Source: a virus
Taxonomy: Duplodnaviria > Caudoviricetes
Length of the DNA stretch: 64,000 bases
Strand: one strand, 5' to 3'
IMG/VR virus record: IMGVR_UViG_3300015245_000006
Coordinates: 648 to 64,647 of that record
In this document: in pieces, positions 1-64,000 of the stretch
How positions within the stretch are numbered: position 1 is the stretch's first letter
Layout: each line of letters opens with the position of its first letter
Notes under the pieces: generated by a model
Seen by the model: the letters and a program-made list of their open reading frames with translations, nothing else
What the model was told of the DNA's origin: nothing
The model's database searches: none
Position numbers and translations under genes: made by a program

Positions 1-320
1 GTACCGACCGGCGCCGGCTCCATCTGTTCGGAGAAGTAGCTCACGTTGTCGCTGAGACCAAGGAAGTGTTTCTTGTACTGATCCTGTCCAGTCTTGCATG
101 TGACAGTGAGCTTTTTTTCCGTCTGTTCTTGCGAACACAGTCCCTCAATCGTCATCATGTAGTCGTTCGTGATGCCGTTATAGAACACGATCCGCCGCGT
201 GATCTTGAAATTGTCGGCAGCCTGAGAGAGGTTATACGAAGCGACCTGCGCATCGTTGGAGCACGCAGCTAGGGCCGCGGCCGAAACGCACGCAAACGTA
301 AATGCCTTAAGATTGATCAT
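1..320 (-). CDS. conserved phage lipoprotein (partial, runs off left edge)
   Basis: Read manually: MINLKAFTFACVSAAALAACSNDAQVASYNLSQAADNFKITRRIVFYNGIT...; lipobox LAAC; RBS AGAGGA. Confidence 0.8.
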   Translation of the reverse strand, partial: MINLKAFTFACVSAAALAACSNDAQVASYNLSQAADNFKITRRIVFYNGITNDYMMTIEGLCSQEQTEKKLTVTCKTGQDQYKKHFLGLSDNVSYFSEQMEPAPVG

Positions 321-335
321 AGTATCCTCTTGGTT

Positions 336-716
336 TCACCTGTTCTTCAGGAAGACGTTGAGCTGTGCCACCATGGCCTGAGTCTCTTTCGCCATCCTGG
401 ATGCATTGTAGTCCGCGTCGGTCCGCTTCATCTCGTGATGCTTCATGAGAAGGTTACGAACCTGCTTCACGCCATCCGTGGTGATGATATGCTGGCCCGG
501 CGGGAGGCGCATAATATCCGGTCGCGGGGTCGGTTCCGGATCGGCATCCGGTTCGGTCTTTTTGGTTTCAGGCTTGTCGTCGCCAAGCGTCTTATTCAAG
601 AGAATGCTGACGAAGACGATGACGAAGAAGCTGACGACGTCAAGCTTGCCTTCGAGCCACGCGAAGATCAAGCATGCGCCGATGGTATAACCGATTATCC
701 GCGACCGGATGCTCAT
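336..716 (-). CDS. membrane protein (2 TM)
   Basis: MSIRSRIIGYTIGACLIFAW...; ATGA overlap with upstream stop. Confidence 0.7.
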   Translation of the reverse strand: MSIRSRIIGYTIGACLIFAWLEGKLDVVSFFVIVFVSILLNKTLGDDKPETKKTEPDADPEPTPRPDIMRLPPGQHIITTDGVKQVRNLLMKHHEMKRTDADYNASRMAKETQAMVAQLNVFLKNR

Positions 717-1078
717 TGCTTGCCTTCGTGCAGCGCGATGATGCCGGTGACAACTTCGTCGGCGCCGTCGCCGCCGGTCTCCTCCTGCCATTCCTTCACG
801 CTCAACATGACCTCCTTGGCGGCGTCGGCGAGCTTGCCGAAACCCTCGACGGAGGTGGCGAGCCTGACCAGCTTGCGCGACACGATACGTTCGTGCTGGC
901 GCGACTCGGAGAGTTGCTCCTTGAGTGCGGCCACTTGATCTTGCAGGCGAATGATCTCCCGATGATCAAGCTCCGCTTGCGCGCGCAGTTCGGCGTGCTC
1001 TTCGTGCATGGCGCGCATATCGGCGAGCGCCTGGGCGTGGCGATCTACCGGCGCGATGACTGGCAGTCTCTCGTTCAT
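713..1078 (-). CDS. coiled-coil hypothetical protein
   Basis: MNERLPVIAP...; ATGA coupling at both ends. Confidence 0.7.
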   Translation of the reverse strand: MNERLPVIAPVDRHAQALADMRAMHEEHAELRAQAELDHREIIRLQDQVAALKEQLSESRQHERIVSRKLVRLATSVEGFGKLADAAKEVMLSVKEWQEETGGDGADEVVTGIIALHEGKQ

Positions 1079-1497
1079 GGGGCGTCTCCCTTCATCTTGA
1101 CATCTGCAAGCGCGAACACGATGCCGCGGCAATAGTCCGTGCCATCCTCCTTGATGATGAAGGTGGCGTGCGGGATATCGGTTTCGTACCGCCACGAAAA
1201 GCCATCGGAGTTCCAGAATGCCGTGATGGTAGCGGCCTTCTCCAACAGCCTTGCGAAGTAGGGACACTCTTCTTCGTCGCAGTCGTTCTGTGGCAGGCCC
1301 TCTTTGGTGAAATAGATCTGGGTTTCATCCTGGGCGCCGACTTCATCATCGACCGCACCGCGGATCTCAGCCAGATCATCGCTGGCACCCCAGATGGCGA
1401 CCAGGCCAGCCGCCGCCATCGCCTTGAACAGTTCCTTCGATCCCTCCTTGTTATACTCGTTGCCGTTGAGCTGGTCAGCGGCTTGTTGTGGTGTCAT
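1075..1497 (-). CDS. conserved phage hypothetical protein
   Basis: MTPQQAADQL...GASDDLAEIRGAVDDE...YCRGIVF; ATGA coupling. Confidence 0.75.
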   Translation of the reverse strand: MTPQQAADQLNGNEYNKEGSKELFKAMAAAGLVAIWGASDDLAEIRGAVDDEVGAQDETQIYFTKEGLPQNDCDEEECPYFARLLEKAATITAFWNSDGFSWRYETDIPHATFIIKEDGTDYCRGIVFALADVKMKGDAP

Positions 1498-1865
1498 AGT
1501 TTCTTCCTCCGGGATGGAAACGGGCGGGATGCCCATCTCGACTTCTTGGGTTCACGCTCGTCGCGCGGTGTCAACAGGCGCGCCCTGAATGCCTCTTCGG
1601 CGTGGCTGATGCGCTTGGTCTTGGCAATCTGCGGGATATCTACCTTGGTGGTGCGATCCCGGTGTGCCCGGATAAACATCGGCTCGAGGTTCCAATGTTC
1701 GTCCGATCCGCCGTCGCGGTGATAGAGGATGTGGTTGAACTGGAACAAGCTGATGACCTGGTCGGCCGTCATCAGGCAGGCATGCTCGTAGGGGATATCG
1801 CCGAACTCGCGAAGCGCGGCGGCAAGCTTCTCCTTGAGCGGGGGCTCTTTGCGCGCTCTACCCAC
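1494..1865 (-). CDS. HNH-like nuclease (possibly degenerate)
   Basis: NHILYHRDGGSDEHWNLEPMFIRAHRDRT resembles HNH core; GTG start inferred. Confidence 0.6.
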   Translation of the reverse strand: MGRARKEPPLKEKLAAALREFGDIPYEHACLMTADQVISLFQFNHILYHRDGGSDEHWNLEPMFIRAHRDRTTKVDIPQIAKTKRISHAEEAFRARLLTPRDEREPKKSRWASRPFPSRRKKL

Positions 1866-2076
1866 GTCTGGTGTTCCCCCGGAACCGATGCACGGGCCCA
1901 CGCTTCGCGGCGTTGACCGCCTGGCGCCACTTGCGATCCGAAACCTTCGTGCCGAGCAATCGCGCGTACCAGCCGGCATGCAGCGGCCAATTGCCGATGA
2001 CTTCCATTGCGGCTTGGTTGAAGCCGCCGGCTGGCGTTCGCAACTGTTCGATGTGCTCGTGTGTGAAAATAATCAT
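1858..2076 (-). CDS. hypothetical protein
   Basis: MIIFTHEHIEQLRTPAGGF...; ATGA overlap. Confidence 0.65.
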   Translation of the reverse strand: MIIFTHEHIEQLRTPAGGFNQAAMEVIGNWPLHAGWYARLLGTKVSDRKWRQAVNAAKRGPVHRFRGNTRRG

Positions 2077-2618
2077 CGGCATCGCATCTTTTGTTGGTCG
2101 CAAGTGGTGCGGTCCCAATACATGCCAAGCTTGGAATGCGCCAAAGCTTGGCAGGCGATGGCGCCCATCCCGATCAATGCGACTCCATGTCCAGGAGCGT
2201 TGCTGAACTTTCCGTTCTTGGCCTCGCGCTCAAGGCGCGCGCGGTTTTCAACACTTGGAATGAACCTCGTTTTGCCGCGTGGAAACAAAATGCCTTCCGC
2301 ACGTGGCATCAGATCGTGCCACCAACTTGAAGACGTGTAAGCTCGCACGATCGCGATGCCGTTCGCATGGTCAAAAAATTTGACCAGCCAAGGCACGTGA
2401 CCGAACCTACCGCCGAACGGCGAGTTCATGAACACCAGTCCTTCCCATGGTTGCGAAAGTCCATCGTCGGCGATCGTGTAAATCTTGCGGGCCGGTACCC
2501 AATGTCCAGGACCTGGCGAGCAGGGATCGAGAGCGAATATAAGCCCGAGCGCCGCGAACATTTCTGGCGGCGTGTACCAGTCGTCACTTTTGCCGGTGCA
2601 GGATTCGTGTTCGGCCAT
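2073..2618 (-). CDS. phage Dam-like DNA N6-adenine methyltransferase
   Basis: SDDWYTP, LDPCS, motif IV variant VFMNSPF, RGKTRF. Confidence 0.8.
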   Translation of the reverse strand: MAEHESCTGKSDDWYTPPEMFAALGLIFALDPCSPGPGHWVPARKIYTIADDGLSQPWEGLVFMNSPFGGRFGHVPWLVKFFDHANGIAIVRAYTSSSWWHDLMPRAEGILFPRGKTRFIPSVENRARLEREAKNGKFSNAPGHGVALIGMGAIACQALAHSKLGMYWDRTTCDQQKMRCR

Positions 2619-3061
2619 CAGCGTCGCCTCATCCCTTCATAGCGCTTGTCGGCCGCAAGCTCGTTGTAGCGCTGCATCAGGTCTTCCCGATTACAGGGAA
2701 TCCATGTCGCCATCAGATTGACGGCCTTGCTCATGAAGGCATCGAACTCATCCTGCTTCATCCCGGTAACGAAGTTCATTGACTTCGGTTCGAGCTGAAT
2801 ACGTCCATCGACATCGACGCGAGTATCCGTGTAGTCAAGCTTGATCAGCGCATCCTTGCGGATCGTATCCACGGTCAGATCCATCGCGTCAGCGACGATT
2901 GATGCGAGGGAGAAAAACAAGCGGTGCTGCCTTGTGTTTCGCGCTCGCACGATCTCGGCGTAGACCTCCGTACCATCCTTGATCGCGGCCAGGGCAGCGA
3001 CCGACTCATCGTCGGTCGCCACCAAGACTGTTCCGGCCTTCTGCAGGATGATCCGGCTCAC
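2618..3061 (-). CDS. DUF1367/NinB(Orf)-like recombination accessory protein
   Basis: RARNTRQHRLFF...PKSMNFVTGMKQDEFDAF; GTGA coupling. Confidence 0.65.
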   Translation of the reverse strand: MSRIILQKAGTVLVATDDESVAALAAIKDGTEVYAEIVRARNTRQHRLFFSLASIVADAMDLTVDTIRKDALIKLDYTDTRVDVDGRIQLEPKSMNFVTGMKQDEFDAFMSKAVNLMATWIPCNREDLMQRYNELAADKRYEGMRRR

Positions 3062-3285
3062 CACCAAATGCCCTTCAACAATGCCTTTGGAGTGGTGCCG
3101 AGCGCCTTGGCGTATCGCTCCACCCCATCCAGCAAGAGGCGCTGACGCCCTATCTCGGTATTTGTCACCGAGACGCGCTTGAGGCCAACGCGCTTTGCCA
3201 GATCGTCTTGGGTAATGCCGAGCACCTCGCGGATTTGTCTGATCCGCAGGCCGACCATGGCGTGACACGGTTCGATCGGTTTCAT
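3058..3285 (-). CDS. XRE-family HTH regulator
   Basis: IRQIREVLGITQDDLAKRVGLKRVSVTNTEIG. Confidence 0.85.
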   Translation of the reverse strand: MKPIEPCHAMVGLRIRQIREVLGITQDDLAKRVGLKRVSVTNTEIGRQRLLLDGVERYAKALGTTPKALLKGIWW

Positions 3286-4295
3286 CGGTTGCTGTTCGCC
3301 TCAGTCACGCGGGTCACGTGCTTGATCGTGAGCCGCACAGCTTCTTGCCATTGTGAAGCTGGCACCTTGCCTTTCATCGGCATCATGTGCTTGTCCTGCT
3401 GCTCGCCCATCGAATGCGCGTCCTCACAGCCGCCATAGGCGTTATCGAGCGACTTCAGCCATTCGTCGATGTCGACCTCAAATTGCTGTTCCTCGACGTG
3501 CTCCTCTTCTTCCGGTGGCGATGGCGCTCGCCTCTCAACGGTGAGAGGCTTATCACCCGGGAAACCCTCCTCGGTCTTTGCCTCCTCCTTCGCGGGTTCG
3601 GCTTGGGTTTCGGGCTGCTTGGTTTCATCTGGCGGCGGCGGTGCGCGCCGGGCCGGCCGTGGCGATTCGGCTGGCGTCGGTTCCGTGTCCTCGATCTCTT
3701 CACGGAGATGGAGGCCCTTGAGCACGTCCGCGAACGCGTCGCGCAGCACCCACCTGGCGCGCATCTTCACCATGCGTTTCGGGTAGGTTATCCATGGCGT
3801 GTCCTGCCCGCTGCGCCCGCGCTTTTCCCAGATCTTCGCCGTCTTGGCATCGCCGATCGAGAATTCGCCAGTATAGACCTTGGGATGGCCCTTCCGCTTG
3901 ACGCGGCAGATGGCCGTGTAAGCGTCGGTGCCCCAAACCCCGGCGGTGGTTTCCTCGATCCATTCCATCTTGTCAGATGCATAGATCAGCGCGAGCGCTG
4001 CATCGCCCCAGATCGTCGGTTTGCCATTGATGACGGCGATCGATTGCAAGGCTTGCATCGGTGTCAAACCGATTTCCAGGCCATGCAGGATCGCCACCAT
4101 CGCCTTCGGGGTGGTTTCAAGCGTAGACGGCGCCATGCCGGCTTCGACCACGACGCGGGCGATGCGATAGGCGCCGTCGAAATCGACCGGCACGAGCGCA
4201 CGAGGCGCCGCGCCGGCCATGATCGGCACCCGCATGGGCTGGTCGACCGCCGGCAGATTCCGTGCCTGCTCGTTGTTGTTGTCCTGGTCGCTCAC
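3282..4295 (-). CDS. RecT-like single-strand annealing protein
   Basis: GLEIGLTPMQALQSIAVINGKPTIWGD...WITYPKRMVKMRAR; next to exonuclease. Confidence 0.8.
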   Translation of the reverse strand: MSDQDNNNEQARNLPAVDQPMRVPIMAGAAPRALVPVDFDGAYRIARVVVEAGMAPSTLETTPKAMVAILHGLEIGLTPMQALQSIAVINGKPTIWGDAALALIYASDKMEWIEETTAGVWGTDAYTAICRVKRKGHPKVYTGEFSIGDAKTAKIWEKRGRSGQDTPWITYPKRMVKMRARWVLRDAFADVLKGLHLREEIEDTEPTPAESPRPARRAPPPPDETKQPETQAEPAKEEAKTEEGFPGDKPLTVERRAPSPPEEEEHVEEQQFEVDIDEWLKSLDNAYGGCEDAHSMGEQQDKHMMPMKGKVPASQWQEAVRLTIKHVTRVTEANSNR

Positions 4296-4978
4296 TTCGC
4301 CTCCTTGATGGCGTCGTAGTCCTTCGAAAAGTGCACGATCGGCTCGGGCTGGAAGCCTTGATCCAACATCAGGCGGAAACAGGCTTCAGCACCACGGCAG
4401 TCCGCCAGCGCGCCGTGCAGTTGAGTTGGGTCGTAGATGATGCCCAAGAAGTTCATCAGGTCAGTGAGCTTCGGCCAGCCCTTGTTGTTGGCGCCGGCCT
4501 TGACCAGTTCTCGGCCGATCGTCTTGGCGAACGGTCGCGCCTGGCGCATCAGGCAGACGTTCGGAGTCCGCGTAAACAAATCGGCCTCCTCGTTCACGGC
4601 GCGGTGCTCCAGTTCGGCCCGCACCATCTCGCGGCGTCGCAGTTCGCCACGCATGATCTTAGTGTCGAACTGCGCGCCGAACGCGATCACGGGCAAGCGG
4701 TTGACCACGATGCGCTCGGCATACCAATCGAGCACATGCTCAACCGGAATGCCCTTTGTATCCAAAAGCTCATTCGTGATTTTGTTGACTGCGGTGGCGC
4801 CGGCTTCCATGTTCCAACCATGCGGTTGGATGTAGCGCTGATACTCCTCGATCTGCTCACCATCGTAATCGACGATGATGGCGGCAAACTCGGCCAGCCT
4901 TGGCTGGCCTTCGGCCTCTGCCGACCTCTTGTAGTCCGGCAGAGTATTGGTCTCCGTGTCGATGATCATGTAACGCAT
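4292..4978 (-). CDS. DEDDh 3'-5' exonuclease (DnaQ-like)
   Basis: IIDTET, FGAQFD, LHGALAD motifs. Confidence 0.85.
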   Translation of the reverse strand: MRYMIIDTETNTLPDYKRSAEAEGQPRLAEFAAIIVDYDGEQIEEYQRYIQPHGWNMEAGATAVNKITNELLDTKGIPVEHVLDWYAERIVVNRLPVIAFGAQFDTKIMRGELRRREMVRAELEHRAVNEEADLFTRTPNVCLMRQARPFAKTIGRELVKAGANNKGWPKLTDLMNFLGIIYDPTQLHGALADCRGAEACFRLMLDQGFQPEPIVHFSKDYDAIKEAK

Positions 4979-6126
4979 CAGATCAAGCCTTTCCTCGTTG
5001 AAACGCCAGGGACTTCACGGCCGGCGCGGACCGCTGCGAGCGCCAAGGTCTTCAGCACGAGCTGGACCTCGGGCGTGTTCTTGAAATAGCTGAACAGCAA
5101 ATCCCAATCGATCGGCTTGTCCTCGTCGAGGAAGGTCTTTTCCTCCTCCTTGAGCCTGCGTTTGCCATAAGTCGGCGTCAGCGGCGCCGGGGCTGGTGTC
5201 GGCGCCGCTGTCACCACGGGAGCCACCGGAGGGGCTTCCGTCTCGACGACAACCGGGGGGACTTCCGGTTCGCCGCGAGCTATCGCGCGATCGGCCGCGC
5301 GGTCATTCTCTTCCTGTTCGGCGCGCAATCGGTTGGCCTCGGCCGCAGCCTTGGCGTATGCCTCATCGGCAGCTTTCTTGGCCGCGGCCCATTGTTCAGC
5401 CACGATGCGCTTGCGCTCGCTCTCGCGGAATCTCAGGATCTTGGTGTTGAGCGCCTTCTCCTCGGTATCCGCGCGCGCCACCATCGGATTCCAGATGGCG
5501 TAGAGCCGCTTGTACTCGGCAAACGGCGGCTTATAGAGCGCCTCGCCATCGCGCGTGGCCGCAAGCCGCAGCTCGGCCAGCCGGTTCTTGATGCCGAGTG
5601 CCTGGCCCGCATCCGCCTCGGTCTTGATGTCGAAAACTTTGGAGACGCCGATCGCGTTGTCGATCGCCTGCTCGTGCACCTTCTCCGGCGGCAGTTCCTC
5701 CGGCGGATTGTTATCGGTCTTTGCGACCTCACGATTGGCGGCCGGGATATCGGTGCCATTCTCCATCGTCTTGGCAAGCTGTTCAGCCGGCTCATCCGGC
5801 CACGGCTTGCCGTCCTCGGCGCGAGTCTTGTAGACCGAATAGCTGATCGGATTGGCGACGATGTACGACCAAAACTCTTCGCTGGTGAGTTCGTCCGCCG
5901 TCAGCTCGCGCACCTTGAGAGGATTGTCGTAAGAGCCGATCAGACCGACGAGTTCTCCTCCATCGACCCACAGCGCCACCGCGTTCCAGCCCAACGTCTT
6001 CCACTGGCCGTTCTGAAGCTTCTGCTTGACCGGCTTGCGATAGTAGCCTTCATCATCATTGCCCGGTTGAAGGAACGTCTTCACGGCCTCGCCGGCCAGC
6101 CGCTTCTTCCAGTTATCGTAGCTCAT
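4978..6126 (-). CDS. hypothetical coiled-coil protein (Gp157-like C-terminus)
   Basis: 382 aa; helical middle; ends GREVPGV; in recombination module. Confidence 0.7.
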   Translation of the reverse strand: MSYDNWKKRLAGEAVKTFLQPGNDDEGYYRKPVKQKLQNGQWKTLGWNAVALWVDGGELVGLIGSYDNPLKVRELTADELTSEEFWSYIVANPISYSVYKTRAEDGKPWPDEPAEQLAKTMENGTDIPAANREVAKTDNNPPEELPPEKVHEQAIDNAIGVSKVFDIKTEADAGQALGIKNRLAELRLAATRDGEALYKPPFAEYKRLYAIWNPMVARADTEEKALNTKILRFRESERKRIVAEQWAAAKKAADEAYAKAAAEANRLRAEQEENDRAADRAIARGEPEVPPVVVETEAPPVAPVVTAAPTPAPAPLTPTYGKRRLKEEEKTFLDEDKPIDWDLLFSYFKNTPEVQLVLKTLALAAVRAGREVPGVSTRKGLI

Positions 6127-6302
6127 TAAAACAGGTCCCTCTGGTTGGCTTCATCAGAAAACAGACCGACGTCGCAGGGTTGCTGCGCGCGGCGTGGTTT
6201 CAACGGAGAATTGGCTCGGCGCTGCGCCATGGTGGCGTCAGATGCGCGCTCGGCGCCGGGCAGCACTGTTTGCTGCCCGGCCTCGGTGGTGTCAATGGTC
6301 AC
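6126..6302 (-). CDS. small protein ending in QRDLF (candidate beta-clamp-binding peptide)
   Basis: GTGA coupling; 22/48 identity to an internal segment of the giant protein (54977-55150). Confidence 0.75.
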   Translation of the reverse strand: MTIDTTEAGQQTVLPGAERASDATMAQRRANSPLKPRRAQQPCDVGLFSDEANQRDLF

Positions 6303-6652
6303 TGGTGCGGCATCCTGATCGAGATGCACTTGCCGGTATACTCGCCGTCGCCGACATAGGTCGAAACGTAAATGCCGGCGCCGATGATCAGATCCTCGAT
6401 CGCCTCCTCAACGCGGTTGTGCATCATTCCGGCCGGAAGAGGCACGCGCTTATCAAACTCGATATTGATCCAATGATAGGCCGTCCCCCTTCCTGCGGTA
6501 ACGCTGATCTTGACGCCCGGGCACAGCGGCGCGTTCGCGTTAGTCGCCCGCAGGAGATAGGTCTGTTCAAGCAGTTGCTTGACGCGCCGATTGCGCGCTT
6601 TCACGTCGATGGGGGTCCGTTTAAATTCGCCGTGCTCTTGAAAAGGGTTCAT
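6299..6652 (-). CDS. hypothetical protein
   Basis: MNPFQEHGEF...; coupled at both ends. Confidence 0.65.
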   Translation of the reverse strand: MNPFQEHGEFKRTPIDVKARNRRVKQLLEQTYLLRATNANAPLCPGVKISVTAGRGTAYHWINIEFDKRVPLPAGMMHNRVEEAIEDLIIGAGIYVSTYVGDGEYTGKCISIRMPHQ

Positions 6653-6822
6653 GTCCGCGCCCTCGTAAGAGTGATGTTGAAGCGGTCGCCAGAGGCCAGC
6701 TTGATCCGGATAACCGGACATCCGCTGGTGTTTTCGCTTTTGACGATTTCGGCGTTGGGGAAGTGGCCTTGCAAGCCGAGGGCGATCACCTCGGCTAGCA
6801 TTGCGCGTCTGGTATCGCTCAT
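6649..6822 (-). CDS. hypothetical protein (57 aa, below ORF-track cutoff)
   Basis: MSDTRRAMLAEVIALGLQGHFPNAEIVK...; fills the operon gap; ATGA overlap. Confidence 0.6.
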   Translation of the reverse strand: MSDTRRAMLAEVIALGLQGHFPNAEIVKSENTSGCPVIRIKLASGDRFNITLTRART

Positions 6823-6825
6823 CGC

Positions 6826-7701
6826 TCACCATCCCATCTTGGTTGCGCAGATCGGGCCGATGCCGGCATAGACCGAATGCTTGTCCGTCAGCACGCGCCC
6901 GCACACGGAACACGCGCCCATGCGCAGGCCATAAGCCTTGGCAGCCTTGTGCGGATCGGCCGCGGCCTCCAAGATGCGGCCCTGCATCGCCTCGGTGCAC
7001 TCGCGGGTGCAGACGAACTTGCCCTCGGTGATTCGCCCAAGATAGGTCGAGCCGCCATTCGTGGTCACGTAGATCGATCCGCACCACTTCGAGTTCGGTC
7101 CCGCCGGGCTGAACTTGAAGCCGTCCAGGATTAGCTTCGGCTTGCGGACGCCGCGCGAGGTGGCGAAGGTGAACGCCTCTTCGACCTTCGAGATGGAGAT
7201 TTCCGGCGCGCAGTCGAGGCGCGTCTGAGCCTCCACCTTGCGCTCGGCAGCCCGCGCAACCCCCTTCCGAATCGCTTCGAGCTGGCCGAACGTCAGCGAT
7301 CCGTACTGATGGAGCTTGCCCTGCAACGAACGAGCAAATTCGTTGGTCTCCAGATTGGCAAGCAGCCAGGCGCACTCAGCCGGATGTTCGGCCTTGAAGG
7401 TCTCAGCCATCGCCAGGGCAGCAGCCGCGGTCGCCTGCGCGATCTTGGCCTTGCGCGCGCCAGTAGCCCCGCGCGACTTGGCGCGGGCCTCCGACGACGT
7501 CTTAAAGGTCAGTTTGCCGGCACCCTTGCAATGGAAGCACCGCTGGTGACCGTGAGACGAGGGCCCATTGTAGCGACCGGTTCCCCGGCACCTCGGGCAA
7601 TCCTCGACGTATTTGGTCTCGTAGCCGTTCGCCGGCTTCACGCGCGGCGCGCCGTCGGCGGTCTTCTCGGCAGCAAAGAGATCATCCAGGGAGTCGTTCA
7701 T
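6826..7701 (-). CDS. zinc-finger / DUF6011 domain protein
   Basis: CPRCRGTG..CFHCKGAG; C-terminal CSVCGRVLTD...GIGPICA. Confidence 0.75.
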   Translation of the reverse strand: MNDSLDDLFAAEKTADGAPRVKPANGYETKYVEDCPRCRGTGRYNGPSSHGHQRCFHCKGAGKLTFKTSSEARAKSRGATGARKAKIAQATAAAALAMAETFKAEHPAECAWLLANLETNEFARSLQGKLHQYGSLTFGQLEAIRKGVARAAERKVEAQTRLDCAPEISISKVEEAFTFATSRGVRKPKLILDGFKFSPAGPNSKWCGSIYVTTNGGSTYLGRITEGKFVCTRECTEAMQGRILEAAADPHKAAKAYGLRMGACSVCGRVLTDKHSVYAGIGPICATKMGW

Positions 7702-7880
7702 TGGGCGGTCTCCTCGCATTGACGGGCCCACACGAGATCGAGCGCGCGGAAAAAGTCCTGCTCGACTTCGCGGAGGATACGGACGTCATTGCTGTTGAGT
7801 TGGCCGAGGCGGCGGTGCTGCGCGAGGCGTGCGCGGCACCAGAAGAGGTGGTTGCGGGCGTCCTGGAGGCGAGCGTTCAT
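7698..7880 (-). CDS. hypothetical protein
   Basis: 60 aa; coupled at both ends. Confidence 0.6.
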   Translation of the reverse strand: MNARLQDARNHLFWCRARLAQHRRLGQLNSNDVRILREVEQDFFRALDLVWARQCEETAQ

Positions 7881-8413
7881 CGGGCGCGCTCCTGCTCGTC
7901 CAGTTTCTCAGCCAACTCGTTGGCGCCCTTCAGGACGTCTTCCAGCGACATGCCGTAGTCGGAGATGATGTCGACGCCGTTGCCCCAGACCAAAAACACG
8001 AAGGACGAGCGCTGGCCTGCCTTGGTGACCCCCAAGGTATCGTTGCTGGTCGACGCCAGCGCCCTGAAGATCGTCGGCGCGTCCTTGGATGCCTTGACGG
8101 TATCCTCTTCGCCATCGTTGACCGTGATGGCGTAGCCAGCGGCCAGGAGGTCATAGACGGCCCGGCCGACGATCCGCTGTTCGGTGTCGGTCGCGTTCGG
8201 GATCAGCGCCAGGTCCAGCTCGCGCAGCACGACGGTGTCCATCAGCGACACAATCGAGGAAAGCCGTTCGAGGACGTTGTTCAGTTGCTTGATAGTGGGG
8301 CGAGCGGTGGAACCGCGATGGGCGTTCTCGCCGAGTTCCTTATGGGCCTCGTCCGCCAGGATGCGGATCAGGCGCAGTGCAGAGAGGGTGGTATCTTGCG
8401 ACCCTATTACCAT
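7877..8413 (-). CDS. hypothetical protein, first gene of leftward operon
   Basis: 178 aa; ...VFLVWGNGVDIISDY. Confidence 0.65.
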   Translation of the reverse strand: MVIGSQDTTLSALRLIRILADEAHKELGENAHRGSTARPTIKQLNNVLERLSSIVSLMDTVVLRELDLALIPNATDTEQRIVGRAVYDLLAAGYAITVNDGEEDTVKASKDAPTIFRALASTSNDTLGVTKAGQRSSFVFLVWGNGVDIISDYGMSLEDVLKGANELAEKLDEQERAR

Positions 8414-8560
8414 CCGAGCACCATGCTATATGTTTGATATTGCTGCGATATTATCATGTCGCTGCTCCATTGGGTTAAGCGTCAACTTAAGTGTTGACGG
8501 ACACTAATATACGCGCATATAACGTGAATGCAACTATTTTCTACAGGGCTAAAAACGTAG
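8414..8560. promoter_or_regulatory. divergent promoter/operator region
   Basis: AT-rich gap between divergent operons; TTGACG(8494-8499)-N18-TATAAC rightward; TTGCAT(8533-8528)-N16-TATATT leftward; inverted repeat CGTCAAC-N6-GTTGACG 8480-8499. Confidence 0.6.
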
Positions 8561-9112
8561 ATGCCGCGTAAGTGCAAATGTGGGGCGCCAATCGACAACG
8601 GCATGAACCGTTGTCGGCCGTGTCACGCCGACGCGGAGCGCGCACGGCGCAAGACTTGCCGGCCATCGATTGAAGAGAAACGTAAGAACCGCGCGCGCTC
8701 TGCGGCTCGCGCAGCCAGGAATCGCGGAACCCTAATTCCCCAGCCATGCTCGTGCGGTGCTGAAAGCTCTGAGATGCATCACGAGGACTATTCCAAACCG
8801 TTGGAAGTGAAGTGGTTTTGCCGCAAGTGCCATGTGGCGTTGCATTACCCGGCACATGCTCGAAAGCACAAAAGGATCAAATCGATGAAGTTGGGCGCGT
8901 GGATGGAGCGCAATTTTTGGACGACAGACATGTTTGCCGAGAAAGTTGCTGCCGAACTGAACAGAAGCACTTTTTCGCCTCGGACGGTCGAGGCTTGGAG
9001 GCAAGGCCGCGCAATCCCACGGTACCGGATGCTGCCCGTGATCTCGAAAATCACGAACGGAGAGGTAACGGGGGACGATTTTGTTTCACATGAAACGAAA
9101 GGTACTTTGTAA
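8561..9112 (+). CDS. HNH-like zinc-binding domain fused to Cro-like HTH
   Basis: HHEDYSKPLEVKWFCRKCH; C-terminal SPRTVEAWRQGRAIP...ITNGEVTGDDF; internal ATG 8885 with AAGGA. Confidence 0.7.
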   Translation: MPRKCKCGAPIDNGMNRCRPCHADAERARRKTCRPSIEEKRKNRARSAARAARNRGTLIPQPCSCGAESSEMHHEDYSKPLEVKWFCRKCHVALHYPAHARKHKRIKSMKLGAWMERNFWTTDMFAEKVAAELNRSTFSPRTVEAWRQGRAIPRYRMLPVISKITNGEVTGDDFVSHETKGTL

Positions 9113-9853
9113 ATGGCTGAATTTTCAGCGATTTCCTGGACAGATGCGACGTTCAACCCGTGGATCGGCTGCACCAAGGTCTCGGCGGCGTGCGACGGTT
9201 GCTATGCCGAGGCCGACAACAAGCGCCGGAAGTGGGTCGAGGGCTGGGGCGCTGGCGTCCCGCGGCGCCGGACCACGAAAGCCTATTGGCGGCAACCGCT
9301 CGCCTGGGATCGGCTGTCGGTCCAAAACGGCAGGAAAATGAAGGTCTTCGGCGGCTCGCTGTGCGATTTTCTCGATAACGAGGTCGATCCGATCTGGCGC
9401 GACGACTATTGGGATCTGATCAAGGCCACGCCGAACCTGTGGTGGCTGCTGCTGACCAAGCGAATTGGCAATGCGCGCAAGATGTTGCCGCCGGATTGGG
9501 GCGAGGGCTATCCGAACGTCGTGCTGATGGCGACGCTGGAGAGCCAGGAGGTCTGGGACCGCGACATTGACAAGCTCATGAGCGTGCCGGCGGTACTGCA
9601 CGGCGTGTCGGTGGAACCGATGTTGAGCCATGTCGATATCTGTGGCTGGCAGCCGGACTGGATCATCACCGGGGGCGAGAGCGGGCCGAATCGTCGGCCG
9701 CTCGATATGGATAACGTGCGCTCGATGCGCGACCAATGCGCCAGCGCCGGCATCGCCTTCCACCACAAGCAGAACGGCGGCTTGCGCGGCAAGGACAATG
9801 GCTGCCTGGTCGACGGGGTCGAGCACAAGCACTTTCCTGTGGCGCTGCGGTGA
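9113..9853 (+). CDS. phage Gp37/Gp68 (DUF5131) radical-SAM-like protein
   Basis: WTDATFNPWIGCTKVSAACDGCYAE, LLTKR, SVEPML, WIITGGESG. Confidence 0.9.
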   Translation: MAEFSAISWTDATFNPWIGCTKVSAACDGCYAEADNKRRKWVEGWGAGVPRRRTTKAYWRQPLAWDRLSVQNGRKMKVFGGSLCDFLDNEVDPIWRDDYWDLIKATPNLWWLLLTKRIGNARKMLPPDWGEGYPNVVLMATLESQEVWDRDIDKLMSVPAVLHGVSVEPMLSHVDICGWQPDWIITGGESGPNRRPLDMDNVRSMRDQCASAGIAFHHKQNGGLRGKDNGCLVDGVEHKHFPVALR

Positions 9854-10131
9854 AGAAACCCCAGCGCATTCCTTACCGCTCGAAAAAGACCGGCGAAACC
9901 AAGGTCTTCGAGTACGAGCAGCGGGATTACCGGATGGACGCGGTCGAGCGATGCCGGCGCGCATTGGAGCGCCGGCCGCTTCGGCTCGTGCGCAACAAGA
10001 GCGGTGGAAATCGCTGGCGGGTGGGCAAAGGTGGTCACGTCTACAATGACGCCACCGTACGGCAGTTGATCCGTGCAGGCGTCGCCGTCTGCGTCGGCGA
10101 GTTCGTTGAACTGAAAGGCAAGGTCAGATGA
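9850..10131 (+). CDS. hypothetical protein
   Basis: GTGA-coupled start VKKPQRIP. Confidence 0.6.
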   Translation: MKKPQRIPYRSKKTGETKVFEYEQRDYRMDAVERCRRALERRPLRLVRNKSGGNRWRVGKGGHVYNDATVRQLIRAGVAVCVGEFVELKGKVR

Positions 10132-10751
10132 CCTGGCCTTTCGAGCCCTTGCGCACCTTCGGCTATGACGTCGTGGTCGCCGATGTGCCGGCAAACTTCG
10201 ATCTCTACGGGCACGCTTCATCGAAAGCCGCGGCCGGCCAGTATGACACCATGACTGACGCACAAATCGCAGCGCTCCCGGTCGGGCACCTGGTGCGGCA
10301 GAACGCGCTGCTGCTCTATTGGACAACGGGCTGGGCGATTGCGACGGGGCGCGCGCAAGCAATCGTGCGCGCCTGGGGCGCCGAGCCCGTCACCGAAATC
10401 GTCTGGATCAAAACCACGCGCAACGGCAAGGTCCGCATGGGAACCGGCTATCGTGTCCGCACGATGCACGAGCCGATTCTCCTCGCCAAATGGGGCAACC
10501 CGAAGCATGCGCCTTTTCCTTCGTCTTTCCCCGGGCTTGCTCGGCGACATTCCGAAAAACCTGATGAGTTCTACGAGCTTGTGTGCACTCGCACGCCTGG
10601 CGCGTGGCGCTGCGACCTATTCTCGGCCGGTATTATTCGCCCTGGCTTCGAGGGCTGGGGTCAAGATCATCGTCAGAAGGAGGAGATCTATGGCTCACGG
10701 AAGCGGACACAGCGCCCACAATCGATACCGTTCTTCGGAACGGATATTTGA
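10128..10751 (+). CDS. MT-A70 family adenine methyltransferase
   Basis: YDVVVADVP, YDTM, GTGYRVRTMHE, HSEKPDEFY, GFEGWG. Confidence 0.85.
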   Translation: MTWPFEPLRTFGYDVVVADVPANFDLYGHASSKAAAGQYDTMTDAQIAALPVGHLVRQNALLLYWTTGWAIATGRAQAIVRAWGAEPVTEIVWIKTTRNGKVRMGTGYRVRTMHEPILLAKWGNPKHAPFPSSFPGLARRHSEKPDEFYELVCTRTPGAWRCDLFSAGIIRPGFEGWGQDHRQKEEIYGSRKRTQRPQSIPFFGTDI

Positions 10752-11442
10752 AAAGCACATCATCGAAATCGACCGCCGGCCGGTGGCCTGCCGCAAGCTA
10801 TTTTGCGCGACCGAAGGATGTGGACAGCAGGGAGAATTGCTTGACACCAAGGCTTCTGCTCTTCCCTCCGTCGTGGTTGAGCGTAAGTTCAAACAAAAAG
10901 GCTGGACGGTCGGCCATGATTCGCGCGGCGACTACTGCCCGAGCTGCACCGCAACGCGGCTTTCAACACGTAGAAAGAAACTGAAGCCAATTTCGAATGT
11001 GGTTCCAATCAGGGAGAACGAGCCTATGCCGATGGTGAACGGCGAAGTGCCTACCGAGATGAGCCGATCGGATCGCCGCATCATCTTCGCGAAGCTCGAA
11101 GAGGTCTATCAGGACGAGGAGATCGGCTACCGGAACCCATGGACAGACGTCACCGTGGCTCGCGATCTGGGTTCGCACATTCCGGTCGCCTGGGTTGCGC
11201 AGGTGCGCGAAGAGAACTTCGGGCCTGCCAAAGACAATGGCGAAATCCGCGGGATGCTGACGCGCGTCGAAGCGGAGGCGGTCGAGGCGCGCAAGATCCT
11301 TGCCGAGTGCAAGACGATCCGTATCGAGGCTAGTAACCTGGTCGAAAGGATCAACGGGCTGATGAAGCGCGCCACCGAATCCGGCAAGTCGCTCGATGGG
11401 CTGATCGCAATCGCCTCGCGCATCGAGCGCTCGGTGTCGTAA
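10690..11442 (+). CDS. zinc-binding hypothetical protein
   Basis: AGGAG RBS; CATEGC...KGWTVG...YCPSC; WVAQVREENFG. Confidence 0.7.
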   Translation: MAHGSGHSAHNRYRSSERIFEKHIIEIDRRPVACRKLFCATEGCGQQGELLDTKASALPSVVVERKFKQKGWTVGHDSRGDYCPSCTATRLSTRRKKLKPISNVVPIRENEPMPMVNGEVPTEMSRSDRRIIFAKLEEVYQDEEIGYRNPWTDVTVARDLGSHIPVAWVAQVREENFGPAKDNGEIRGMLTRVEAEAVEARKILAECKTIRIEASNLVERINGLMKRATESGKSLDGLIAIASRIERSVS

Positions 11443-11615
11443 TGGAAATCCTTGCCTTCGTCCTGGCGATCGTGGCCGGCGGAACGTTGTCTGGGCCATG
11501 GTGGTACCGCCTTGGCTTCAAAGAAGGTCACGAATGCGGAACCGCCGATGCTTGGGAGTTTGCATCGGCAGACGAGACAGACGAACGAACGGAGCTGGAT
11601 AGCGATGCCGTTTGA
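11442..11615 (+). CDS. small membrane protein (57 aa)
   Basis: Read manually: MEILAFVLAIVAGGTLSGPWWYRLG... Confidence 0.55.
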   Translation: MEILAFVLAIVAGGTLSGPWWYRLGFKEGHECGTADAWEFASADETDERTELDSDAV

Positions 11616-11862
11616 CATGAACGAATGGATCGAGACGCAGCGTCGAGCGCCGGCCAGGGCCAGCCCGCTTTGGGACGAGGTCATGGATGCGACCTGGTCC
11701 GACTTCGGCCGCCGTGTCTATCATCGCGCCATCGACGACAATTTCGTCAAGGCCATCATGACTGGCCTGCTGCGCTACGACAACAGCCCTGGAACCGAAG
11801 TGCCGCAGATCCAGCTTGCGGCCCGCTTGCGCAACTATCTCTGGACGGGAGTGGTGAAATGA
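11605..11862 (+). CDS. hypothetical protein
   Basis: MPFDMNEWIE...; GGAG RBS. Confidence 0.6.
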   Translation: MPFDMNEWIETQRRAPARASPLWDEVMDATWSDFGRRVYHRAIDDNFVKAIMTGLLRYDNSPGTEVPQIQLAARLRNYLWTGVVK

Positions 11863-12263
11863 GCCTGGTCGAGAACGAGCTGGCGACGCTGCGCGCCCGC
11901 GTCACCGAGCTCCTGCAATTCAACAACGAGTTCGAGAATCGGGCTCGGATAGCCGAGCGCAAGTTTCGCCTGCTGCGTACGGCGCGTCCGATCGCCGAAT
12001 GGTCCGACGAAGACGGCTGCGCGCTGTGGTGGAAATTCCCGATCGTAGAACCGCCCTATGTCGGCACTCCGAACGATCTCGGCAGGGAAATCGTTATTGA
12101 GACCCAGGTCATGACGCTGCGCGGCGGCGATCCGATCGCGACCGTGGTAGTTCAGCCATATCGAGGTTCGAGTGGACAGCGCCTCAACGTCGGAGGCTGG
12201 CCTGGCTACCACACGCACTGGACGCCACTTCATCCGATTGCCAACGAAGTGAAACCACGATGA
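11859..12263 (+). CDS. hypothetical protein
   Basis: ARPIAEWSDEDGCALWWKFPIVEPPYVGTP...WPGYHTHWTPL. Confidence 0.7.
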   Translation: MSLVENELATLRARVTELLQFNNEFENRARIAERKFRLLRTARPIAEWSDEDGCALWWKFPIVEPPYVGTPNDLGREIVIETQVMTLRGGDPIATVVVQPYRGSSGQRLNVGGWPGYHTHWTPLHPIANEVKPR

Positions 12264-12445
12264 CGCCAATCATCCTGATCTATCTCATTCTCAATGCCCA
12301 GCACCGCTGGGAGTTTCTCACGATCGAACGTGCGGAAAGCGCAACCTATTGCGGTTTTCTGGTTAATGAGGTGAACCACATGTTCACCGATACACCTGGC
12401 AATATCCGAATCATCTGCGTGAAGGACACGGGAATCGACATATGA
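12260..12445 (+). CDS. hypothetical protein
   Basis: ATGA coupled. Confidence 0.55.
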   Translation: MTPIILIYLILNAQHRWEFLTIERAESATYCGFLVNEVNHMFTDTPGNIRIICVKDTGIDI

Positions 12446-12630
12446 AGTGTCCCACCCTCGACGAGCGCAAAGTCTGCCAGTTCTGCGAGCGTCCGTTCCG
12501 CTGCCCGCTCGCGCAGCCCGAGCGCTTCATCTGTGGGCCTTGCGGAGGAAAACATGAGACGCCGAAAACTCCCTCCGGACAAGAGACTGGATTGGCGCGA
12601 CCCGAACATGCCGGTGTTCCGGAGAGTTGA
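12442..12630 (+). CDS. small Cys-rich protein
   Basis: CQFC...CGPC. Confidence 0.5.
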   Translation: MKCPTLDERKVCQFCERPFRCPLAQPERFICGPCGGKHETPKTPSGQETGLARPEHAGVPES

Positions 12631-12787
12631 GCGGCTGGGGCGTGTCAGCGTCGAACCGATCTCGCCGGAAGAGGAGCAGGCGTGGTGCAAGGAGTGCGTC
12701 GAGCGGAGCAAGAACCCACACTGGTCGGAAGACGAAACCTATACGTTGCGCCGCTACAAGCGGAAGAAGTACCTGAGGAAGACCTGA
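12554..12787 (+). CDS. hypothetical protein
   Basis: GGAGG RBS; LDWRDPNMPV. Confidence 0.6.
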   Translation: MRRRKLPPDKRLDWRDPNMPVFRRVERLGRVSVEPISPEEEQAWCKECVERSKNPHWSEDETYTLRRYKRKKYLRKT

Positions 12788-12930
12788 TGTTGCGGCCAGA
12801 ACCGTGGCCGCATCTCGTGCACTATCGGTGGGGACGAGTCTCTCACGTTCCACCCGACCGCTTCTTGTTTCGAACCAAACCGCACGGCCCCTCGGATTGC
12901 ACCTGGATCGTGCCTGGGACCGGCCAGTAA
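12787..12930 (+). CDS. hypothetical protein
   Basis: TGATG coupling. Confidence 0.45.
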   Translation: MLRPEPWPHLVHYRWGRVSHVPPDRFLFRTKPHGPSDCTWIVPGTGQ

Positions 12931-12945
12931 AGGAGGATAGCCAAC

Positions 12946-13140
12946 ATGGAGTTGTTTAGAGCGTATGCGTCGTGTGTCCAGGCGTGGATGGAGTTCATCA
13001 ACGTTGCGGATCATCCGCGCGAGGACAATCGCGTGGGGCCACCCTACGACCGACAATCGCAGGTCAAGCAGGGTGTTGTCGATGGTCCGCGCCGCAGCAC
13101 GACGCGTGAGGCTGAGGCAGCACGGAGGCGCGGCCAATGA
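12946..13140 (+). CDS. hypothetical protein
   Basis: AAGGAGG RBS. Confidence 0.55.
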   Translation: MELFRAYASCVQAWMEFINVADHPREDNRVGPPYDRQSQVKQGVVDGPRRSTTREAEAARRRGQ

Positions 13141-13418
13141 AACCAGCAGCAATGGCGTTGTCGCTCTTCCTGGGGATCTACACGCCGGTTCAATACGGTG
13201 GGTTCGGGCCTTACGGGCCTTACGGCCGACCGGCGCCTGACGCCTATGACCTTCCTCCCTGCAATCCCTACTACAATCCGAACTGCGGCAGGTTTCGCGA
13301 AGAAGGTCCGCGCGCGCGGCAGTTTCGGTGCGAGCAGTATCCCATGATGCCGGACTGCCCGCGCGGTCGACGGGGTGATCCTTACGAGGGCCCTGGGCCC
13401 TACAATCCAGACGAGTGA
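13137..13418 (+). CDS. small secreted Pro/Gly/Tyr/Cys-rich protein
   Basis: signal-like N-terminus; GFGPYGPYG; 4 Cys. Confidence 0.6.
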   Translation: MKPAAMALSLFLGIYTPVQYGGFGPYGPYGRPAPDAYDLPPCNPYYNPNCGRFREEGPRARQFRCEQYPMMPDCPRGRRGDPYEGPGPYNPDE

Positions 13419-13423
13419 CGCTC

Positions 13424-13552
13424 ATGACAATCTGGTATTGCCTGGCGGGCTGGACCGTCATCTCGTGCGCGCTTGGCTACGGCATTTGCCGCTACTGCCT
13501 GCGCGCGCGCCGCCACGAACGCGATCAGTTCTGGAAACAGCCAGAATTATGA
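13424..13552 (+). CDS. small membrane peptide (42 aa)
   Basis: Read manually: MTIWYCLAGWTVISCALGYGIC... Confidence 0.45.
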   Translation: MTIWYCLAGWTVISCALGYGICRYCLRARRHERDQFWKQPEL

Positions 13553-13797
13553 CCAACACCCGCATCATCCCATGCCCATCCTGCCTGGGCGATAAGGGCC
13601 ACGAGGTGCCCTACGACATCAACCGCTTCAACGGCGACTGCATTTGTTACTGGCAGCATTGCTCGACGTGCGGAGCGGAAGGTGACGTCGAGATCGAGCT
13701 CGAGGAGATCGAAATGGAAGATCTCGACGAATGCTACGGGATTGAAGCCGATCGCTCGCAAGAGGCGCTGGCGCTGCTTTTGGGAGAAAACGAATGA
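13549..13797 (+). CDS. DnaJ-type zinc-finger small protein
   Basis: CPSCLGDKG...CSTCGAEG. Confidence 0.65.
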   Translation: MTNTRIIPCPSCLGDKGHEVPYDINRFNGDCICYWQHCSTCGAEGDVEIELEEIEMEDLDECYGIEADRSQEALALLLGENE

Positions 13798-14159
13798 CTG
13801 CGGAAGAAAACTTTCACTGCAAGGTCGGGAGCCGGGTCGATCCCCGCACCCCAAAACAGGTTCGCGATGAGTGGCGCGGCAAACCCCTGGTCGAGCGGCT
13901 CGAAGGGTTTGCCAACGAATGCGACGATGCCGGCGGCAGCATGCTTCTGTCCGCCGCCGACATCCGCGAAGCCATCGCTATCATCAAGGATAAGGAGCTG
14001 GAGCGCCTGGTGACCGCCTGGCGCGATGCGCGCGCGGCTTGCGTAAACCTCGATTGGCCGAAGGTTCGTTTCGACGATCCGAGGATTTCGGCAACATGGA
14101 ACGCCGTGAAGAAGGCCGAAATGGCCCTCCTTCAGCACGCCATCCGGAGCCTGCCATGA
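13794..14159 (+). CDS. hypothetical protein
   Basis: coupled ORF, 121 aa. Confidence 0.6.
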   Translation: MTAEENFHCKVGSRVDPRTPKQVRDEWRGKPLVERLEGFANECDDAGGSMLLSAADIREAIAIIKDKELERLVTAWRDARAACVNLDWPKVRFDDPRISATWNAVKKAEMALLQHAIRSLP

Positions 14160-14347
14160 CGATCGCCGAGACGATGCTTGAGGCCCTGCGCAAGGCCGGC
14201 CCCGACGGGATCACGCTCCAGAAGCTCCTCACCGACAGCCCACTGGAGAAGCTCGACGTCATCAATGGCTTGGCTACCTTGCGCTTTGAGGGCAGGGCCA
14301 CCGTCAAGTTCAGCGCGTGGGAACAGACCTGGAAGGCTGTGCCATGA
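14156..14347 (+). CDS. small winged-helix-like protein
   Basis: MLEALRKAGPDGITLQKL... Confidence 0.55.
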   Translation: MTIAETMLEALRKAGPDGITLQKLLTDSPLEKLDVINGLATLRFEGRATVKFSAWEQTWKAVP

Positions 14348-14547
14348 CGGTCGAGATCCGCCGTGGCGTCATCTTCTATGCCGCGATCGTCGAGAACATC
14401 GAGACCGGTGGCCGCCACCGCTCGCCTTGGTGCACGAACCGCCGCTTTGTCGAGGAATACCTCGAAAATGTGAAGTCATACTGGCGACCGCGCTTCATCC
14501 TGCGCGCTTGGCGCAAGCCAGACGGACCGAAAGAGTACCTACGTTAA
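14344..14547 (+). CDS. hypothetical protein
   Basis: ATGA coupled. Confidence 0.55.
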   Translation: MTVEIRRGVIFYAAIVENIETGGRHRSPWCTNRRFVEEYLENVKSYWRPRFILRAWRKPDGPKEYLR

Positions 14548-14576
14548 ACCCACAATCAACCCGGTAGGAAACATAT

Positions 14577-14783
14577 ATGCCTATTCCGATGCAGCCATGC
14601 CCATTCTGCAAGAGCAGCGAGCGCAGTTTGCGCTTGGTCGAGAGCGTTCGCCCGTCCTCAATTGGACTGGCAAAAATTATCACCAAGCGCGTCACCTGCA
14701 TCTGTGGTGCGGAAGGACCTCCGGTCGTCGGCGCCGAATCTACCGAGGACAATGCGGTCCTGCGCTGGAACAACCGAGGCTGA
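14577..14783 (+). CDS. Lar-family restriction alleviation-like protein
   Basis: PCPFC...CICGAEGP...AVLRWNNR. Confidence 0.7.
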   Translation: MPIPMQPCPFCKSSERSLRLVESVRPSSIGLAKIITKRVTCICGAEGPPVVGAESTEDNAVLRWNNRG

Positions 14784-14786
14784 CCG

Positions 14787-15077
14787 ATGGTGACCCCAAA
14801 ACCCCTCGCCAGCAGCGAATGGGCCGCGCTCCGCCTCTTGGTCTCACGCGGCCCCATGCGCGCCAGCCTCTTCAAGCGCCACGTGTGGAAGAGCCTGATC
14901 GGCCTTGGCCTGATCGAGGCTGAACTGATCATGATCAACAACCCGCCCCACGGGGCGGACGAGATCCGGCATTTCAAGATCACCGATGCCGGCCGCTGCA
15001 AGCTCCGGCCGTCCCTGGCCGAAGCCATGAAACGATCCCTCAACGCCTCCGGAGCAACTCATGCAACTCCCGATTAA
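14787..15077 (+). CDS. winged-helix-like protein
   Basis: SLIGLGLIE...FKITDAGR. Confidence 0.55.
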   Translation: MVTPKPLASSEWAALRLLVSRGPMRASLFKRHVWKSLIGLGLIEAELIMINNPPHGADEIRHFKITDAGRCKLRPSLAEAMKRSLNASGATHATPD

Positions 15078-15312
15078 CATCCTGATCAACCGCAAGAATG
15101 AGATCGAGAGTGACGTTGGCACGTGGGTTACGCGTCGCAATTTCGCACGGGCGGACGCTGATCGTTACCAGGTGATCATCGACGCAGCCGCCCAAGAGCT
15201 CGGCCAGATCAACGCCGCGATCGAGCTGATGAAGGCACATGCGCCGGCGCCTGCCAGCCCCGAGCCCGGCGCCGAGAGCAACATCCTCACCATCAACCGG
15301 GACTTCTCATGA
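15061..15312 (+). CDS. hypothetical protein
   Basis: GGAG RBS. Confidence 0.6.
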   Translation: MQLPINILINRKNEIESDVGTWVTRRNFARADADRYQVIIDAAAQELGQINAAIELMKAHAPAPASPEPGAESNILTINRDFS

Positions 15313-15596
15313 AGGACACTCTCTATGTGGTCGCCATCCACCATGGCTGCGAGGGGCATTCGCCGCCGCTTCAAGCGTTCTGGAATAAGGAAGAGGCGAT
15401 TGCGGCGCTCGCGTTGATCGACGCTTCTGGAACCTCGCTCCTCAAGCTGTACCCGGTGCCCGTGTGGCCCAAGCCTGTCGAGGGCAACTATTGGGACGTC
15501 AAGCCCATCCCGGTTCCATCCCTGACGCCCGTAGAGAGCGTCAGCGCGCTATTCCAAGATCTCGTCCGACGGGATGAAAACCGAGGCCCCTCATGA
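15309..15596 (+). CDS. hypothetical protein
   Basis: coupled ORF. Confidence 0.6.
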   Translation: MKDTLYVVAIHHGCEGHSPPLQAFWNKEEAIAALALIDASGTSLLKLYPVPVWPKPVEGNYWDVKPIPVPSLTPVESVSALFQDLVRRDENRGPS

Positions 15597-15805
15597 CTGC
15601 GGAAACCGACCAGGCCATCGTGAACGCCTGCGCCAATGTTCCTAAGACCGTGGACGAGATCGCTGACATCGTAGGCCGCTCCTGGCCTCTAATCCTCGGT
15701 GATGTCAACCGCTTGACCCGCGAAAAGCGCCTGACCCGCACCAATCGCTTGGGAAGAGCGTCGCTTTGGCGCTCAATCGGGAAACCTGCTGGAGGACCCT
15801 CATGA
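15593..15805 (+). CDS. small HTH protein
   Basis: KTVDEIADIVGRSWPLILGDVNRL. Confidence 0.6.
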   Translation: MTAETDQAIVNACANVPKTVDEIADIVGRSWPLILGDVNRLTREKRLTRTNRLGRASLWRSIGKPAGGPS

Positions 15806-16053
15806 CCGATCACGCCGCCAAAGTCCGCGCCCTGATGCCCACAAGGCGAGGAAAGGACCATCAGGAGTTCCTCTCCCAGACAATGAGCGTCCTGGGAGAC
15901 GAAATCTATCGGGTCGCCTCGAACGACCTGGCCGAAACCTTTCAAGGTCTGCGGTGCCTGTTCGAAGACGAGATGGCCCGTCTCATTCGCCGCCATGCGC
16001 GTGAGACTGGCGAGACTGGCGAGACGAGCATGCCTGGGGGCCGCCCAAACTGA
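15802..16053 (+). CDS. hypothetical protein
   Basis: GGAGG RBS; C-terminal ETG repeats. Confidence 0.5.
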   Translation: MTDHAAKVRALMPTRRGKDHQEFLSQTMSVLGDEIYRVASNDLAETFQGLRCLFEDEMARLIRRHARETGETGETSMPGGRPN

Positions 16054-16148
16054 GACGGGCGCCTCATCGGCGCGTGAGCGAGACTTGGAAGCGTCCGGCG
16101 ATGCTGGGCTTTTCCGCACCTGAGATGAGACGCTTAACAGTGTGAGAT
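15976..16148. repeat. cluster of GAGAC/TGAGAY motifs with 10-bp inverted repeat
   Basis: GAGAC at 16003, 16012, 16021, 16052, 16080, 16127; TGAGAT at 16121, 16143; GCCCGTCTCA (15976-15985) / TGAGACGGGC (16051-16060). Confidence 0.6.
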
Positions 16149-16158
16149 GGAGGAATAG

Positions 16159-16749
16159 ATGAAGCCTTTTGAGCTGGTCCGCGCCGCTGCGGACGTGATC
16201 CGGACCGGCGGCTGGGCCCATGGGCTCGATGAAGCTGGCATTGGAGTGAATGCGCGGAACCACGCGGGCAAAGAGGTTCCGCTGATGAAGGTCGGCACCG
16301 GTGAGACCGGGCGCGCCAGCTTAAACCCTGAAGCCGTGTCGTTCTCGATCTACGGCGCGCTGGTCAAGGCTGCGGCTGGCAGTGTTGTCGAGGGCGGCGC
16401 GCTGCTGTGGGACACCCTGCACGATATGTCGCAGGCGGCGACCGGTGTCGCCCATGGCGGGCTGAATCACGTCCACCCGGTGATGCAGTACAACGAGACC
16501 GAGGGCCGTACGGTCGAGGACGTGCTCGCCTTCCTCGAGCTCGTGGCTATCGAGCTGGGCGGTGGCCTGGCGCAGACGACGGATAAGCCGCTGGCGCCGT
16601 TGCCGGTCAGCCTGGTCGAGGCCGCCAAGCAGTTCCAGCCCGTGCCGGCTAGAGGCCAGACCGGCTTTCCGGTCGACGGCAATGTACCGCCGATCCAGCC
16701 TTCGGCGACGCCGGAGAGCCGCCTGCCGCCGATCGATTGGAGCAAATAG
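16159..16749 (+). CDS. hypothetical protein
   Basis: GGAGG RBS; AADVIRTGGW...YNETEGRTVEDVLAFL. Confidence 0.7.
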   Translation: MKPFELVRAAADVIRTGGWAHGLDEAGIGVNARNHAGKEVPLMKVGTGETGRASLNPEAVSFSIYGALVKAAAGSVVEGGALLWDTLHDMSQAATGVAHGGLNHVHPVMQYNETEGRTVEDVLAFLELVAIELGGGLAQTTDKPLAPLPVSLVEAAKQFQPVPARGQTGFPVDGNVPPIQPSATPESRLPPIDWSK

Positions 16750-17175
16750 ATGGACATCAAGGTTTCTGATGGCAGCTTGCCTGTCTCGATCGACGGCGAG
16801 CGGGGCATCATCACGTTGGCCGGCATCCGTTACGACATGGAACTGTTCAAGGCGTTCGGCTTCGGCCCGCTCAACCGATCTATCCGCCTCTTCGCGCGCG
16901 AAGACGGCGTGGTGACGCTGCAAGACCTGCCGGACTGGCGCCCGATCGCCGAGGCTCCACTGGAGCCCTGGACGCGGGATCTGCCTGGCTACTACCGCTA
17001 CCGCTGCCTGATCCAGACCCAAGGCCATGGCGACGTCCAGCATGTGCAGGAGGGCTGGGGCTACTGGTTCAAGGCGCGCCACCCCAACAGCGAGCCAGTG
17101 GTGCGCTGGGCCAGCATGCACGGGCTGTGCACCCCGAAGTATTTCATGCCGCTGCCAGCGGCGAAGGAGGACTGA
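16750..17175 (+). CDS. DUF551-like protein
   Basis: WRPIAEAP...PKYFMPLPAA. Confidence 0.65.
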   Translation: MDIKVSDGSLPVSIDGERGIITLAGIRYDMELFKAFGFGPLNRSIRLFAREDGVVTLQDLPDWRPIAEAPLEPWTRDLPGYYRYRCLIQTQGHGDVQHVQEGWGYWFKARHPNSEPVVRWASMHGLCTPKYFMPLPAAKED

Positions 17176-17363
17176 TGTCGAACGACAAGAACATCCCGCC
17201 CGAGGAGTTCACAACCTACGGCGATCAGATCGTCGCCGCAGCTCCGTTCCAGGGCGAGACGTTGGTCTTCACGAAGGCTGGCAAGGTGTTCCAGGCTTCC
17301 CGCGATCACACTGGCCGGATCACCTTTGCTTTCATCCACCGCTTCGACCTCGGCCGATACTGA
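17175..17363 (+). CDS. hypothetical protein
   Basis: GGAGG RBS; TGATG coupling. Confidence 0.6.
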   Translation: MSNDKNIPPEEFTTYGDQIVAAAPFQGETLVFTKAGKVFQASRDHTGRITFAFIHRFDLGRY

Positions 17364-17596
17364 TGGCCGAGGTGAAGCGGGGCAAGCAGCAGGTGCCACG
17401 GCGTAACTACGCCATCCTGGTGCTGGAGGCGCGCATCAGCCAGACGCAAGCCGACGTCGAACTGCAAGACGAGCACCTTGGCGTGCTTCACGCGTCGATC
17501 GCCAAGACGCTGGAACGGCGCACCAAGGCATACGAAGAACTGCGCGAACTGGCGGACGCGCTCGCAAAACTCACGGGAGAGAAGCCAAATGCGTGA
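17363..17596 (+). CDS. coiled-coil hypothetical protein
   Basis: TGATG coupling. Confidence 0.55.
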   Translation: MAEVKRGKQQVPRRNYAILVLEARISQTQADVELQDEHLGVLHASIAKTLERRTKAYEELRELADALAKLTGEKPNA

Positions 17597-18284
17597 CCTG
17601 CTTGCCAGCTTACTGGCCTACGTGAAACCCAAGACGAGACCCATCGAGTTACCAAAAGACTTCAGCGAGGTGCTCGCCACGGCAATTCGGTCGAGCGGCG
17701 TGCTGCCGCCGAACGCGCAAGTCGAGGTCCGCAGAGGCATCAAGCCGCCGCCTGACCCTGGCGCCGACGCGCCGATGACCTGGCCGCAATGGGCCAAAAT
17801 CATGAGCGATATGTCGGTCGACAATGAGTGGACGCCCTGCCGCTTCGGCACACGCTGTGGCGATTACAACCAGATGCGCTTCGTGTTCGGGATCACACAG
17901 CGCGTCTTCGGCATCTATCGTCAGCCCTTCACCGTGTGCGGCAATCGTGAGAAGCACGGCTGCGAGGAATTGCTCTCCGCGCTGATCTGGCTGCCTGCCG
18001 GTCTTGGCCTTGGCCTGTTTGACACCACCGCGACCGCGGTGGCGACCGCCAAGCTTATCGGCGGGCAACTGGAGAGCTTGGAATCGCCAGATGTGAGCGA
18101 GACCGCTCACGCCGCGTGGCACGCCATCATGCCGCGGCTGCGCCAAGAGATGGCGTTCAATGGCATCGTACCGCATCCCGACCACCACGCGCACGACGAT
18201 GTGGACGGCGATCCCAGGCCAATCTCGATCTATATCAAGTCCGACGAGGCGATCCTCGCCGGCAAACCGGAGAAACTCGCATGA
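17589..18284 (+). CDS. hypothetical protein
   Basis: MRDLLASLL...; GGAG RBS. Confidence 0.65.
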   Translation: MRDLLASLLAYVKPKTRPIELPKDFSEVLATAIRSSGVLPPNAQVEVRRGIKPPPDPGADAPMTWPQWAKIMSDMSVDNEWTPCRFGTRCGDYNQMRFVFGITQRVFGIYRQPFTVCGNREKHGCEELLSALIWLPAGLGLGLFDTTATAVATAKLIGGQLESLESPDVSETAHAAWHAIMPRLRQEMAFNGIVPHPDHHAHDDVDGDPRPISIYIKSDEAILAGKPEKLA

Positions 18285-18523
18285 AATGCAAGACCGAGGT
18301 CCTCGTCGATAAACTTGGAGATGCTTGCACAGGCGAGCAGTTCACCACGATCATGGCTGCGCTCAACTTCATGATTGCGCGCTGCCTGTTCTATGCCAGT
18401 GCTGGCGTTGGTACCGACGAGGGGCTGGAGATCGTCACCCGTCAGATTCGCCAGCACCTTGCCTTTCTTGCGGAGAACCCGCAGATCGCGGCGCACGAGC
18501 TTCCCACCACAACCAAACAGTAG
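18281..18523 (+). CDS. hypothetical protein
   Basis: ATGA coupled. Confidence 0.6.
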   Translation: MKCKTEVLVDKLGDACTGEQFTTIMAALNFMIARCLFYASAGVGTDEGLEIVTRQIRQHLAFLAENPQIAAHELPTTTKQ

Positions 18524-18532
18524 GAAACCACA

Positions 18533-19105
18533 ATGAGCCGTAAGATTGCCGACGGTAAGATTGTCGATGTCCGTGTCAGCGTGCCGAGCCGCTATACAGT
18601 GATCGAGGTCTTGGCCTGGGATACGGATCTCAACATTCAGGGCCAATTCCAGTGTCAGATCATCGACCAGCAGCCGGCCGGTGGCCTGGCTCCGATGGAG
18701 GAGCCGTCGATTCCCCGCATCGAGCGGAAGTTCGTCGCCGGCAAGACCTATCGCACCTCCGACGGTACCACAGCGCAGGTGCTCAATGACCATGGGCCGG
18801 GTGTTGCGAGGCCATACCGGATCAGCCTCGGAGGCGAGATCAGTTGGGCGGATAATGGAGGCCGTTATTGGATCGTGGTCGGCGGCATGACGGGAGAAGT
18901 CGTTCGTACGATGCTGCCTGGCGCCCTCGAGGATGAAGGACTTGGCTTTCTTCAGCGCCAGGTCAGCAACTTGATTCCGCAATTGCTTGAGGAGCGCGAC
19001 TTGCGCCGCAAGCTTGCAGCCCGCGTGACGGAACTGGAGCGCTGGCAGCAGGACATCCGCAGCGGCAAGATTGGTGTCGTGCTAGTCGATAGGTCAAAAC
19101 TATAG
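18533..19105 (+). CDS. hypothetical protein
   Basis: AGGA RBS; 190 aa. Confidence 0.65.
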   Translation: MSRKIADGKIVDVRVSVPSRYTVIEVLAWDTDLNIQGQFQCQIIDQQPAGGLAPMEEPSIPRIERKFVAGKTYRTSDGTTAQVLNDHGPGVARPYRISLGGEISWADNGGRYWIVVGGMTGEVVRTMLPGALEDEGLGFLQRQVSNLIPQLLEERDLRRKLAARVTELERWQQDIRSGKIGVVLVDRSKL

Positions 19106-19266
19106 GAGGCATCGCCTCATGAGCGCACAACCGCTCCGCAAACCAAGGACCAAACCCAAGTTCGATCCTGATACCAACCTGCGCTGCACCGTGTGCGGGC
19201 TGCGCTGGCCTGAGACCGAGGAGTGCCGGTCGCCCTCCGACTGTAATCTCGTGAGGGAAACCGACC

Positions 19267-19476
19267 ATGCTTGTGTGGATTCTGACTGATGCTATCGGCG
19301 ACGCCCATGGGCCGTTCGCATCGCTATACCAAGCTGTCAATTATATCGACCTGGTCCACCCCCCAAAACCGCACTCGCTGGTCGAGGTGCAGAACGGCGA
19401 TCCACGTCTTTGTGCTGCGGTGCTCGATGCCTTCTATACTGATCGGGCAGCTCTGATCAAAGCGAGGATGGTCTGA
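19267..19476 (+). CDS. hypothetical protein
   Basis: GAGG RBS. Confidence 0.5.
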   Translation: MLVWILTDAIGDAHGPFASLYQAVNYIDLVHPPKPHSLVEVQNGDPRLCAAVLDAFYTDRAALIKARMV

Positions 19477-19676
19477 TGAAGCGCACCATGCGCCGCCGGA
19501 CGACGGACCAGCAACGGCCGGCTTACTGGCTTGCGGTAGGCTCCCGCTATCGCCGCAGGAAGGAACGCGATGGTGGCTACAAGCGCGTCGCGGATTACCA
19601 GGCTGTGATGGACTACCGCGCCTCGCTGCAACGGCAGTTCGTTCCGGTCAAACCCAGGAAGGTGCGCCGTGGATGA
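19476..19676 (+). CDS. basic hypothetical protein
   Basis: TGATG coupling. Confidence 0.45.
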   Translation: MKRTMRRRTTDQQRPAYWLAVGSRYRRRKERDGGYKRVADYQAVMDYRASLQRQFVPVKPRKVRRG

Positions 19677-19902
19677 CAATCTGCGTTCGAACCCATGGGT
19701 CAATGAGGTTGTCCGTGTGATCACTCGGATCCGCCGCGAGGACCGAATGTTCGGCAGCCTCCTCGCCGGCTGGCCTCTGATCGCGAAACCAGACGGGGTT
19801 TATGCACCGGGCATGCACGGCACCATCGCCATCGAGATGTGTCTGATATCATTGGTGGAACCAACCAATGACAACGTCCCACCCGACGGGATATCCCCGT
19901 AA
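19669..19902 (+). CDS. hypothetical protein
   Basis: overlapping GTG start. Confidence 0.45.
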   Translation: MDDNLRSNPWVNEVVRVITRIRREDRMFGSLLAGWPLIAKPDGVYAPGMHGTIAIEMCLISLVEPTNDNVPPDGISP

Positions 19903-20088
19903 TCCCCGTAATTCACTGACACACAAAAAAGAGTCTAAGACTGTCGTTTAAGTTTAGGCTGTGGATAGTGGTAACTTCGGGGATAACCGAGAAGCTGTGC
20001 ATAACTTCCCGTACCCCTTTCGAATCGTGCGCCAGCGGTGTGGTGTCAGCCACTCTCTGCCAAACCCCGATAGGAGGCTATCCCAGCC
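19903..20088. promoter_or_regulatory. non-coding segment with three DnaA-box-like 9-mers and an AT-rich stretch (candidate origin or DnaA-controlled promoter)
   Basis: TGTGGATAG 19960, CGGGGATAA 19978, TGTGCATAA 19996. Confidence 0.5.
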
Positions 20089-20493
20089 ATGATCCCGCAA
20101 GACCTGCGAATGGACACGCTGTCTGCGCTTTTGAACCATAATCAAAAGCGCTGGCCCGTGACTGAGGCCATGAAGCACATCCTCGATGTGCAGAAGGCCG
20201 TGAAGAACACCGGCAAGAAGGGCACCATCACGATCAAGCTCACGGTCGAGACCGACAAGCAGGAAGAGGGCGTTCTCGCCGTCTCGATGGATGTGACGTC
20301 GACCGCGCCGAAGCCCGATCGCAAGAAGGCGCTGCTGTTCCCGACGGAGGACGGCCTCGGCTTCTCCAAGACCGATCCGAAGCAGCTCGAACTGCTGGCC
20401 CAGGAACAAGCCGAGCGCGATGAGCGTGAAGCGGAGCTGGCCGAGCAGAACATCGCGCGCATCGGCCGCGGCGCCGAGCCCGTGACCGCCTAA
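20089..20493 (+). CDS. YfdP-like phage protein (partner of DUF2303)
   Basis: TGKKGTITIKLTV...FPTEDG..SKTDPKQLEL; AGGAGG RBS. Confidence 0.7.
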   Translation: MIPQDLRMDTLSALLNHNQKRWPVTEAMKHILDVQKAVKNTGKKGTITIKLTVETDKQEEGVLAVSMDVTSTAPKPDRKKALLFPTEDGLGFSKTDPKQLELLAQEQAERDEREAELAEQNIARIGRGAEPVTA

Positions 20494-20619
20494 ACGAAAC
20501 GCCCGGGCGAAATGCCCATTACGCCCGGACCAGGCTGGCAGCCAACCTCAACCCCCTACCCTCGGTGACTGCCAGCCGCCCCTCTCTCTTCCGCAAAATC
20601 AAAACCTTCAGGAGACACC

Positions 20620-21477
20620 ATGTCTGAGACCACCGACGTCACGCAGCTTGTCCAGGCCGCGCTGCACCAGCCGTCATTGCTTGAAACCAAGGACGGCCGC
20701 GTTTTCATCCTGCGCCCGAGCGGCCCCGATGCCTATGCGATCGACAACATCACGCCTACGAACGCGCAACCTGTGCTGATGCCAAAGGTCATCACCCAGC
20801 TTGTTGCGGTCCAGACTGCCGGCTCGCTCAAGACTTATCTCAAGCGCTTCAAGAACGACGATTCAATGATCTTCGCCGACATCGATGCCAACCGCATCGT
20901 CGGCGCCATCGACTATCACCAGATGCCGGTGGCGCCGGAGGAGGCCAAGGTCGCATTGGTGGAGACCTCCGGCGCTCGCCTCGGCGTCCACACCGCGACC
21001 CTGGCGCTGCCGTTCTCCAAGGAATGGGATACCTGGATCAAGGCCAACGAGAAGCTGATGAGCCATGTCGAGTTCGCCAACTTCCTCGAAGAGAACGTGC
21101 TCGATGTCACGATCCCGGACGGTGCCGAGCTCCTCGAAATCTGCCGCGACTTGCAGGTCACCTCGAACAAGCATTTCGAAGCCTCGGTGCGGATGGGCGA
21201 CCGCGTGTCGTTCACGTACAAGAAGGACGAGGACGCGGTCACCACGAGCGAGATGGATCTGCCCATCGAGTTCACGATCCGCATCCCGGTCTACTATGAC
21301 GAGCGGCCGATCATGATCCGCTGCATGACGCGCCGCAAGATCGCCGACGGCGACTTGTTCCTCGGCTACAAGATGCTGCGCGTCGAGCAGACCCGCCAGG
21401 CCGAGTTCCAGCGGATCGCCAGCGAGGTGCAGTTCGACACCAGCCTCACCATGGTCAACGGCCGGCGCGGTCAGTAA
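20620..21477 (+). CDS. DUF2303 (YfdQ-like) protein
   Basis: GAIDYH, SKEWDTW, EFANFLEEN, LPIEFTIRIPVY. Confidence 0.85.
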   Translation: MSETTDVTQLVQAALHQPSLLETKDGRVFILRPSGPDAYAIDNITPTNAQPVLMPKVITQLVAVQTAGSLKTYLKRFKNDDSMIFADIDANRIVGAIDYHQMPVAPEEAKVALVETSGARLGVHTATLALPFSKEWDTWIKANEKLMSHVEFANFLEENVLDVTIPDGAELLEICRDLQVTSNKHFEASVRMGDRVSFTYKKDEDAVTTSEMDLPIEFTIRIPVYYDERPIMIRCMTRRKIADGDLFLGYKMLRVEQTRQAEFQRIASEVQFDTSLTMVNGRRGQ

Positions 21478-21570
21478 GTTCGGCGGAGAGAGCGAACGCG
21501 GCTTGGGTATTGCGTGCCGCGGGGGCTGGTCTTCGGACTGGCCCCGCTTTCGCGAAGGGAGGAAGCCACA

Positions 21571-21810
21571 ATGTCCAAACCAACCGTGTTCACCCGTGAT
21601 CCGACCGACGAAGATATGGAGATAGCCCGAGCGCTCGCCGTTGGATTTGCCACTTCGCTGCCCAAGGGCACCAAAAGCCCCTTTATTCTCGGTGCCACCT
21701 CGCTGTTTGTGAACAGCGTGTTCACTCGATGCGTCAAGACGCAGTACCGGTTGGACGCGTTCGATGATTTCGCAGCGCATATCCGCAAGCAGCTCGAGAA
21801 GGACCTGTGA
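21571..21810 (+). CDS. hypothetical protein
   Basis: GGAGG RBS. Confidence 0.6.
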   Translation: MSKPTVFTRDPTDEDMEIARALAVGFATSLPKGTKSPFILGATSLFVNSVFTRCVKTQYRLDAFDDFAAHIRKQLEKDL

Positions 21811-21980
21811 GGTTGCCGGAGACCGCATACCGCTGGCGCCGAATCAAGCTCACGTTCATCGAGTTTTTGCTTTATCGGCTTTACAAAAAGGTTCCGGCGG
21901 AACAGCAGTGCGATCTGTGCGATGTTTGGCGCGACGTGCTTTTGTTCCGCGACAAGTATTACCCGGAGGAGATGCCGTGA
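21807..21980 (+). CDS. hypothetical protein (57 aa)
   Basis: Read manually; GTGA coupling at both ends. Confidence 0.5.
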   Translation: MRLPETAYRWRRIKLTFIEFLLYRLYKKVPAEQQCDLCDVWRDVLLFRDKYYPEEMP

Positions 21981-22321
21981 TCGTCACCGAGGAAGAGGCC
22001 AAGACCAAGTGGTGTCCGGAGGCACGTGTGTTCAAAAGCGCTGGTGTACCGCTTAGTCGTTCTGCGGCTGTCAACCGTTGGAGTGATGATGCCGAGCAAA
22101 TCAACAAAACAAATTGCCTCGGCTCCGGCTGCATGGCTTGGCGCTGGTTCCGCGAGGCCACGTCGGATGAGTGGGAGAAGGTAGTCCCGCATCCCGACGA
22201 CATGAAGCGGTATTTCCTGGCAGGATACGAAGAGGACCCGAACCATCGCGGTGCGATGCGCAAGAAGATCAGCAACGCGATGCCGGCTTTCGGCTATTGC
22301 GGCAAGGCCGGCAAACCGTGA
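21977..22321 (+). CDS. Cys-motif phage protein
   Basis: TEEEAKTKWCP...CLGSGCMAWRW...GYCGKAGKP. Confidence 0.75.
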   Translation: MIVTEEEAKTKWCPEARVFKSAGVPLSRSAAVNRWSDDAEQINKTNCLGSGCMAWRWFREATSDEWEKVVPHPDDMKRYFLAGYEEDPNHRGAMRKKISNAMPAFGYCGKAGKP

Positions 22322-22458
22322 TCCAGCGCATCTTCATCGGTCTCACGGCCGTCGGCATCATCGGAACCGCCGTCGGCATCGAGTGGTGGGCCGTCGTCTA
22401 CAACGCGCCGGACGCCGTCTGGCTCTATTGCAACATGCTGAATTGGTGCACGCCATGA
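22318..22458 (+). CDS. small membrane protein
   Basis: single TM; GTGA coupling. Confidence 0.5.
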   Translation: MIQRIFIGLTAVGIIGTAVGIEWWAVVYNAPDAVWLYCNMLNWCTP

Positions 22459-22721
22459 CTCTCGACTACATGAAGCAGCAAGAGGAGATGCGCCGCCGGT
22501 TCTTCGAGGACCATTTGCGTAACTTTGTGCGTGAGTGGGCGCCTGAGAATGATCGCGACCGCTACGCGATGCAGACCCAGCTCATGTTGCTGATGCGCGA
22601 CGCGATGCAATCGCAGGGCGCGGTTTACTCGCTCGGTGTCGAAGGCTATGCCGCTCGCGCGCTGGAGGTGCGCTCGCTCTCACCGCTCAATGCCATCTTC
22701 ACACCGGAGGAGAAAAAATGA
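22455..22721 (+). CDS. hypothetical protein
   Basis: MTLDYMKQQEE...; coupled. Confidence 0.6.
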   Translation: MTLDYMKQQEEMRRRFFEDHLRNFVREWAPENDRDRYAMQTQLMLLMRDAMQSQGAVYSLGVEGYAARALEVRSLSPLNAIFTPEEKK

Positions 22722-22969
22722 CCTATACCGATGTGCTTGAAGATGATGACAATGATCCCGGCATCCACATCGGGCAGCTTGGTGCGGCGATTGCTGCGTG
22801 GTCATGGATGCAGGACGGCGAAACGCCGCAGACCGTTGCTGCTGCTGCGGCGACCTTCAACACCACGATCGAGATCGTGCGCCGCGCCGTCGAAGAGCAT
22901 CCATGGACGTTCCTCTGTGGTCCCAGCGACAACCGCGCTGCCCAAACAATTGAGCACGACGGAGAATAA
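22718..22969 (+). CDS. hypothetical protein
   Basis: GGAGG RBS. Confidence 0.65.
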   Translation: MTYTDVLEDDDNDPGIHIGQLGAAIAAWSWMQDGETPQTVAAAAATFNTTIEIVRRAVEEHPWTFLCGPSDNRAAQTIEHDGE

Positions 22970-22972
22970 GCA

Positions 22973-23740
22973 ATGAGCTTGACCTGGTTCAAGATCCCGA
23001 TCGCCGAGTTCCTGAAGGAAACGCGGCGCATGAATCTATGGGCGCGGGGCGCCTACATCACCTTGCTTGCCGATTATTACGAAAACGGGCCGCCGACGAG
23101 CAACGACATCGACAACATCACGGGAGATACCGACGTCAGCATGGATGTGTTTGGCGGTCTGTTCGAGCTCCGCGACGGCCGCTGGCACCATGCGCGCGCC
23201 GATCGAGATATCGCCGAGCGCGTCAAGCTCACCCAGCGCTCGGTCGCTAATGGCTCGAAGGGCGGACGCAAGCCGCGCGGACATGCAATTGTTGAGGAGA
23301 CATCCTCGGCGCTGTTTGCTGAAGTCTCTCAGATGATGAAGCAGCCAGAGCCCCAAGCCGGCGACCTGGATGATTACGACGATGACGGTGACGATCTGAC
23401 CAGCGCGCCCAAGGTCCAGACCAGCACAAGCTACATCGGTAAGCCGCCGCCCGCAGCGCCAGCACCGGAGCCGATCGAGGCCGACGAGGAAGCGGAGGAC
23501 AATTTCACGCCGATCCCGAAGGACTTTACGCTTGATGGCGCCGAGGTCAGTAGATGTCTGGCTGCCGGCGCGACATCGACCGAGCTTGCAGCCTGGTTCG
23601 ACGAGTTCAAGAGCGGACACGATGAGCGCGGCACCCTGTCATCCGATTGGTCTGGTGCCTGGCAGGCGCGCTTCCGCGGCAAGATGCAAACCAAGCCTGT
23701 TAAAGGCCGCGCGCGCGTCGAGGTGAGCCGGCGCGCATGA
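22973..23740 (+). CDS. DUF1376 (YdaU-like) replication-initiator-related protein
   Basis: WFKIPIAEFLKETRRM...RGAYITLL...NGSKGG; C-terminal DWSGAWQ. Confidence 0.75.
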   Translation: MSLTWFKIPIAEFLKETRRMNLWARGAYITLLADYYENGPPTSNDIDNITGDTDVSMDVFGGLFELRDGRWHHARADRDIAERVKLTQRSVANGSKGGRKPRGHAIVEETSSALFAEVSQMMKQPEPQAGDLDDYDDDGDDLTSAPKVQTSTSYIGKPPPAAPAPEPIEADEEAEDNFTPIPKDFTLDGAEVSRCLAAGATSTELAAWFDEFKSGHDERGTLSSDWSGAWQARFRGKMQTKPVKGRARVEVSRRA

Positions 23741-24057
23741 ATCTGTTCGAGGAGAAAACCCGGGCTGCGCGAATCGCCCAAGCGCAGACCGTCATTGCCC
23801 AGGGCAGGAAGTATACCACAACGAGGCCCGGCTCCGATGCAAGCCCACTGATCCGCGACCTTTGCATCGCAGCCAATGACCTGATCAACGAGTTGCAACC
23901 AACCAAGGAGACATTCCGTGACATCCCCGTCCACTCTGATTCGAAAAGCCGCCAGCGCCAAGAGCCCACGCGAGGCCAAGAAACTGCGCGCCCAGGCAGC
24001 CAAGCTCCGGCGCGAGATCCGAGCGTTGAAGACGTCTTCGGGAAAGCCGGCGAATAA
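23737..24057 (+). CDS. hypothetical protein
   Basis: ATGA coupled; 3' end overlaps next gene. Confidence 0.5.
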   Translation: MNLFEEKTRAARIAQAQTVIAQGRKYTTTRPGSDASPLIRDLCIAANDLINELQPTKETFRDIPVHSDSKSRQRQEPTRGQETARPGSQAPARDPSVEDVFGKAGE

Positions 24058-24523
24058 CCGCCCGATCGCGCGGCGCCCGCGCACGCTGCGGCAGATCGCC
24101 ACGAGCCCCGTGACGGAGCGCGTCGTGATGGGGTCCCACGACAATGTCGGCGGATGGGCGGCGCGCGACGTGACGGAGATCATTGAACAGGATCAGATCG
24201 AGCGGCTGCGTAAGCATGCGCGCAACCGCAAGCACAAGGATTCGTTCGACATTGGCGTGCGGTCCGCCGTCATGACTGGCGTCAGCCGGGGTCGGACCGA
24301 GGTTGCCGAACAGACGCGCGAGAAGCTCCGTGCGGTCTATGACGCCAACCGGATCGCGGTGGTGTCCGGCTTCATCTCCGAGATGAACGCGGTTGCCAAA
24401 GCCACCGGAGGCCCGCTGCCGCCGACCACGATCGTCTCCGGCTATACGCTGGCCCGCGTGCTCGAAGCGCTCCGCGAAGCCGGCTATACCGAGAGCGGCA
24501 AGGAAGGCGGGCGCCGTGGCTAA
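23918..24523 (+). CDS. basic hypothetical protein
   Basis: AAGGAG RBS before GTG. Confidence 0.65.
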   Translation: MTSPSTLIRKAASAKSPREAKKLRAQAAKLRREIRALKTSSGKPANNRPIARRPRTLRQIATSPVTERVVMGSHDNVGGWAARDVTEIIEQDQIERLRKHARNRKHKDSFDIGVRSAVMTGVSRGRTEVAEQTREKLRAVYDANRIAVVSGFISEMNAVAKATGGPLPPTTIVSGYTLARVLEALREAGYTESGKEGGRRG

Positions 24524-24920
24524 GAAGGCAAAACGCAACAACATCCGGAAAACGCTCAAGGGCCTTGTGACAGCGGCCAAGCGGGGCGGTCTTGCGGTGA
24601 CGCTTGGCTTGCCGCGCAAGCCAGAGAAGCCGGTCACGCCCGAGGCCGTGCTCCGGCGCGCGATCCAGTACAAGCCGCGCGCCCTTGCGATCATCATGAT
24701 CGGTTTGGACGGCAAGTCGGATCGTATGTGGTGCGCGCGATCAGGCGTTGGTGCGTCACCAATGCTGGAATTGGCCGGCGCTGCCTTTACGCTGACCGAT
24801 GAACTGTCGTGGAACATCAACCGCGACACTCGCGCTCAAATCTTGCCGCGACCTCCCAAGCCGAAGAGAGCGCGGCCAATCAAGAAGAAGCGCACGGCCA
24901 GGCCGAGCCGCCGGAAGTAA
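24516..24920 (+). CDS. basic hypothetical protein
   Basis: GTG start; K/R-rich termini. Confidence 0.6.
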   Translation: MAKKAKRNNIRKTLKGLVTAAKRGGLAVTLGLPRKPEKPVTPEAVLRRAIQYKPRALAIIMIGLDGKSDRMWCARSGVGASPMLELAGAAFTLTDELSWNINRDTRAQILPRPPKPKRARPIKKKRTARPSRRK

Positions 24921-24922
24921 CC

Positions 24923-25546
24923 ATGTCAGTGACAGGGGTAAACGTGAACGAGCAAATGAAGTCGATCAGCGCCGCAAAGCCAAGTCGAGGGTCAGGTCAG
25001 ACCCGCGGCAAGCGGCGCGGCCGGCGAGACGCAGCCAATATCCTGTGGCGCCGCGTCACGGCATCCTACGACGAAGACGTTCGCGCCTTCGCCAAGAACC
25101 CAGCGCTCGCTTCCCCTGTCACCAGGTGGGTTTTGTTCGGCCATCTGACACCAACCCAAGGCATGGCCGGACGCCGCTATGCCGACATCATGCGGAACTT
25201 CAGCCGGTTTCATATGGAAGGACAATCGACCTCGCCGCGCAGCGCCAATCTCGAACCGGTGCGCGGCGTCGAGGATCAGGAGTTGGAGCGGCGGGCCTTC
25301 AACGGCACGCTCGAGGAATACGAGGCCGATGCGCGACACGCGCGCCGGCAATACAATCGTCTGCAAAAGGTGCTCGCCCGCTTCAAGGACAACGTCACGG
25401 GCCGCAACTTCGCCAAGGACTATCTCGACATGCTGTGTTGCGAGGACCGGGAGCCGCCCGCGCAGCACCGCGCCGATATCGCTGGCGTGCTTACCGCGGT
25501 CGCCAAGGAGTTCGGTGTCGGCGAGCGGAAACGGAGGATTCAGTGA
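24923..25546 (+). CDS. hypothetical protein (possible late-transcription regulator)
   Basis: GHLTPTQGMAGRRYA; position at end of middle region; function is inference. Confidence 0.6.
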   Translation: MSVTGVNVNEQMKSISAAKPSRGSGQTRGKRRGRRDAANILWRRVTASYDEDVRAFAKNPALASPVTRWVLFGHLTPTQGMAGRRYADIMRNFSRFHMEGQSTSPRSANLEPVRGVEDQELERRAFNGTLEEYEADARHARRQYNRLQKVLARFKDNVTGRNFAKDYLDMLCCEDREPPAQHRADIAGVLTAVAKEFGVGERKRRIQ

Positions 25547-25737
25547 GCCTGAGAGAAACCGATCCGGTCGCATGGCTTGCGACGTCGACTTTGCTGGCGT
25601 TGCTTGACACTCATCCAGACATCAAGGATGCGGCGACATTCCTGGTAGGAGGTACGGCTACCTGCAAAGTCGAGGTAGTTATTAAGGATCGAAGGATTCT
25701 ACTTTCGATCAACGCAACCGAGGAGAAGTCAAAATGA
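25543..25737 (+). CDS. hypothetical protein
   Basis: GGAGG RBS; GTGA coupling. Confidence 0.55.
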   Translation: MSLRETDPVAWLATSTLLALLDTHPDIKDAATFLVGGTATCKVEVVIKDRRILLSINATEEKSK

Positions 25738-26081
25738 AACTGTGGCGCAAGATCGAAGGCTTTATCGGTTGCAAGTTCCTCGTGGTGCGACGCGACGGTA
25801 CGGTACCAGCATGGCCGCACTTCGTCATGGGCGCGCGCGATCCGGCCGTGCCGCCTGCGCTGCGTGCCTATGCCTACCACGCCAGGCGCCTCGGCAAGGA
25901 CCCGGAATATTGCCAAAGCGTGCTGGATCTGGCGGATGATTTCGATCGTCACCGCAACGAGCACGGCGAAGGCGATCCAGATGTGGGACCGCATCGCAAG
26001 GATGACCCGGAGGTGATCCGAGCCATGCAGGGCGAACCCGCCATCATCAACGCGTTCCCAGACAAGGTGTGGAAGAAATGA
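25734..26081 (+). CDS. conserved phage protein
   Basis: KFLVVRRDG...FVMGARDPAVPPALRAYA. Confidence 0.75.
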   Translation: MKLWRKIEGFIGCKFLVVRRDGTVPAWPHFVMGARDPAVPPALRAYAYHARRLGKDPEYCQSVLDLADDFDRHRNEHGEGDPDVGPHRKDDPEVIRAMQGEPAIINAFPDKVWKK

Positions 26082-26416
26082 CAGGCGGACGAATCATTGG
26101 ATGCCTGGTGCTCGGACGCGTCATCTCGCCCTTTACCAAGATGACGGTGCGCTACCTGGTGCAGGAACTGCACTCGACGAAGGGCTGGAAGCCGCGGTAC
26201 GAAGTCAACGCCAGCCGCTTCCCCTGGTCGCCGGTGCCTGGTGTCTTCTGCTGGACGAACGGCTGCGGGCCGCGCAAGTCGGTCTCGGAGCTTGTCCCGG
26301 TCATCACCGAGAAAAGTCTGATGCGCCACGGCTGGTACCGCCGCAAGCTCCGCAAGGAAGCCGAGGCGCGCGTTGTCGCCAAACTGGCACAGGAGTTCGG
26401 ACATGACGGCCCCTAA
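26078..26416 (+). CDS. hypothetical protein
   Basis: ATGA coupled. Confidence 0.5.
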   Translation: MTGGRIIGCLVLGRVISPFTKMTVRYLVQELHSTKGWKPRYEVNASRFPWSPVPGVFCWTNGCGPRKSVSELVPVITEKSLMRHGWYRRKLRKEAEARVVAKLAQEFGHDGP

Positions 26417-26747
26417 ACAACGGCAGTGGCGCTGCTTCCACTGCGACGCGCTGTTCACCAGCGCCAAGACGGCTGCGGTGCACTTCGGAGCCAGCGAGGT
26501 CAGCAAGGCGGCCTGCAAGCTCAAGGATTATGAGGAGCACCTGGTCGTCTACATCCGCGAACTGGAGGCCCGTCTCGACGGCTATATCGCCGAGGACAGC
26601 CACGTCATGCGTGCGATCTACATGATGGAGGCCGATCACCGCCAAGCGCTCATTCGCGCCGAGGAGCAAGGCTATAACAAGGGCGTGCAGGATGCCCGGA
26701 AGGAGATCGCGCTATGCCAGCAGCGTGCGACAACTGCCGCTTCCTGA
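26403..26747 (+). CDS. zinc-finger hypothetical protein
   Basis: WRCFHCDALF...AAVHFG. Confidence 0.7.
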   Translation: MTAPKQRQWRCFHCDALFTSAKTAAVHFGASEVSKAACKLKDYEEHLVVYIRELEARLDGYIAEDSHVMRAIYMMEADHRQALIRAEEQGYNKGVQDARKEIALCQQRATTAAS

Positions 26748-26917
26748 GGGGCCGCAACACGGCAGCCCAGATCCCTGAGGGTTATTGCCATCGGCTGCCG
26801 CCTGCCATGCTGCCGACCGGTTTTGCTACCCACCGGCCGGTTGCGCTCGTCGGCTGGTGCGGCGAGCACCGCTGGTCGCTCGCCGGCATCGTTCGAGCGC
26901 TCTTCCGCTTAACCTGA
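26714..26917 (+). CDS. small Cys-rich protein
   Basis: CDNCRF...GYCHRLPP...WCGEH. Confidence 0.65.
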   Translation: MPAACDNCRFLRGRNTAAQIPEGYCHRLPPAMLPTGFATHRPVALVGWCGEHRWSLAGIVRALFRLT

Positions 26918-26929
26918 AAGGACTTCACC

Positions 26930-27223
26930 ATGTTCACCTGCGAATGCGCCACCGAGCACGAAAGCCCGTTTGACACCGTGATGATCCACGATAAGCACCG
27001 CGCCGAGGCAATCTCCAAGCTCGGGCCGGATGTCGTCATGACCGGCGCCTCGACCAGCTCTCATCCCAAGCACGATCAGGCCGCCGACCCACACAAAGAC
27101 TACACCTATCGCACGACGACCTATTGGCGGCCGTTCAACGCCGAAGAGAAGCTGGCGAAGGCTGAAGTCGAGAAGGCCGCACAAGAGGCTACTTACCTGC
27201 AAGCGAAGCAAGCCGGAACCTAA
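26930..27223 (+). CDS. hypothetical protein
   Basis: AAGGA RBS. Confidence 0.6.
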   Translation: MFTCECATEHESPFDTVMIHDKHRAEAISKLGPDVVMTGASTSSHPKHDQAADPHKDYTYRTTTYWRPFNAEEKLAKAEVEKAAQEATYLQAKQAGT

Positions 27224-27352
27224 AGTGCCACCTGCGACTACCGCGATCGACCCAAAGCAGGCTTACGCCAGGATATTCATCCTTGGCGTGATCTACAACA
27301 TCCCCATCTGCGGGCCCTGTTGCCACTGGCCGCGCCGGTGACGGAGATCCGC

Positions 27353-27580
27353 ATGGCGCAGCCGCCGAGGATCTATTACGGCACCTGCGACGGCGGCCCG
27401 TTCCGCGGCAAACAAATGGCGCATGCGACCTTGACATTGGCGGTCTACTTCGATCCCGACACCAAAAAGGCCGTGGTCGGCATGCAGGCGCCGTCACAGA
27501 ACCAGCCGCACGTCAAGCGCGGATTGTACCGCTTCAACGAGGAGTTTTCGCGCTGGAGCTGGGAGGAGACGAAGGAGTGA
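27353..27580 (+). CDS. hypothetical protein
   Basis: GTCDGGPFRG; GGAG RBS. Confidence 0.6.
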   Translation: MAQPPRIYYGTCDGGPFRGKQMAHATLTLAVYFDPDTKKAVVGMQAPSQNQPHVKRGLYRFNEEFSRWSWEETKE

Positions 27581-28300
27581 GACGGTTTTTGGGGATAACT
27601 GCCGTCTCGCATAATCACTTGCATTGCAAGAGCTATTGCGTGTGTTGGCAGACCGTGAGACGGTCCCAAAAGCCCAAGGGCGAGATTCGTCCGAAGGCGA
27701 CAATTCGGGCGGCGGTAGTGATAAGGTCCCTGCCGATTACAAGGAGGGATCGGGCCTGCCGGAAACGACGGTCTGTCCGCCGCCCGAGTTTCAGTCTTAT
27801 CTGGTTACGACGACGCGGTTCCGACACTCATATCCCGCAGGGCCTCGGCCCACTGCACCAAGGGCAACCAATCGCGTTTCTGGATCGCCTGGGGCGGCGT
27901 ATCGCTCTACCAAATCTCGAGTTTTTGCAGGCCGGTGACAGGCCACGCAAACGCGGCTTATCCCTCGGGACAGCCGCAGGAGCCAACTCCGAAAAGGGTT
28001 GGTTCCACCAATACCAGGCGCGCCAGCGGACAGGCGCGACATGTGAGGGGCCGGCGCGCGACGTCCGGCATCCCGCCGCAGGCTGGAGCCGCTGGCCGGC
28101 CTGCGGAAGATTTCGCTGCGGTGCAGAGGATAAGCACCTTTGGCCTTCGGGTCGGTACAAGCGCAAGCTCAAGGCCAGCGGCGTAAATTCTCGCCCACCG
28201 GCGCTGGATGGGATCTGGCGTTTGGTAGGAAAGAGGCTGCGCGCCAAGGGAAACGGGACGTAGATGGGGCGGATCGGTGCCCGTCCGATCGCGGTCACCA
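27577..28300 (+). ncRNA. candidate large structured non-coding RNA
   Basis: Longest gene-free stretch; >12 helices with G-U pairs, UUCG/GNRA loops and multibranch junctions; ends helix-ACCA. Confidence 0.6.
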
Positions 28301-28316
28301 GCATTTCGGAGGCATC

Positions 28317-28583
28317 ATGACCGACAACGTGGTCTCAATCATCAGTGGCCGCGAGGTCATCCCGCCGGGCACGCCGCGGCCGGACCTGATCGCCGAGCTG
28401 GAGCGCCTCTTGGAAATGGCGCGCTCCGGAGAGCTTGACGGCATCGCCTATGCCTCGCTCTACCGAACCGACGCAACCGACTGGAACGTATTCGGCCGCT
28501 GGACGCGGTCGACCGTCGGCGCGCTACATTGCGCGATCTACAGGCTTTGTTCAACTGACGTCGATGGAGGCGTGAATGGCTAA
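28317..28583 (+). CDS. hypothetical protein
   Basis: GGAGG RBS; LERLLEMARSGELDGIA. Confidence 0.7.
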   Translation: MTDNVVSIISGREVIPPGTPRPDLIAELERLLEMARSGELDGIAYASLYRTDATDWNVFGRWTRSTVGALHCAIYRLCSTDVDGGVNG

Positions 28584-28746
28584 AAAGATCAAGCACGTTG
28601 GCTTCAAAGGCGCCGAGAAAGCCGTCGAGAGCGAGGGCTATAGCGCCAAGAGCGCGGCCAAGATCATCGGCGCCGGCAAGGCGCATGCCTCGGCGGCGGC
28701 AAAACGTGCCAACCCGCGGCTCAACAAGAAAGGCGGTCGCTCGTGA
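28576..28746 (+). CDS. small basic Ala/Lys-rich protein (56 aa)
   Basis: Read manually: MAKKIKHVGFKGAEKAVESEGYSAKSAAKIIGAG...ANPRLNKK; GGAGG RBS. Confidence 0.7.
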   Translation: MAKKIKHVGFKGAEKAVESEGYSAKSAAKIIGAGKAHASAAAKRANPRLNKKGGRS

Positions 28747-29057
28747 TCGTTCCAAGCATCGGCCGCAAAGTCTGGTACCGCCCCTCCCACAACGACAAGC
28801 AGTTGGGCATGCAAGCCTACGATGATAAGCCGTTCGATGCCGATGTCTGTTATGTGTGGTCTGACACCGAGGTCAACCTTGTCGTGACGGATCACCATGG
28901 CGCCCAATATCGGCGTACGCGTGTGCCAATCAACGTTCCTGACGTTCTGCCGCGCGCTGACTGGATGCCGTTTCAACTCGGACAGGCCAAGAAGACTGAG
29001 GCGGACACTCTCGAAGAGGTCCGCCGGCTGGCGTCGGCCGGAAAGCCGCTGATCTGA
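28743..29057 (+). CDS. conserved phage protein
   Basis: PSIGRKVWY...VNLVVTD...WMPFQ. Confidence 0.75.
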   Translation: MIVPSIGRKVWYRPSHNDKQLGMQAYDDKPFDADVCYVWSDTEVNLVVTDHHGAQYRRTRVPINVPDVLPRADWMPFQLGQAKKTEADTLEEVRRLASAGKPLI

Positions 29058-29239
29058 TGCCATGGCTCCCGAGCGATGGCCCGAAGCGCCACACCAAGAA
29101 GGCCAACACTCCAGCCAAGCGCAAGCAATGGAGCTCCACCGCAAACTCGGTGCTCGAAGAGAGTGGGGACGAGGCGAAGGCAGTCCGCATCGCCAACGCG
29201 GCCGTCAAGAAACATCCCTCCAAGAAGAAGGCAAAATAG
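29057..29239 (+). CDS. ChaB-like small basic protein
   Basis: QWSSTANSVLEESGDEAKAVRIANAAVKK. Confidence 0.7.
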   Translation: MPWLPSDGPKRHTKKANTPAKRKQWSSTANSVLEESGDEAKAVRIANAAVKKHPSKKKAK

Positions 29240-29241
29240 CC

Positions 29242-29511
29242 ATGTCCTGGTCCCTTACCGCGATCGGCAAGCCAGCTCCGGTGCTTGCCGTCCTGAAAGC
29301 TGACGTTGCGCGCAACACCTGCTCCGAACCCGAGCAATCGATCCGCGCGGCTGTAATGGATGCGATCGAGCTCGCCTTGAACGCGATGCCGGAAGGCTAC
29401 GCGGTCCAGGTCAATGCCGGCGGCAGTCAGCATCGACCGGATTCGACCAAGCCCGGCATTGTCAACTCGCTCAAGGTCGAAATCGTCCCGATCTATGGCT
29501 TCGCCGAGTAA
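29242..29511 (+). CDS. hypothetical protein
   Basis: MSWSLTAIGK... Confidence 0.65.
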   Translation: MSWSLTAIGKPAPVLAVLKADVARNTCSEPEQSIRAAVMDAIELALNAMPEGYAVQVNAGGSQHRPDSTKPGIVNSLKVEIVPIYGFAE

Positions 29512-30127
29512 CATTCAGGACGCTATCCGCCGGATCGCCGAGGCCAACGGCGAGGACCCAGCGACCTTGCTCGCCTATGCCGAGCGCGAGAGCGCGTTCA
29601 ATCCGCAGGCGCGATCGAGCAAGACCATCAAGGGCTTGTTCCAGATGACCCGCGGTCTGCGCCAGCAGTACGGCATCGGCGAATCGGACGATCCGGAAAC
29701 CCAGGCCACCGGCTACATGCCCTTCATGCGCGACACCCGCGAGGAGATGGGCCGCATCCTTGGGCGCCGGCCGAGCGACGCCGAGGTCTATCTCGGTCAC
29801 CATTACGGGGCCTCGCGCGCCGCGCGTACGCTCGGCATGGATCCGGATATGCCGGTCGATCAGGTCTTCAGCGCCACGGAGCGCGCCGGTAACCCGCACT
29901 TCGATCGCGCCGGCACCATCGGCAATCTCAATTCCTCGATCATGAGCGACATCGAGAAGAGGCGGAGCAGATTCGGCGGCGAGGGGCTTGACTTCTCCTC
30001 TGCGGTCGGGGCGCCAGCGCCGGAGCCGCTGGATTTCGGATCGAAGGCGGTCGCCGACCATGTAATTCCATTGCAATCGCAAGGTTCGAGCGGCCCGCTG
30101 GACTTCTCCTCGGTGGCGCAGCAGTGA
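29495..30127 (+). CDS. SLT/lysozyme-like transglycosylase
   Basis: RESAFNPQA..SKTIKGLFQM...VYLGHHYG; start uncertain. Confidence 0.8.
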   Translation: MASPSNIQDAIRRIAEANGEDPATLLAYAERESAFNPQARSSKTIKGLFQMTRGLRQQYGIGESDDPETQATGYMPFMRDTREEMGRILGRRPSDAEVYLGHHYGASRAARTLGMDPDMPVDQVFSATERAGNPHFDRAGTIGNLNSSIMSDIEKRRSRFGGEGLDFSSAVGAPAPEPLDFGSKAVADHVIPLQSQGSSGPLDFSSVAQQ

Positions 30128-30876
30128 CGCAGCCACCCTTCGAGGATGACTGCCCTGACGGCGGCGGCCAGCGCCCGACCAAAGAACAGGCCGAAAAGGT
30201 CCGTGACTATCTGATCAGCCGCAAGCGCCCTGCGACGGTCAAGGCCGTGTTCGAGGAACTGTCGGCGCGCAACTATGTGGTATCGAAGGCAACCGTTGGC
30301 CGACTGATCCCGTTCAAGCCGCGCCCGCCACTCTCACCGGTCCGCAAGGCCGAACACCGCGTTACGAGTCGACGAGCGCGGAATAGAGTTGCCAGCAGTG
30401 AGGCAGCCAAACAGCCACCGCTGAAGGCGCCTGCGCCGCCGCCTGAAGTGTCGTCAGAGCCGGCCAAGGCTGCGCAGACGATTAGTGCCGCGCTCGCCAA
30501 GGTCGACCCGCGGTTTTCGCTCGAAGCCTTGACAAAGGCGGATGCCACCTCGACGGCGCTGGCGATCCTTGAGAACCGCGAGCGCATGGCGCTCAACATC
30601 ATCATCATGCGAACGATGGCGATGTACCCGGAGCGGATGATCGTCGACATGCGCTGCACCGCCGCCTTGGTCGATGCGCTCACGATGGCCGCGAAGCTTT
30701 CCGGGGGCGCCTCGATCGACATCACGGTCCCGACCAGTGACAATCGCCCGCATGGTTTGAATGGGGCCCATGGCAATGGCGAGATGAAGGACGTGACGCC
30801 GACGGTTATCAACCCGCTGGCGGAAGACTTCGCGAAGTGGCGCAACCTGCGCAAGACCAATGGTCAAGGAGCTTAG
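30124..30876 (+). CDS. putative terminase small subunit
   Basis: N-terminal HTH-like region; directly upstream of and overlapping terL; positional call. Confidence 0.55.
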   Translation: MTQPPFEDDCPDGGGQRPTKEQAEKVRDYLISRKRPATVKAVFEELSARNYVVSKATVGRLIPFKPRPPLSPVRKAEHRVTSRRARNRVASSEAAKQPPLKAPAPPPEVSSEPAKAAQTISAALAKVDPRFSLEALTKADATSTALAILENRERMALNIIIMRTMAMYPERMIVDMRCTAALVDALTMAAKLSGGASIDITVPTSDNRPHGLNGAHGNGEMKDVTPTVINPLAEDFAKWRNLRKTNGQGA

Positions 30877-32635
30877 AGGGACACGTTACCTCAAAGACCC
30901 GCGCCTTGGTGAGTTCATCACCACGAAGCTGCCGTTCCTCGATCTGGACGAGACGACGGATTTCTACGAGTTCATCGAGGAGACCGGTTCGGCGGCCGAC
31001 AAGGCGCTGCTCAACTGCAACGACCGCTTCTACCTGCTGACGGTTACATGCGGTCGGCGCGACATGCTGGTGCCGTGGATATTCGATCGCTGCCGCGAGG
31101 TCGAGGCCAACCCGGATGGTTACCTCGATCTGTGGGCGCGCTACCACTACAAGAGTACGATCTGCACGTTCGGCGGCTGCATCCAGGAAATCCTGGTCGA
31201 CCCCGAAATCACGATCGCCATCATCTCCGGTACCGACAAGGTCGCGCAGCCATTCCTGATCCAGATCCAAGAGGAGTTCGAACGCAATGACCTTTTGAAG
31301 ACCCAGCACTCGGACGTGCTGTGGGACGATCCACGGCACCAGGCGCCGCAGTGGTCGCGCTATAAGGGAATTGTCGTCAAGCGTCGGGGCAACCCGAAGG
31401 AGTCCACCGTCGAGGCATTTGGCCTGATCGACGGCATGCGGACCGGCAAGCACTATCAGATCTTAAACTTTGACGATCTGATCAACGAGACGATGGTCGA
31501 TAACCCCGACATCGTGAAGAAGGTAACGCTGCGCTGGGAACTGTCGGACAATCTCGGCGTGCTTGGGCTTACCCGCAAGTGGCACCAGGGCACGCGATAC
31601 TCATTCGCGGACACCTATGGCATCATCATCGACCGCGGTATCCTGAAGACGAGGATTTTCCCGGCCACCATCGACGGCACGCTGACAGGCAAGCCGGTGC
31701 TGTTGACCGAGGAGAAATGGAAAGACGTCAAGAAGGCGCAGCGCTCGACCGTCAATGCGCAGATGCTCCTCAACCCGATCGCGGGCAATGAGAGCACGTT
31801 CTCGATGCTGTCGTTGGCGCATTACGACATCGTGCCGACTGTGCTCAACGTCTACATCATGGTCGATCCGTCGAAGGGCAAGACCAAGCGCAGCGACCGC
31901 ACCGCCATCTCCGTGATCGGCATCGACGTCGGCGGCAACAAGTATCTGCTCGATGGCTACTGCCACCGCATGAAGTTGTCGCGGCGCTACGACCTGATCT
32001 GCCAGCTCCGCGAGAAATGGTCGAACCATCCTGGCGTGCAGCATGTTCGGGTCGGCTATGAGCAATACGGCATGCAGGTCGACCTGGAGGTGATCCAGGA
32101 ATACCAGGAGCGCGACAACGATCAGTTCCCGATCGAGGAATTGAACACCACGCAGGACGGCAAGCACTCCAAGAGCGACCGCATCTCGCGGCTTCAGCCG
32201 GATTTCAACCGCGGCATCTTCTATCTGCCGGCCGTGGTCTATCACGCAGACTTCGGCGGCGGCCTCGCCAACCAGGCTCTCTGGGACGTTTGGACCGAAG
32301 AAGATTCCAAGCGGATGATCGAGGCGGCCAACGGCGCCCACAACGAGGCGGTTGGCACCATCGTCTACCGGCCGATGCAGGACCTCACGCGCAACCAACG
32401 CGCCTGCAAAGCAACCATGCAGTCATTCCGGATCGTCACCGCGCTGAAGCGGCTCAACGAGGACGGCGACATGTACGACCTGACGCGGGCGTTCCTCGAA
32501 GAGTTCCGGCTGCATCCGTTCGCGGCACATGACGACTTCCTGGACGCGACCAGCCGCGTCTACGACATGAAACCAACCAAGCCGGTCCCGTTCGAGGCGA
32601 TGAACGCCGAGCCGCGCATTTATAAGGATTCATAG
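30860..32635 (+). CDS. terL: terminase large subunit
   Basis: ARYHYKST Walker A variant, TGKHYQILNFDD Walker B, QGTRY, VDPS...SDRTA, HDDFLDA. Confidence 0.9.
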   Translation: MVKELRGTRYLKDPRLGEFITTKLPFLDLDETTDFYEFIEETGSAADKALLNCNDRFYLLTVTCGRRDMLVPWIFDRCREVEANPDGYLDLWARYHYKSTICTFGGCIQEILVDPEITIAIISGTDKVAQPFLIQIQEEFERNDLLKTQHSDVLWDDPRHQAPQWSRYKGIVVKRRGNPKESTVEAFGLIDGMRTGKHYQILNFDDLINETMVDNPDIVKKVTLRWELSDNLGVLGLTRKWHQGTRYSFADTYGIIIDRGILKTRIFPATIDGTLTGKPVLLTEEKWKDVKKAQRSTVNAQMLLNPIAGNESTFSMLSLAHYDIVPTVLNVYIMVDPSKGKTKRSDRTAISVIGIDVGGNKYLLDGYCHRMKLSRRYDLICQLREKWSNHPGVQHVRVGYEQYGMQVDLEVIQEYQERDNDQFPIEELNTTQDGKHSKSDRISRLQPDFNRGIFYLPAVVYHADFGGGLANQALWDVWTEEDSKRMIEAANGAHNEAVGTIVYRPMQDLTRNQRACKATMQSFRIVTALKRLNEDGDMYDLTRAFLEEFRLHPFAAHDDFLDATSRVYDMKPTKPVPFEAMNAEPRIYKDS

Positions 32636-32637
32636 AA

Positions 32638-32916
32638 ATGCCTGGAGTTCCGTCCAATGCCTTTGCCGTCAACGCCGTCACCATGACGGGCGGTGCGATC
32701 CAAATCGTTCCTGCTCGAGGCGATCGCAAGCGCGTGACTCTCGTGATGGGCGGGACCCCTGCCGATACATTCCTCGGTCCCCCCGGCGTCAGTTCGGCAA
32801 ATGGCATCCTGCTTGCCGGCGTCAAAGGACAGACGCTCTTTTTCGAAACGACCGCAGCCATCTTTGGCAATGGCACCGCGGCTGCGATTGTCTCCTATCT
32901 GGAGGAATTTGCCTGA
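32638..32916 (+). CDS. small virion-associated beta protein
   Basis: position and beta-rich composition. Confidence 0.6.
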   Translation: MPGVPSNAFAVNAVTMTGGAIQIVPARGDRKRVTLVMGGTPADTFLGPPGVSSANGILLAGVKGQTLFFETTAAIFGNGTAAAIVSYLEEFA

Positions 32917-33110
32917 TGGCCCGCTACACACCGCCTGTGCAGGTTAAGACACTGCAAACGCCGTGGAAGGTGCTCGTGATGCGCGCCGACCCGGCCTTCG
33001 AGGCATCAAAGCGCAAGGAGCCGTTTTACGAGTTCTCGAACGGTCGCCGCTTCGATGAGAACACGGCAATGCAGGGGCCGTATTCCCCGCTTCCCCACGA
33101 CAATCCGTAG
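32916..33110 (+). CDS. hypothetical protein
   Basis: YEFSNGRRF; coupled. Confidence 0.6.
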   Translation: MARYTPPVQVKTLQTPWKVLVMRADPAFEASKRKEPFYEFSNGRRFDENTAMQGPYSPLPHDNP

Positions 33111-33118
33111 GAGAAACC

Positions 33119-33799
33119 ATGACGGACGAAATCACCTCCGACGCACAGGGCATCAAGGGCCCGTCAATCGAGCCCTTCGTTCCGATCGTGCCGCCACCGA
33201 GCGAGCACCATGCGCTCAACACGGGGCTCGGCACCGAGCTTGGCGACAATGCCAAGACGATGATTGGCAAGATCAATGCCGGATTCGCGCATGTCTACGC
33301 GCTCTTAACCGGCACCTCGGCGCCAATCGCTGGCGATTCCAGTTCGATCTTTCAGAGCATCGAGGATCGGATCAAGCAAGCGGAGGGCAATCTCAGCGGC
33401 GCCGCCAGCCCGATCTTCGCCAGCTTCGAAGACAGGTTGAAGGAGATCGAGGGCAAGCTTAGCAGCGCGCCTGGCGAGGTCGCGGCCGATCTGTCGGACT
33501 TTGTCAAGAAGGGCGAGGCCATCGCCAAAGAGGAGTTCGATAAGCTGGTGAACGACGTCGGTATGCTCGGCAGCACCGTCAGTGTGATCCGAGACGATGT
33601 GACAAAGCTCGAAGGGCTGTTGAACCGCGCGGTCGATCTGTTCCTGACCCCGCAGGGCGGCTCCGTCGGCGTCCAGAAGGCCACGCAGATCCTCTCCGGC
33701 CAAGCTGGCAGTGGTGGCGCAGGTACGCTCGTTGATGGTGCCACCGGCGATCCGAACGCGCCGCCGCCGCCCGCTCCGAACCCGCCGGACAACGGCTGA
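33119..33799 (+). CDS. coiled-coil structural protein
   Basis: GDNAKTMIGKINAGFAHVY fibre-anchor-like motif followed by heptads. Confidence 0.65.
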   Translation: MTDEITSDAQGIKGPSIEPFVPIVPPPSEHHALNTGLGTELGDNAKTMIGKINAGFAHVYALLTGTSAPIAGDSSSIFQSIEDRIKQAEGNLSGAASPIFASFEDRLKEIEGKLSSAPGEVAADLSDFVKKGEAIAKEEFDKLVNDVGMLGSTVSVIRDDVTKLEGLLNRAVDLFLTPQGGSVGVQKATQILSGQAGSGGAGTLVDGATGDPNAPPPPAPNPPDNG

Positions 33800-33802
33800 T
33801 AC

Positions 33803-34252
33803 GTGACTGACCAGGTCGAACAGTTCGTTACCCACGCCGTCTCTGAAATCGAGGGGCGTGGGGGCCTAAAGGCAACCGTCACGCAAACCTACCAGCCGCC
33901 GCTGGACGGCAAGAGCGATGACTATGCAGGCTTCGACATGCGCGTGGCGCGCGGCATCGGCGAGCTGCTGAACAAGCACTATTTCGGCTACCGCTGGAAA
34001 TCGTTCGCCGATTGCCGGCAAGGCATCGTCGGGTTCTCGATCCCCGAGCTGATGGGTGAGACCCTGCACATGGTCATCAACCTCAAGCAATTCGCGGATC
34101 TCCAGCCCCAGCTCATCGTCGAGAAGGCCGGCGAACTGCTGGAGCGCATGCATCTGCCGCGCGGCCAGGTCGATATGGCGGCTTACGCCTTCGCCGTTGC
34201 CAACCGCCACAAGTTCCAGTTCGGCGACGTCAAATCCAAGGGGAACACGTAA
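33803..34252 (+). CDS. conserved podophage protein upstream of portal
   Basis: LNKHYFGYRW...AGELLERMHLPRG. Confidence 0.7.
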   Translation: MTDQVEQFVTHAVSEIEGRGGLKATVTQTYQPPLDGKSDDYAGFDMRVARGIGELLNKHYFGYRWKSFADCRQGIVGFSIPELMGETLHMVINLKQFADLQPQLIVEKAGELLERMHLPRGQVDMAAYAFAVANRHKFQFGDVKSKGNT

Positions 34253-34737
34253 TGGCCCAGCAGACGATCAACGCGCCTCCGTTCCGAGCGCCGTTCACCA
34301 CAGGCGATTCTGGCGAGAAGGGCGATACCCCCGCCGACCTGGTCGCCAAACTGAACGCGAACACGACCGAGCTTTACAGCAAGGCGCTGGCAGCGGCCAA
34401 ATACACCACGAGCGCGGCGGCCGGTCCCGCGACCGCGGCCGTTGGCGACCTCACCGGCGGCTCTCTGGCGGTCTGTAACTACTCGAGCATCGGCGCCAAC
34501 AACCTGACGACGCGCACCGCGGCACAGATGATTGCCGACGCAGGCCTCGTTGTCGGTCAAAGCTACGAGCTGGAAATCATGAACAGCTCTGGCGGCCAGA
34601 TGACCCTGGTCGGCGGCACCGGTGTCACCGTCAACGGCACGGCGACGATCGCGGCTGCTGCCGTGCGCTGGTACAGCGTTCTGGTGACTGGTGCTGCCGC
34701 CATCACCATGCAAAACCTCGGATCGGGCACCATCTAA
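34252..34737 (+). CDS. virion structural/decoration protein
   Basis: GDTPADLVAKLNANTTELY; beta-rich C-terminus. Confidence 0.65.
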   Translation: MAQQTINAPPFRAPFTTGDSGEKGDTPADLVAKLNANTTELYSKALAAAKYTTSAAAGPATAAVGDLTGGSLAVCNYSSIGANNLTTRTAAQMIADAGLVVGQSYELEIMNSSGGQMTLVGGTGVTVNGTATIAAAAVRWYSVLVTGAAAITMQNLGSGTI

Positions 34738-37278
34738 ATGCTGCGTGCCACGCCGCCTGGTGAAGACGGAGTTCTGAAATCGGGCCCTACGCCGTCTGAC
34801 AATATCATTGGGCGCGCCTCGCGCGCAGTCGCGCTTGCGGAAGAAGGTCACGGCGAAGCCGGGATGCCGTTTGCGGAAGACGAGGTCCCGTTCGACGAGG
34901 TCCCGACCGACGACGAGTTCCTGCAGATGGTCTACGAGGCCGATGCGCAGTCGCTCCAATACATCAATCAGGTCAATCGCGATCAGTGGGAGCGCGGCTA
35001 CCGCGCCTACCATCAGGAGCACTTCTCCGAATCGAAGTATCGCACGCGCGATTACCAGAACCGCTCCAAACTGTTCGTGCCGAAGACCCGCACCTCGGTG
35101 CGCAAGGACATGGCAGCGACCGCTGCCTCTCTGTTCGGCTCGATTGATGCCGTCAACTGCATGGCCGGCAACGAGGGCGATCCGCGTCAGCGGGGCTCTG
35201 CCGCCGTCATCAAGGAGCTGGTGAACTACCGGACCGATCGCGCCACCGGCAAAGCCTCGATCCCGTGGTTTCATGTAGCGCTCGGCGCGCGCCAGACCTC
35301 GCTCATCACCGGGATCTGCCTGTCCAAGCAGAGCTGGAAGCTCGAACTTCGACGAAGCGGCACCGAGAAGTTCCGTGATGACGACGAGGACCCTGACGAA
35401 GAGGAGAAAGAGCGCGACGTCTGGGAGCCCGATGTCGATCGGCCGGAATCGGAACTGATCCCGCCCGAGAACTTCGTGATTGATCCGGCGGCCGACTGGC
35501 GCAACCCGGCGCAGGACGCGGCCTATACGATCCTGAAGTACCCGATGCGGCTCGACGAGATCAGGCGCAGGCAGCGCGACCCACGCAACCCGTGGAAGTA
35601 CATCGACGAGAACACGCTGAAGTCGTCCGGCGAGGGCGCCCAGCAGCAGATGGAGGCGATCCGCAGGGCCCGCGAGCAAGGCCTCGACCGCTTCGACAAC
35701 ACGCAGACCACACGGCATTTCGACGTGATCTGGGTCTGGGAGACCTTTATGCGGGTGGCCGGCGAAGATTGGACCTTCGTCTCGATCGGCAACAAGCATA
35801 TGCTGACAGACCCGCGTCCGGTCCGCGAAGTCTATCCCGAGCAATTCGGTGAAAGGCCCCTCGTGCTCGGCTACGGCTCGCTCGAAGCATTCCGCATCTT
35901 CCCGATGTCGAATGTCGAAAGCTGGCAGATGCTTCAGCAGGAAGCCAACGACATTCGCAACTTATCGCTGGACGCGCTCAAGCAGAACATCATGCCGGTG
36001 ACGAAGGTGGTGCGCGGGCGAAATGTCGACCTGGACCAGCTCAAGCGCCGCGGCCAGGGCTCCTCGATCCTGGTGACCGACAAGGATGACGTCACCTGGG
36101 AACAGACGCCGACGTTTCCGCAAGCCGTCGTCACGATGACGGAGAAACTCGATATCGAGTTCGATGACCTCGCCGGCCAGCAGAATTACGGCACGGTCCA
36201 GAACAACAACAACCTCGGCAAGACGCTCGGCGGATTGAAGCTCGCGGCGGGCGCGGCCAATGCGGTGCAGGAATACGATATCCGGATCTGGATCGAGACC
36301 TGGTGCGAGCCGGTGCTGACGCAAATCGTGCGGCTCGAACAGTTCTACGAGTCGGACCCGGTCATCCTCGGCATTTGCGGCGAGCGCGCCAAGCTGTTCG
36401 AAAAGCACGGCATCAACAAGATCGATGACGAGCTCTTGGAGAACAACGTCACGGTTCGCGTCAACGTCGGACTTGGCGCTGGAGATCCCGAGCAGCGCCT
36501 CGCGAAGTTCAACAGCGCCACCCAGATCGCGCTGCCGCTGCTCGAACTGTCTCCGGAGTTCAAGACCGGCAAGAAGGTTATGGACTACGAAGCCGTCATG
36601 GAAGAGGTGTATGGCGCCGCCGGATATCGCGATGGCGGGCGCCGCTTCGTCAAGGACGGCCAACAGTCCGGCCCGAGCCCGGAACAGGATGCTACAGTCG
36701 ACAAGCTGAAGTCGGACGCGGAAAAGAATCGCTCGATGGGCAAGGCCGCAATCGTCAACGCGCTCTCCAACGCGGCGAAGGTCGGTATCGCCATCAGCAT
36801 GGAAGAGCGTCAGAAAATCCTCGATCTGTTCGACATGCACTACCGGCACGTCGACCAGATGGGCAGCGCGCTCGACCTCGGCCACAGCCACGGGCACGCA
36901 ATCGCCGACAGACAGAATGCCGCGAAGGGCCTCAACCCCGACGGCACTCCGATGCTTCCGCCGCCCGGTCAATCTCCTGCCGGCGGCGGGGCTGAGGGCG
37001 GGGGACCACCCGGCGACTCCACTGGAGTTGTGGCCGGTGGGGGCGCAGGTCCTCCGCCCGAGAATCCAGGCGCCGGCAATGCCGGCGTGGCGCCGCAAGA
37101 CCTCGGCAAACATGGCGTTCCGGCTGGAGATGCCGGCCAGCAGATCATGCAGGACCAAGCTGCCACGCAAGCCGGGCTTGAGAAGGGCCTGAAGAAGCCG
37201 GCGCGCAAGCGCACGGTCGCGATCACCAAGCGTGGCGCCGATGGTCGGGCCGCGGCTTTTGAAGTCACCGAGCACTAA
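34738..37278 (+). CDS. portal protein (P22/T7-like podovirus type)
   Basis: RSKLFVPKT, IPPENFVIDP, long helical core, Pro/Gly-rich tail; position after terL. Confidence 0.85.
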   Translation: MLRATPPGEDGVLKSGPTPSDNIIGRASRAVALAEEGHGEAGMPFAEDEVPFDEVPTDDEFLQMVYEADAQSLQYINQVNRDQWERGYRAYHQEHFSESKYRTRDYQNRSKLFVPKTRTSVRKDMAATAASLFGSIDAVNCMAGNEGDPRQRGSAAVIKELVNYRTDRATGKASIPWFHVALGARQTSLITGICLSKQSWKLELRRSGTEKFRDDDEDPDEEEKERDVWEPDVDRPESELIPPENFVIDPAADWRNPAQDAAYTILKYPMRLDEIRRRQRDPRNPWKYIDENTLKSSGEGAQQQMEAIRRAREQGLDRFDNTQTTRHFDVIWVWETFMRVAGEDWTFVSIGNKHMLTDPRPVREVYPEQFGERPLVLGYGSLEAFRIFPMSNVESWQMLQQEANDIRNLSLDALKQNIMPVTKVVRGRNVDLDQLKRRGQGSSILVTDKDDVTWEQTPTFPQAVVTMTEKLDIEFDDLAGQQNYGTVQNNNNLGKTLGGLKLAAGAANAVQEYDIRIWIETWCEPVLTQIVRLEQFYESDPVILGICGERAKLFEKHGINKIDDELLENNVTVRVNVGLGAGDPEQRLAKFNSATQIALPLLELSPEFKTGKKVMDYEAVMEEVYGAAGYRDGGRRFVKDGQQSGPSPEQDATVDKLKSDAEKNRSMGKAAIVNALSNAAKVGIAISMEERQKILDLFDMHYRHVDQMGSALDLGHSHGHAIADRQNAAKGLNPDGTPMLPPPGQSPAGGGAEGGGPPGDSTGVVAGGGAGPPPENPGAGNAGVAPQDLGKHGVPAGDAGQQIMQDQAATQAGLEKGLKKPARKRTVAITKRGADGRAAAFEVTEH

Positions 37279-37289
37279 GGAGAGACGTC

Positions 37290-37769
37290 GTGGCAATCTA
37301 TTCCGAGAGCAATAAGCTTGCCGGCGCCCAGCAGAACCTCTCTGCTTCGCCCGGCAAGACCCTGGTCAACCTGACCGCGCTGACTGGTGCGGCCACGCTG
37401 AAGCGCGGCTGGATCTACGAATGCGAAATCGGCGCCGATGGCGCGCCCAACGCCACCGATTGCGCAATCACCTGGGAGTTCATGCGCAACACCTCTGTTG
37501 GCACCGGCACGGCCGCGACGCCCTCGCCGACCGATCCGGCCGATACCGCCGCTGGCCTGGTCGCCACGGTTAACCATACTGCCGAACCTACCCTTGGCGT
37601 TTCGTTGATGGCGATAGCGCTCAACCAGCGCAACTCGCAACGCTGGATCGCGCGCGATGAGAAGTCGGCGTTGATCATTCCGGCGGTCACCGTCAACGGC
37701 ATCGGGTTACGGGCTTACTCGCCGACATATGCCTCGACCGGCGTTGCGACACTGTTCCACGCGGAGTAA
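37290..37769 (+). CDS. virion structural protein
   Basis: AAGGAG RBS; Ala/Thr-rich beta protein. Confidence 0.65.
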   Translation: MAIYSESNKLAGAQQNLSASPGKTLVNLTALTGAATLKRGWIYECEIGADGAPNATDCAITWEFMRNTSVGTGTAATPSPTDPADTAAGLVATVNHTAEPTLGVSLMAIALNQRNSQRWIARDEKSALIIPAVTVNGIGLRAYSPTYASTGVATLFHAE

Positions 37770-37774
37770 TTGCC

Positions 37775-38050
37775 GTGAGGCAACCGCAGGGTTATTCCAT
37801 CGTCACCGGACCCGGACCTGGCGCCGGTGAGTGCGATACCTTCACTTGCGCGCATTGCAACGGCGTCCGCTTCGTCAAGCCGATGACGCCCGCCGACCAG
37901 ATGCCGGATATCTGCCATCTGTGCGGCGACAAAACCCGGCCTTCGTTCATCTGTGAGCGATGCCGCGGCAAAGGCTGCGACCCGTTCGAAGAGAAACTGA
38001 AGCGGTGGGAAACGCGCGACCGCTTCCGACGCGAAATGCGGTGCGTCTAA
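37775..38050 (+). CDS. Cys-rich zinc-binding protein
   Basis: CAHC, CHLC, CERC. Confidence 0.7.
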   Translation: MRQPQGYSIVTGPGPGAGECDTFTCAHCNGVRFVKPMTPADQMPDICHLCGDKTRPSFICERCRGKGCDPFEEKLKRWETRDRFRREMRCV

Positions 38051-39085
38051 ATGGCCGCATGGCTCGACATCTGTCGTTATTTCCCGACGGCTGGCGGCAC
38101 GACTGATTGGACGTTCTCGGCTGCCGTCACTGGTTACGCCAGCCCGGCGCTGGCTGGCGTTGTCAACGGTCGGGCTTACAAGTACCGCGCCGAAAGCGGC
38201 GATCTGACCCAATGGGAATTGGGCGAGGGCACGTATAATACTGGCACCGGCGTCTTGACGCGAACCACAGTGCTTTACAATTCGGCTGGTACCGGCACTG
38301 CATCAGGGCAAAGCGGCGCTGGCACCAAGATCAACTTCTCCAGCGTACCCCAGGTCGCCATCGTCGCGCTGAAGGAAGACCTGATCTCGATAGAGGAGGC
38401 GAACGCCTTCACGACGGCGCAAAAGCTGCAAGCGCGAACCAACATTGGCGGTTCGCAAGCATTGTACACGCGGCAAGTTTTTGCGTCTGGCTCCGGCACC
38501 TATACGACACCGGCAAACTGCATCGCGATCAATGTCCGCATGGTTGGCGGCGGCGGTGGTGGCGGTGGCAGCGGAACAACTTCAGGAACAGCGGCAGGAG
38601 CAGGCGGTAACAGCACGTTTGGTTCAAGCTTCCTGACTGCTAATGGCGGCGGCGGGGGTGGTACCGCCGCCGCTTCTACAGGCGGAGGCAGCGCATCTGG
38701 CGGTGATATTGGTATTGCTGGAGGGGCCGGAGACCCAGGCGCAGGCGCAGGTGTTGGCAGCATCGCTACAACGGGCACGCCGTTTGGCAGAGGTGGAAAC
38801 TCCGTATTCGGAGGTGGAGCTGCTGCCCAATTCTCGGCGAATGCAGGCAACGCGGGTGTCACCAACTCCGGTGGCGGCGGCGGCGGCGGCATGGGCCCGA
38901 CGGCTGCTGGGCAAGGTGGTTCCGGTGGTGGCGCAGGCGGGTATCTTGAGAAGTTGATCTCGTCACCCAATGCAACATACGCTTATGCTGTCGGTGCTGC
39001 TGGCACTGCCGGTACCGCCGGCACATCCGGCCAGGCTGGCGGTGCTGGCGGTTCCGGCCTCATCATTGTCGACGAGTACTACTGA
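38051..39085 (+). CDS. glycine-rich fibre/spike protein
   Basis: QWELGEGTY N-domain; QARTNIG; GGGGGG runs; GGSGLIIVDEYY end. Confidence 0.8.
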   Translation: MAAWLDICRYFPTAGGTTDWTFSAAVTGYASPALAGVVNGRAYKYRAESGDLTQWELGEGTYNTGTGVLTRTTVLYNSAGTGTASGQSGAGTKINFSSVPQVAIVALKEDLISIEEANAFTTAQKLQARTNIGGSQALYTRQVFASGSGTYTTPANCIAINVRMVGGGGGGGGSGTTSGTAAGAGGNSTFGSSFLTANGGGGGGTAAASTGGGSASGGDIGIAGGAGDPGAGAGVGSIATTGTPFGRGGNSVFGGGAAAQFSANAGNAGVTNSGGGGGGGMGPTAAGQGGSGGGAGGYLEKLISSPNATYAYAVGAAGTAGTAGTSGQAGGAGGSGLIIVDEYY

Positions 39086-39099
39086 AACAGGAGACTGAA

Positions 39100-39603
39100 T
39101 TGGGTCAATCATTCCACGCCTATCCGAATGTCGCGCAAGCGATCGACCAGCCGCCGAATCCTTACTCCCGCGCCACGCCCTTGGCATGCGACACGCTGGA
39201 GTTCGACACGATCACTGCGACCGGCGCCGGCTACTTCGACACCGCAAGCCATTGTTACGTCGCCAACGTCGCACAAATCATGCGCTTCACCGCCCATCTG
39301 CTTTGGCAGACGCCACGACACGGCGGCATCATGAATGCATGGTTCATGAAGAATGTGCTGCCGCCGCCGGATGGTTCGATCGGGGGCGAAATGTGCGGCT
39401 GTGATGTGCAGGTCTATCAGCCGTCGCCGTACCCGCCCAACAACCAGTCTTGCTCTATCGAGCGGCTCATGAAGCTGAACCCAGGCGATCGGGTCTGGTG
39501 CGTGCCTGGCTTGGCCGGTGGCGGTCAATTGACGAACGCCATCGCCGGCAACAGCAACAACACCGTGAACTATTTCGAAGGCGAGCTTCTTCAGCTCCTA
39601 TGA
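39100..39603 (+). CDS. C1q/TNF-like beta-sandwich protein
   Basis: SFHAY...FDT...MKLNPGDRV...YFEGELL. Confidence 0.6.
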   Translation: MGQSFHAYPNVAQAIDQPPNPYSRATPLACDTLEFDTITATGAGYFDTASHCYVANVAQIMRFTAHLLWQTPRHGGIMNAWFMKNVLPPPDGSIGGEMCGCDVQVYQPSPYPPNNQSCSIERLMKLNPGDRVWCVPGLAGGGQLTNAIAGNSNNTVNYFEGELLQLL

Positions 39604-39617
39604 GCATCTGATATCAG

Positions 39618-40577
39618 ATGTCCATTCTCGGTTTTGATGCACTTGGTCGCCTCGCGCTCGGCGAGCTACCGCATCAAAACGATCGGCGAAGCAGCTTCTT
39701 CACGTGGGATGTCGGCCTTAAGACGAAGGGCCTGCCTGCTGCAATAATCGCTACGACGGTTTCGGGTTGGGTACCGCAACCGCCGCCAGTCGCAGTCGCT
39801 CCTCCTCCGGTCGGTGGTTACTTCTCGACCTTCAGCCAGCCGCCGCCGAAAGTCGGTATGCCGGTTGTGCTCCAGCCGCAGCCGGCATTCTGGATCTATC
39901 CGTTTGCGCCGACACCAGGCCCACTGGTGTTCTCGACCTTCGTCGAACGCTACACCAAGCCGCCGCTGCAAGTCGGCACCTGGGTTGCGTTCGAGCTGAC
40001 GCCACCGTTCGTCGCGACGTTTACCGGCTTCTTTCCGTTCGATCAGCCGTTCTTCAAGACGACGTACCGATCCTACGAGCAGCCAAGCCCGCTGTTCGAG
40101 GTGCGGCTGACACCGCCACCGCCATTCACGAGCTTCGCGAACTTCGGCCTACCGCAGCAGAAGCGCTTCACGTTCGCTAATCTGAGTTGGAATATCGATT
40201 TCAAGATCGAGCCGACTCCATTCCCAGGCGGCGGCACATCACGCCGGCTTCCGCAAGATGATGCGCACCGCCGCAAGCACCGCACCGGCTTTGAGCCGAT
40301 CAAGAAGCAGTTCGAGCGGCCGGTTATCGAAGCCCACCCGCTGCCGATTCCGAAGCGCAAGCTGCCAGCTCGGCCGCGTTCGTCAGATCCAACCGTTGAG
40401 ATCGTCGACAGCAGCGCTCTGCCAGATCTTCTGGCGCTCGAAGAGCGCGTGCTGCATGCGCAGGATATTGCCGACGTCAACCGCTTCCTTACTGAGATGG
40501 ACGCGGATGAACACGATGCCCAGGACATTGCCGATATCCTGGCCTTTCTCGATGGCCCACAACCCGACGAGAGCTAA
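39618..40577 (+). CDS. Pro/Phe-rich virion-associated protein
   Basis: MSILGFDALGRLALGELP; degenerate F..F.QP repeats. Confidence 0.6.
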   Translation: MSILGFDALGRLALGELPHQNDRRSSFFTWDVGLKTKGLPAAIIATTVSGWVPQPPPVAVAPPPVGGYFSTFSQPPPKVGMPVVLQPQPAFWIYPFAPTPGPLVFSTFVERYTKPPLQVGTWVAFELTPPFVATFTGFFPFDQPFFKTTYRSYEQPSPLFEVRLTPPPPFTSFANFGLPQQKRFTFANLSWNIDFKIEPTPFPGGGTSRRLPQDDAHRRKHRTGFEPIKKQFERPVIEAHPLPIPKRKLPARPRSSDPTVEIVDSSALPDLLALEERVLHAQDIADVNRFLTEMDADEHDAQDIADILAFLDGPQPDES

Positions 40578-40949
40578 ATGGACCCGTTAGACAAACTGTC
40601 GGACAGCGCGCTGGTCGCGCTGGCCGCAGACGTGATGGTGCAGCTCGAAAAGGGCACTGGCACCCGCCCAATCCTCTTCATGCTGCGCGAGGCGCGCGCG
40701 CGCGCGCGTAAGGCAATCAGCATGCTGATCGAGGCCGATCCGAACAATCCACCCGTGATCACGGCCCTGCAGAACGAGGTGAAGCTGTTCATCGATATGA
40801 TCGACAGCGCCAGGAACGTGCTCGATCGAGGCAAAGAGGCCGATCGAAAAATCAAGGAAGACGATCGCGCCGCTATCGACGAGATGGTTATGGGAATGAC
40901 CGATGAGGAACGACGTCTCTACCGTTTTGAACCGAGAGGAACAGATTGA
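40578..40949 (+). CDS. conserved small protein upstream of scaffold
   Basis: helical; LIEADP..ITALQNE. Confidence 0.7.
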   Translation: MDPLDKLSDSALVALAADVMVQLEKGTGTRPILFMLREARARARKAISMLIEADPNNPPVITALQNEVKLFIDMIDSARNVLDRGKEADRKIKEDDRAAIDEMVMGMTDEERRLYRFEPRGTD

Positions 40950-42214
40950 TGGCACCACAACCTGCCAAGCTCACTGCGCAAGACCGACTGGACAACGACG
41001 AGGCGCAGATTGGCGCGGCTGAAGACGCCGCCGGGGCCGGCAACGAACTCCAGCCGGCCAACCAGGGCCAGACCGAGATCGATCCGCTTGGTGGCGGGGT
41101 CGAACGTCGCGAGCCGATCCGGATGTCGCCGAAGGATGACATGCGCGCGCAGATCGCAGCAAAGTTCCGCCGTGTCGAGCCTGAGGATGAAGTGCCGTTC
41201 GATGGCGACATGAGCAACCCGGCCAACCTCTATGGCGAGTTCGGGCGGGCTGTCGATCCGGATGCCGATGAAGACCCCGATGACGCCGCGAGCGTTGTAG
41301 GCTCCAGGGAGCGCGTCGTCGCCGAACCGCAGGAGCGGGATGACGACCAGCAGCCGCGCATGATCACGCGCAAGGTGCGCGGGCGCGATGTAACGATGAG
41401 TGAAGACGAATGGCTCGACCGCGCGTCACAGGTGACCGCGGCGGACAGCTATCTCGAAGAGGCGCGCGAGACTCTCAAAGCCGCCAGAGAAATCAAGGCC
41501 GGGCGTGCGGCCCCAACCGATCAACACCCCGATCGGAAAGACAGCACGCATGACGATGAACTGGATCCTCCCGTTCTCGACGACGACACTCAACACCCCG
41601 AGACGTCGTTGCGAGACATTGTGGAGAAGATCCAGTTCGGGGATGTGGACGAAGCCGCCGACCTGTTGGGTAAAGCCATCCAGCGGGAGGCCAAGAAGGA
41701 AGCCAAGACTGGCGCGTTGCAGACGGTATTCGACCAAGACCTGAAGCGATCCCAGAAGGCCCTGAAGGACTTCGGCACAGCCCACCCCGAGCTTGCCGAC
41801 GACGAGGATGCAGCAATGCTGATCGAACGTCGCATGTACATCCTTTACCGGGAGGACATGAAAAAGCTCGGTCTCGACGACAGCCAGATCCCGAAGGACA
41901 ACGCTGAGGCGGCCAATTGGCACCGCTTCTATCGTGTCAACGGGTACGAGGTGCGTCCCACTTCTGCGCTGCTCGAAGCCGCTGGCAAACACGTCAGCAA
42001 GCGGCTTGGTGTCGGACAGGTGGACCCGTCGAGCCAGCCTCAACGGAAAGAGAAGCCCCGCGTTGCAGTCAACGTGGATCGCGATGCTCGCCGTCAGAAC
42101 ATCCCTCTTCAACCCCAACGCGCTGTTGTGCCACGGCGTGACGTGGTCCCGGCCGCTCAAAAGGGCGGCTCGGCGATCGTCGCGGAAATGCGCAAGGCGC
42201 GCGGACAAGTATAG
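40946..42214 (+). CDS. capsid scaffolding protein
   Basis: acidic N-terminus, KVRGRDVTM, C-terminal EMRKARGQ; directly upstream of MCP. Confidence 0.75.
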   Translation: MMAPQPAKLTAQDRLDNDEAQIGAAEDAAGAGNELQPANQGQTEIDPLGGGVERREPIRMSPKDDMRAQIAAKFRRVEPEDEVPFDGDMSNPANLYGEFGRAVDPDADEDPDDAASVVGSRERVVAEPQERDDDQQPRMITRKVRGRDVTMSEDEWLDRASQVTAADSYLEEARETLKAAREIKAGRAAPTDQHPDRKDSTHDDELDPPVLDDDTQHPETSLRDIVEKIQFGDVDEAADLLGKAIQREAKKEAKTGALQTVFDQDLKRSQKALKDFGTAHPELADDEDAAMLIERRMYILYREDMKKLGLDDSQIPKDNAEAANWHRFYRVNGYEVRPTSALLEAAGKHVSKRLGVGQVDPSSQPQRKEKPRVAVNVDRDARRQNIPLQPQRAVVPRRDVVPAAQKGGSAIVAEMRKARGQV

Positions 42215-42230
42215 AAAGGACTTTACTGCC

Positions 42231-43223
42231 ATGGTCGGTCAAACTTGGACCGTGCCTGCCGAAGGCGGCTTCATGTATTCTGACGAGCTTTCGTCGGTGC
42301 TGCGCCAGCAGGTGCAGCCCTTGACGAAGTTCCGTCAGCTCTGCGACGCCCAGGACGGCACCCAGAAGGGCCTCAACCGCGGTGAAAACTTCAACTGGAA
42401 CGTCTATTCCAACGTCGGCACCCAAGGTCGCCGGCTCGCGGAAAACTCGACGATGCCGGAAACTGGTTTCACCGTCATTCAGCACTCGCTCAAGGTCACG
42501 GAGGCTGGCAACAGCGTTCCTTATACCGGCAAGCTGACTGCTCTCGCCAAGCAGGACGTCATCACCATCATCGACAAGACGCTGAAGGACGATGCTCGAA
42601 AGTATTTCGACATCGAGGCGTTCTTGCAGATGAAGACGACGCCATTGCGCGCCGAACCGGCGGGTGGCAACTCGCCGACCGCCATCCAGCTCGATACCAA
42701 CGGCACCCCGTCGCAGACCAACAACCTGGCCTACGGCACCGGTCACACCAAGGCGATCGGCGACGCAATGAAAGAGCGGAACATTCCGCCCTACATCATG
42801 GATGACTACGTGGCGATCAGCCATCCGTCGACCTGGCGTCCGCTGAAGAACACGCTTGAGACGCTGCATCAGTACACGGAGACGGGTCTGGCGCACATCT
42901 TCAACGGCGAGATCGGCCGCTATGAATCGTTCCGGTTCATCGAGCAGACGTTCATCCCGAAGGGCGGCGCGTTCAACTCCACCACTTACGACCCCTGGAG
43001 CGGCACCGCTGCCCCGTGGGCCAACGGTCTGTCGTCGTGGGCATTCCACCTCGGCGCGGACACCGTTACCGAGGCCATCTGCGTTCCGGAAGAGATCCGG
43101 GCGAAGATCCCTGGCGACTTCGGACGTTCGAAGGGCATCGCCTGGTACTACCTCGGTGGGTTTGGCCTCGTGCATCCCGACGCGCTGAATGCGCGCGTTG
43201 TGATGTGGGACTCCGCGACCTGA
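42231..43223 (+). CDS. major capsid protein (N4 gp56-like HK97 fold)
   Basis: KFRQLCD, EAGNSVPYTG, NGEIGRYESFRFIEQ, DFGRSKGIAWY; AAAGGA RBS. Confidence 0.85.
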   Translation: MVGQTWTVPAEGGFMYSDELSSVLRQQVQPLTKFRQLCDAQDGTQKGLNRGENFNWNVYSNVGTQGRRLAENSTMPETGFTVIQHSLKVTEAGNSVPYTGKLTALAKQDVITIIDKTLKDDARKYFDIEAFLQMKTTPLRAEPAGGNSPTAIQLDTNGTPSQTNNLAYGTGHTKAIGDAMKERNIPPYIMDDYVAISHPSTWRPLKNTLETLHQYTETGLAHIFNGEIGRYESFRFIEQTFIPKGGAFNSTTYDPWSGTAAPWANGLSSWAFHLGADTVTEAICVPEEIRAKIPGDFGRSKGIAWYYLGGFGLVHPDALNARVVMWDSAT

Positions 43224-43274
43224 TCTGATCCGGTCAGGCTGTAAGTCAACCCTTCGAGAAAGGAAACTGAGACT

Positions 43275-43790
43275 ATGTCTTACGAACTCGTTGGCGCCTT
43301 CCGTGAACGCTATCTGATCCCCGCGTTCGCCTTCGGCGCTGCCACGGCCTCGCGGACCCTTCAAGGTCCGCCTGGCCGCAAAGGTCTGGTTCGCGATATC
43401 CTCGCGACCGTGACCGCTGCCATGGTCGGCACCACCACCGTTCCGGAAATCCGGGTCGGCACCGCGCAGAGCGACAATTCGTTCGCCCGGTTCCTGCTCG
43501 GCACCACCGCGACGGCCGGTTACGGCACTGGCATCTTCCGAGCGCGATTCCTGTGCCAAGCCGCACAGAATCGCTTCGGCAACTTCCCGACGCGGCTCGC
43601 AGACTTCGCCAACCATATCTTCCTGGAAGGCAACAACACGAGCGGCTCGGTGACGCTGCCCGGCACGGCGGACAACCAGACGTTCGTCTTTGTGACGGCG
43701 GACACTCCGTTCTTCATCACCGGCGTCGCCGGTGTTGGTGGCGCGCCGGCCGGCACCGCGGACATCTACGTCGACATCGACTGGTTCTGA
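43275..43790 (+). CDS. capsid decoration/cement-like protein
   Basis: follows MCP; beta-rich; ends YVDIDWF. Confidence 0.65.
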   Translation: MSYELVGAFRERYLIPAFAFGAATASRTLQGPPGRKGLVRDILATVTAAMVGTTTVPEIRVGTAQSDNSFARFLLGTTATAGYGTGIFRARFLCQAAQNRFGNFPTRLADFANHIFLEGNNTSGSVTLPGTADNQTFVFVTADTPFFITGVAGVGGAPAGTADIYVDIDWF

Positions 43791-43802
43791 TATCATCGCA
43801 GG

Positions 43803-43830
43803 AGGGACCGGGCTCAAACCCGGCCCCTTC
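43803..43830 (+). terminator. GC-rich hairpin after capsid genes (weak terminator or processing stem)
   Basis: AGGGACCGGG-CTCAAA-CCCGGCCCCT; no U-tract. Confidence 0.35.
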
Positions 43831-43858
43831 ATCGCAACCGACGACGAAAGGCACCACA

Positions 43859-44098
43859 ATGCCAGACTATCTCTATGGAGGTGTCTACGACCGCTGGGGT
43901 TACACCCAGCGGAATGGGCTGCTGAAGGCTCTTCCACTCAACCCGCTCGAACCCAACGCCAAGACCATGGAGACGGGGAACGCGGGCCTGGATGGCTATT
44001 CAGTGCTCTCGCGCGCGGACCGTACCCACGGCGAGCGCACCATCGCCCACACCGAGCCTTTCTTTGAGGCTCCGAAAAACAGCGAGGACATGTCTTGA
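43859..44098 (+). CDS. hypothetical protein
   Basis: AAAGG RBS; MPDYLYGG. Confidence 0.6.
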   Translation: MPDYLYGGVYDRWGYTQRNGLLKALPLNPLEPNAKTMETGNAGLDGYSVLSRADRTHGERTIAHTEPFFEAPKNSEDMS

Positions 44099-44367
44099 CC
44101 AGCTATCCGAAGGAAAACAACGTCTTCACCACCAATTCGATCGGTGGCAAGCCGGGCGACTCCGACGGTCTGATCCGGAAGAAAGTTCCGGGCGGCACGT
44201 TGTTGTCCGCCTATCCGCAGGACAACATCCATGGTGTCAGCCTGCCTGACTGCCATGGCGGCTCGTTCGGCGGCAGCGACTCCAACCTCAAGCATTCGTT
44301 GAGCGGCGCCGGCATGGTTGTCGACGAGTATCCGCGCGACGGAACCAACTCCAAGAAGGAGATCTGA
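44095..44367 (+). CDS. hypothetical protein
   Basis: GAGGA RBS; TTG start. Confidence 0.55.
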   Translation: MTSYPKENNVFTTNSIGGKPGDSDGLIRKKVPGGTLLSAYPQDNIHGVSLPDCHGGSFGGSDSNLKHSLSGAGMVVDEYPRDGTNSKKEI

Positions 44368-44369
44368 TC

Positions 44370-44858
44370 GTGGGTACCGCGCCACAACAACAGCCCATTG
44401 TTCGGCTCGACAAGTCGCGCGATTTCGCGACCGTGCACGGGGATCGCCCGCCGGGCGATCCCCACCTCAACGTCGGCTTCTATCAGAACGGCCTGCCCTA
44501 CAACTACGAAGAGAAGCTGATTGCCGACCACCCGGAGGTGGAGCGCGATCCGAAAAAGAAGGAGCTGGCCGAGAAACTCCTGAAGCGCGCCGCCAAGCAG
44601 GCCAAGAACAAGGTGGCGACCGCGGAGAACAGCGGCGATCCGCTCAACCTCAACGACCCCAAGGCACCGGTCAATCTCTCGGCCTGGGCCCGCGGCGAAC
44701 AGGATGTGGTCTGGCAGGAAGTGACCAATGCCATCGCCCGACGCTTCGCGGTCCGCGTCGGCAACAAGCGGGACGCGCTCGAACTTCTGCTTGAGGAAAA
44801 GATCGTCGCCAAGAACGATCTGTCCGACGAGCACCTCAAACTGCTCGATATCGACTGA
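44370..44858 (+). CDS. hypothetical protein
   Basis: AAGGAG RBS; LDKSRDFATVHG..FYQNG. Confidence 0.7.
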   Translation: MGTAPQQQPIVRLDKSRDFATVHGDRPPGDPHLNVGFYQNGLPYNYEEKLIADHPEVERDPKKKELAEKLLKRAAKQAKNKVATAENSGDPLNLNDPKAPVNLSAWARGEQDVVWQEVTNAIARRFAVRVGNKRDALELLLEEKIVAKNDLSDEHLKLLDID

Positions 44859-44860
44859 TC

Positions 44861-45775
44861 ATGGTCGCCATGACCTATGACACGCTCATCGCCCCGAAAG
44901 GGACGGTGGGCTCTATTCTCAATTGGGTCGGCTACTCGAAGATCGATGTCGTCACCGTGCTCGACGAGGCGCAGTTCCTCTTGTGGGACCTCGGCTTGCG
45001 CGTGCGCGAGATGCGCAGCGAGTTCGTATTCGGCATGATCGCAGGCCAATGCGCTGTTGCTCTCCCGCCGCGCTTTCTCGATCCGATCGGCAAAATATAC
45101 GACGTCACCAACGTCACCGATTACGATCAGGTCATCTCGACCAACCTGTTGGCCGCGCGCGCCTATGAGGGCTCGATCAGCGGCACCTTCGGCACCAACC
45201 CGTTCACCACGACGAGCGGCTCCTCGCTGGTGAAGGTCGGCCAGACCAACCAACCATTCAACCAGGATTCGACCATCACGATTGCTGCTGTTGCGGCGCC
45301 GCTCAATGGTCTCGTGCTCAACGGCACCTTTCCGGTTGTCTCCATCACCGACACCAACGACTTCGTCATCGATGCCGGCGACGTCAATGGCGGAGCGGTC
45401 GCCAGCGCCACAAGCACCGGCGGGGGCGCCAGTGTCACCTTCACCGGCAACAACCTCGTTGCCGGTTCGCCCTCGCGCTGGGCAGTCTGGAACGAAAGTA
45501 TCAAGTTCGATACCGCGCTTCAAATCCCGGCTGCGATGAAGCTGTTGTATTTCCGCCAGCCGCTTTTGCTCTCGACCGCGATCCAGACCAACTTCCTGAC
45601 GAACCGATATCCGCGCCTGCTGCGGCAAGCCTGTTTGGCGGCTGCTGCCGACTTCATGAAGGACTCGACCGAGTATCAGAAAGCGATCACCGCCCTGTCG
45701 TCGCTGATCCAATCAACCGCGGTCCAGGATGACTTCTCTTATCGCGGCGCGACTATCGGAACGGACACCCCATAA
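44861..45775 (+). CDS. head-to-tail adaptor with inserted beta domain
   Basis: MTYDTL...LRVREM...LPPRFL...TNFLTNRYPRLL. Confidence 0.75.
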   Translation: MVAMTYDTLIAPKGTVGSILNWVGYSKIDVVTVLDEAQFLLWDLGLRVREMRSEFVFGMIAGQCAVALPPRFLDPIGKIYDVTNVTDYDQVISTNLLAARAYEGSISGTFGTNPFTTTSGSSLVKVGQTNQPFNQDSTITIAAVAAPLNGLVLNGTFPVVSITDTNDFVIDAGDVNGGAVASATSTGGGASVTFTGNNLVAGSPSRWAVWNESIKFDTALQIPAAMKLLYFRQPLLLSTAIQTNFLTNRYPRLLRQACLAAAADFMKDSTEYQKAITALSSLIQSTAVQDDFSYRGATIGTDTP

Positions 45776-46810
45776 ATGTCAGCAGATCTGTTCGACAACA
45801 TTCTTGGTTTGATCCAGCAGGCCACGGGCAACAACAACAATTCGTGGGGCACCACCTTCAACACGTCGTTCGCGGCTCTCGCCTCGCGCGCGATTGCCGG
45901 CGCCAACTTCCATACCGATACGGGTGGCACGCTCGATTTGTCCGGCACCGTTCCGCCGGCTGGTCCGCGTCTCGACATGGACCACATCCAGGTCTTCAAC
46001 GGCGCGCTCGTGAGCGACCTCACAGTCATTGTGCCGAATGTCGCAAAAACGTGGTGGTTCGTTAATCTGACCACTGGCGCCTTCAATCTCTTCGTCAAGA
46101 CGCCGGGCTCGACGGTCGTACCCGGCCTCCAGCAGCTACCACAGGGCCTTGGCGTGAGGGTTGCCTGCCTTGGCGCCAATTTTCTCCTTCGCGATGATGA
46201 TGCCAATATCGGCGCGTTTCGTATCTCGGGAAAGACCGCGGCCGGTGCTGGCGAACTGGCCTGTGATGGATCTTCCAAGCTTCGCACGGCCTACCCGAAC
46301 CTGTTCGCCAAGATCGGCACGACTTGGGGTTCGGTCGACGGCACTCACTTCACATTGCCGCTCCTGACAGATACCGGCCGCTATCTCCGCTCCAGTTCTG
46401 GTTCGCTCACGGTTGGCACCTATCAAGCCAACCAGAACCTATCGCATACCCACACGATCAGCGGTGCTCCTGGTGTGGGGTCGCTCGGCACGGATAGCCA
46501 GGGCAACCACAGCCACACGATCAACGTCAGTGATCCATCGCACACGCACGGTGTGTCGGGTACTTTGGCATCGGCGGCGGCGGTGTCCGGCAACAACAAC
46601 GGCGGCGGTGGCGGCTCGTTCGGTGTCATCCAAGGCGCCATGAACATCAATAACGCGTTCACCGGAATCACGGCATCGTCGGTCGCGACCGGCGCGCATA
46701 CCCACAATATCACCGGCGCTCCGACGGTCGGTTCGCTTGCAAACGGCTCCAGCGGAGGTACCGAAGCCCGGCCCGAATCTGCCGTCGCGCTCATCTGCAT
46801 CGTGTACTGA
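45776..46810 (+). CDS. tail fibre protein with collar domain
   Basis: LACDGS..RTAYPNLFAKIGTTWG..F.LP; HTH/HSH repeats; EARP. Confidence 0.85.
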   Translation: MSADLFDNILGLIQQATGNNNNSWGTTFNTSFAALASRAIAGANFHTDTGGTLDLSGTVPPAGPRLDMDHIQVFNGALVSDLTVIVPNVAKTWWFVNLTTGAFNLFVKTPGSTVVPGLQQLPQGLGVRVACLGANFLLRDDDANIGAFRISGKTAAGAGELACDGSSKLRTAYPNLFAKIGTTWGSVDGTHFTLPLLTDTGRYLRSSSGSLTVGTYQANQNLSHTHTISGAPGVGSLGTDSQGNHSHTINVSDPSHTHGVSGTLASAAAVSGNNNGGGGGSFGVIQGAMNINNAFTGITASSVATGAHTHNITGAPTVGSLANGSSGGTEARPESAVALICIVY

Positions 46811-48606
46811 TGGCCGATCTCGACGAAGTCCCGATCTCGGCGCCGCCTGGCGTCATCAAGACGGACTCGCAGCGGGTCATCGAAGGCCGCTGGTCGGACA
46901 CGATCAATATGCGGTTTGTCAAGAAGCTTCCGCAGAAAATCGGGGGCTGGATCAAGGCGTTCGTAACCGCAACCCTCGGCACGCCACGCACGCTGCACGC
47001 TTGGCGCGATAGGGCGTTCAATGCCTACGTGGCGGTCGGGACCTATATCAAACTCTATGTCTACGATCCGCTACTTGCTCAAAACGACATCACGCCGTAT
47101 CGCGCGACGGGCACGCTCGGCAACAATCCTCTCACCACGACAGCCGGATCGCCCAACATCTCCGTGCTGCACAACGTTCATGGCTTGAGCGTCGGCGACC
47201 TGATCTATATCGCTGGCGCAACCGCGGTTGGCGGCATCACGCCCAACATCGATGGCACGCCGGTTGTCAGCGTCACCGATGCGAACAACTACATCTATGC
47301 GTTCACCTCACCGGCTGTTTCGAGCGCCACCGGCGGCGGCGCTGCGGTGACGTTCAAGTATGAGATTCCTGTTGGCGTCGAGCTTGGCACCTATGGCTAT
47401 GGTTGGGGCGTCGGCGGCTGGGGCCTTGGAACATGGGGTACGCCACGCTCGGTATCGACGATCTATATTGAGCCGCGGATCTGGTCGCTTGATCACTTTG
47501 GCACGCTGCTTCTCGCCTCCTACAACGGCGGCACGATCTATCAGTTCGATCCGACGCAGAATCAGCCCTGGCCTCGCGCCGTCGTGCTCTCGTCTGATCC
47601 AGGTTTGCCAACCAACGTGCGAGCCATGTTCGTTACACCAGAGCGCTTCATCCTGGCGCTGTGCGACGGCATGCAGGTTTTCTGGTGCTCACAGGGTGAT
47701 CCGTCGACATGGACACCGGCCGTCGGCAACACTGCCAATATCCGCACTTTGACCGAGGGATCGAAACTCGTGGCCGGACGCGTCCTGGCTGATTTCGTGA
47801 GCGCGGTGTGGACGGACGCGGCGCTCTATCGCTTCCAGTACACGGGAGCTTCGTTCATCTACGCCTCGTCGATGGTCGCCAAGGATTGCGGCCTGATCGG
47901 CCCGAACGCCTGTATCACGATCGGCGGCATCGCCTACTGGATGGGCCAGGATACATTCTGGACTTACAACGGCACCGTCACGCCGATGATGAATGTCGAG
48001 GACATCCGCAAGTGGCTGTTCGACCAGATCGATATCAACATGGGATATCAGTGCTGCGCGGTCTTCGTGCCGCGCTTCAACGAAATCTGGTTCTTCGTCA
48101 CAGTCCAGGGCCAGACCAATCCGACGCTTGGCGTCATCTATTCGATCGACCAGCAATGCTGGGCGCCGCTGTATTGGGGCCGCTGCGGTGGTACCCACTT
48201 CACACAGGGCGATACCCGTCCGATCATGGGGGACGGGATTACCAGGCTGCTCTTCCAGCACGAGAACACCAATGATGCCGATGGCGTGGCGCTGCCACTG
48301 AGTATGACTCTGGCGCCCTACGCGTTGAGCAAGGGCGGTCGGTTCTCCTACATCATCGAATATATGGTCGCGGATTTCTTCCAGCAGATCGGCGACATCA
48401 CCCAAACGCTGACGTCCTACGACCGCATGGACGAAGATCCGTTGGAAACCGAAGTTGACAACATCACCGCGACCAATGCCGACACGATCGATTCACGTGT
48501 TTCTGGCCGCTACATTGGTGTCATCTGGTCAGCCTCTTCGGCCGGGTGTTATGTTCGGCTTGGCCTGCCGGTCGCCTTTATCAGAAAATTGGGGCAACGC
48601 AGTTGA
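46810..48606 (+). CDS. tail nozzle / DNA stabilisation protein (P22 gp10-like)
   Basis: PQKIGGW, WSLDHFG, WCSQGDP..W, beta-propeller-like; position. Confidence 0.8.
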   Translation: MADLDEVPISAPPGVIKTDSQRVIEGRWSDTINMRFVKKLPQKIGGWIKAFVTATLGTPRTLHAWRDRAFNAYVAVGTYIKLYVYDPLLAQNDITPYRATGTLGNNPLTTTAGSPNISVLHNVHGLSVGDLIYIAGATAVGGITPNIDGTPVVSVTDANNYIYAFTSPAVSSATGGGAAVTFKYEIPVGVELGTYGYGWGVGGWGLGTWGTPRSVSTIYIEPRIWSLDHFGTLLLASYNGGTIYQFDPTQNQPWPRAVVLSSDPGLPTNVRAMFVTPERFILALCDGMQVFWCSQGDPSTWTPAVGNTANIRTLTEGSKLVAGRVLADFVSAVWTDAALYRFQYTGASFIYASSMVAKDCGLIGPNACITIGGIAYWMGQDTFWTYNGTVTPMMNVEDIRKWLFDQIDINMGYQCCAVFVPRFNEIWFFVTVQGQTNPTLGVIYSIDQQCWAPLYWGRCGGTHFTQGDTRPIMGDGITRLLFQHENTNDADGVALPLSMTLAPYALSKGGRFSYIIEYMVADFFQQIGDITQTLTSYDRMDEDPLETEVDNITATNADTIDSRVSGRYIGVIWSASSAGCYVRLGLPVAFIRKLGQRS

Positions 48607-48848
48607 GAAAACTATTTGCAATGCCGATGCCGGATGTTCCGCTCAACATCCAGAACGTCTTCAACGAGATCTTCCGCGCCAGCCAGGATGGCGCGATCGA
48701 GGACCTCGGATCAGCCTACACCATCACCGGGACCTTCACCGCAACGAGGAACCTCAATGTCACAACGCCGACGGCGGCGAACATCGCCGCAGTCCTCGCC
48801 ACGCTTATCTCTGACCTCCAACGAGGCGGCACCAGTCGCACAACCTGA
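48603..48848 (+). CDS. small tail-associated protein
   Basis: TTGA coupling; IAAVLATLISDLQRGG. Confidence 0.6.
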   Translation: MRKLFAMPMPDVPLNIQNVFNEIFRASQDGAIEDLGSAYTITGTFTATRNLNVTTPTAANIAAVLATLISDLQRGGTSRTT

Positions 48849-49290
48849 TCCGCAAGACGTCGAGATTCGCTATGCGATGACCGACGACGACGTGATCGCG
48901 ATTCACCGCTTCCTGCTGATGGTGGCAAGGCCGGCGATGCGCTGCGAGCCGGATATCGAGCAGAGCCTCTTGGAGATCATCCGTGTGACCAAGTACGAGG
49001 CCGCGCTGATGGCGGTGCTCGACGGCAATATGGTCGGCACCATGGGGATCATGAAGGCATCGTGGTGGTACAACCCGCGTGTCTCTTTTATGACGGACCG
49101 ATGGCACTTCGTGCTGCCGCAATTCTGGCATGGGCCGGTTGACAAAGCGCTGAAAGGCGAGGCGATCGAAATCTCCAGGCTCGCCGGCTTTGAATTTGTC
49201 GACCAGGGCAAAACCCGCGAAGCCAAGGACGGCTCTCTTCTGATGATGCCTCGCATCTATCCTGTTCCAAACCTCCAAAGGAGCGCGTGA
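48757..49290 (+). CDS. GNAT-like acetyltransferase
   Basis: EIRYAMTDDD...MVGTMG...WWYN...FVLPQF; GAGGA RBS at this ATG. Confidence 0.7.
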   Translation: MSQRRRRRTSPQSSPRLSLTSNEAAPVAQPDPQDVEIRYAMTDDDVIAIHRFLLMVARPAMRCEPDIEQSLLEIIRVTKYEAALMAVLDGNMVGTMGIMKASWWYNPRVSFMTDRWHFVLPQFWHGPVDKALKGEAIEISRLAGFEFVDQGKTREAKDGSLLMMPRIYPVPNLQRSA

Positions 49291-49292
49291 CA

Positions 49293-50414
49293 ATGTGCTT
49301 CGGCATGACGACGACCGACCAGAAGACCACCAACTCGACCGCCAATCCGGCGGTCTCGGGTGCCGCCACCTCGAACCTCAACTTCGTGCAAGGGATCCAG
49401 GACAAGGGCTTTACGCCCTACACCGGCCAGCAGGTCGCAGGCTTCGCTCCGCAGCAGCAATCGTCATTCGACATGACGAACAACATTGCCAACAACGGCA
49501 CGGCGCCGGCTGCGCAAAGCATGATCAACAACTATGCGGGCGCACCGGCACAAAGTGTCGGCGCGGAATCGATCGCCTCGAACATGTCGCCCTACATGAA
49601 CCAGTACGTCATGCAGGCGCTCGCCCCGCAGCTTCACCAGCAGGACGTCACGCTGGCGAATAACCGGGCCGCGACGAACGCAACGGCGACCGGCTCCGGA
49701 GCTTTCGGCGATGCGCGCACCGGCATCGAGCAATCCCAGAACAACTTCAACGATGCGATTGCGCGCGAGGGCTTGATCGGCAACGCCTACAATTCGGCGT
49801 TCAATACCGCGATCGGCGCTGGCGCCCAGGATGTCTCGAACAAGCTCACGGCCGGGACCACGAACGCCAACTTGGCCGAGACCGCGCTCAACCGGTCGCT
49901 GGGAGGCGCCACCGCGCTCGAGGGCTTGCAGAACCAGCAGCTCGGGGTGGCTGGGGCTCAAAACACAATGGGCGCGCAACAGACCGCGCAGCAGCAGGCC
50001 GGGCTCACCGCGCAGTACAATCAATGGCTGATGGCGCAGCAATATCCGTTCCAGACTGCCCAGCTCATGAACCAGACCGTCGGCGCGGGCGCGCAGGCAA
50101 TGCCGGCGAGCACCACCTCGACCGAACAGAAGCCGGATAATTCCGGCCTGGCGCTCGCCGGTACCATTGCCGGCGCAGCCCTCTCGGACGAGCGGCTGAA
50201 GGAGAAAAAGAAGAAGGTCGGCAAATTGCGCGACGGCACTGACGTCTGGTCGTTCCACTTCATCGGCGATCCGCGACCGCAGATCGGCCTGATGGCGCAA
50301 GACGTCAAGAAGCGCCGTCCGGATGCGGTACACGAACTGTGGGAAGGTGGCCCCATGGTGGTTGATTATGAGAAAGCCACGGCGCTTTCGCGGGCGATGG
50401 CAGGGAGCATTTAG
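49293..50414 (+). CDS. DNA ejection protein with C-terminal peptidase S74-like domain
   Basis: Q/N/A-rich; YMNQY, SGAFGDAR; SDERLKE...GLMAQDV...VDY. Confidence 0.8.
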   Translation: MCFGMTTTDQKTTNSTANPAVSGAATSNLNFVQGIQDKGFTPYTGQQVAGFAPQQQSSFDMTNNIANNGTAPAAQSMINNYAGAPAQSVGAESIASNMSPYMNQYVMQALAPQLHQQDVTLANNRAATNATATGSGAFGDARTGIEQSQNNFNDAIAREGLIGNAYNSAFNTAIGAGAQDVSNKLTAGTTNANLAETALNRSLGGATALEGLQNQQLGVAGAQNTMGAQQTAQQQAGLTAQYNQWLMAQQYPFQTAQLMNQTVGAGAQAMPASTTSTEQKPDNSGLALAGTIAGAALSDERLKEKKKKVGKLRDGTDVWSFHFIGDPRPQIGLMAQDVKKRRPDAVHELWEGGPMVVDYEKATALSRAMAGSI

Positions 50415-50417
50415 ACC

Positions 50418-51635
50418 ATGGGTCTTCTCGATTGGCTGACGGACAGCCTCGGCGGTCCAATGTCCGGCGGCGGCGCGACGGCGGGCGAATCGATCCCGCA
50501 ACCGATTGCGCCGCCGGGTATGTCCAGCCCGCCGCCGACCCTGCCGGATAGCCGGCCGAACCTGCCACCCATGCCGCCCAACGCTGGGTCTGCCGCTGCC
50601 GACATAACCTCGGCTGGTGCCGGCGGCGCAGGCGCTGGAGCCCCTCCCATCCCGTTGCCGATGCCACGGCCGCAAACCGCGGCAGCGCCTCCTCCGACAC
50701 CTCTCATGCCTCCACCGGGCGCCCCTGGCCCCGGCACTGCGGACGCGGTCGCGTCTTATCAAAGGGCCGGCGGCACGTTTGCTCCTCCGGGCGAACAGGG
50801 AGGCGGTCCCACCGTCCCAAGCGGCAATCTCTCGATCATCGGCCGCGCGCTCGGGCTCGATGCCAACCGCGACAAAGAACTGCGCGGCTCGCTGGCGACC
50901 GGTTTGAAGTCGGTTGGCGATAACTGGAATAAGCCGGGTCTAGCCGCGTTCGCCGGCACCGCCGGATCGGCCATGGGCGGGGGCAACGCTGCGCAGGACA
51001 AGACCATCGAGCAGCAGCAGAAGTATCTGACGCAGGCGATCAGCGCGGCCAAGGTGGGCGATGAGCGCGCGGCAAATCAGGCGTTGACCAAGCTCCGGCT
51101 CGCGCAGGCCGACATGACGCGCCAGGGCAAGGGCGGCAAGGACAGCGTCGTCAACTCCGATCAGCAACTCTATTTGCGCGCGCAAGGCATCACGAACCAG
51201 GACCAGAACCTCAAGATCCTGAAATCGCAATACGACAAGGCCGCGGTTGAGTTCGGATCCAACTCGCCACAGGCCAAAGCCGCCTTGGAGGCACACCAAA
51301 AGGCGTATACCGATACGCTCAACGGCCACTTGACCACGCTCGGGCTTGATCCGAAGAAGGCCGAAAAAATGGGCAAGCAGCCGGGCTTCTCCCAGGACAA
51401 CCCGATCGGCAAGGAAAAGATGAATAGCCAGAAGGCGTTCAACGACTTGCCGCCGGGCTCGTGGTTCACCAATCCAAAGGACGGACGGGTCCTGCAGAAG
51501 CCGCTCGCAGCCGGTGGACAACCCGGTGGACAAGCTGTTCCTAACCAGGGGACAATGCCAGGCCTGCCGCCGCCGGTCCCCCAAACCCAGACGGATACCG
51601 CGCAGCAGCCCGCGACCGCCGATGAACAGGACTGA
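50418..51635 (+). CDS. putative DNA ejection/internal virion protein
   Basis: Pro/Gly-rich; C-terminal LPPGSWFTNPKDG; position. Confidence 0.7.
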   Translation: MGLLDWLTDSLGGPMSGGGATAGESIPQPIAPPGMSSPPPTLPDSRPNLPPMPPNAGSAAADITSAGAGGAGAGAPPIPLPMPRPQTAAAPPPTPLMPPPGAPGPGTADAVASYQRAGGTFAPPGEQGGGPTVPSGNLSIIGRALGLDANRDKELRGSLATGLKSVGDNWNKPGLAAFAGTAGSAMGGGNAAQDKTIEQQQKYLTQAISAAKVGDERAANQALTKLRLAQADMTRQGKGGKDSVVNSDQQLYLRAQGITNQDQNLKILKSQYDKAAVEFGSNSPQAKAALEAHQKAYTDTLNGHLTTLGLDPKKAEKMGKQPGFSQDNPIGKEKMNSQKAFNDLPPGSWFTNPKDGRVLQKPLAAGGQPGGQAVPNQGTMPGLPPPVPQTQTDTAQQPATADEQD

Positions 51636-51637
51636 CC

Positions 51638-54600
51638 GTGGCATTTAGCGATGCCATGATCGGCAGCAACGATTTCGATCCCCAGGCCGCGACCGAGGAT
51701 CTGATCCGCCGCCTATCGGACGAGCCATTGCCGGACACGCTCGATCCGAAAATGCTCAATACCCGGCTGGCGCGCAAGCTCGGCGCCGAGCCGCCGAAAG
51801 AAGTCAAGGCCCCGAAAGCACCGGAGCTTGACTTTTCGGCGCAAGCCATTCCGGCCAGCAATACCGAGCCTGGCAATGTGCTCGATTTCACCTCTCAGGT
51901 ACAACCAACTCCGGTAGCCGCAGCCGCGCCCGGAACGTCGGTTACGGATAAGCTTCAGAGCGTCCACGAGAATATTGATCCCGCGACGGCCGCCAAGGGC
52001 TTCGCGAAGGGTGCCATGCAGGGCACCGGCGGCGTGATGAAGGGCGCCGCGCGCCTTCAGAGCCAGGCGCAACCTTACCTCAATTCCCTCGAGTACGACC
52101 CCATGGGCAACGTCATCGGCCAAAAGCCGGTGCAGCCACCCACTCCAATCGAACAGAACCCGGTTTACCGGGCCGGCAAAGCCGTGGAAGGAGCCGCGCC
52201 AGGCATGACGCCGGCCGAGGAAAGCTCCCTGACCGGCCAAGTCGGCACTATGGCGGGCGGAATTGCGCCTTATGCCGCGGCCACCCTTGTCGGTGGTCCC
52301 GCGCTCGGCATCGCCGCGGGCTTCACCGGCATGGCGGCCGATACCTATGGCAAGGTCTACGAAGAGGCGATCGACAAAGGCGCCGACGAAGCGACCGCAC
52401 AGAAGGCCGCAAGCCGTTCCGCCTTGGTCGCCGGCGCATTGGGTTCGTTGCCGCTCGGAGCGGGTAAGCTCGCCAAAGGGTTGATCGCCAAGGCCGGGAC
52501 CAGCGCGGCAGCATTCGCCGGCCTCGGCGAGGCACAGCATTGGGCGCTGGAGGAAATCGCCAAGAGCTACGATCCGGAACGCGGCTATTCGCTCGAAGCC
52601 AAGCGGCTGATCGCCGAGCTGATCCTCGGCGCCGGCATGGGCGGCCTGCACTATGCCCAGACCGACCACGTCAACATCAACACGTCGAGCGGACCAACGC
52701 CGACGGCAGGATTGCCGCCTCCGGCCGGAGGTAGCCCGCAAGGCGGTGCTGGATATGGTCCGGGAGGACGGCCGAATCCTGGCGCTGGCGCGTGGCCTGG
52801 AGACACAGGTTCATGGTCTCAACCGCCTCCTGGCGGTGGACCGCAGCCGGGACCGGGACCTCAGCCTGGTCCGCAATCGAATGCTGGCGCCGCTGGGGGC
52901 GCGCATCAGCAGCAGGGACCCCAGCCGCCGCCCGGCGGACCTGGCGGCACCCAAAGTGGCCCACGGCCCAATGCAGGCGGTGGCGGCCCGGGATCGCAGC
53001 AGCAGGCCAAACCGCCGCCTGGCGCTGGCGCCGGCAAGGGCCCTGAGTTCACCATGGACGCCCGCATGCGCGCGAAGATGGAGAAGGTGTTCCGGATGTA
53101 CGAGCCGGGCGCCGACGTCTCCGGCATGTCGGATTCCGACCTATTCAACGCCGTCAACGAGCACCTGCGCGACACCTCCAAGACCGGCTACACGGCGAAG
53201 CCGGAGACAGAGCAGGAAGCAGCGGCGCGCGAGGCGACCGCCAAGCGGCGCGATGAGGACGAGATCCTGCGCAAGGCCGGCTGGACCGACGCGCATATCA
53301 ACGCGATGAGCGAGGAGCAGCGCGCGTCCTACATGGCGCGCGCGCAAGGCGCCAAGCCCGAAGCTGCTCAATCGCGGAAAGATCGGACAGATCGGAAAGA
53401 TTCGGAACAGGCGGCCGAGCCAAAAGTCGAAGAGCCAGTGGCCGCGGCCAGTGGTGAAAATCAAAATGCCCCAAAAAACGAGCAGTTAGATATTCACCAG
53501 GGCACGCGCGAGGCGCCGATCGTCCCGAAGACCGCCGACGAGGTGGTCAAGGCACAGGCCGCGGAGCCAACACCAGCCCAGGCCAGCGCCGAGAACTACC
53601 AGCACGCACATGTCGAGCTCCCGCAGTTCGGGCTGACGGGCGACCGCTCGGTGTCGATCGAGACCGGTGTTGGTCAGACCCGCAAGGGCATCGGCGAAGA
53701 TGGGAAGCCCTGGGAAGTCCAGATGCAGGGCGGCGCGTACGGCCGGATCAAGGGCACGAAGGCGGCCGATTTCAAGCACGACGCGGACGGCAACCAGATC
53801 CTTGACAAAGATGGCAATCCGGTCCGTCAGAACCTCGATATCAAGATCGGACCCAATCCGACGAGTCCGTACATCTTCATCGTCGACCAGCACGACCCGA
53901 AGACCGGCAAGTTCGACGAGCACAAGATCCTGGCCGGTTACCGCACGCCGCTCGATGCGCTGCACGGGCATGCGCTCGATTATGGGGATCACGCGGAGGG
54001 CCGAATCGGTCACGTCACCGCGATGGGACCGGAAGAGTTCAAGGCTTGGCTGAAGACGGACACGACAAAGCCGTTGAAGCCGGAGACCGCGCCGCCGACC
54101 TCGATGCGACCTGAAGCCGTCGAGGCCGGCGCGCGTACTCCTCTGACTGAGGCTCCGGGTGAAGGCGCCAATTCCGAAGTCCCGAAGGTCGAACCCAAGG
54201 GCACGGCCAAACCGAAAACAACTACTACGGGTTTAGGTTCCGAGCAGCCGCTCTCGTTGCTGCAATTTATCGCTTCGAAAGGCGGCATTAAGGCACATCC
54301 CGAGTTGGCGGCGATTGGTCTCACCGGTGTCCACAGGATTGTGGTACCGGGCCGGAAGGGCTTTGCAGCCACGGTTTCACCAAAGGGCATGCATCTCGAC
54401 AAGATGCGTGAGGCCGCGCAGGAAGCCGGATACCTGCACGGCGAAGGCGAAAAGACATCGACAATCCGTGACTTGCTGGACGCAATTGATACCGAGCTTC
54501 GGGGCCAGAAGAAGCATGCGGCTGGCGAGGAAGGCACCAAAACTAAGGCTGAAGCCACCCTGGCGGCCGAGCGCGAGGCGCACGAGCAGGAGCGCCATGA

Positions 54601-57600
54601 AGCCAATTACGGCGAATCGGAGCGCTCCGTCGAAATCGAATATCCGGAAAGCCCGCTGGAGGTGCGCGCCGCGGCTGGGCGCCTGATGGTGGACGAGGGC
54701 ATGGACGTGCACGACGCGGTCGAGCGTGCCTCGGTGCAGCTTGCCAACGAGGATGAGCACTACCGCGAGACACCAGACCAAATCATTGATACATTCGGGC
54801 CCGAGGCAGACCATGTTATTCACCGCGCAACAGCACATGAAGATGGCGAAGAGACTGCACGCGCGGTCGAAGCAGGAGCGCGACCCGGTGGCGGCGAAGA
54901 AGCAGAAGGGCTTGGCGCACACGTTCCGGAGACTGGCGCAGCAGGCGGCGAAGAAGCAACCGCCGAAGTAAAACCCACCGTCGAGAAAGGCGCCGACAAC
55001 AAGCCGCAGCTTGTTATATCTGGCGCCGAGAAGATCGGCCAGGGCGCGCAGGCCAAGCGCGCGGCTGCCGCAGCGCTCAAGCCAAAAGTCACACAAAAGG
55101 CCATGGACGTTGGCCTGTTCGGCGACGAGAAGGACCAGGCTGACCTCCTCGACACCATCCGCGCATCGGAGCGCAAGATCGAGAAGGCGCTCGGCAAGGA
55201 TGCCGACAAAGTGGCGCCGGTCGATATCGCTCGCGCCGCCGAAATCATGGCCGAGCACGAAGGCATGGAGCCGGCCACGGCCTTCGGCCAGGCTGTGATC
55301 GAGAATGCGGTCGATCATGACTTCATCACGCCGCAGCAAGCCGAGGAAGCCTATGGCGAAAAAGTCAAAAACATATTGGACGCCGGACGGCAAGGGGCAT
55401 CTGGCGGCGGGACACCTGTTGAGCAAGAACGCGCCGCACCTGGGGAAGAGCGCACCGGTAGTGCAGCGGAAAATGGCGAGCTTCCGGGCGGCGGCGAAGC
55501 TGGCGAAGCAGGCGAGTCCGAACCTGCCCGTGCCGAAGGTGCAGGCCTACCCGAGCCTGCCGGGCCTGAAGCCACCGAGCCAGGAGCCACCGGCGGGGCT
55601 GAAGCCGCTGGGGACGAAGCCGGCAACGCCGCTGAACAAGAGCCTGCCGCCAGCCCTACCGACTACGCCGGCCTGACACCGCTCGATCGCTATAAGGCGG
55701 TCGCAAAGCGCATCGTCGCGGGCGATATCGGCGCCGACGAATTGAAATCGGAGTTCGCGCGCGTCCTGCATAGCGGCGATTACATCAAGGCCGAATTGAA
55801 CAGCCGCACGATCAAGCAACTGGCGCCGCGTGGCGCTGGCAGCATGAGCAAGAAGGAGATTGTCGACAGGATCTACTCGAACATGCTCCAGCGCTTCAAC
55901 GTGCATGGAAGCGTGACGTGGCAGCCGATGGGCCAGGAAACCTTTGAGGGCGCGCTCGCCAATCGAATTGAGAACACCACCGACGCCGATATCCAAGAGG
56001 CGACCGCCAAGCGCCAGGCCGAAAAGGCTGAATGGGAACAGACTTACGGCGATCCGCAGAGCCTCTATCAGTTCGAAGCCTTCATCCGCGCCAAGGGATT
56101 CGGCAAGCTCACGCCGGAGCAGCGCGTTCGCTACGATGAACTGAGGGCCGAAGAGAATCGCCGCGAGCTCGAGAAGGCAAAGGCCGAGCGCAAGAGCGAT
56201 GTCCGCAAGGTCGATACCGAAGTCGGGATGGAACTCGTTGAGACCAAGCACACGCAGAAAGGCCACGACCTGTTCGTGGTCAAGATGGCCGATCGCGTTG
56301 AGGCTGAAACTTACAAGGAACTGAATAGCGCGGCGAAGCGCCTGGGCGGCTACTGGTCGAGCTATACCAAAGGTGGAGCGGTCCCGGGCTTCCAGTTCAA
56401 GACCAAGGATGCCGCCGAGAAGTTTATGGCGGTACGCTACGGCGACGTCAGCCGCAAGGATCTCGTCCAGCACAAGGAAGAGAAGCGGCTTGAAGGCGCG
56501 GTGGACAATCTGCGCGACCAAGCCGAGCGCATGACGGTCGCGGCTGATGAGAAGCTCGGCGCCGATCGGCTGGTGAACACCGCGCGACGGGCCAACATAG
56601 CGGCCGGCGCTGAGGCGAAAGCGAATGCCGATAAGGCGCTCGCGACCAGCATGCGCAACATCGCCGATGCAATCGAGGCTGGCGAGGCGACACATCTGGG
56701 CTGGTTGCGTACGCGCGCCGATGTCGAGATGCTGGATCGGATCACACGCGGTACCAGACGCGATTGGGTCGAGGCGCAAAAGCCGGCAGACTACGGCGAG
56801 CGGCAAAAGCTGGAAGAGAAGCCCATCAGCCAGGAGATGATCGACGCGGCGCATTACCCATATCCCTACGCGCACCGCGAGGAAGTTGTTAAGCTGGCGC
56901 AGGCGGTATCAAAAACTCCCGGTGCCAAGATGGCCGCAGCGCGCCTGATGAAGGAAGCGCGACTTGCCGAGTCGAAGAAGCAATGGCGCGTCGAAGCCAC
57001 ACACCTTGGCACCTTGGACGATTTCAAGACGGTCGGAGAAGCCGCAGCGAAACTTCCAGGCGCCAAGTATGGCGCAAACACCATGCTGGAGTCGTTCAAC
57101 GATTTTAACCGGCTGCGGCGCCTTGGCATCAACGATCTGCCCTCACTGCGCGCGGCCCTGCGTGAGTTCCTGAAATTCCGCGGGAGTGCCGCGAAGGCCG
57201 ATCCGATCAAGGCTGCGGAGCGCGCTCTGGTCGGGCGCAAGATCCCCGGATATTTCCCCACCCCGGATGCTCTGGTCGATCGGATGATTGAGGCGGCCGA
57301 TATCCAACCAGGCATGAGCGTGCTGGAGCCGTCGGCCGGCAAGGGCAACATTGCGGACAAACTCGCGCTCGCGGCTGATCCGGGCGCTTTGTCCGTGATC
57401 GAACCTGTGCCTGATCTGCGCTCGATCCTGAAGGCCAAGGGCCACGACATCGTCGATAGCGATTTCCTGGATCACAAGGAGCGCGGCTTCACCTATGGCG
57501 ACGTCTACCGCGCGCCAGACGGCACGCTTGGTGTCATGCACGGAAGCAACGGCATCGGCGGCAATCGTGTTGGGTTCGAGAGGCTGGACGCCAATGGCGA

Positions 57601-60600
57601 GCCATTCAAGGGAAGCCGCAGCTACTATGATCGCGGCGAATTAGAGCCGGTCGAGAAGCGCGGCTACAACAGCGGCTACGACCGCATCGTGATGAACCCG
57701 CCATTCGAGGATCGGCAGGACGTCGCGCATGTCCAGCACGCTTATGAGATGCTGAAGCCTGGCGGGCGCCTCGTTGCCATCATGTCGGAGGGGCCGTTCT
57801 TCGGGTCCGACAAGCGCGCGAAGGACTTCCGGGATTGGCTGGAGAGCGTCGGCGGCACGAGCGAGAAGAACCCGGAGGGCTCATTCGAAACCAGCGAGCG
57901 CTCCACCGGGGTCAACACCCGTATGGTAGTGATCAACAAACCGGCCGGCGGCTTTTCGGAGATGATAGCGCCGATGCTTGGTGCCAAAGCACAACAATTC
58001 ACGCTCGAACGTGGCCGCGCAACAGGCAATGAACATCTTGTGCTGTATGACAGCGAAGGCAATCTGGTTGCTCAAATCGAAGGTACCAAAAGCGGGTTGC
58101 GGTTCACGCCGGAAATCGAGCGCATGATTCGTGATCCGGATAACGACATTGTTGCTCATCATAATCATCCGATGAATCGTAGTTTCAGCGCAACCGACAT
58201 TGGTTGTCTGGCTGCGCCTGGACTTCGAACCGTGTGGGCACATGGTCACGGTGGCGCCATCTACCGAGTCAACCTGACACCTGAGGCGCGTCGGGCGCTT
58301 CCGATCGACATCAATCAGGCCGCCGGTTCGCTGGCAAAATATTGGTATGCGGCCGAAGGCGGACTGAAAGCATTTATCGACCCGCATTACAAGGCATCCG
58401 GGAAAGACCCGGAGTTTGCGGCAAACTTCGAAGTGGCATGGGCACATCTCATCAACGAGATCATGCGTGAGGCAGGGATCACGGAGTATCAGACCAACTT
58501 CGAAACCGACCCTTCTATTACAGGTCTCCCGAAACTATCTCAGGCCATGGCATATGTGGCCGACACCTTTAGAAAGGGCTTGTTCGGTGACGAAGGACCC
58601 CCGGCCGCTGGGCGGCTTGATCGACGACCCGACTCCATTCGACACCCTGGAAACATGGGAGTCTCATTTGATCGATCTGAAGTCGCAACCCCCGTCAACC
58701 CTGGGCAACGAGGCGCTTCACCACGCGGCAAAAATGATCTCCGAGAAGAAGAAAAAGGACTGAGTCCGGCGCCGACGGAACCGCCCGATCGCAGCGTCAC
58801 CCTTGGCGCCTGGGGCGATCCATCCAAGGTGATCCGCGAGTTCAAGCGCTTCTGGATGTCGACCTTCCAACCCGAACTGGTGAGCGATCGCGCGCTGATG
58901 GCAGATCCGCTGTTCGCGCGCTACAAGTCCGCCAGCGCGCAGGAAAAGGATGCGCTGGTTCGGCAGAGCGAAAAGGAGTGGAATTACTGGAACAAGCGCG
59001 GCGATGCAGAGCGCATTCGCTTTATCGACGACGTCGAGACACGCGTGTTCGGCAATGTCCCAGCCGATCCGGTGCAAGCCGCGATGGCGCGGCGGTATCG
59101 CGCCATGCTTGATGCCAATTGGGCTTTGGAGAAGCGTTATGGTTCGCAGGCGGCGTTTGTCGAAGACTACTTCCCGCACATCTGGGAAAGGCCGGACGAT
59201 TGGCGCGCCTTTGCCGAGGCTCGCAGCGCCCAGATGGGACCAACCTGGTTCCAGAAAAAGCGCACCATCGACTACATTACCGACGGCTTGGCCGCTGGCC
59301 TTAAGCTCAAATATACGAACCCTGTCGACATCGTGGTGCACCGTCTCCTTTCCGGAGTCGATATGCGTCAGCGTATGGAATTGCTCTACCAGCTCAAGAA
59401 AGAAGGGCTTGCTTGGGAGGGGGCTCACGGCGGGGCTCCCTTGGTAGAGCGCGGCTGGCGCGCCATCAATGCGCCGGACCGCAAGCAGTGGGTTATCCAT
59501 CCGGATGTGCAACCACTTTGGAAGAACGCCGTCGAGGCCAAGGGGCTGTGGCAGGACGAAAGCCTCGGCGGCTCGATATTCCGCGGCTGGATGAGCTTCA
59601 AGAACGCCTGGGTCCCGGTGAAGCTCGCGATGAGCGCGTTCCATCCGCTGCACGTCCTGCACATCAACTACTCCAACGGCATGGGCCAGGGCTGGGATAA
59701 CTTGGTCAAGGGCAAGGACCCGGTCGGCGCGCTGAAGGCGGTCGCCAAGGGCTTCATGGGTCCGATGATCGCGGCGCCTGGAGCCACGATCGGGGCTGTG
59801 GCAGGTACGGCTCTGGGTTCTACCATGGGTATGCCGGGCTGGGGTGGCCTGCTTGGCTCGATCGCGGGCTCGGCAGCCTTTGCGGGCGCCAAGCGCGCCG
59901 GCCTGGTGAGTGCGCCAGCCACCCGCGAGGCGCTCGCCAGGAGCGCCTGGAGCACGCGGCCGAACAGCGCTGGCTGGAATAGGCTGACACCCGCACAGCG
60001 CGCCGACGTGGCCCTAATGACCGATGGTGGCTTCTCGCCGCAACTGTCCGAGCAATTGAAGATCGGCGCCAAGCGGCAGCTCGCGGTGGCGTTCCAGAAG
60101 ACCCTGCGCGGCGAGGCCAAGCCCGGCGACTGGCGCAAGATGGTGGCGGCCTCGATGCGGCGCGGCATCGAGGTGTTGCAGGCGCCCATCTTTGAGCGCT
60201 GGATTCCCGAGCTGAAGACCTCGGCGTATCTCCAGGCCGCCTCGGCGCTGTTGAAGCGCCAGCCGCAACTCTTGACCGAGCATGCCGACCGGCGCCTGGC
60301 GCTGCGCGCAATCGCCAAGTCGATCGACAACCGCTTCGGCGAGATGTTCTATGGCACCCTGTTCTGGAACCGATACCTGAAAGACGCCGCAATCGGTTCG
60401 TTCTTGTCGCTCGGCTGGAATCTCGGCTTCGTGCGTGAGTTCGGGGGTGCCGCGATGGAGACGGTGTCGCGCCCGGCCGGGCTTATTCCTGGTCTTAAGC
60501 CAGGCGCACCGCGCAAGCAGATCAGGAGTGCGACGAACAAGATTCCGTTCGTGATCGCCTACGTGGCTTCGGCAGCGCTAATCAACGCCATCATGACCAA

Positions 60601-61489
60601 GCTGTTCTCCGGGGAAAATCCGGAGGGGCTCGACTTCATCTTTGCGCGGATTGGTGGCGAAAACCCCGATGGCTCGGCTCGGCGCGTGACGAACATGTTC
60701 TACCTGCGCGAGGTGCCGATGCTGATGAAGCATGTGCAGGAGCGCGGCGGCAACTTCATGTCCGGAGCCGGCGAGATGGTTTGGAACAAGATGATGTTCG
60801 GGCCCTTCCACGAGCTTCTCAACAACCGCAACTACTACGGCTACAACATCTGGGACGAGAACGCGCCGCTCTATAAGCAGATCTGGCAGGCGATGCGCCA
60901 CGGGCTCTTCGGCGAAAGCAGCCCGATGACCTTCTCTGGTGCGGGACAAGCCGCGCGTTTGTCCGGAAAAGAGTTCCCGAGCGCGAAAGAGGCGATCGAG
61001 CACCCGGACCGGATGATGGACGCCTTGCGCGCGAAAGGTGTGGATATGAGCTTCCTTGGCTTCGGACCGGCTCCCAGCTATGTGGAGAAGTCTGCAATCC
61101 AGAATAGAATCGGTTACCTCTACCGCGAGCACGTGGCGCCGGTGTCCAAGCCACAAGCCGAGGACGAAAACTCAAAGGAGAAGATGGCGGTTCGCACCGC
61201 CATCATGATCGGGAAAAGAGACAAGGACGCCGACATGATCAACCTCGCTCGCGAGCGGGGTCGAGCGATCGGGCTCACGCCAAAGTACATGGCGAATATC
61301 GGTAAGACGCCAACGGATGTGTATCTGTTCTCGCGGCTGCCGGATGAAGACCAGCGCTCGCTTTTGCGCAACGCTTCGGAGGAGGAGCAAAGTCGTTACT
61401 TCAGGCACGCGCACCTGAAGGTCAGGCAGGAGATCAACCGCGCCCGCTACGCGCCACAACCGCCAGCAGCGCAACAACAGGGACTTTGA
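51638..61489 (+). CDS. giant polyvalent internal virion protein (InPase-like, N6-adenine MTase, JAB/MPN-like and structural domains; DarB-like)
   Basis: 3283 aa; YGRIKGT...FDEHK (InPase-like); FPTP, VLEPSAGKG, NPPF (MTase); E..HNHP...S.TD (JAB). Confidence 0.85.
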   Translation: MAFSDAMIGSNDFDPQAATEDLIRRLSDEPLPDTLDPKMLNTRLARKLGAEPPKEVKAPKAPELDFSAQAIPASNTEPGNVLDFTSQVQPTPVAAAAPGTSVTDKLQSVHENIDPATAAKGFAKGAMQGTGGVMKGAARLQSQAQPYLNSLEYDPMGNVIGQKPVQPPTPIEQNPVYRAGKAVEGAAPGMTPAEESSLTGQVGTMAGGIAPYAAATLVGGPALGIAAGFTGMAADTYGKVYEEAIDKGADEATAQKAASRSALVAGALGSLPLGAGKLAKGLIAKAGTSAAAFAGLGEAQHWALEEIAKSYDPERGYSLEAKRLIAELILGAGMGGLHYAQTDHVNINTSSGPTPTAGLPPPAGGSPQGGAGYGPGGRPNPGAGAWPGDTGSWSQPPPGGGPQPGPGPQPGPQSNAGAAGGAHQQQGPQPPPGGPGGTQSGPRPNAGGGGPGSQQQAKPPPGAGAGKGPEFTMDARMRAKMEKVFRMYEPGADVSGMSDSDLFNAVNEHLRDTSKTGYTAKPETEQEAAAREATAKRRDEDEILRKAGWTDAHINAMSEEQRASYMARAQGAKPEAAQSRKDRTDRKDSEQAAEPKVEEPVAAASGENQNAPKNEQLDIHQGTREAPIVPKTADEVVKAQAAEPTPAQASAENYQHAHVELPQFGLTGDRSVSIETGVGQTRKGIGEDGKPWEVQMQGGAYGRIKGTKAADFKHDADGNQILDKDGNPVRQNLDIKIGPNPTSPYIFIVDQHDPKTGKFDEHKILAGYRTPLDALHGHALDYGDHAEGRIGHVTAMGPEEFKAWLKTDTTKPLKPETAPPTSMRPEAVEAGARTPLTEAPGEGANSEVPKVEPKGTAKPKTTTTGLGSEQPLSLLQFIASKGGIKAHPELAAIGLTGVHRIVVPGRKGFAATVSPKGMHLDKMREAAQEAGYLHGEGEKTSTIRDLLDAIDTELRGQKKHAAGEEGTKTKAEATLAAEREAHEQERHEANYGESERSVEIEYPESPLEVRAAAGRLMVDEGMDVHDAVERASVQLANEDEHYRETPDQIIDTFGPEADHVIHRATAHEDGEETARAVEAGARPGGGEEAEGLGAHVPETGAAGGEEATAEVKPTVEKGADNKPQLVISGAEKIGQGAQAKRAAAAALKPKVTQKAMDVGLFGDEKDQADLLDTIRASERKIEKALGKDADKVAPVDIARAAEIMAEHEGMEPATAFGQAVIENAVDHDFITPQQAEEAYGEKVKNILDAGRQGASGGGTPVEQERAAPGEERTGSAAENGELPGGGEAGEAGESEPARAEGAGLPEPAGPEATEPGATGGAEAAGDEAGNAAEQEPAASPTDYAGLTPLDRYKAVAKRIVAGDIGADELKSEFARVLHSGDYIKAELNSRTIKQLAPRGAGSMSKKEIVDRIYSNMLQRFNVHGSVTWQPMGQETFEGALANRIENTTDADIQEATAKRQAEKAEWEQTYGDPQSLYQFEAFIRAKGFGKLTPEQRVRYDELRAEENRRELEKAKAERKSDVRKVDTEVGMELVETKHTQKGHDLFVVKMADRVEAETYKELNSAAKRLGGYWSSYTKGGAVPGFQFKTKDAAEKFMAVRYGDVSRKDLVQHKEEKRLEGAVDNLRDQAERMTVAADEKLGADRLVNTARRANIAAGAEAKANADKALATSMRNIADAIEAGEATHLGWLRTRADVEMLDRITRGTRRDWVEAQKPADYGERQKLEEKPISQEMIDAAHYPYPYAHREEVVKLAQAVSKTPGAKMAAARLMKEARLAESKKQWRVEATHLGTLDDFKTVGEAAAKLPGAKYGANTMLESFNDFNRLRRLGINDLPSLRAALREFLKFRGSAAKADPIKAAERALVGRKIPGYFPTPDALVDRMIEAADIQPGMSVLEPSAGKGNIADKLALAADPGALSVIEPVPDLRSILKAKGHDIVDSDFLDHKERGFTYGDVYRAPDGTLGVMHGSNGIGGNRVGFERLDANGEPFKGSRSYYDRGELEPVEKRGYNSGYDRIVMNPPFEDRQDVAHVQHAYEMLKPGGRLVAIMSEGPFFGSDKRAKDFRDWLESVGGTSEKNPEGSFETSERSTGVNTRMVVINKPAGGFSEMIAPMLGAKAQQFTLERGRATGNEHLVLYDSEGNLVAQIEGTKSGLRFTPEIERMIRDPDNDIVAHHNHPMNRSFSATDIGCLAAPGLRTVWAHGHGGAIYRVNLTPEARRALPIDINQAAGSLAKYWYAAEGGLKAFIDPHYKASGKDPEFAANFEVAWAHLINEIMREAGITEYQTNFETDPSITGLPKLSQAMAYVADTFRKGLFGDEGPPAAGRLDRRPDSIRHPGNMGVSFDRSEVATPVNPGQRGASPRGKNDLREEEKGLSPAPTEPPDRSVTLGAWGDPSKVIREFKRFWMSTFQPELVSDRALMADPLFARYKSASAQEKDALVRQSEKEWNYWNKRGDAERIRFIDDVETRVFGNVPADPVQAAMARRYRAMLDANWALEKRYGSQAAFVEDYFPHIWERPDDWRAFAEARSAQMGPTWFQKKRTIDYITDGLAAGLKLKYTNPVDIVVHRLLSGVDMRQRMELLYQLKKEGLAWEGAHGGAPLVERGWRAINAPDRKQWVIHPDVQPLWKNAVEAKGLWQDESLGGSIFRGWMSFKNAWVPVKLAMSAFHPLHVLHINYSNGMGQGWDNLVKGKDPVGALKAVAKGFMGPMIAAPGATIGAVAGTALGSTMGMPGWGGLLGSIAGSAAFAGAKRAGLVSAPATREALARSAWSTRPNSAGWNRLTPAQRADVALMTDGGFSPQLSEQLKIGAKRQLAVAFQKTLRGEAKPGDWRKMVAASMRRGIEVLQAPIFERWIPELKTSAYLQAASALLKRQPQLLTEHADRRLALRAIAKSIDNRFGEMFYGTLFWNRYLKDAAIGSFLSLGWNLGFVREFGGAAMETVSRPAGLIPGLKPGAPRKQIRSATNKIPFVIAYVASAALINAIMTKLFSGENPEGLDFIFARIGGENPDGSARRVTNMFYLREVPMLMKHVQERGGNFMSGAGEMVWNKMMFGPFHELLNNRNYYGYNIWDENAPLYKQIWQAMRHGLFGESSPMTFSGAGQAARLSGKEFPSAKEAIEHPDRMMDALRAKGVDMSFLGFGPAPSYVEKSAIQNRIGYLYREHVAPVSKPQAEDENSKEKMAVRTAIMIGKRDKDADMINLARERGRAIGLTPKYMANIGKTPTDVYLFSRLPDEDQRSLLRNASEEEQSRYFRHAHLKVRQEINRARYAPQPPAAQQQGL
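54813..54971 (+). CDS. nested +1-frame gene N1 (52 aa, basic helical)
   Basis: CCGAGG-N6-ATG; MLFTAQQHMKMAKRLHARSKQERDPVAAKKQKGLAHTFRRLAQQAAKKQPPK. Confidence 0.65.
   Translation: MLFTAQQHMKMAKRLHARSKQERDPVAAKKQKGLAHTFRRLAQQAAKKQPPK
55353..55676 (+). CDS. nested +1-frame gene N2 (107 aa, basic, Pro-rich tail)
   Basis: CCGAGG-N6-ATG; MAKKSKTYWTPDGKGHLAAGHLL...FRAAAKLAK. Confidence 0.65.
   Translation: MAKKSKTYWTPDGKGHLAAGHLLSKNAPHLGKSAPVVQRKMASFRAAAKLAKQASPNLPVPKVQAYPSLPGLKPPSQEPPAGLKPLGTKPATPLNKSLPPALPTTPA
58587..58763 (+). CDS. nested +1-frame gene N3 (58 aa)
   Basis: AGAAAGGG-N8-GTG; ...LIDDPTPFDTLETWESHLIDLKSQPPSTLGNEALHHAAKMISEKKKKD. Confidence 0.65.
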   Translation: MTKDPRPLGGLIDDPTPFDTLETWESHLIDLKSQPPSTLGNEALHHAAKMISEKKKKD

Positions 61490-62532
61490 TTCCCATGAAG
61501 CTCGATCCGACTATCGTTCGGCGGTTGTGGCCCCGTGCTCCCCAGAAGAAAATCGATGCGATGTGCGCAGTCTCGGAGGAAGTGTTTGCGGAGCATGACA
61601 TCGATGACGTGCATGTCGTGATTCAGTTGATGGCGAATATCAGCCACGAGAATGGAGCCGGCACCATCGTCCGGGAAAGCGGCAACTATCGCGCCGAACG
61701 AATCGTTGAAATCTTCGGAGCCGGAAAGTCATCCGCCAAGGTCACGCCGGAGGAAGCCGTAAAGCTTGCGCACAACGGGCCAGCGCTGTTCGACCGGGTC
61801 TATAACCTGCCTGGCTCGCCCAAGCTTGCGCACGAGCTTGGCAACCACGAGCCTGGCGATGGCAATAAATACCGTGGCGGTGGCGATCTTCAACTCACCG
61901 GCCGCGCCAACTATGAACGGATCGGCAAGATGACCGGCCATCCGGAGATCGTGACCGATCCAAATCTCCTGGTCGATCCTGTCGTCAGCTTTCGTGTTGC
62001 GGTCGCGGAGTTCGTAGCGCTTGGTTGTATCGCACCTGCTTCACGCATGCAGACCACGCGCGTTCGCCGGCTGGTGAATGGCGGCACGAATGGCCTTGCC
62101 GAGGTGACGGTTTGGGTCGGTCACTGGTCGGAAGAGATGCCGGACGTCGAGACGCCGCCGGTGGCGCCGCGCGGTGCGGACACGGACAACAAGAGTCTGA
62201 TGGGCTCCCGGATCATGAAGGGTGTTGTCTCGACCGCGGCCACCACCGCAGTTGCGACCGCTTCGAAGGTTGCCGAGAACGCCAACACCACGAGCCAAAC
62301 GGTCGATGTGTCTTCGGTGCAGGATCACATCCAGAAGGCCAACGACACCATCACCACGATCCAGACCACGGTGGACTCCGGCAAGGTGCTCGTGCAAACG
62401 GTCAAGCCGTTTCTCGGTCTGCCGCCGAACCTTTGGGCCACCATCGCGATTGTCGCATCGATCATTGCGATTGCGACGCTGACCTATACCGGCTGGCAGC
62501 GCTGGGTGAAGCTCCGGGACGAGGGCGTGTGA
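61486..62532 (+). CDS. GH19 (chitinase-like) endolysin with C-terminal TM segment
   Basis: HENGAG, GDGNKYRGGGDLQLTGRANY, VNGGTNGL; alternative start 61495. Confidence 0.85.
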   Translation: MIPMKLDPTIVRRLWPRAPQKKIDAMCAVSEEVFAEHDIDDVHVVIQLMANISHENGAGTIVRESGNYRAERIVEIFGAGKSSAKVTPEEAVKLAHNGPALFDRVYNLPGSPKLAHELGNHEPGDGNKYRGGGDLQLTGRANYERIGKMTGHPEIVTDPNLLVDPVVSFRVAVAEFVALGCIAPASRMQTTRVRRLVNGGTNGLAEVTVWVGHWSEEMPDVETPPVAPRGADTDNKSLMGSRIMKGVVSTAATTAVATASKVAENANTTSQTVDVSSVQDHIQKANDTITTIQTTVDSGKVLVQTVKPFLGLPPNLWATIAIVASIIAIATLTYTGWQRWVKLRDEGV

Positions 62533-63116
62533 TGTTCAACGGCGATCTGATCTGGGGCGTCTCGTGGATCTGGTATCTGATCGGTGTCCTCGGCGTCGGC
62601 GGTACGATCGCGTTTTTCGTGCTCGATGCCGTGGCGGCTGCGGCCTTCTTCAAGGGCATCATCAAGTTCCTTTGGAGCACGCGGATCGGCTGGGCATTGG
62701 TTGCCGGCAGCTTGTGCTTCTTCATTGCCGACACGACGCGGTCGCGCCGTGATGAAGCCGCGTTCGCCGCGCGCACTGCAGCGTTCGAGGAGAAGCAGAA
62801 GCAACGCGATGAACAAATCGCGCAGGATACCCGCACCGCGGTCTTGCAAGAGTTGGCTCAGACCAAGATCGAGGACACTGAAACCGACAAAGACGTGAAG
62901 GAGTTCCACGATGTGCCGCCGGTCCCTGGGTTGGCTAATCCTTTCCGGGTTGGTCCTGATGCTGACCGGCTGCGCGTCATCGCCGGGGCACCTGACCGTG
63001 GATCTAAAGGCGCTCAAGGAGTGCCAAAGGCTCGGAAACCAAGCGTCACTGCCGGACATCACGGAGGATTCCGATTACCGAAACTTATCCGCCGCAGCCC
63101 TGGGCCAACTGAATAA
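62532..63116 (+). CDS. i-spanin (Rz-like)
   Basis: N-terminal TM segments then coiled coil; overlapped by lipoprotein gene. Confidence 0.7.
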   Translation: MFNGDLIWGVSWIWYLIGVLGVGGTIAFFVLDAVAAAAFFKGIIKFLWSTRIGWALVAGSLCFFIADTTRSRRDEAAFAARTAAFEEKQKQRDEQIAQDTRTAVLQELAQTKIEDTETDKDVKEFHDVPPVPGLANPFRVGPDADRLRVIAGAPDRGSKGAQGVPKARKPSVTAGHHGGFRLPKLIRRSPGPTE

Positions 63117-63189
63117 GGCCAACCGCGGCATTGCGGCGCGAACCCGCTGTGAGAACAGCGTCATCGAGAAGTACGGGGCCGCCAAGTGA
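62911..63189 (+). CDS. o-spanin (Rz1-like lipoprotein)
   Basis: lipobox LTGC; +1-frame overlap; AAGGAG RBS. Confidence 0.8.
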   Translation: MCRRSLGWLILSGLVLMLTGCASSPGHLTVDLKALKECQRLGNQASLPDITEDSDYRNLSAAALGQLNKANRGIAARTRCENSVIEKYGAAK

Positions 63190-63575
63190 CCAACGAAGAG
63201 AACGGCCGCTTGCACGAGATGAGCGCTGAAATCGGCGGCCTCAAAGCCTCTCTCGAACTGCTTACGAAGATCTGGCAGCAACAGGATTCCGCAGCCGCAG
63301 CCGGCCGGCGAGCACTCTATGAAAAGTTTGAGTTGGTTCGCCAGGAGAGCGGCATCCAAATCGCCGGGCTCGGTATTCGAGTCGACCGGCTATCCGACCA
63401 GGTCAAGCTTGTCGAGCCATCCATTCAAGCCTTCAAGGACGAGAAGCTCCGAAAGGAAGGTGCCGAACGACTTGGTGTCAGGCTCTATACCGCGATGATC
63501 GCTGCGGCTGGCTTGGTCGGATGGGGACTCCACGAGTTCGGCGATAAGATTTCTGCTTGGCTGAAATCGTTCTAG
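63186..63575 (+). CDS. coiled-coil protein with C-terminal TM (holin/hemolysin XhlA-like)
   Basis: coiled coil plus LYTAMIAAAGLVGWGL; in lysis cassette. Confidence 0.6.
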   Translation: MTNEENGRLHEMSAEIGGLKASLELLTKIWQQQDSAAAAGRRALYEKFELVRQESGIQIAGLGIRVDRLSDQVKLVEPSIQAFKDEKLRKEGAERLGVRLYTAMIAAAGLVGWGLHEFGDKISAWLKSF

Positions 63576-63605
63576 CTGATACCAACACATAACTCCCATG
63601 ACTTG

Positions 63606-63638
63606 ACGGCCCCTCGCTCACGCGGGGGGCCGTTTTTC
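63606..63638 (+). terminator. intrinsic terminator ending the late operon
   Basis: ACGGCCCCTCGC-TCAC-GCGGGGGGCCGT followed by a T run. Confidence 0.85.
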
Positions 63639-63649
63639 TGTGTGTAATG

Positions 63650-63811
63650 TTAAGGCTGGATGCCGTAAATCTCGCATAGGTGCTGCCAATTTCGAGCGAA
63701 CCCATTCCCATGCCAGCCCGGCTTGGCGAACATCGGCCAGCCCGTCGCGTGGCCTCGATGCCCGGTGTTGAACCATCCTTGGGCTTTTGCTGCATGCTCG
63801 AAGCGACACAT
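63650..63811 (-). CDS. hypothetical protein (53 aa, below track cutoff)
   Basis: AAAGGAAA-N6-ATG; MCRFEHAAKAQGWFNTGHRGHATGWPMFAKPGWHGNGFARNWQHLCEIYGIQP. Confidence 0.6.
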   Translation of the reverse strand: MCRFEHAAKAQGWFNTGHRGHATGWPMFAKPGWHGNGFARNWQHLCEIYGIQP

Positions 63812-64000
63812 TTACGGTTTCCTTTCCCTGCTGTGATGAATAGATGAATTTTGCAGAGCGGGCCGGATGCGAACCCGGCTGTCTCGGGATGTTGCAATCC
63901 CTCATGCGGCCTTGCAAGATAGGACCACTACAGCCCTGTGCCGTGCGTGTCGCTTCCACGCCGCCGCTCTGCAAAATTCACGATTTCCTTTGCTGTGATG
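63810..64000 (-). repeat. two copies of leader motif CATCACAGCA(GGGA)AAGGAAA-yCGTrAAT
   Basis: plus strand 63810-63838 and 63976-64000. Confidence 0.75.
63845..63980 (-). ncRNA. non-canonical tRNA-like RNA
   Basis: 17-bp perfect closing stem; D-like arm GCGTG-GAAGCGA-CACGC; T-like arm GCCGG-GTTCGCAT-CCGGC abutting the 3' stem. Confidence 0.65.

Follow-up and report, generated by a model that had tools for sequence, protein, structure and literature searches.

The locus studied here raises the question of why a phage would encode, as a free-standing protein of 58 residues, a sequence that it also carries inside a giant protein encoded among its virion genes, and which partner in the infected cell this sequence might bind. 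The window analyzed, that is, the whole stretch of 64,000 nucleotides with a G+C content of 61%, comprises bases 648-64647 of a complete virus record, which is 64,647 bp long and has direct terminal repeats. Judged by its sequence, the phage has no close cultured relative, and megablast of positions 4000-9000 of the window found no cultured-phage relative.

The solo gene lies on the minus strand at 6126-6302. The peptide quoted in the initial annotation is encoded within the minus-strand open reading frame 6126-6329, which offers two GTG starts, one at 6329 giving 67 aa and the other at 6302 giving 58 aa; the latter is the likely start. This GTG overlaps the stop codon of the upstream gene (GTGA), the stop codon of the solo gene runs into the ATG that starts the downstream gene, for a 382-aa protein (TAATG), and the solo gene is translationally coupled to both neighbours. 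A public gene call (P0003) is identical over all 58 aa of the solo protein. The gene heads a run encoding the 382-aa protein, which has a weak exonuclease match, a DnaQ-like exonuclease, a RecT-like annealase, and NinB (2618-6126, minus strand), as well as a methylase; the location beside a recombination module, as described in the initial annotation, is thus confirmed by the adjoining RecT, NinB, and DnaQ-like exonuclease genes. Two genes upstream of the solo gene, a 301-aa protein (6826-7731, minus strand) combines a C-terminal DUF6011 domain (E 1.1e-12) and CxxC pairs with a strong match to PHROG 4046, a family of unassigned function.

The AF2 model of the solo protein (mean pLDDT 70.2) contains a hairpin of two strands, residues 2-6 and 9-13, and a helix at residues 22-30; from residue 31 onward (31-58) it has no predicted secondary structure, with block pLDDT values of 58 and 55 over residues 41-58. 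Three segments of this protein are of particular relevance: (i) residues 19-31 (RASDATMAQRRAN; 6210-6248, minus strand), which include the helix and conserved A/R/A positions, (ii) residues 40-50 (QQPCDVGLFSD; 6153-6185, minus strand), which form the most conserved core, Q-x-P-x-D-x-G-L-F-[GS]-D, and (iii) residues 54-58 (QRDLF; 6129-6143, minus strand), which are the C-terminus of the protein, directly followed by the stop codon.

The second copy is found in a protein of 3283 aa encoded on the plus strand at 51638-61489. Its frame is open from end to end, and the stop (N1) that had been placed immediately before the homologous segment was not found. The solo protein aligns by BLASTP to residues 1124-1171 of the giant (55007-55150) with 22 identities in 48 positions and no gaps (E 8e-9), the same count as obtained earlier by hand. 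A search of the phage's own genome returned exactly two copies (E 1.9e-42 and 1.4e-9). The solo protein and the giant's segment are two copies of one conserved module of ~55 aa. The internal copy (54992-55150, plus strand) contains GLFGD at 55112-55126 and QADLL at 55136-55150, and is flanked by low-complexity acidic and Gly/Ala-rich sequence.

Other regions of the giant have recognizable relatives. Residues 647-806 form an InPase domain (PF18823, E 6e-24 by Pfam), and residues 1322-2104 correspond to an adenine-methylase region matching a PHROG DNA methyltransferase (E 6.8e-211). The gene follows a homologue of a DNA-ejection protein (49287-50414, E 1.8e-25) and precedes an endolysin gene; the portal and terminase genes are located upstream. 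Its domain composition and surroundings identify the giant as a polyvalent protein, i.e., one with several unrelated effector domains encoded among virion and ejection genes. The polyvalent proteins described by Iyer et al. 2017 (PMC5512222) likewise mix InPase and adenine methylase domains and are encoded beside virion or ejection genes; they are predicted to be injected along with the DNA, and by analogy the giant would be packaged and injected with the phage genome. According to the same source, uncharacterised domains of polyvalent proteins also occur as solo genes. Two further observations concern the giant and the terminase. A long Pro/Gly/Gln-rich low-complexity stretch (52650-53100, plus strand; residues ~340-490 of the giant) follows a hydrophobic Gly/Ala-rich N-terminal region, and, of 50,697 deposited phage records, only one matches the large terminase (30860-32635, plus strand), and that distantly, with 30.8% identity over 34% of its length.

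The module belongs to a large family. Twenty-one further small homologues of the solo protein, 59-91 aa in length, were identified with E-values from 6.5e-20 to 2.9e-11, and their invariant residues are concentrated in the pattern ..VLPGAER..AQRRA..PLKP..Q.PCD.GLFSD...Q. A profile built from the small homologues and the giant's segment was scored against 1.84 billion representative proteins. The search suggested in the initial annotation, with a model built from both copies, thus uncovered a widespread family: 952 protein clusters (50% identity) match at E<=1e-3, and 337 of them at E<=1e-10. Among the best 150 of the 952 matches, 86 are small (<=320 aa) and 64 are longer, up to 5719 aa. IMG/VR has 46 loci that encode the module: in 40 of them the frame is small and complete (56-240 aa), and in the other six the module lies inside an open frame of 2511 to >3028 aa.

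A pattern located the module, free of gaps, in 147 of the best 150 matches, and positions were numbered from the G of GLF. The upstream block comprises Q-35 (in 127 of the 145 matches with a residue at that position), V/[LI]/P/G/A/E at -33 to -28, and A-20, R-18, and A-16; it is joined to the core by a linker with P-13, L-12, [KR]-11, and P-10 in the 147 located matches. The core includes Q-6 (139 of 147), P-4, D-2 (127), G, L (142), F, [GS]+3 (146), and D+4 (133), and the tail Q+8 (146), D/E+10 (130), L+11 (115), and at +12 F, V, or L (105 of 147; F 48, V 37, L 20), the conservation of four of these columns being partly by construction, as the pattern requires G, [LMI], [FW], and a later Q. 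The most conserved element of the module, as judged from these alignments, is the internal GLF[GS]D. The initial annotation had described a peptide with a clamp-binding-like tail; the tail withstood the comparison, but the conserved unit is the whole ~55-aa module and not the tail only.

The family has no name in the resources that were searched. Neither Pfam nor PHROG contains a family for the small protein, and Pfam has no match on the module stretch of the giant or, with the LPD models included, on ten mid-size module homologues. A profile search of PDB with the module gave nothing better than E 1.2, and all ESM Atlas neighbours of the module protein are labelled 'hypothetical protein'. For ten clusters, the source names were equally uninformative, the exception being a 5599-aa member named 'N12 class adenine-specific DNA methylase'. 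In cultured phages, no relative was found by tblastn with the small protein or with the segment of the giant, and a 186-aa homologue used as tblastn query gave only weak matches outside the module. The main text of PMC5512222 contains neither 'clamp' nor 'DnaN' (0 occurrences each); the module might already be listed as one of LPD1-40 in its supplementary files.

The tail of the module offers a first indication of a possible partner. Eight residues after the G of GLF, the family has Q-x-[DE]-L-[FVLI], and the QRDLF of the solo protein (residues 54-58) conforms to the consensus of pentapeptides that bind the bacterial beta sliding clamp, QL[SD]LF (PMC3716654), and to the consensus Qx[DE][LM]F of the Mor/C family, in which the motifs QHDLF/QPDLF of phage Mu MuC were tested experimentally (PMC12867686). 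In the AF2 model (residues 31-58), the motif segment is of the unstructured or terminal kind. Among 141 relatives, 119 have D or E at Q+2, 108 have L at Q+3, and 117 fit the looser pattern Qxx[LMFI][hydrophobic]. The terminal motif, whose absence from homologues had been named as the observation that would count against clamp binding, is thus conserved in at least 117 of 141 when the looser pattern is applied; of the 78 small homologues, only 15 have it at their extreme C-terminus, followed by 0-1 residues. The stricter pattern Q-x-[SDE]-[LM]-F occurs at none of the 80,536 internal positions of module-less ORFs (662 ORFs scanned in related loci). No excess of clamp-motif tails was found on other early proteins (1 of 662 ORFs). 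Beside the solo copy of a Pseudorhodoplanes MAG, a 96-aa ORF (L050:2738-3028) ends in ..NQPSLF and a 278-aa methyltransferase-like ORF (L050:3073-3909) in ..QGSLFDLVA; since only one in 662 ORFs has such a tail, these two are an anecdote and not a trend.

To model a complex, we paired the window peptide (22-row alignment) with a monomer of DnaN, the beta sliding clamp (30-row alignment). The DnaN sequence was a stand-in from the alphaproteobacterial Pseudorhodoplanes MAG that carries the module, and may differ from that of the phage host. The three runs gave ipSAE values of 0.73, 0.73, and 0.51, and the best of three controls, which included one with DnaN swapped for an unrelated protein (0.00), gave 0.00; the ipSAE mark applied is reached by 58 of 80 solved complexes and by 2 of 110 mismatched pairs. 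The pLDDT of the partner was 54 or higher, and the contacts shared between the three runs were as low as 0%, so any one binding register is tentative. The confident interface of the best run spans peptide residues 19-48 and takes in the conserved A-20, A-16, P-13, L-12, K-11, P-10, Q-6, and P-4. Residues G46, L47, and F48 touch DnaN residues 179, 180, 253, 352, 366, and 368 in a hydrophobic pocket. These residues lie within the conserved ATDGHRLA and VLMPMRV motifs of DnaN, and we take them to be equivalent to the E. coli pocket residues G174, H175, V247, S346, V360, and M362. Clamp Gly-174, Arg-152, and Pro-363 are named as peptide contacts in a study of UmuC (PMC3716654). Peptide residues 19-31 touch domain I of DnaN (27-30, 47-50, and 112-121); because DnaN was modelled as a monomer, these helix contacts could clash with the second protomer. 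The model of the complex thus passes its controls, but not with the binding mode originally proposed: in the best run, the terminal QRDLF is outside the confident interface and the internal GLF occupies the Leu-Phe pocket.

The passing score itself may reflect the model's memory of solved clamp-peptide complexes, as at E<=1e-30 PDB contains 43 clamp sequences, of which one has 56 entries. An alternative explanation is that the module carries a short linear motif for another host hub (SSB partners, RecA, RNA polymerase, or the clamp loader), its resemblance to clamp ligands being coincidental. It draws on the disagreement between the runs, on the possible role of memory, on DnaN being the sole partner modelled, and on the length of the conserved sequence, since ~55 aa is far longer than a normal clamp-binding motif. 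The close fit of the tail to Qx[DE][LM]F and the 0.00 obtained when DnaN was replaced with an unrelated protein point the other way, and we consider a different hub unlikely. The reading that we prefer, with a probability of roughly 0.55 and resting largely on the complex model, is that both copies bind the host beta sliding clamp at its protein-binding cleft through a largely unstructured module. The clamp ligand would be composed of four parts: (i) a short hairpin and a helix, (ii) a PLKP linker, (iii) the invariant Q-x-P-x-D-x-G-L-F-[GS]-D, and (iv) Q-x-[DE]-L-[FVLI].

SocB of Caulobacter is an alphaproteobacterial protein that acts on DnaN; it is a component of a chromosomal toxin-antitoxin system, whereas the module is a phage element. 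Among phage proteins, MuC and Mor resemble the module in having terminal QHDLF/QPDLF-type motifs, two per MuC; MuC binds the E. coli clamp, and its overexpression is toxic via interference with Hda and DnaN (PMC12867686). MuC, a folded transcription factor, activates late promoters with the help of the clamp (PMC12867686). The module, compared here by motif and description, contains no other domain in its solo form; it differs further in its long conserved flank, in the invariant GLF[GS]D, and in its additional occurrence within giants predicted to be injected. The cellular clamp-binding motifs of Pol II, Pol IV, UmuC, and Hda share with the module a pentapeptide with Q and Leu-Phe in a disordered or terminal segment, and their Leu-Phe inserts into subsite 1 of the clamp (PMC3716654). 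Unlike them, the module has two candidate motifs eight residues apart within its conserved 55 aa, and in the best model Q is eight residues before F, compared with four in the cellular motifs. By its description, Gp168 of phage Twort is small, is made early, and acts on the beta clamp of the host, as would be the case for the solo protein; it differs from the module in being an oligomer of a Staphylococcus phage that plugs the DNA channel and blocks loading, and not a cleft-binding linear motif (PMC8565349).

Analysis of the distribution of the module shows that its two forms rarely occur together. Of five related viral records with a giant copy, none has a solo copy, and one of five related records with a solo copy also has a copy in a large frame. 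Thus, the claim that the same peptide is deployed twice is correct for this phage, with its two copies, but does not extend to a rule: both forms were found in one of ten related viral records, and in one MAG, where they are on different contigs. The solo and fused forms look like alternatives in most cases, which suggests the same job for both. One of the five giants has two copies; in this record (the one holding L008), the copies at G046:C1:36062-36235 and 37424-37594 are ~1.3 kb apart within a frame of 2541 aa.

A conserved gene partner was sought, but across the 46 module loci no match was found to any of 14 other proteins of the window. The 65 neighbouring ORFs fall into diverse PHROG families, of which the largest has three members. 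A conserved phage gene as partner was rejected, as the neighbours of the solo copies differ between loci; this lack of conservation favours a host target. Outside viral records, a scan of genome contigs with narrow patterns detected four module loci, three of them in alphaproteobacterial MAGs, and a profile scan of 301 alphaproteobacterial genomes found at least three with the module among the best 20 candidates scored per genome. The Mesorhizobium plasmid NZ_AP023255.1 contains an unannotated copy (L085:5669-6090) that ends with NQRDLF and is located between a gene for an ArdC-like zincin and genes for DUF2958 and ParB. The upstream half of this copy (..GEQTLVPG..) and its tail (..GLFDDARNQRDLF) are in different frames, suggesting a frameshift or a pseudogene.

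Next to the module, other giants have varied domains, such as a Strawberry-notch-type helicase together with a methylase (P0059), InPase (P0129), and an ART-PolyVal domain that starts four residues after the module (P0084); three of six large module proteins have no Pfam match. This position between unrelated domains and directly before new ones is what would be expected if the module were a linker between domains, a site of protease processing, or a signal that targets polyvalent proteins to the capsid, with the solo copies acting as decoys or regulators, and polyvalent proteins have indeed been proposed to be processed (PMC5512222). Such a role is quite improbable in view of (i) the 40 complete small ORFs with the module, whose early-type surroundings vary from locus to locus, (ii) the rhizobial plasmid copy beside the ArdC-like gene, where no capsid is involved, and (iii) the sampled matches, in which no one peptidase family accompanies the module. 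The association with methylase and helicase polyvalent proteins, together with the conserved R and K positions, could also be explained by a basic element (AQRRA, PLKPK) that binds DNA or DNA ends and protects or marks the incoming DNA. At its invariant positions (GLF[GS]D, Q-x-D-L-F) the module has hydrophobic or acidic residues, which is atypical for DNA binding, and it has no Pfam match and hence none to the DNA-binding families of Pfam; we regard this explanation as very improbable.

If both copies bind the clamp, the gene content of the phage offers a guide to what each might do. A DNA polymerase was not seen among the 25 of 36 matched families that were listed, and the region from 9 to 30 kb contains no ORF >285 aa. 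On this evidence, the phage probably needs the host clamp, and its replication is probably host-dependent. In the plus-strand genes of 9000-30000, no large helicase was found; this region has one PHROG match to a 'primosomal protein' and a further methyltransferase. The need for the host clamp argues against a plain shut-off of replication of the Twort Gp168 kind and favours competition with clamp clients by the solo protein and local tethering by the giant. The solo gene, presumably expressed early, would compete with clients of the host clamp, for example polymerases and Hda-type regulators. As a few injected copies cannot titrate the clamps of the cell, the fused copy must act locally; it would tether the injected polyvalent protein, with its methylase and other enzymes, to the clamp near the entering DNA. 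A bolder variant, which we consider doubtful, is a multivalent clamp cap, where Q-x-V-[IL]-P-G, GLF, and Q-x-D-L-F jointly cover the C-face and the two clefts of a single beta dimer; in this way, polyvalent ejection proteins would seize the host clamp in cis at the entering genome, and the solo copies would do likewise from the early transcript.

To our knowledge, only isolated examples have been described of phage proteins that exploit or block the clamp, namely MuC and Twort Gp168. The present analysis describes a large unnamed family of 952 clusters, in which the same candidate clamp-binding module is built into giants of the injected type or encoded by a tiny, presumably early gene, and for which a clamp-binding function is credible. 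If the binding is true, the replisome clamp would join the targets of polyvalent proteins, and the module would be a small natural ligand of the clamp that makes contacts outside the five residues usually involved. If the clamp-capping variant is also true, it would reveal that, in alphaproteobacterial phages and conjugative elements, injected polyvalent proteins target the clamp, which had not been recognised before. The module also provides a simple handle on the role of the giant proteins in the first minutes of infection.

What the first reader, a model, noticed from the sequence alone, without database searches (positions are those of the whole stretch)
27577..28300. Candidate ~650-720 nt highly structured ncRNA at the middle/late junction
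Seen: the only long gap in a tightly coupled gene array, and the ORFs spanning it look non-coding. Helices include 27702-27715/27777-27790 (14 bp, closing a three-way junction with a GAAA loop), 27813-27820/27866-27877, 27886-27892/28014-28020, 27979-27989/27996-28006, 28076-28086/28096-28106, and 28114-28118/28176-28180, which closes a junction holding cUUCGg (28141-28154) and GCAA (28160-28169) hairpins. G-U pairs and tetraloops favour the + strand. Established: phages encode large ornate RNAs (GOLLD, ROOL). I cannot assign this one to a family.
Basis: partly seen in the sequence, partly recalled or inferred. Interest (0 to 1): 0.8.

Follow-up and report, generated by a model that had tools for sequence, protein, structure and literature searches.

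The report
Modular non-coding RNA slot in phage
The gap is a real non-coding stretch that starts with a promoter and carries several folded RNA modules which related soil phages keep in the same place next to tRNA genes, but it is not shown to be one single giant RNA.

Summary
The 737-nt gap (27581-28316) in this 64.6-kb uncultivated phage is non-coding. Its spanning ORFs lack the codon-position GC pattern of the phage's genes, ORF228 matches only itself among 5.8 billion proteins, and the conserved blocks carry 1-nt indels. No Rfam family matches.

The first ~90 nt are promoter DNA: -35 TTGCGT, a 17-nt spacer, TG-extended -10 GACGGT, and GAGAC repeats. This layout recurs in about ten related lineages.

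Downstream lies a ~550-645-nt leader made of modules. Two are shared with related phages and covary:
- the three-way junction 27702-27790 (closing stem 12 pairs, 5 with changes on both sides);
- the hairpin pair 28018-28106 (15 pairs, 7 with changes on both sides).

In relatives the same slot holds tRNA-Met, sometimes tRNA-Thr, and ends in a conserved terminator. The window has neither. The closest relative carries unrelated cargo. Two sub-domains (27906-28003, 28117-28221) are absent from a near relative.

Folding energy is only modestly better than shuffles (z -3.0 to -3.8) and is not exceptional against the genome background.

Verdict: a real, new, modular phage non-coding RNA locus that resembles tRNA-island RNAs. 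A single 650-720-nt ornate RNA is not established.

The parts
27577..27664 (+). Promoter/operator DNA. GTGAGACGGT occurs as a direct repeat at 27577-27586 and 27655-27664, with an inverted copy CCGTCTC at about 27601-27607. The -35 is TTGCGT (27636-27641), followed by a 17-nt spacer, TG at 27656-27657 and the -10 GACGGT (27659-27664). The inferred transcription start is near 27671.
   Evidence: Repeats: (D3, I11). The same layout aligns in win, L004, L006, L007, L009 and L036, and in L011, L168, L213/L223 and L002. Only two GAGAC clusters occur in the 64 kb. Positions 27575-27608 are identical in a relative whose next 409 nt are replaced. The start site is inferred, not measured.
27684..27692 (+). 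Conserved leader motif GATTCGTCC, preceded by GGnGnn
   Evidence: Invariant or nearly invariant in the alignments.
27702..27790 (+). Three-way-junction domain. Closing stem 27702-27715/27777-27790; hairpin 27725-27731/27745-27751; hairpin 27752-27774 with GAAA loop 27762-27765.
   Evidence: MFE and centroid folds; inverted repeat I1. Closing stem compared with L007, L168 and L009: 12 pairs, 5 with changes on both sides, 95.8% of 48 cells paired against 31-46% when slid.
27803..27899 (+). Block conserved with L006 (76% over 99 nt) carrying three 1-nt indels; includes hairpin GGGC-CUCG-GCCC
   Evidence: RNAalifold on the pair gives 22 pairs, 2 with changes on both sides. A 27-nt fragment of the same block is seen in contig 12 of run X3.
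27906..28003 (+). Dispensable insert of three hairpins, flanked by the similar decamers TCTACCAAAT and TCCACCAATA
   Evidence: Absent from contig 12 of run X3, which joins a 27905-like end directly to 28004. Hairpins appear in the MFE fold.
28008..28039 (+). Linker CCAATACC, then hairpin H1 (stem 28018-28024/28033-28039, loop AGCGGACA); contains GCCAGCGG at 28022-28029
   Evidence: Conserved in L004, L007 and L168. One C-G to A-U double change in L168.
28048..28074 (+). Variable hairpin between H1 and HL
   Evidence: Length differs greatly among the four lineages. All 13 substitutions of contig 11 of run X3 within 28018-28103 fall in 28048-28073.
28076..28106 (+). Hairpin HL: covarying stem 28076-28082/28100-28106 around the invariant CUGGAGCCGCUGGCYGG. 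Its CCGCUGGC (28090-28097) is complementary to GCCAGCGG of H1 and to a second copy at 28174-28181.
   Evidence: All 6 stem pairs show changes on both sides across 4 lineages. Complementarities I3, I8 and I10.
28117..28221 (+). Dispensable domain holding the cUUCGg and GCAA hairpins and a weak terminator-like hairpin at 28203-28219
   Evidence: Replaced by 9 letters in contig 12 of run X3, giving a small hairpin with a 4-nt loop. MFE fold. No consensus terminator found.
28222..28316 (+). 3' part of the leader: hairpin 28269-28277/28285-28292 and GGAGG at 28308-28312 ahead of ATG 28317
   Evidence: Positions 28222-28303 are kept with 3 differences in contig 12 of run X3, which then continues with a tRNA-like start. 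Sequence read.

Best explanation
The gap is the head of the phage's late transcription unit. It contains a sigma-70-type promoter with GAGAC operator-like repeats at 27577-27664. This is followed by a non-coding leader of about 550-645 nt, running from about 27671 to somewhere between 28225 and 28316.

This leader occupies a slot that related Hyphomicrobiales-type phages use to express stable RNAs. In them the slot runs promoter, conserved leader motif, variable cargo (tRNA-Met, sometimes tRNA-Thr, and folded RNA modules), then a conserved terminator hairpin just ahead of the first late gene.

The window carries a version without a tRNA and without a clear terminator. Its cargo is a mosaic of independently folding modules. 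Two of them (the three-way junction 27702-27790 and the H1/HL hairpin pair 28018-28106) are under selection for RNA structure.

Inferred mechanism: host RNA polymerase transcribes the slot strongly when late transcription begins. The modules are cut out or persist as stable structured RNAs, as the tRNAs next to them are, and act in trans. The invariant 8-nt complementarity between the H1 and HL loops would give a loop-loop contact within or between molecules.

Shown: the stretch is non-coding; the promoter layout is conserved; the modules are homologous and covary; relatives carry tRNAs and terminators; some sub-domains are dispensable.

Inferred: transcription itself, the RNA ends, processing, and any trans function.
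For: Non-coding.
- Codon-position GC is flat for all 7 ORFs that span the gap, while 9 of 10 reference genes show the coding pattern.
- ORF228 matched 1 of 1159 candidates, itself. There are no Pfam or PHROG hits.
- The block shared with L006 carries 1-nt indels.

Promoter.
- The aligned layout TTG(C/A)nn-N17-nAnnGT, followed by the leader motif, appears in win, L004, L006, L007, L009 and L036 and in L011, L168, L213, L223 and L002.
- GAGAC clusters occur at only two places in the 64 kb.

Slot.
- Synteny holds: a homologue of the upstream gene, then a 700-1100-nt gap, then late genes.
- tRNA-Met lies in the slot of L004, L007, L009, L016 and L147, and L004 also has tRNA-Thr.
- A terminator hairpin with loop CGGAUGUAC is found in L004, L006, L007, L009 and L011.
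- In L147/L168 only about 25 nt separate the terminator from the late-gene start.
- L036 has the promoter, the leader and a terminator-like hairpin only.

Structure.
- Module 2: 15 pairs, 7 with changes on both sides, 96.7% of 60 cells paired against 30-43% in six slid controls, 0 of 500 shuffles as high on 4 of 5 measures.
- Junction stem: 12 pairs, 5 with changes on both sides, 95.8% against 31-46%.
- Relatives' whole slot (L007, L168, L009): 178 predicted pairs, 30 with changes on both sides, tRNA included.
- The + strand is more stable than the - strand in 5 of 6 sub-windows.
Against: - There are no RNA data of any kind, so transcription, the RNA ends and processing are untested.
- The window has no tRNA (0 genes) and no consensus terminator, so it lacks two of the slot's hallmarks.
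- Covariation rests on 4 related sequences per module, and I derived the structures from those same sequences. That favours them in the slid controls.
- About 400 nt of the window's leader have no comparator or only one.
- Folding energy is ordinary for this genome in 4 of 6 sub-windows.
- The closest phage (80% terminase identity) has unrelated cargo. This could mean the cargo is neutral filler rather than functional.
- The H1/HL complementarity is invariant, so covariation cannot test it.
Confidence: 0.55

Rival explanations
1. One large ornate RNA of the GOLLD/ROOL kind. On this reading the whole leader (about 27671-28300) folds as a single architecture, possibly assembling into multimers through the conserved complementary loops, and the variable parts are peripheral.
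For: - In relatives the layout is 5' domain, tRNA-Met, 3' domain, terminator. The bioRxiv paper 10.1101/2024.12.08.627333 says GOLLD and ROOL lie near tRNA islands in phages, that tRNAs sometimes sit in the GOLLD linker, and that kissing loops hold the assemblies together (passages read).
- The loops share an invariant 8-nt complementarity (I3 and I10).
- Sub-domains are replaced by short hairpins in a near relative, as happens in peripheral stems of real RNAs.
- RNAalifold pairs the 5' leader with the segment just before the terminator in relatives (columns 12-17 with 702-707).
Against: - No Rfam match to GOLLD, ROOL or anything else, even at E up to 10.
- Module content is mosaic between lineages. 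Module 2 is found in only 4 lineages, and cmsearch finds none in L006, L009, L011, L016, L036, L213 or L223.
- The closest phage has none of the window's modules.
- The long-range pairs are invariant or untested.
- The z-score is modest.
Confidence: 0.15
2. A cis-acting regulatory leader. The structured RNA would control read-through from the late promoter into the late genes, either by put-like processive antitermination or as an attenuator using the alternative H1/HL pairings.
For: - In relatives a strong terminator sits directly before the first late gene with no room for another promoter.
- The terminator loop and the trailing sequence are conserved.
- Alternative pairings exist: H1 hairpin against 28015-28029/28089-28103, and the junction's 3' strand against 27889-27899 (I3 and I6).
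- The position between promoter and late genes is invariant.
- The comparison with lambda PR'-tR' and with HK022 put is recalled, not tested here.
Against: - The window itself has no recognisable terminator to regulate.
- L036 and L002 keep the promoter, leader and terminator without these modules, so the modules are not needed for that framework.
- tRNAs in the same slot point to trans-acting cargo.
- Module 2 lies more than 100 nt from the terminator in L007 and L168.
Confidence: 0.15
3. A DNA-level element, such as a packaging site, replication origin or recombination hot spot, whose hairpins are incidental. Alternatively, decaying remains of a former tRNA cluster with no present function.
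For: - The gap lies about 2.5 kb upstream of the terminase gene.
- Cargo turns over fast and carries morons or an HNH-like ORF in some relatives.
- The window has lost the tRNA.
- Energy z-scores are not exceptional.
Against: - Stems covary around invariant loops. This is selection on a folded single strand.
- G-U pairs make the + strand consistently more stable.
- The orientation matches the promoter, the tRNAs and the terminators of relatives.
- There are no iterons or AT-rich tract.
Confidence: 0.1
4. A hidden small protein gene. Candidates are the 18-codon ORF 28264-28320 that overlaps ATG 28317, or a counterpart of the 50-codon ORF with a strong ribosome-binding site in L006.
For: - ATG 28264 is in an ATGA overlap with the next gene.
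- L006 has AAGGAGG followed by ATG inside its slot.
Against: - There is no codon-position GC signal across 27650-28249.
- The block shared with L006 has frame-breaking indels and no start codon in the window.
- The 18-codon ORF is not kept in contig 12 of run X3, which diverges at 28303.
Confidence: 0.05

Closest known systems
GOLLD and ROOL RNAs (large ornate RNAs of phages and prophages)
   Same: Encoded by phages. Associated with tRNA genes, with tRNA-Met inside the slot in relatives. Several hundred nucleotides long with many hairpins and conserved loops that could kiss. Function unknown. Passages of bioRxiv 10.1101/2024.12.08.627333 were read.
   Different: No match to either Rfam model, even at permissive E-values. 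It is smaller. Only two modules are conserved. The content is mosaic between close phages. No tRNA lies in the window itself. Multimerisation is untested.
Stable RNAs of unknown function co-transcribed with the tRNA cluster of phage T4 (species 1 and 2, rnaC/rnaD). This is recalled from memory and was not found in the passages I read.
   Same: Non-coding structured RNAs share a transcription unit with phage tRNAs. Homing-endonuclease genes occur in such clusters: PMC2330249 describes segB inside the T4 tRNA cluster (passages read), and L007 has an HNH-like ORF (by eye).
   Different: The phage group and host are unrelated, and there is no sequence relation. Here the slot sits at the head of the late operon and can lack tRNAs altogether.
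The lambda late leader (PR' to tR', '6S' transcript) and the HK022 put RNAs. Both are recalled from memory.
   Same: A promoter is followed by a short non-coding transcript that ends at a terminator just before the late genes. This is the layout seen in L147/L168, L006 and L011.
   Different: No Q-like or put-like element was identified. The window lacks the terminator. The modules are absent from relatives that keep the promoter-terminator framework.
Candidate structured RNAs catalogued from IMG/VR (PMC10690425; passages read)
   Same: Same data source and the same kind of object: short covarying motifs, tRNA-like elements and terminators in phage intergenic regions.
   Different: That catalogue lists motifs of 29-151 nt. 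Its lists are in supplements that I could not open, so I cannot say whether H1/HL or the terminator hairpin is already among them.

Membership tests
GOLLD RNA | Match to the Rfam covariance model | tested here: not met
   No match in the window at gathering score or at E up to 10 over 27300-28600. None in the relatives' slots.
GOLLD RNA | Phage location near tRNA genes, with a tRNA sometimes in the linker between the 5' and 3' domains | tested here: inconclusive
   Relatives L004, L007, L009, L016 and L147 have tRNA-Met between modules. The window has 0 tRNA genes.
GOLLD / ROOL RNA | RNA-only multimeric cage held by kissing loops | not testable with these tools
   Only an invariant 8-nt loop complementarity is seen.
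ROOL RNA | Match to the Rfam covariance model | tested here: not met
tRNA / tmRNA | Cloverleaf or tmRNA detected by ARAGORN or the Rfam tRNA model | tested here: not met
   0 genes in the 64-kb window. No tRNA hit at E up to 10.
Late-leader RNA slot of this phage group (defined here) | Conserved promoter layout plus the leader motif GATTCGYC, directly after the homologue of gene 27320-27580 | tested here: met
   Aligned in win, L004, L006, L007, L009 and L036, with further lineages. Synteny.
Late-leader RNA slot of this phage group (defined here) | Shared folded modules with compensatory changes | tested here: met
   A model built from the 4-lineage alignment, window included (so it matches by construction), scores the window copy at 101.7 bits.
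Late-leader RNA slot of this phage group (defined here) | Terminator hairpin with loop CGGAUGUAC before the late genes | tested here: not met
   Found in L004, L006, L007, L009 and L011 but not in the window. No consensus terminator on the + strand of 26500-29500.
Protein-coding gene | Codon-position GC pattern, homologues, family hits | tested here: not met
Processive antitermination RNA (put-like) | Promoter-proximal RNA that makes the polymerase read through a downstream terminator | not testable with these tools
   The layout is compatible in relatives. The window shows no terminator.

The most novel reading that the evidence does not exclude
The window and its relatives define a new family of tRNA-island-associated phage RNAs comparable to GOLLD and ROOL. 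It would be a promoter-to-terminator RNA of 300-700 nt with exchangeable domains. Its invariant complementary loops (GCCAGCGG in H1 and CCGCUGGC in HL, with a second GCCAGCGG copy in the window) would mediate intermolecular kissing, so the RNA would assemble into a higher-order particle late in infection. tRNAs would be optional passengers.
Probability: 0.15. Interest if true: 0.8.

Novelty: new variant of a known kind. Interest (0 to 1): 0.55.

Why it matters
Phage-encoded structured RNAs next to tRNA genes (GOLLD, ROOL) are among the largest RNAs of unknown function, and only a few families are known.

This locus adds a family from uncultivated soil phages of Alphaproteobacteria. It has one useful property: the same promoter-to-terminator slot carries tRNAs in some phages, folded RNA modules in others, and nearly nothing in one. 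That natural swap argues that the modules are expressed cargo of the same class as tRNAs. It also gives ready-made comparisons for testing what such RNAs do.

The locus also pins down a probable late promoter and an operator motif (GAGAC repeats) for a phage group with no cultured member.

Tried and rejected
Searches for an existing name or closer relatives.
- Rfam at gathering score and at permissive thresholds found nothing but tRNAs in relatives.
- blastn of the gap against 50,697 phage records found no match.
- The closest relatives by terminase were collected: 20 viral loci, 80 metagenome loci (the best 80 kept of 456) and 34 genome loci. None has a close copy of the window's gap.
- Motif scans of viral contigs: 3 hits, all already known lineages; 0 hits; 55 hits with 1 new true homologue, L147, and the rest chance matches; 47 hits with no new homologue; 1 hit, which is L006 again.
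- Model R1 against 5 bacterial genomes gave a best E of 0.008. That hit lacks H1 and I judged it chance.

Expression. No RNA holder is listed for the stretch. The laid runs were DNA contigs only.

Calls that failed or were closed. An alignment of the upstream protein was too divergent to search with. Relatives cannot be drawn for a virus record.

A noisy control. My first background scan used 15 shuffles and gave an outlier of -7.27. With 50 shuffles the minimum was -3.55, and the lowest-energy background window scored z = -1.52 with 200 shuffles. I therefore use only.

Alignments. MAFFT misplaced the inner hairpins of the junction by one column, so I counted only the closing stem.

Readings rejected. 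I considered a degenerate tRNA in 27800-27870. ARAGORN and Rfam do not support it, so I rejected it.

Full report
**Where the window comes from.** The window is 64,000 of the 64,647 bases of an IMG/VR virus record with terminal overlap. It has 62% G+C.
- Upstream of the finding lie replication-type genes, including a primosomal-protein-like gene at 22973-23740.
- Downstream lie a transglycosylase (29414-30127), the large terminase (30860-32635; weak tblastn hits to annotated terminases), a portal (34738-37278), virion proteins and a 3283-aa protein.
- No named phage is close.
- Terminase relatives at 50-55% identity sit in Hyphomicrobium, Bradyrhizobium and Xanthobacteraceae assemblies. The host is therefore probably a member of the Hyphomicrobiales.
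- The description 'middle/late junction' is reasonable.

**The gap is non-coding.** It runs from the stop of gene 27320-27580 to ATG 28317.
- Nine of ten reference genes show GC of about 0.6/0.45/0.8 at codon positions 1/2/3. All seven ORFs that span the gap are flat, and ORF228 gives 0.61/0.58/0.66. The phase spread falls to 0.06-0.12 across most of 27650-28249.
- ORF228 and the 158-aa minus-strand ORF have no Pfam hit, and ORF228 has no PHROG hit.
- Against 5.8 billion proteins, ORF228 finds only itself (1 hit among 1159 candidates).
- The one block that aligns with another phage at nucleotide level (27803-27899 with L006, 76%) carries three 1-nt indels.

**Folding energy is suggestive but not decisive.**
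- The whole gap gives z = -3.78 on the + strand (20 shuffles) and -1.79 on the - strand.
- With 60 shuffles, z is -3.0 and the best shuffle nearly equals the native energy.
- In 246-nt pieces with 100 shuffles, the + strand gives -3.11, -1.38, +0.26, -2.12, -3.06 and -0.71. The - strand gives -1.70, +0.08, -0.28, -0.97, -1.71 and -0.33.
- Forty-five background windows of the same genome have mean -0.66 and sd 1.35. Nine are at or below -2 and one is at or below -3.
- Two pieces are therefore at the edge of the background and four are ordinary. The + strand is favoured in 5 of 6.

**No known family matches.** Rfam finds nothing in the window. In relatives' slots it finds only tRNAs. ARAGORN finds no tRNA or tmRNA in the window.

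**Related phages.** I collected relatives through the terminase, by motif scans and from whole records.
- The order 'homologue of gene 27320-27580, then a 700-1100-nt stretch without recognised genes, then late genes' recurs in L004, L007, L009 and L011.
- In that stretch ARAGORN finds tRNA-Met in L004, L007, L009, L016 and L147, and L004 also has tRNA-Thr.
- The slot starts with a conserved layout: TTG(C/A)nn, 17 nt, then nAnnGT preceded by TG, and about 20 nt later GGnGnnGATTCGYC.
- In the window this is TTGCGT at 27636-27641, TG at 27656-27657, GACGGT at 27659-27664, and the leader motif at 27684.
- The -10 region lies inside a GTGAGACGGT repeat. GAGAC sites cluster at only two places in the 64 kb: here, and at 15851-16200 before another rightward gene block.
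- A relative in run X3 is identical over 27575-27608, although the next 409 nt are replaced.
- I read 27577-27664 as promoter plus operator DNA, with transcription starting near 27671. This is inferred.

**How the slot ends and how its cargo varies.**
- In L004, L006, L007, L009 and L011 the slot ends in a hairpin with the conserved loop CGGAUGUAC followed by U-rich sequence. L147/L168 has a near-identical hairpin (loop GGAUGUAU) followed by a run of U, read by eye.
- In L147/L168 that terminator is about 25 nt from the start of the first late gene.
- L036 has the promoter, the leader and such a hairpin with almost nothing between them.
- The closest phage (L002/G001, 80% terminase identity) has protein-coding inserts upstream, then the promoter and leader, then about 300 nt of unrelated folded sequence.
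- The framework is therefore conserved while the cargo varies.

**What the window shares with relatives.**
- *The three-way junction 27702-27790.* It is homologous to domains in L007, L168 and L009. On a four-sequence alignment, the closing stem has 12 pairs, 5 with changes on both sides. 95.8% of 48 cells are paired, against 31-46% for six slid controls. 0 of 500 shuffles reach the observed values for cells paired, cells changed on both sides and covariation score; 8 of 500 and 11 of 500 reach them for the two count measures. By eye, the inner hairpin 27725-27731/27745-27751 also shows a G-C to C-G swap against L007. MAFFT offsets it by one column, so I did not count it.
- *The pair of hairpins 28018-28106.* It is shared with L004, L007 and L147/L168. 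H1 is nearly invariant, with one C-G to A-U double change. HL has four different stems around the invariant CUGGAGCCGCUGGCYGG. Overall there are 15 pairs, 7 with changes on both sides. 96.7% of 60 cells are paired, against 30-43% when slid. 0 of 500 shuffles are as high on 4 of 5 measures, and 11 of 500 on the fifth.
- *Caveats.* Each module has only four related sequences, and I derived the structures from those sequences. The numbers show consistency rather than statistical proof.
- *Relatives' whole slot.* Over the whole slot of L007, L168 and L009, RNAalifold predicts 178 pairs, 30 of them with changes on both sides. This count includes the tRNA.

**A possible loop-loop contact.** GCCAGCGG in H1 (28022-28029) is exactly complementary to CCGCUGGC in HL (28090-28097). 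The window has a second GCCAGCGG at 28174-28181 (I3 and I10). Both elements are invariant in the four lineages. A loop-loop contact or an alternative pairing is therefore possible, but covariation cannot test it.

**Natural deletion variants.** A 250-nt contig in run X3 matches 28004-28116 and 28222-28303 closely.
- It joins a 27905-like end directly to 28004.
- It replaces 28117-28221 with nine letters that make a small hairpin.
- After 28303 it continues with a tRNA-like start.
- The three hairpins of 27906-28003 and the domain with the cUUCGg and GCAA loops are therefore dispensable in a near relative.
- A 32-kb contig in the same run keeps the promoter and H1/HL, and all its substitutions within 28018-28103 fall in the variable hairpin 28048-28073.
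- I could not fetch these contigs, so the other differences are unknown.

**Reading.** The finding is a real non-coding, + strand, structured RNA locus, and it is new to Rfam.
- It is best described as a promoter followed by a modular leader in a slot that this phage group uses to express tRNAs and other stable RNAs.
- Folded modules and tRNAs substitute for each other in the same slot. Together with the covariation, this suggests the modules are expressed, probably stable, trans-acting RNAs.
- A single ornate RNA, a cis-acting read-through control and a DNA-level element remain as rivals.

**Comparison with known systems.**
- GOLLD and ROOL are phage RNAs often near tRNA islands. tRNAs sometimes lie in the GOLLD linker, and kissing loops hold their cages together (bioRxiv 10.1101/2024.12.08.627333, passages read). 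The resemblance here is in context and layout only, because the covariance models do not match.
- T4's stable RNAs in its tRNA cluster, and the lambda and HK022 late leaders, are recalled analogies.
- A catalogue of short structured motifs from IMG/VR exists (PMC10690425, passages read). Its motif lists are in supplements that I could not open, so some of these hairpins may already be listed there.

**What is missing.** No RNA run holds the stretch. Transcription, the RNA ends, processing and function are all untested.

Noticed in passing
window 15851-16200 and 27501-27750: These are the only two places in the 64 kb with 4 or more GAGAC/GTCTC sites per 200 nt. The first includes tandem GGCGAGACT units at about 16003-16030, just before the gene that starts at 16159. 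They look like operator sites of one phage regulator at two promoter regions.
   Followed up: partly
window 27684-27688 and the same motif in relatives: The conserved leader motif contains GATTC, a GANTC site. GANTC is the target of the alphaproteobacterial CcrM methylase (recalled), so it could link promoter activity to methylation.
   Followed up: no
window 28264-28320: An 18-codon ORF whose stop overlaps the ATG of gene 28317 (ATGA). It is not kept in the near relative in run X3, which diverges at 28303.
   Followed up: no
window 51638-61489: A 3283-aa ORF with strong PHROG hits to very large phage proteins annotated as DNA methyltransferase (E 7e-211), plus virion-protein-like regions.
   Followed up: no
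L014 2698-3003 and 3928-5472; L223 5001-7577: The terminase gene of two relatives is interrupted or lengthened by about 800-900 nt compared with the window's 591 codons. This suggests an intein, an intron or a homing-endonuclease insertion.
   Followed up: no
L007 about 8000-8300: The 3' part of this relative's slot holds an ORF that reads by eye like an HNH endonuclease (CxxC ... HxxxH pattern). It was not run against a family library.
   Followed up: no
L006 204-356: A 50-codon ORF with an AAGGAGG ribosome-binding site lies inside this relative's slot. It overlaps the block shared with the window, where indels break the frame.
   Followed up: partly
L004, L007, L009, L016, L064, L147: A further conserved module sits between H1/HL (or the tRNA) and the terminator: CGCUnGCCGAGAACGGCnUGGUUGCGGGG followed by a long hairpin. 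It has several compensatory changes, is absent from the window, and has no Rfam match.
   Followed up: partly
window 24799-25737: This 312-codon ORF lacks the codon-position GC pattern of the other genes (0.69/0.62/0.50). The real gene there may lie in another frame or on the other strand.
   Followed up: no

What the first reader, a model, noticed from the sequence alone, without database searches (positions are those of the whole stretch)
54813..58763. Three RBS-equipped genes overprinted inside the 3283-aa polyvalent virion protein, each directly behind a domain
Seen: N1 (54813-54971), N2 (55353-55676) and N3 (58587-58763) all lie in the +1 frame of the giant ORF. N1 and N2 have the same initiation context (CCGAGG-N6-ATG); N3 has AGAAAGGG-N8-GTG. 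Their products read like ordinary small helical proteins. Over these intervals the host frame collapses into G/A/E/R/P linker (e.g. GPPAAGRLDRRPDSIRHPG), as expected when GC-rich third positions of a real gene become first positions. The established Rz/Rz1 overlap at 62911-63116 shows the same signature. Inference: 'domain + downstream partner gene' cassettes were captured in frame, so the polyprotein gene carries its own immunity proteins, chaperones or inhibitors. These would be made during late expression but need not be injected with the effector. I know of no description of this arrangement, but could not search.
Basis: partly seen in the sequence, partly recalled or inferred. Interest (0 to 1): 0.9.

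Follow-up and report, generated by a model that had tools for sequence, protein, structure and literature searches.

The report
Hidden partner genes inside giant phage gene
Three small protein genes are written one base out of frame inside the spacers of a giant phage virion-protein gene, each behind "its" domain, and one looks like a built-in cap for the protease-like domain before it, so routine annotation misses real genes here.

Summary
Observation confirmed. N1 (54813-54971), N2 (55353-55676) and N3 (58587-58763) lie in the +1 frame of the 3283-codon ORF 51638-61489. They are the only 3 of 20 alternative-frame ORFs there whose GC3 and substitution pattern follow the nested frame.

Related phage and prophage giant genes keep all three in the same frame:
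- N2 in 13 of 13 contigs.
- N1 in 10 loci.
- N3 in 10 loci, with aligned ATG/GTG starts.

N2 shows nested-frame pN/pS below 1 in 77 of 78 pairs.

N3 belongs to an unnamed small-protein family of 509 clusters. In two bacterial genomes it is a separate gene directly after a MuF head protein that ends in the same JAB-like domain. A complex model places N3 over that domain's metal-site residues (score 0.89, best control 0.00).

N1 and N2 each follow copies of one duplicated helical module. I found no unfused form or binding evidence for them.

The capture-of-cassettes reading is supported for N3 and open for N1 and N2. There are no expression data. My paper searches found no description. This scan has noted similar nested genes in other phage genomes.

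The parts
51638..61489 (+). Giant polyvalent (DarB-like) virion/ejection-cluster gene, 3283 codons; host frame of the three nested genes
   Evidence: ORF and translation. Pfam InPase at aa 647-806, E 6e-24, plus weak methyltransferase hits. PHROG 15406/11358. Upstream neighbours match PHROG 'virion structural protein' and 'DNA ejection protein'; an endolysin lies downstream. Open in all relatives examined.
54230..54811 (+). Host-frame domain D1 (aa 865-1058). Its last ~60 aa (54626-54814) form a helical module homologous to D2
   Evidence: Conserved in 7 relatives (alignment A10) and in 65 viral loci. hhalign of the D1 C-terminal module against D2 gives probability 95.1%, E 3e-8. No Pfam family.
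54803..54806 (+). Shine-Dalgarno-like GAGG, 6 nt before the N1 ATG
   Evidence: A core SD 4-mer at spacer 6-8 is present in 10 of 10 N1 loci although the host-frame residues differ. Background is 315 of 3264 positions.
54813..54971 (+). N1: nested +1-frame gene, 52 aa, basic
   Evidence: ATG aligned in 10 of 10 loci. Stop at the same or next codon in L001. Window vs L001 identity is 29/52 in the nested frame and 20/50 in the host frame. Nested pN/pS is below 1 in 13 of 15 pairs. 3 database proteins match.
55166..55363 (+). Host-frame module D2 (aa 1177-1242), a paralogue of the D1 C-terminal module
   Evidence: Alignment A12 of 13 sequences. hhalign against A11.
55353..55676 (+). N2: nested +1-frame gene, 107 aa; helical hairpin followed by a proline-rich tail
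   Evidence: ATG and an 'MA.KS' start in 13 of 13 viral contigs, all nested +1 in giant ORFs. For residues 1-52, nested pN/pS is below 1 in 77 of 78 pairs and host pN/pS is above 1 in 72 of 78. Ser AGC to TCC and Arg CGG to AGG changes. 25 database proteins match. The model has helices 13-26, 28-32 and 34-53 at pLDDT about 80.
57941..58591 (+). Host-frame domain D3 (aa 2102-2318): JAB/MPN-like, with an E...HHNHP...S..D motif
   Evidence: Invariant E31, H73 H74 N75 H76 P77, S83, D86 and AHGH in 10 sequences. Model pLDDT 89.7. Best structural rows are JAMM proteins: 5ld9_A, Z 6.9, rmsd 3.6, 111 aligned. 41% identical over 103 aa to the C-terminal domain of the L060 MuF protein, E 3e-20. That protein has a sub-threshold RadC hit.
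58587..58763 (+). N3: nested +1-frame gene, 58 aa (GTG start; an upstream in-frame ATG at 58554 is not conserved)
   Evidence: Start aligned as GTG or ATG in 9 of 9 nested loci. TGA at the identical position in L001. Nested +1 in 10 loci with 0 host-frame stops. The family has 509 cluster representatives at E<=0.001. Separate-gene homologues follow D3-like domains in L060 and L062. Complex model with D3.
58764..61489 (+). C-terminal module of the giant protein, about 900 aa, following N3
   Evidence: 82% identical to L001. In all 8 nested relatives compared, 893-1153 aa follow N3, except in L012, which is cut by the locus end. No Pfam or PHROG family.

Best explanation
N1, N2 and N3 are genuine protein-coding genes embedded in the +1 frame of the giant polyvalent virion-protein gene. 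Each sits at the junction behind one host-frame domain.

Shown: in these three intervals the nested frame carries the selective constraint. The host frame there is a low-information G/A/E/R/P spacer whose sequence is largely the shadow of the nested gene.

Inferred: each small protein is made by independent initiation at its own conserved ATG or GTG on the late giant-gene mRNA. N1 has a conserved Shine-Dalgarno motif.

Shown for N3: the unfused state exists. It is a MuF-type head protein ending in a JAB-like domain, followed by a separate N3 gene. This is the layout described for MuF polymorphic toxin plus small immunity ORF.

Inferred: in the giant genes the upstream ORF lost its stop. It now reads through N3 in N3's -1 frame into the next module, so the partner gene stays locked to its domain.

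Inferred from a model: N3 binds the JAB-like domain across its metal-site residues. It would act as a built-in cap (inhibitor or keeper) in the producing cell.

N1 and N2 follow two copies of one duplicated ~60-aa helical module. By analogy they are probably its small binding partners.
For: Composition and substitution flip only at N1-N3:
- GC by codon position.
- Sliding scan of 3186 aligned codons.
- 3 of 20 alternative-frame ORFs stand out.

Conservation in relatives, always in the +1 frame of a giant ORF:
- N2 in 13 of 13 viral contigs.
- N1 in 10 loci.
- N3 in 10 loci, including Sinorhizobium phage PBC5 orf23 and a Bradyrhizobium macuxiense contig.

Starts:
- N1 ATG in 10/10, N2 ATG in 13/13, N3 ATG in 6/9 and GTG in 3/9.
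- The codon is kept while host residues change.
- An SD 4-mer is present in 10/10 N1, 5/13 N2 and 5/9 N3 loci, against a background of 315/3264.

Selection:
- N2 residues 1-52: nested pN/pS below 1 in 77/78 pairs, host above 1 in 72/78.
- N1 nested below 1 in 13/15 pairs, N3 in 9/10.

N3 is a real protein family. 23 proteins match. 509 representatives match at E<=0.001 and 168 at <=1e-10, mostly 50-110 aa.

Unfused pair. L060 and L062 carry a MuF protein (Pfam Phage_Mu_F 38.8 bits, cut-off 29.6) with a D3-like C-terminus, then an N3-like gene, then an HK97-gp10-like gene.

Linkage. The D3 profile hit 6 distinct genomes in two samples of 401. An N3-like ORF is adjacent in 5 of them. The sixth is cut by a contig end.

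Host-frame openness. The host frame is open through N3 in 10/10 fused loci. The same frame has a stop inside 9/15 unfused N3 genes.

Complex model of D3 plus N3:
- Score 0.89, best of 3 controls 0.00.
- The mark was reached by 58 of 80 solved complexes and 2 of 110 mismatched pairs. The counts hold only roughly because my own alignments were used.
- Runs agree in at least 97% of contacts, and partner pLDDT is at least 86.
- The interface includes D3 residues 31, 74, 76 and 83-86, which are the invariant motif residues.

Duplicated module: hhalign probability 95.1%, E 3e-8.

Against: - There are no expression or peptide data of any kind.
- Nei-Gojobori counts are not designed for overlapping frames, and N1 and N3 comparisons are near saturation. 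N1 nested ratios reach 1.27 and 1.50 in 2 of 15 pairs. N3 reaches 1.15 in 1 of 10.
- For N3, window vs L001 identity is equal in both frames, 27/58 each.
- A core SD motif is missing in 8/13 N2 and 4/9 N3 loci.
- I found no unfused N1 or N2. The N2 profile hit 0 of 401 genomes, and the tool warns that this empty answer shows nothing.
- N3-like genes occur without D3. Examples are G166, and 15 non-nested loci with no D3, D1, D2 or C-terminal match nearby. In L068 a weak N3-like ORF lies upstream of D3, not downstream.
- D3's fold match is middling: Z 6.9, no chain at Z>=8, no Foldseek hit at E<=0.001. There is no Pfam hit for the window's own D3.
- The binding result is a model's confidence, not a measurement.
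Confidence: 0.62

Rival explanations
1. The nested genes are real and translated, but their products are not inhibitors of the upstream domains. They could be assembly or packaging chaperones for the giant protein (comparable to secretion chaperones left behind in the cell), adaptors, or independent small effectors that merely sit in dispensable spacers.
For: - N3-family genes also occur without the JAB-like domain, in integrative elements next to replication, resolvase and integrase genes.
- N1 and N2 are strongly basic and follow a small helical module, not an enzyme domain.
- The function of D1 and D2 is unknown.
Against: - N3 is adjacent to D3 in 5 of 5 assessable genomes.
- The model puts N3 over the motif residues E31, H74, H76 and S83-D86. 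That placement fits a cap better than a generic chaperone.
Confidence: 0.25
2. The +1-frame stretches are reached by programmed +1 ribosomal frameshifting from the giant ORF. This would give truncated isoforms of the giant protein with N1, N2 or N3 as alternative C-terminal tails, not separate small proteins.
For: - The +1 frame is open for some codons upstream of every start: 2 to 163 codons.
- One database protein (P0055, 137 aa) has the end of D1 and N1 in a single frame.
Against: - A start codon sits at the aligned position in 32 of 32 loci.
- In L020 only 2 codons are open upstream of the N3 start.
- By inspection, the upstream 18-25 nt share no slippery motif across relatives.
- Conservation in the nested frame begins at the start codon.
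- N3 exists as a separate gene with its own ATG.
Confidence: 0.06
3. The ORFs are relics of small genes swallowed during gene fusion and no longer expressed. Their conservation would reflect shared ancestry or constraint on the spacer DNA or RNA.
For: - N3, window vs L001, is equally conserved in both frames.
- No expression data exist.
Against: - Relatives are divergent, with nested pS about 0.5, yet starts, stops and open frames are kept in all loci.
- N2 changes are concentrated at nested third positions: 0.455 against 0.24.
- The host frame in these intervals uses poor codons, with GC3 0.40-0.56.
Confidence: 0.05
4. Chance open frames produced by G+C-rich, Glu/Gly/Ala-rich linker coding.
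For: - 20 alternative-frame ORFs of 50 aa or more lie in this gene.
- GNN-rich linkers raise first-position GC.
Against: - 17 of the 20 ORFs behave as non-coding shadows. Only N1-N3 differ.
- There is cross-genome conservation, and N3 has a family of 509 representatives.
Confidence: 0.02

Closest known systems
MuF polymorphic toxins of temperate phages with a downstream small immunity ORF (Jamet et al. 2017, PMC5576092; listing and 12 passages read)
   Same: The unfused relatives L060 and L062 have a MuF head-protein domain, a variable C-terminal enzyme-like domain (D3-like) and a small ORF immediately downstream. The paper reports such small ORFs after 89.4% of 191 MuF toxin genes, and metallopeptidase domains in 20%.
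   Different: In the window the small gene is not downstream. It lies inside the continuing ORF, in another frame. The window's giant protein has no Pfam MuF hit. The paper's text contains neither 'JAB' nor 'RadC'. Toxicity and neutralisation are untested here.
Embedded and overlapped two-component spanin genes, lambda Rz/Rz1 (Kongari et al. 2018, PMC6139136; listing and start of abstract only)
   Same: A small same-strand gene with its own start lies wholly inside a larger gene in the +1 frame, and the two products are partners. The lambda detail is from my own knowledge.
   Different: Here there are three embedded genes in one 9.8-kb ORF, each at a domain junction. They have no lysis role, and the host frame over them is spacer, not functional domain.
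Polyvalent proteins of phages and conjugative elements, including DarB-like antirestriction proteins (Iyer et al. 2017, PMC5512222; listing and 6 passages read)
   Same: A giant multidomain protein in a phage virion or ejection gene cluster, with InPase (a polyvalent-protein domain family in Pfam) and a methyltransferase. RefSeq calls the PBC5 homologue 'DarB-like antirestriction'.
   Different: That paper's main text has 0 occurrences of 'overlapping', 'frameshift' or 'linker', so nested genes are not part of its description. Its supplements were not seen.
JAB/MPN (JAMM) metallopeptidases, RadC-like JAB domains
   Same: D3 keeps E...HxH...S..D invariant. Its best structural rows are JAMM enzymes.
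   Different: One residue shorter between HxH and S than the RadC motif as I recall it. Scores are sub-threshold. To my knowledge a dedicated small protein cap is not a described feature of the family; I ran no search on this point.

Membership tests
Embedded same-strand overlapping gene (Rz1-in-Rz type) | ORF wholly inside a longer ORF on the same strand in another frame | tested here: met
   N1-N3 lie in the +1 frame of 51638-61489. The same holds in all relatives.
Embedded same-strand overlapping gene (Rz1-in-Rz type) | Own conserved start codon and ribosome-binding site | tested here: met
   Aligned ATG or GTG in 32 of 32 loci. SD 4-mer in 10/10 N1, 5/13 N2 and 5/9 N3 loci, against a 9.7% background. 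This is weaker for N2 and N3.
Embedded same-strand overlapping gene (Rz1-in-Rz type) | Purifying selection on the embedded frame | tested here: met
   N2 in 77/78 pairs, N1 in 13/15 and N3 in 9/10. The method is approximate for overlapping frames.
Embedded same-strand overlapping gene (Rz1-in-Rz type) | Embedded product is made | not testable with these tools
   No ribosome profiling or proteomics is available for this uncultured virus record.
MuF polymorphic toxin plus immunity module | MuF (PF04233-type) head-morphogenesis domain at the N-terminus | tested here: not met
   No Phage_Mu_F hit in the window's giant protein at E<=0.1. It is met in the unfused relatives L060 (38.8 bits) and L062 (33.4 bits; cut-off 29.6).
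MuF polymorphic toxin plus immunity module | Variable C-terminal enzyme domain followed directly by a small ORF | tested here: met
   Met in L060 and L062 as separate genes. In the window the small ORF is nested behind D3.
MuF polymorphic toxin plus immunity module | The domain is toxic and the small protein neutralises it | not testable with these tools
   There is only a binding model.
JAB/MPN (JAMM) metallopeptidase, for domain D3 | Glu plus HxH plus Ser plus Asp metal-site motif | tested here: met
   E31, H74, H76, S83 and D86 are invariant in 10 sequences. The motif definition is recalled, not taken from a call.
JAB/MPN (JAMM) metallopeptidase, for domain D3 | JAB/MPN fold | tested here: inconclusive
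   The top rows are JAMM proteins, but Z is 6.9 at best, with rmsd 3.6 and 111 aligned. No chain reaches Z>=8 and no Foldseek hit reaches E<=0.001.
JAB/MPN (JAMM) metallopeptidase, for domain D3 | Match to a curated family model (PF04002 RadC or similar) | tested here: not met
   No Pfam hit for the window's D3 at E<=5. Homologues L060 and L062 score 16.6 and 14.4 bits, below the cut-off of 22.1.
Polyvalent protein (Iyer et al. 2017) | Several unrelated effector-type domains in one giant polypeptide of a phage or conjugative element | tested here: met
   InPase E 6e-24, a methyltransferase region (PHROG 15406, E 6.8e-211) and JAB-like D3. The gene sits in a virion/ejection gene neighbourhood.
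Programmed +1 frameshift site | Conserved slippery or hungry-codon site just upstream of the new frame | tested here: not met
   By inspection only, no shared motif appears in the 18-25 nt upstream across 32 loci.

The most novel reading that the evidence does not exclude
Giant ejected polyvalent proteins of phages carry, written out of frame in their own spacers, a dedicated small keeper protein for individual effector domains. The keeper is made from the same mRNA and silences the domain in the producing cell. It is left behind at packaging or ejection, so the domain becomes active only in the next host. On this reading the N3 family (509 clusters, unnamed) would be natural proteinaceous caps of JAB/JAMM metallopeptidases. 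Nesting would be the way a toxin-immunity cassette survives being placed in the middle of a polyprotein.
Probability: 0.3. Interest if true: 0.85.

Novelty: new variant of a known kind. Interest (0 to 1): 0.77.

Why it matters
- Standard gene callers forbid genes nested on the same strand. These proteins are therefore missing from phage annotation. The cultured phage PBC5 has an N3 homologue inside orf23 that neither record annotates on that strand.
- If the products are keepers of effector domains, they explain how a phage can safely synthesise a polyprotein full of enzymes aimed at bacterial cells.
- They give a handle for finding the active domains of polyvalent proteins: look for the nested partner.
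- They would define new small-protein inhibitors, here of a JAB-like metallopeptidase.
- The unfused and fused forms side by side show one way overlapping genes can arise. A neighbouring ORF reads through an existing gene, and no new gene has to arise de novo.

Tried and rejected
Chance ORFs. Rejected by the control table of all 20 alternative-frame ORFs and by cross-genome conservation.

Sequencing frameshifts. Rejected because independent assemblies share the layout and their indels keep both frames.

Frameshift isoforms. See rivals.

N1-N2 and N1-N3 homology. hhalign gives probability 0.4% and 2.0%, so paralogy of N1 and N2 is suggested only by the duplicated host module.

Family and collection searches that gave nothing useful:
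- Pfam, PHROG and NCBIfam for N1-N3: nothing credible.
- Phage collection: no N1 or N2 match. N3 matched only PBC5.
- Plasmid collection: no N2 or N3 match. N1 was not searched there.
- Protein Atlas: no usable hit for N3 or N2.
- PDB sequence search with D3: only chance-level rows.
- The giant protein's aa 880-2600 matched only F116-like Pseudomonas and other phages over aa 1334-2115, not the N regions.

D3, D1, D2 and C-terminal queries against 15 non-nested N3 loci found no match at E<=1e-3. That first suggested no unfused pair exists. The genome search later found the pairs.

The N2 profile hit 0 of 401 genomes. The tool says this empty answer shows nothing.

The D1 profile found 65 viral loci, and the N1 HMM hit 8 of them. 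By eye, two more (L097, L098) carry N1-like +1 ORFs and about 12 have +1-frame stops. I counted none of these by-eye cases.

Paper searches and term look-ups in PMC5512222 and PMC5576092 found no description of genes nested in polyvalent proteins. Supplements were closed and not seen, and subscription journals are not covered.

Rows dropped before counts:
- L026, L013, L019, L022, L044 and L069 are the same contig as L001.
- L021, L043 and L092 are the same contig as L012.
- L031 and L032 are near-identical to L030, L035 to L034, and L040 to L039.
- L045-L048 and L051 repeat L014-L018.

Full report
THE OBSERVATION

The window is a complete IMG/VR virus record with terminal repeats. ORF 51638-61489 encodes 3283 aa. 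N1 (54813-54971, 52 aa), N2 (55353-55676, 107 aa) and N3 (58587-58763, 58 aa) all lie in its +1 frame.

Base composition flips in these intervals. Nested-frame GC3 is 0.89/0.83/0.76 and host-frame GC3 is 0.40/0.56/0.41, against 0.73 for the whole gene. The host frame there is 55-72% G/A/E/R/P, against 45% overall.

An open alternative frame is not remarkable in this gene. 20 same-strand ORFs of 50 aa or more lie inside it. In 17 of them the differences to a relative pile up at the host's third codon position. Only the three ORFs holding N1-N3 depart from this pattern.

CONSERVATION

Relative L001 has a 3657-codon giant ORF. It keeps all three nested ORFs.
- The ATG, ATG and GTG starts sit at the aligned positions, although host residues change there (H to N at N1, G to R at N3).
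- The stops are at the same or the next codon.
- In N2 most changes are synonymous in the nested frame, including Ser AGC to TCC and Arg CGG to AGG.
- A sliding scan of 3186 aligned codons flagged only N1-N3 and one marginal window.

Scans of viral contigs with the nested peptides found more relatives.
- N2 occurs in 12 further contigs, all nested +1 in giant ORFs. That makes 13 of 13 with the window.
- N1 occurs in 10 loci.
- N3 is nested in 10 loci. These include orf23 of the cultured Sinorhizobium phage PBC5, which RefSeq names 'DarB-like antirestriction'. They also include a Bradyrhizobium macuxiense contig.
- Start codons align in 32 of 32 loci. N1 has a core Shine-Dalgarno 4-mer at spacer 6-8 in 10 of 10 loci, against a 9.7% background. 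N2 has one in 5 of 13 and N3 in 5 of 9.

Nei-Gojobori counts point the same way.
- For N2 residues 1-52, nested pN/pS is below 1 in 77 of 78 pairs and host-frame pN/pS is above 1 in 72 of 78.
- N1 is below 1 in 13 of 15 pairs and N3 in 9 of 10. These comparisons are near saturation.
- The method is not built for overlapping frames.
- For N3 the window-L001 pair alone is uninformative, at 27/58 identical residues in each frame.

WHAT THE NESTED PRODUCTS ARE

None of the three matches a Pfam, PHROG or NCBIfam family.

N2 matches 25 unnamed database proteins that all begin at the same 'MA.KS' start. Its model is a helical hairpin (residues 13-53, pLDDT about 80) with a disordered proline-rich tail.

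N1 matches three database proteins.

N3 belongs to a large unnamed family. 509 cluster representatives match at E<=0.001, mostly 50-110 aa, and some carry two tandem copies. Many members are not nested. They lie in integrative elements beside integrase, resolvase or replication genes.

THE KEY CONTEXT

In every nested relative examined, N3 follows the homologue of window aa 2102-2318, here called D3.

D3 keeps E31, HHNHP (73-77), S83, D86 and AHGH invariant in 10 sequences. Its model has pLDDT 89.7. The model's best matches are JAMM/MPN enzymes, though only at Z 6.9, rmsd 3.6 and 111 aligned residues, with no Foldseek hit at E<=0.001.

In two bacterial genomes (loci L060, L062) a roughly 500-aa protein has a Pfam Phage_Mu_F domain and a D3-like C-terminus. 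That C-terminus is 41% identical to the window's D3 (E 3e-20) and gives a sub-threshold RadC hit. The protein stops exactly where N3 starts in the giant genes. A separate 55-57 aa N3-like gene follows, and in L060 its ATG overlaps the stop as ATGA. A HK97-gp10-like gene comes next.

This is the layout that Jamet et al. describe for MuF polymorphic toxins with a downstream immunity ORF (PMC5576092, passages read).

The D3 profile hit 6 distinct genomes in two samples of 401. Five of them have an N3-like ORF adjacent: two nested, two separate downstream, and one weak and upstream. The sixth is cut by a contig end.

The frame that the giant ORF uses is free of stops through N3 in 10 of 10 fused loci. 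It is interrupted inside 9 of 15 unfused N3 genes.

So the fused state is best read as a read-through of an existing partner gene.

BINDING

One complex prediction was made, D3 with N3, each as an alignment. The score was 0.89 in three runs (0.88, 0.89, 0.89), against 0.00 for the best of three controls. That mark was reached by 58 of 80 solved complexes and 2 of 110 mismatched pairs. The counts hold only roughly here because my own alignments were used. The runs agree in at least 97% of contacts, and partner pLDDT is at least 86.

The confident interface includes D3 residues 31, 33, 74, 76 and 83-86. These include the invariant E31, H74, H76, S83 and D86. On the N3 side it includes residues 4-19.

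This supports binding and does not show it. It fits a cap over the active site.

N1 AND N2

N1 always follows D1 (aa 865-1058) and N2 always follows D2 (aa 1177-1242).

The last ~60 aa of D1 and D2 are homologous (hhalign probability 95.1%, E 3e-8). A 'helical module plus nested basic ORF' unit has therefore been duplicated. N1 and N2 themselves show no significant profile similarity.

I found no unfused N1 or N2. The D1 domain is widespread, with 65 viral loci, but the N1 HMM hits only 8 of them.

MECHANISM AND RIVALS

I favour independent internal initiation of three small partner proteins from the late giant-gene mRNA, with N3 acting as a keeper or inhibitor of the JAB-like domain.

Frameshift isoforms are unlikely. 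Start codons are conserved at the point where nested-frame conservation begins. Only 2 codons are open upstream of the N3 start in L020. No shared slippery motif is seen. N3 also exists as a free-standing gene.

Silent relics and chance frames are contradicted.

A non-inhibitory partner role, such as a packaging or assembly chaperone, remains a serious alternative, especially for N1 and N2.

NOVELTY

Embedded phage genes (Rz1 in Rz) and toxin-immunity cassettes after MuF proteins are known. Partner genes nested out of frame at internal domain junctions of a polyvalent protein are not described in the papers I could search. Supplements and subscription journals were not seen.

This scan's own earlier notes report similar nested genes in giant virion genes of other phage genomes. 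I read those notes after my analyses were done. They are unchecked here and do not count as evidence.

Noticed in passing
L001:6855-7052, L001 about 7300-7850, and L001:11427-12000: Relative L001 carries extra host-frame domains that the window lacks: a 66-aa insert, and inserts of about 197 and about 190 aa. By eye the two larger ones look ADP-ribosyltransferase-like. Two of the three inserts begin directly after the N1 stop and the N3 stop, so module exchange seems to happen at the 3' edge of the nested genes.
   Followed up: partly
protein P0055 (NCBI, Bradyrhizobium centrolobii AYJ54_36390, 137 aa): This annotated protein joins the last helix of a D1-like domain and an N1-like sequence in one frame. 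It is probably a frameshifted or broken copy of a giant gene. It is the only hint of host-to-nested frame continuity.
   Followed up: no
protein P0046 (99 aa); L028:402-758: These ORFs carry an N1-like C-terminal motif followed by an N3 domain in one frame. N1-like and N3-like units can therefore be adjacent or fused when the modules between them are absent.
   Followed up: no
L024:9651-10165: In an alphaproteobacterial MAG, an N1-like ORF, a degenerate N3 copy and an intact N3-like ORF lie in a row outside any long ORF, near resolvase and integrase genes. This may be a decayed remnant or a free-standing small-gene cluster.
   Followed up: partly
L029:3-458; L034:640-1671: Proteins with two tandem N3-like domains. 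One has them at the end of a 344-codon ORF. The representative search also lists many two-stretch members.
   Followed up: no
L025 (Sinorhizobium phage PBC5, AF448724.1) 8983-9186: An N3 homologue lies in the +1 frame of orf23 and is not annotated. The GenBank record instead annotates several ORFs on the opposite strand inside orf23 (orf24-orf32), which look spurious.
   Followed up: partly
L066 / G197:C28: The D3 match lies in an open frame of 5327 aa in a bacterial genome. This is an even larger giant gene, and it also carries a nested N3.
   Followed up: no
L068:1283-2571: A weak N3-like ORF lies upstream of a D3-containing ORF and overlaps its start. This reverses the usual order.
   Followed up: no
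window 62529-63189: An ORF with N-terminal hydrophobic stretches ends at 63116. It overlaps by 206 nt a 92-aa ORF (62911-63189) with a lipoprotein-like LTGC signal. This could be an overlapped spanin-like pair after the endolysin (61486-62532).
   Followed up: partly
window 52690-53050: A Gly/Pro/Gln-rich low-complexity stretch (giant aa about 350-470). A +2-frame ORF there has GC3 above the host's, but substitutions follow the host frame, so it is not a fourth nested gene.
   Followed up: yes
window 58554: An in-frame ATG lies 11 codons upstream of the N3 GTG. It could give a 69-aa form in this phage only. L001 has a stop in that stretch.
   Followed up: partly
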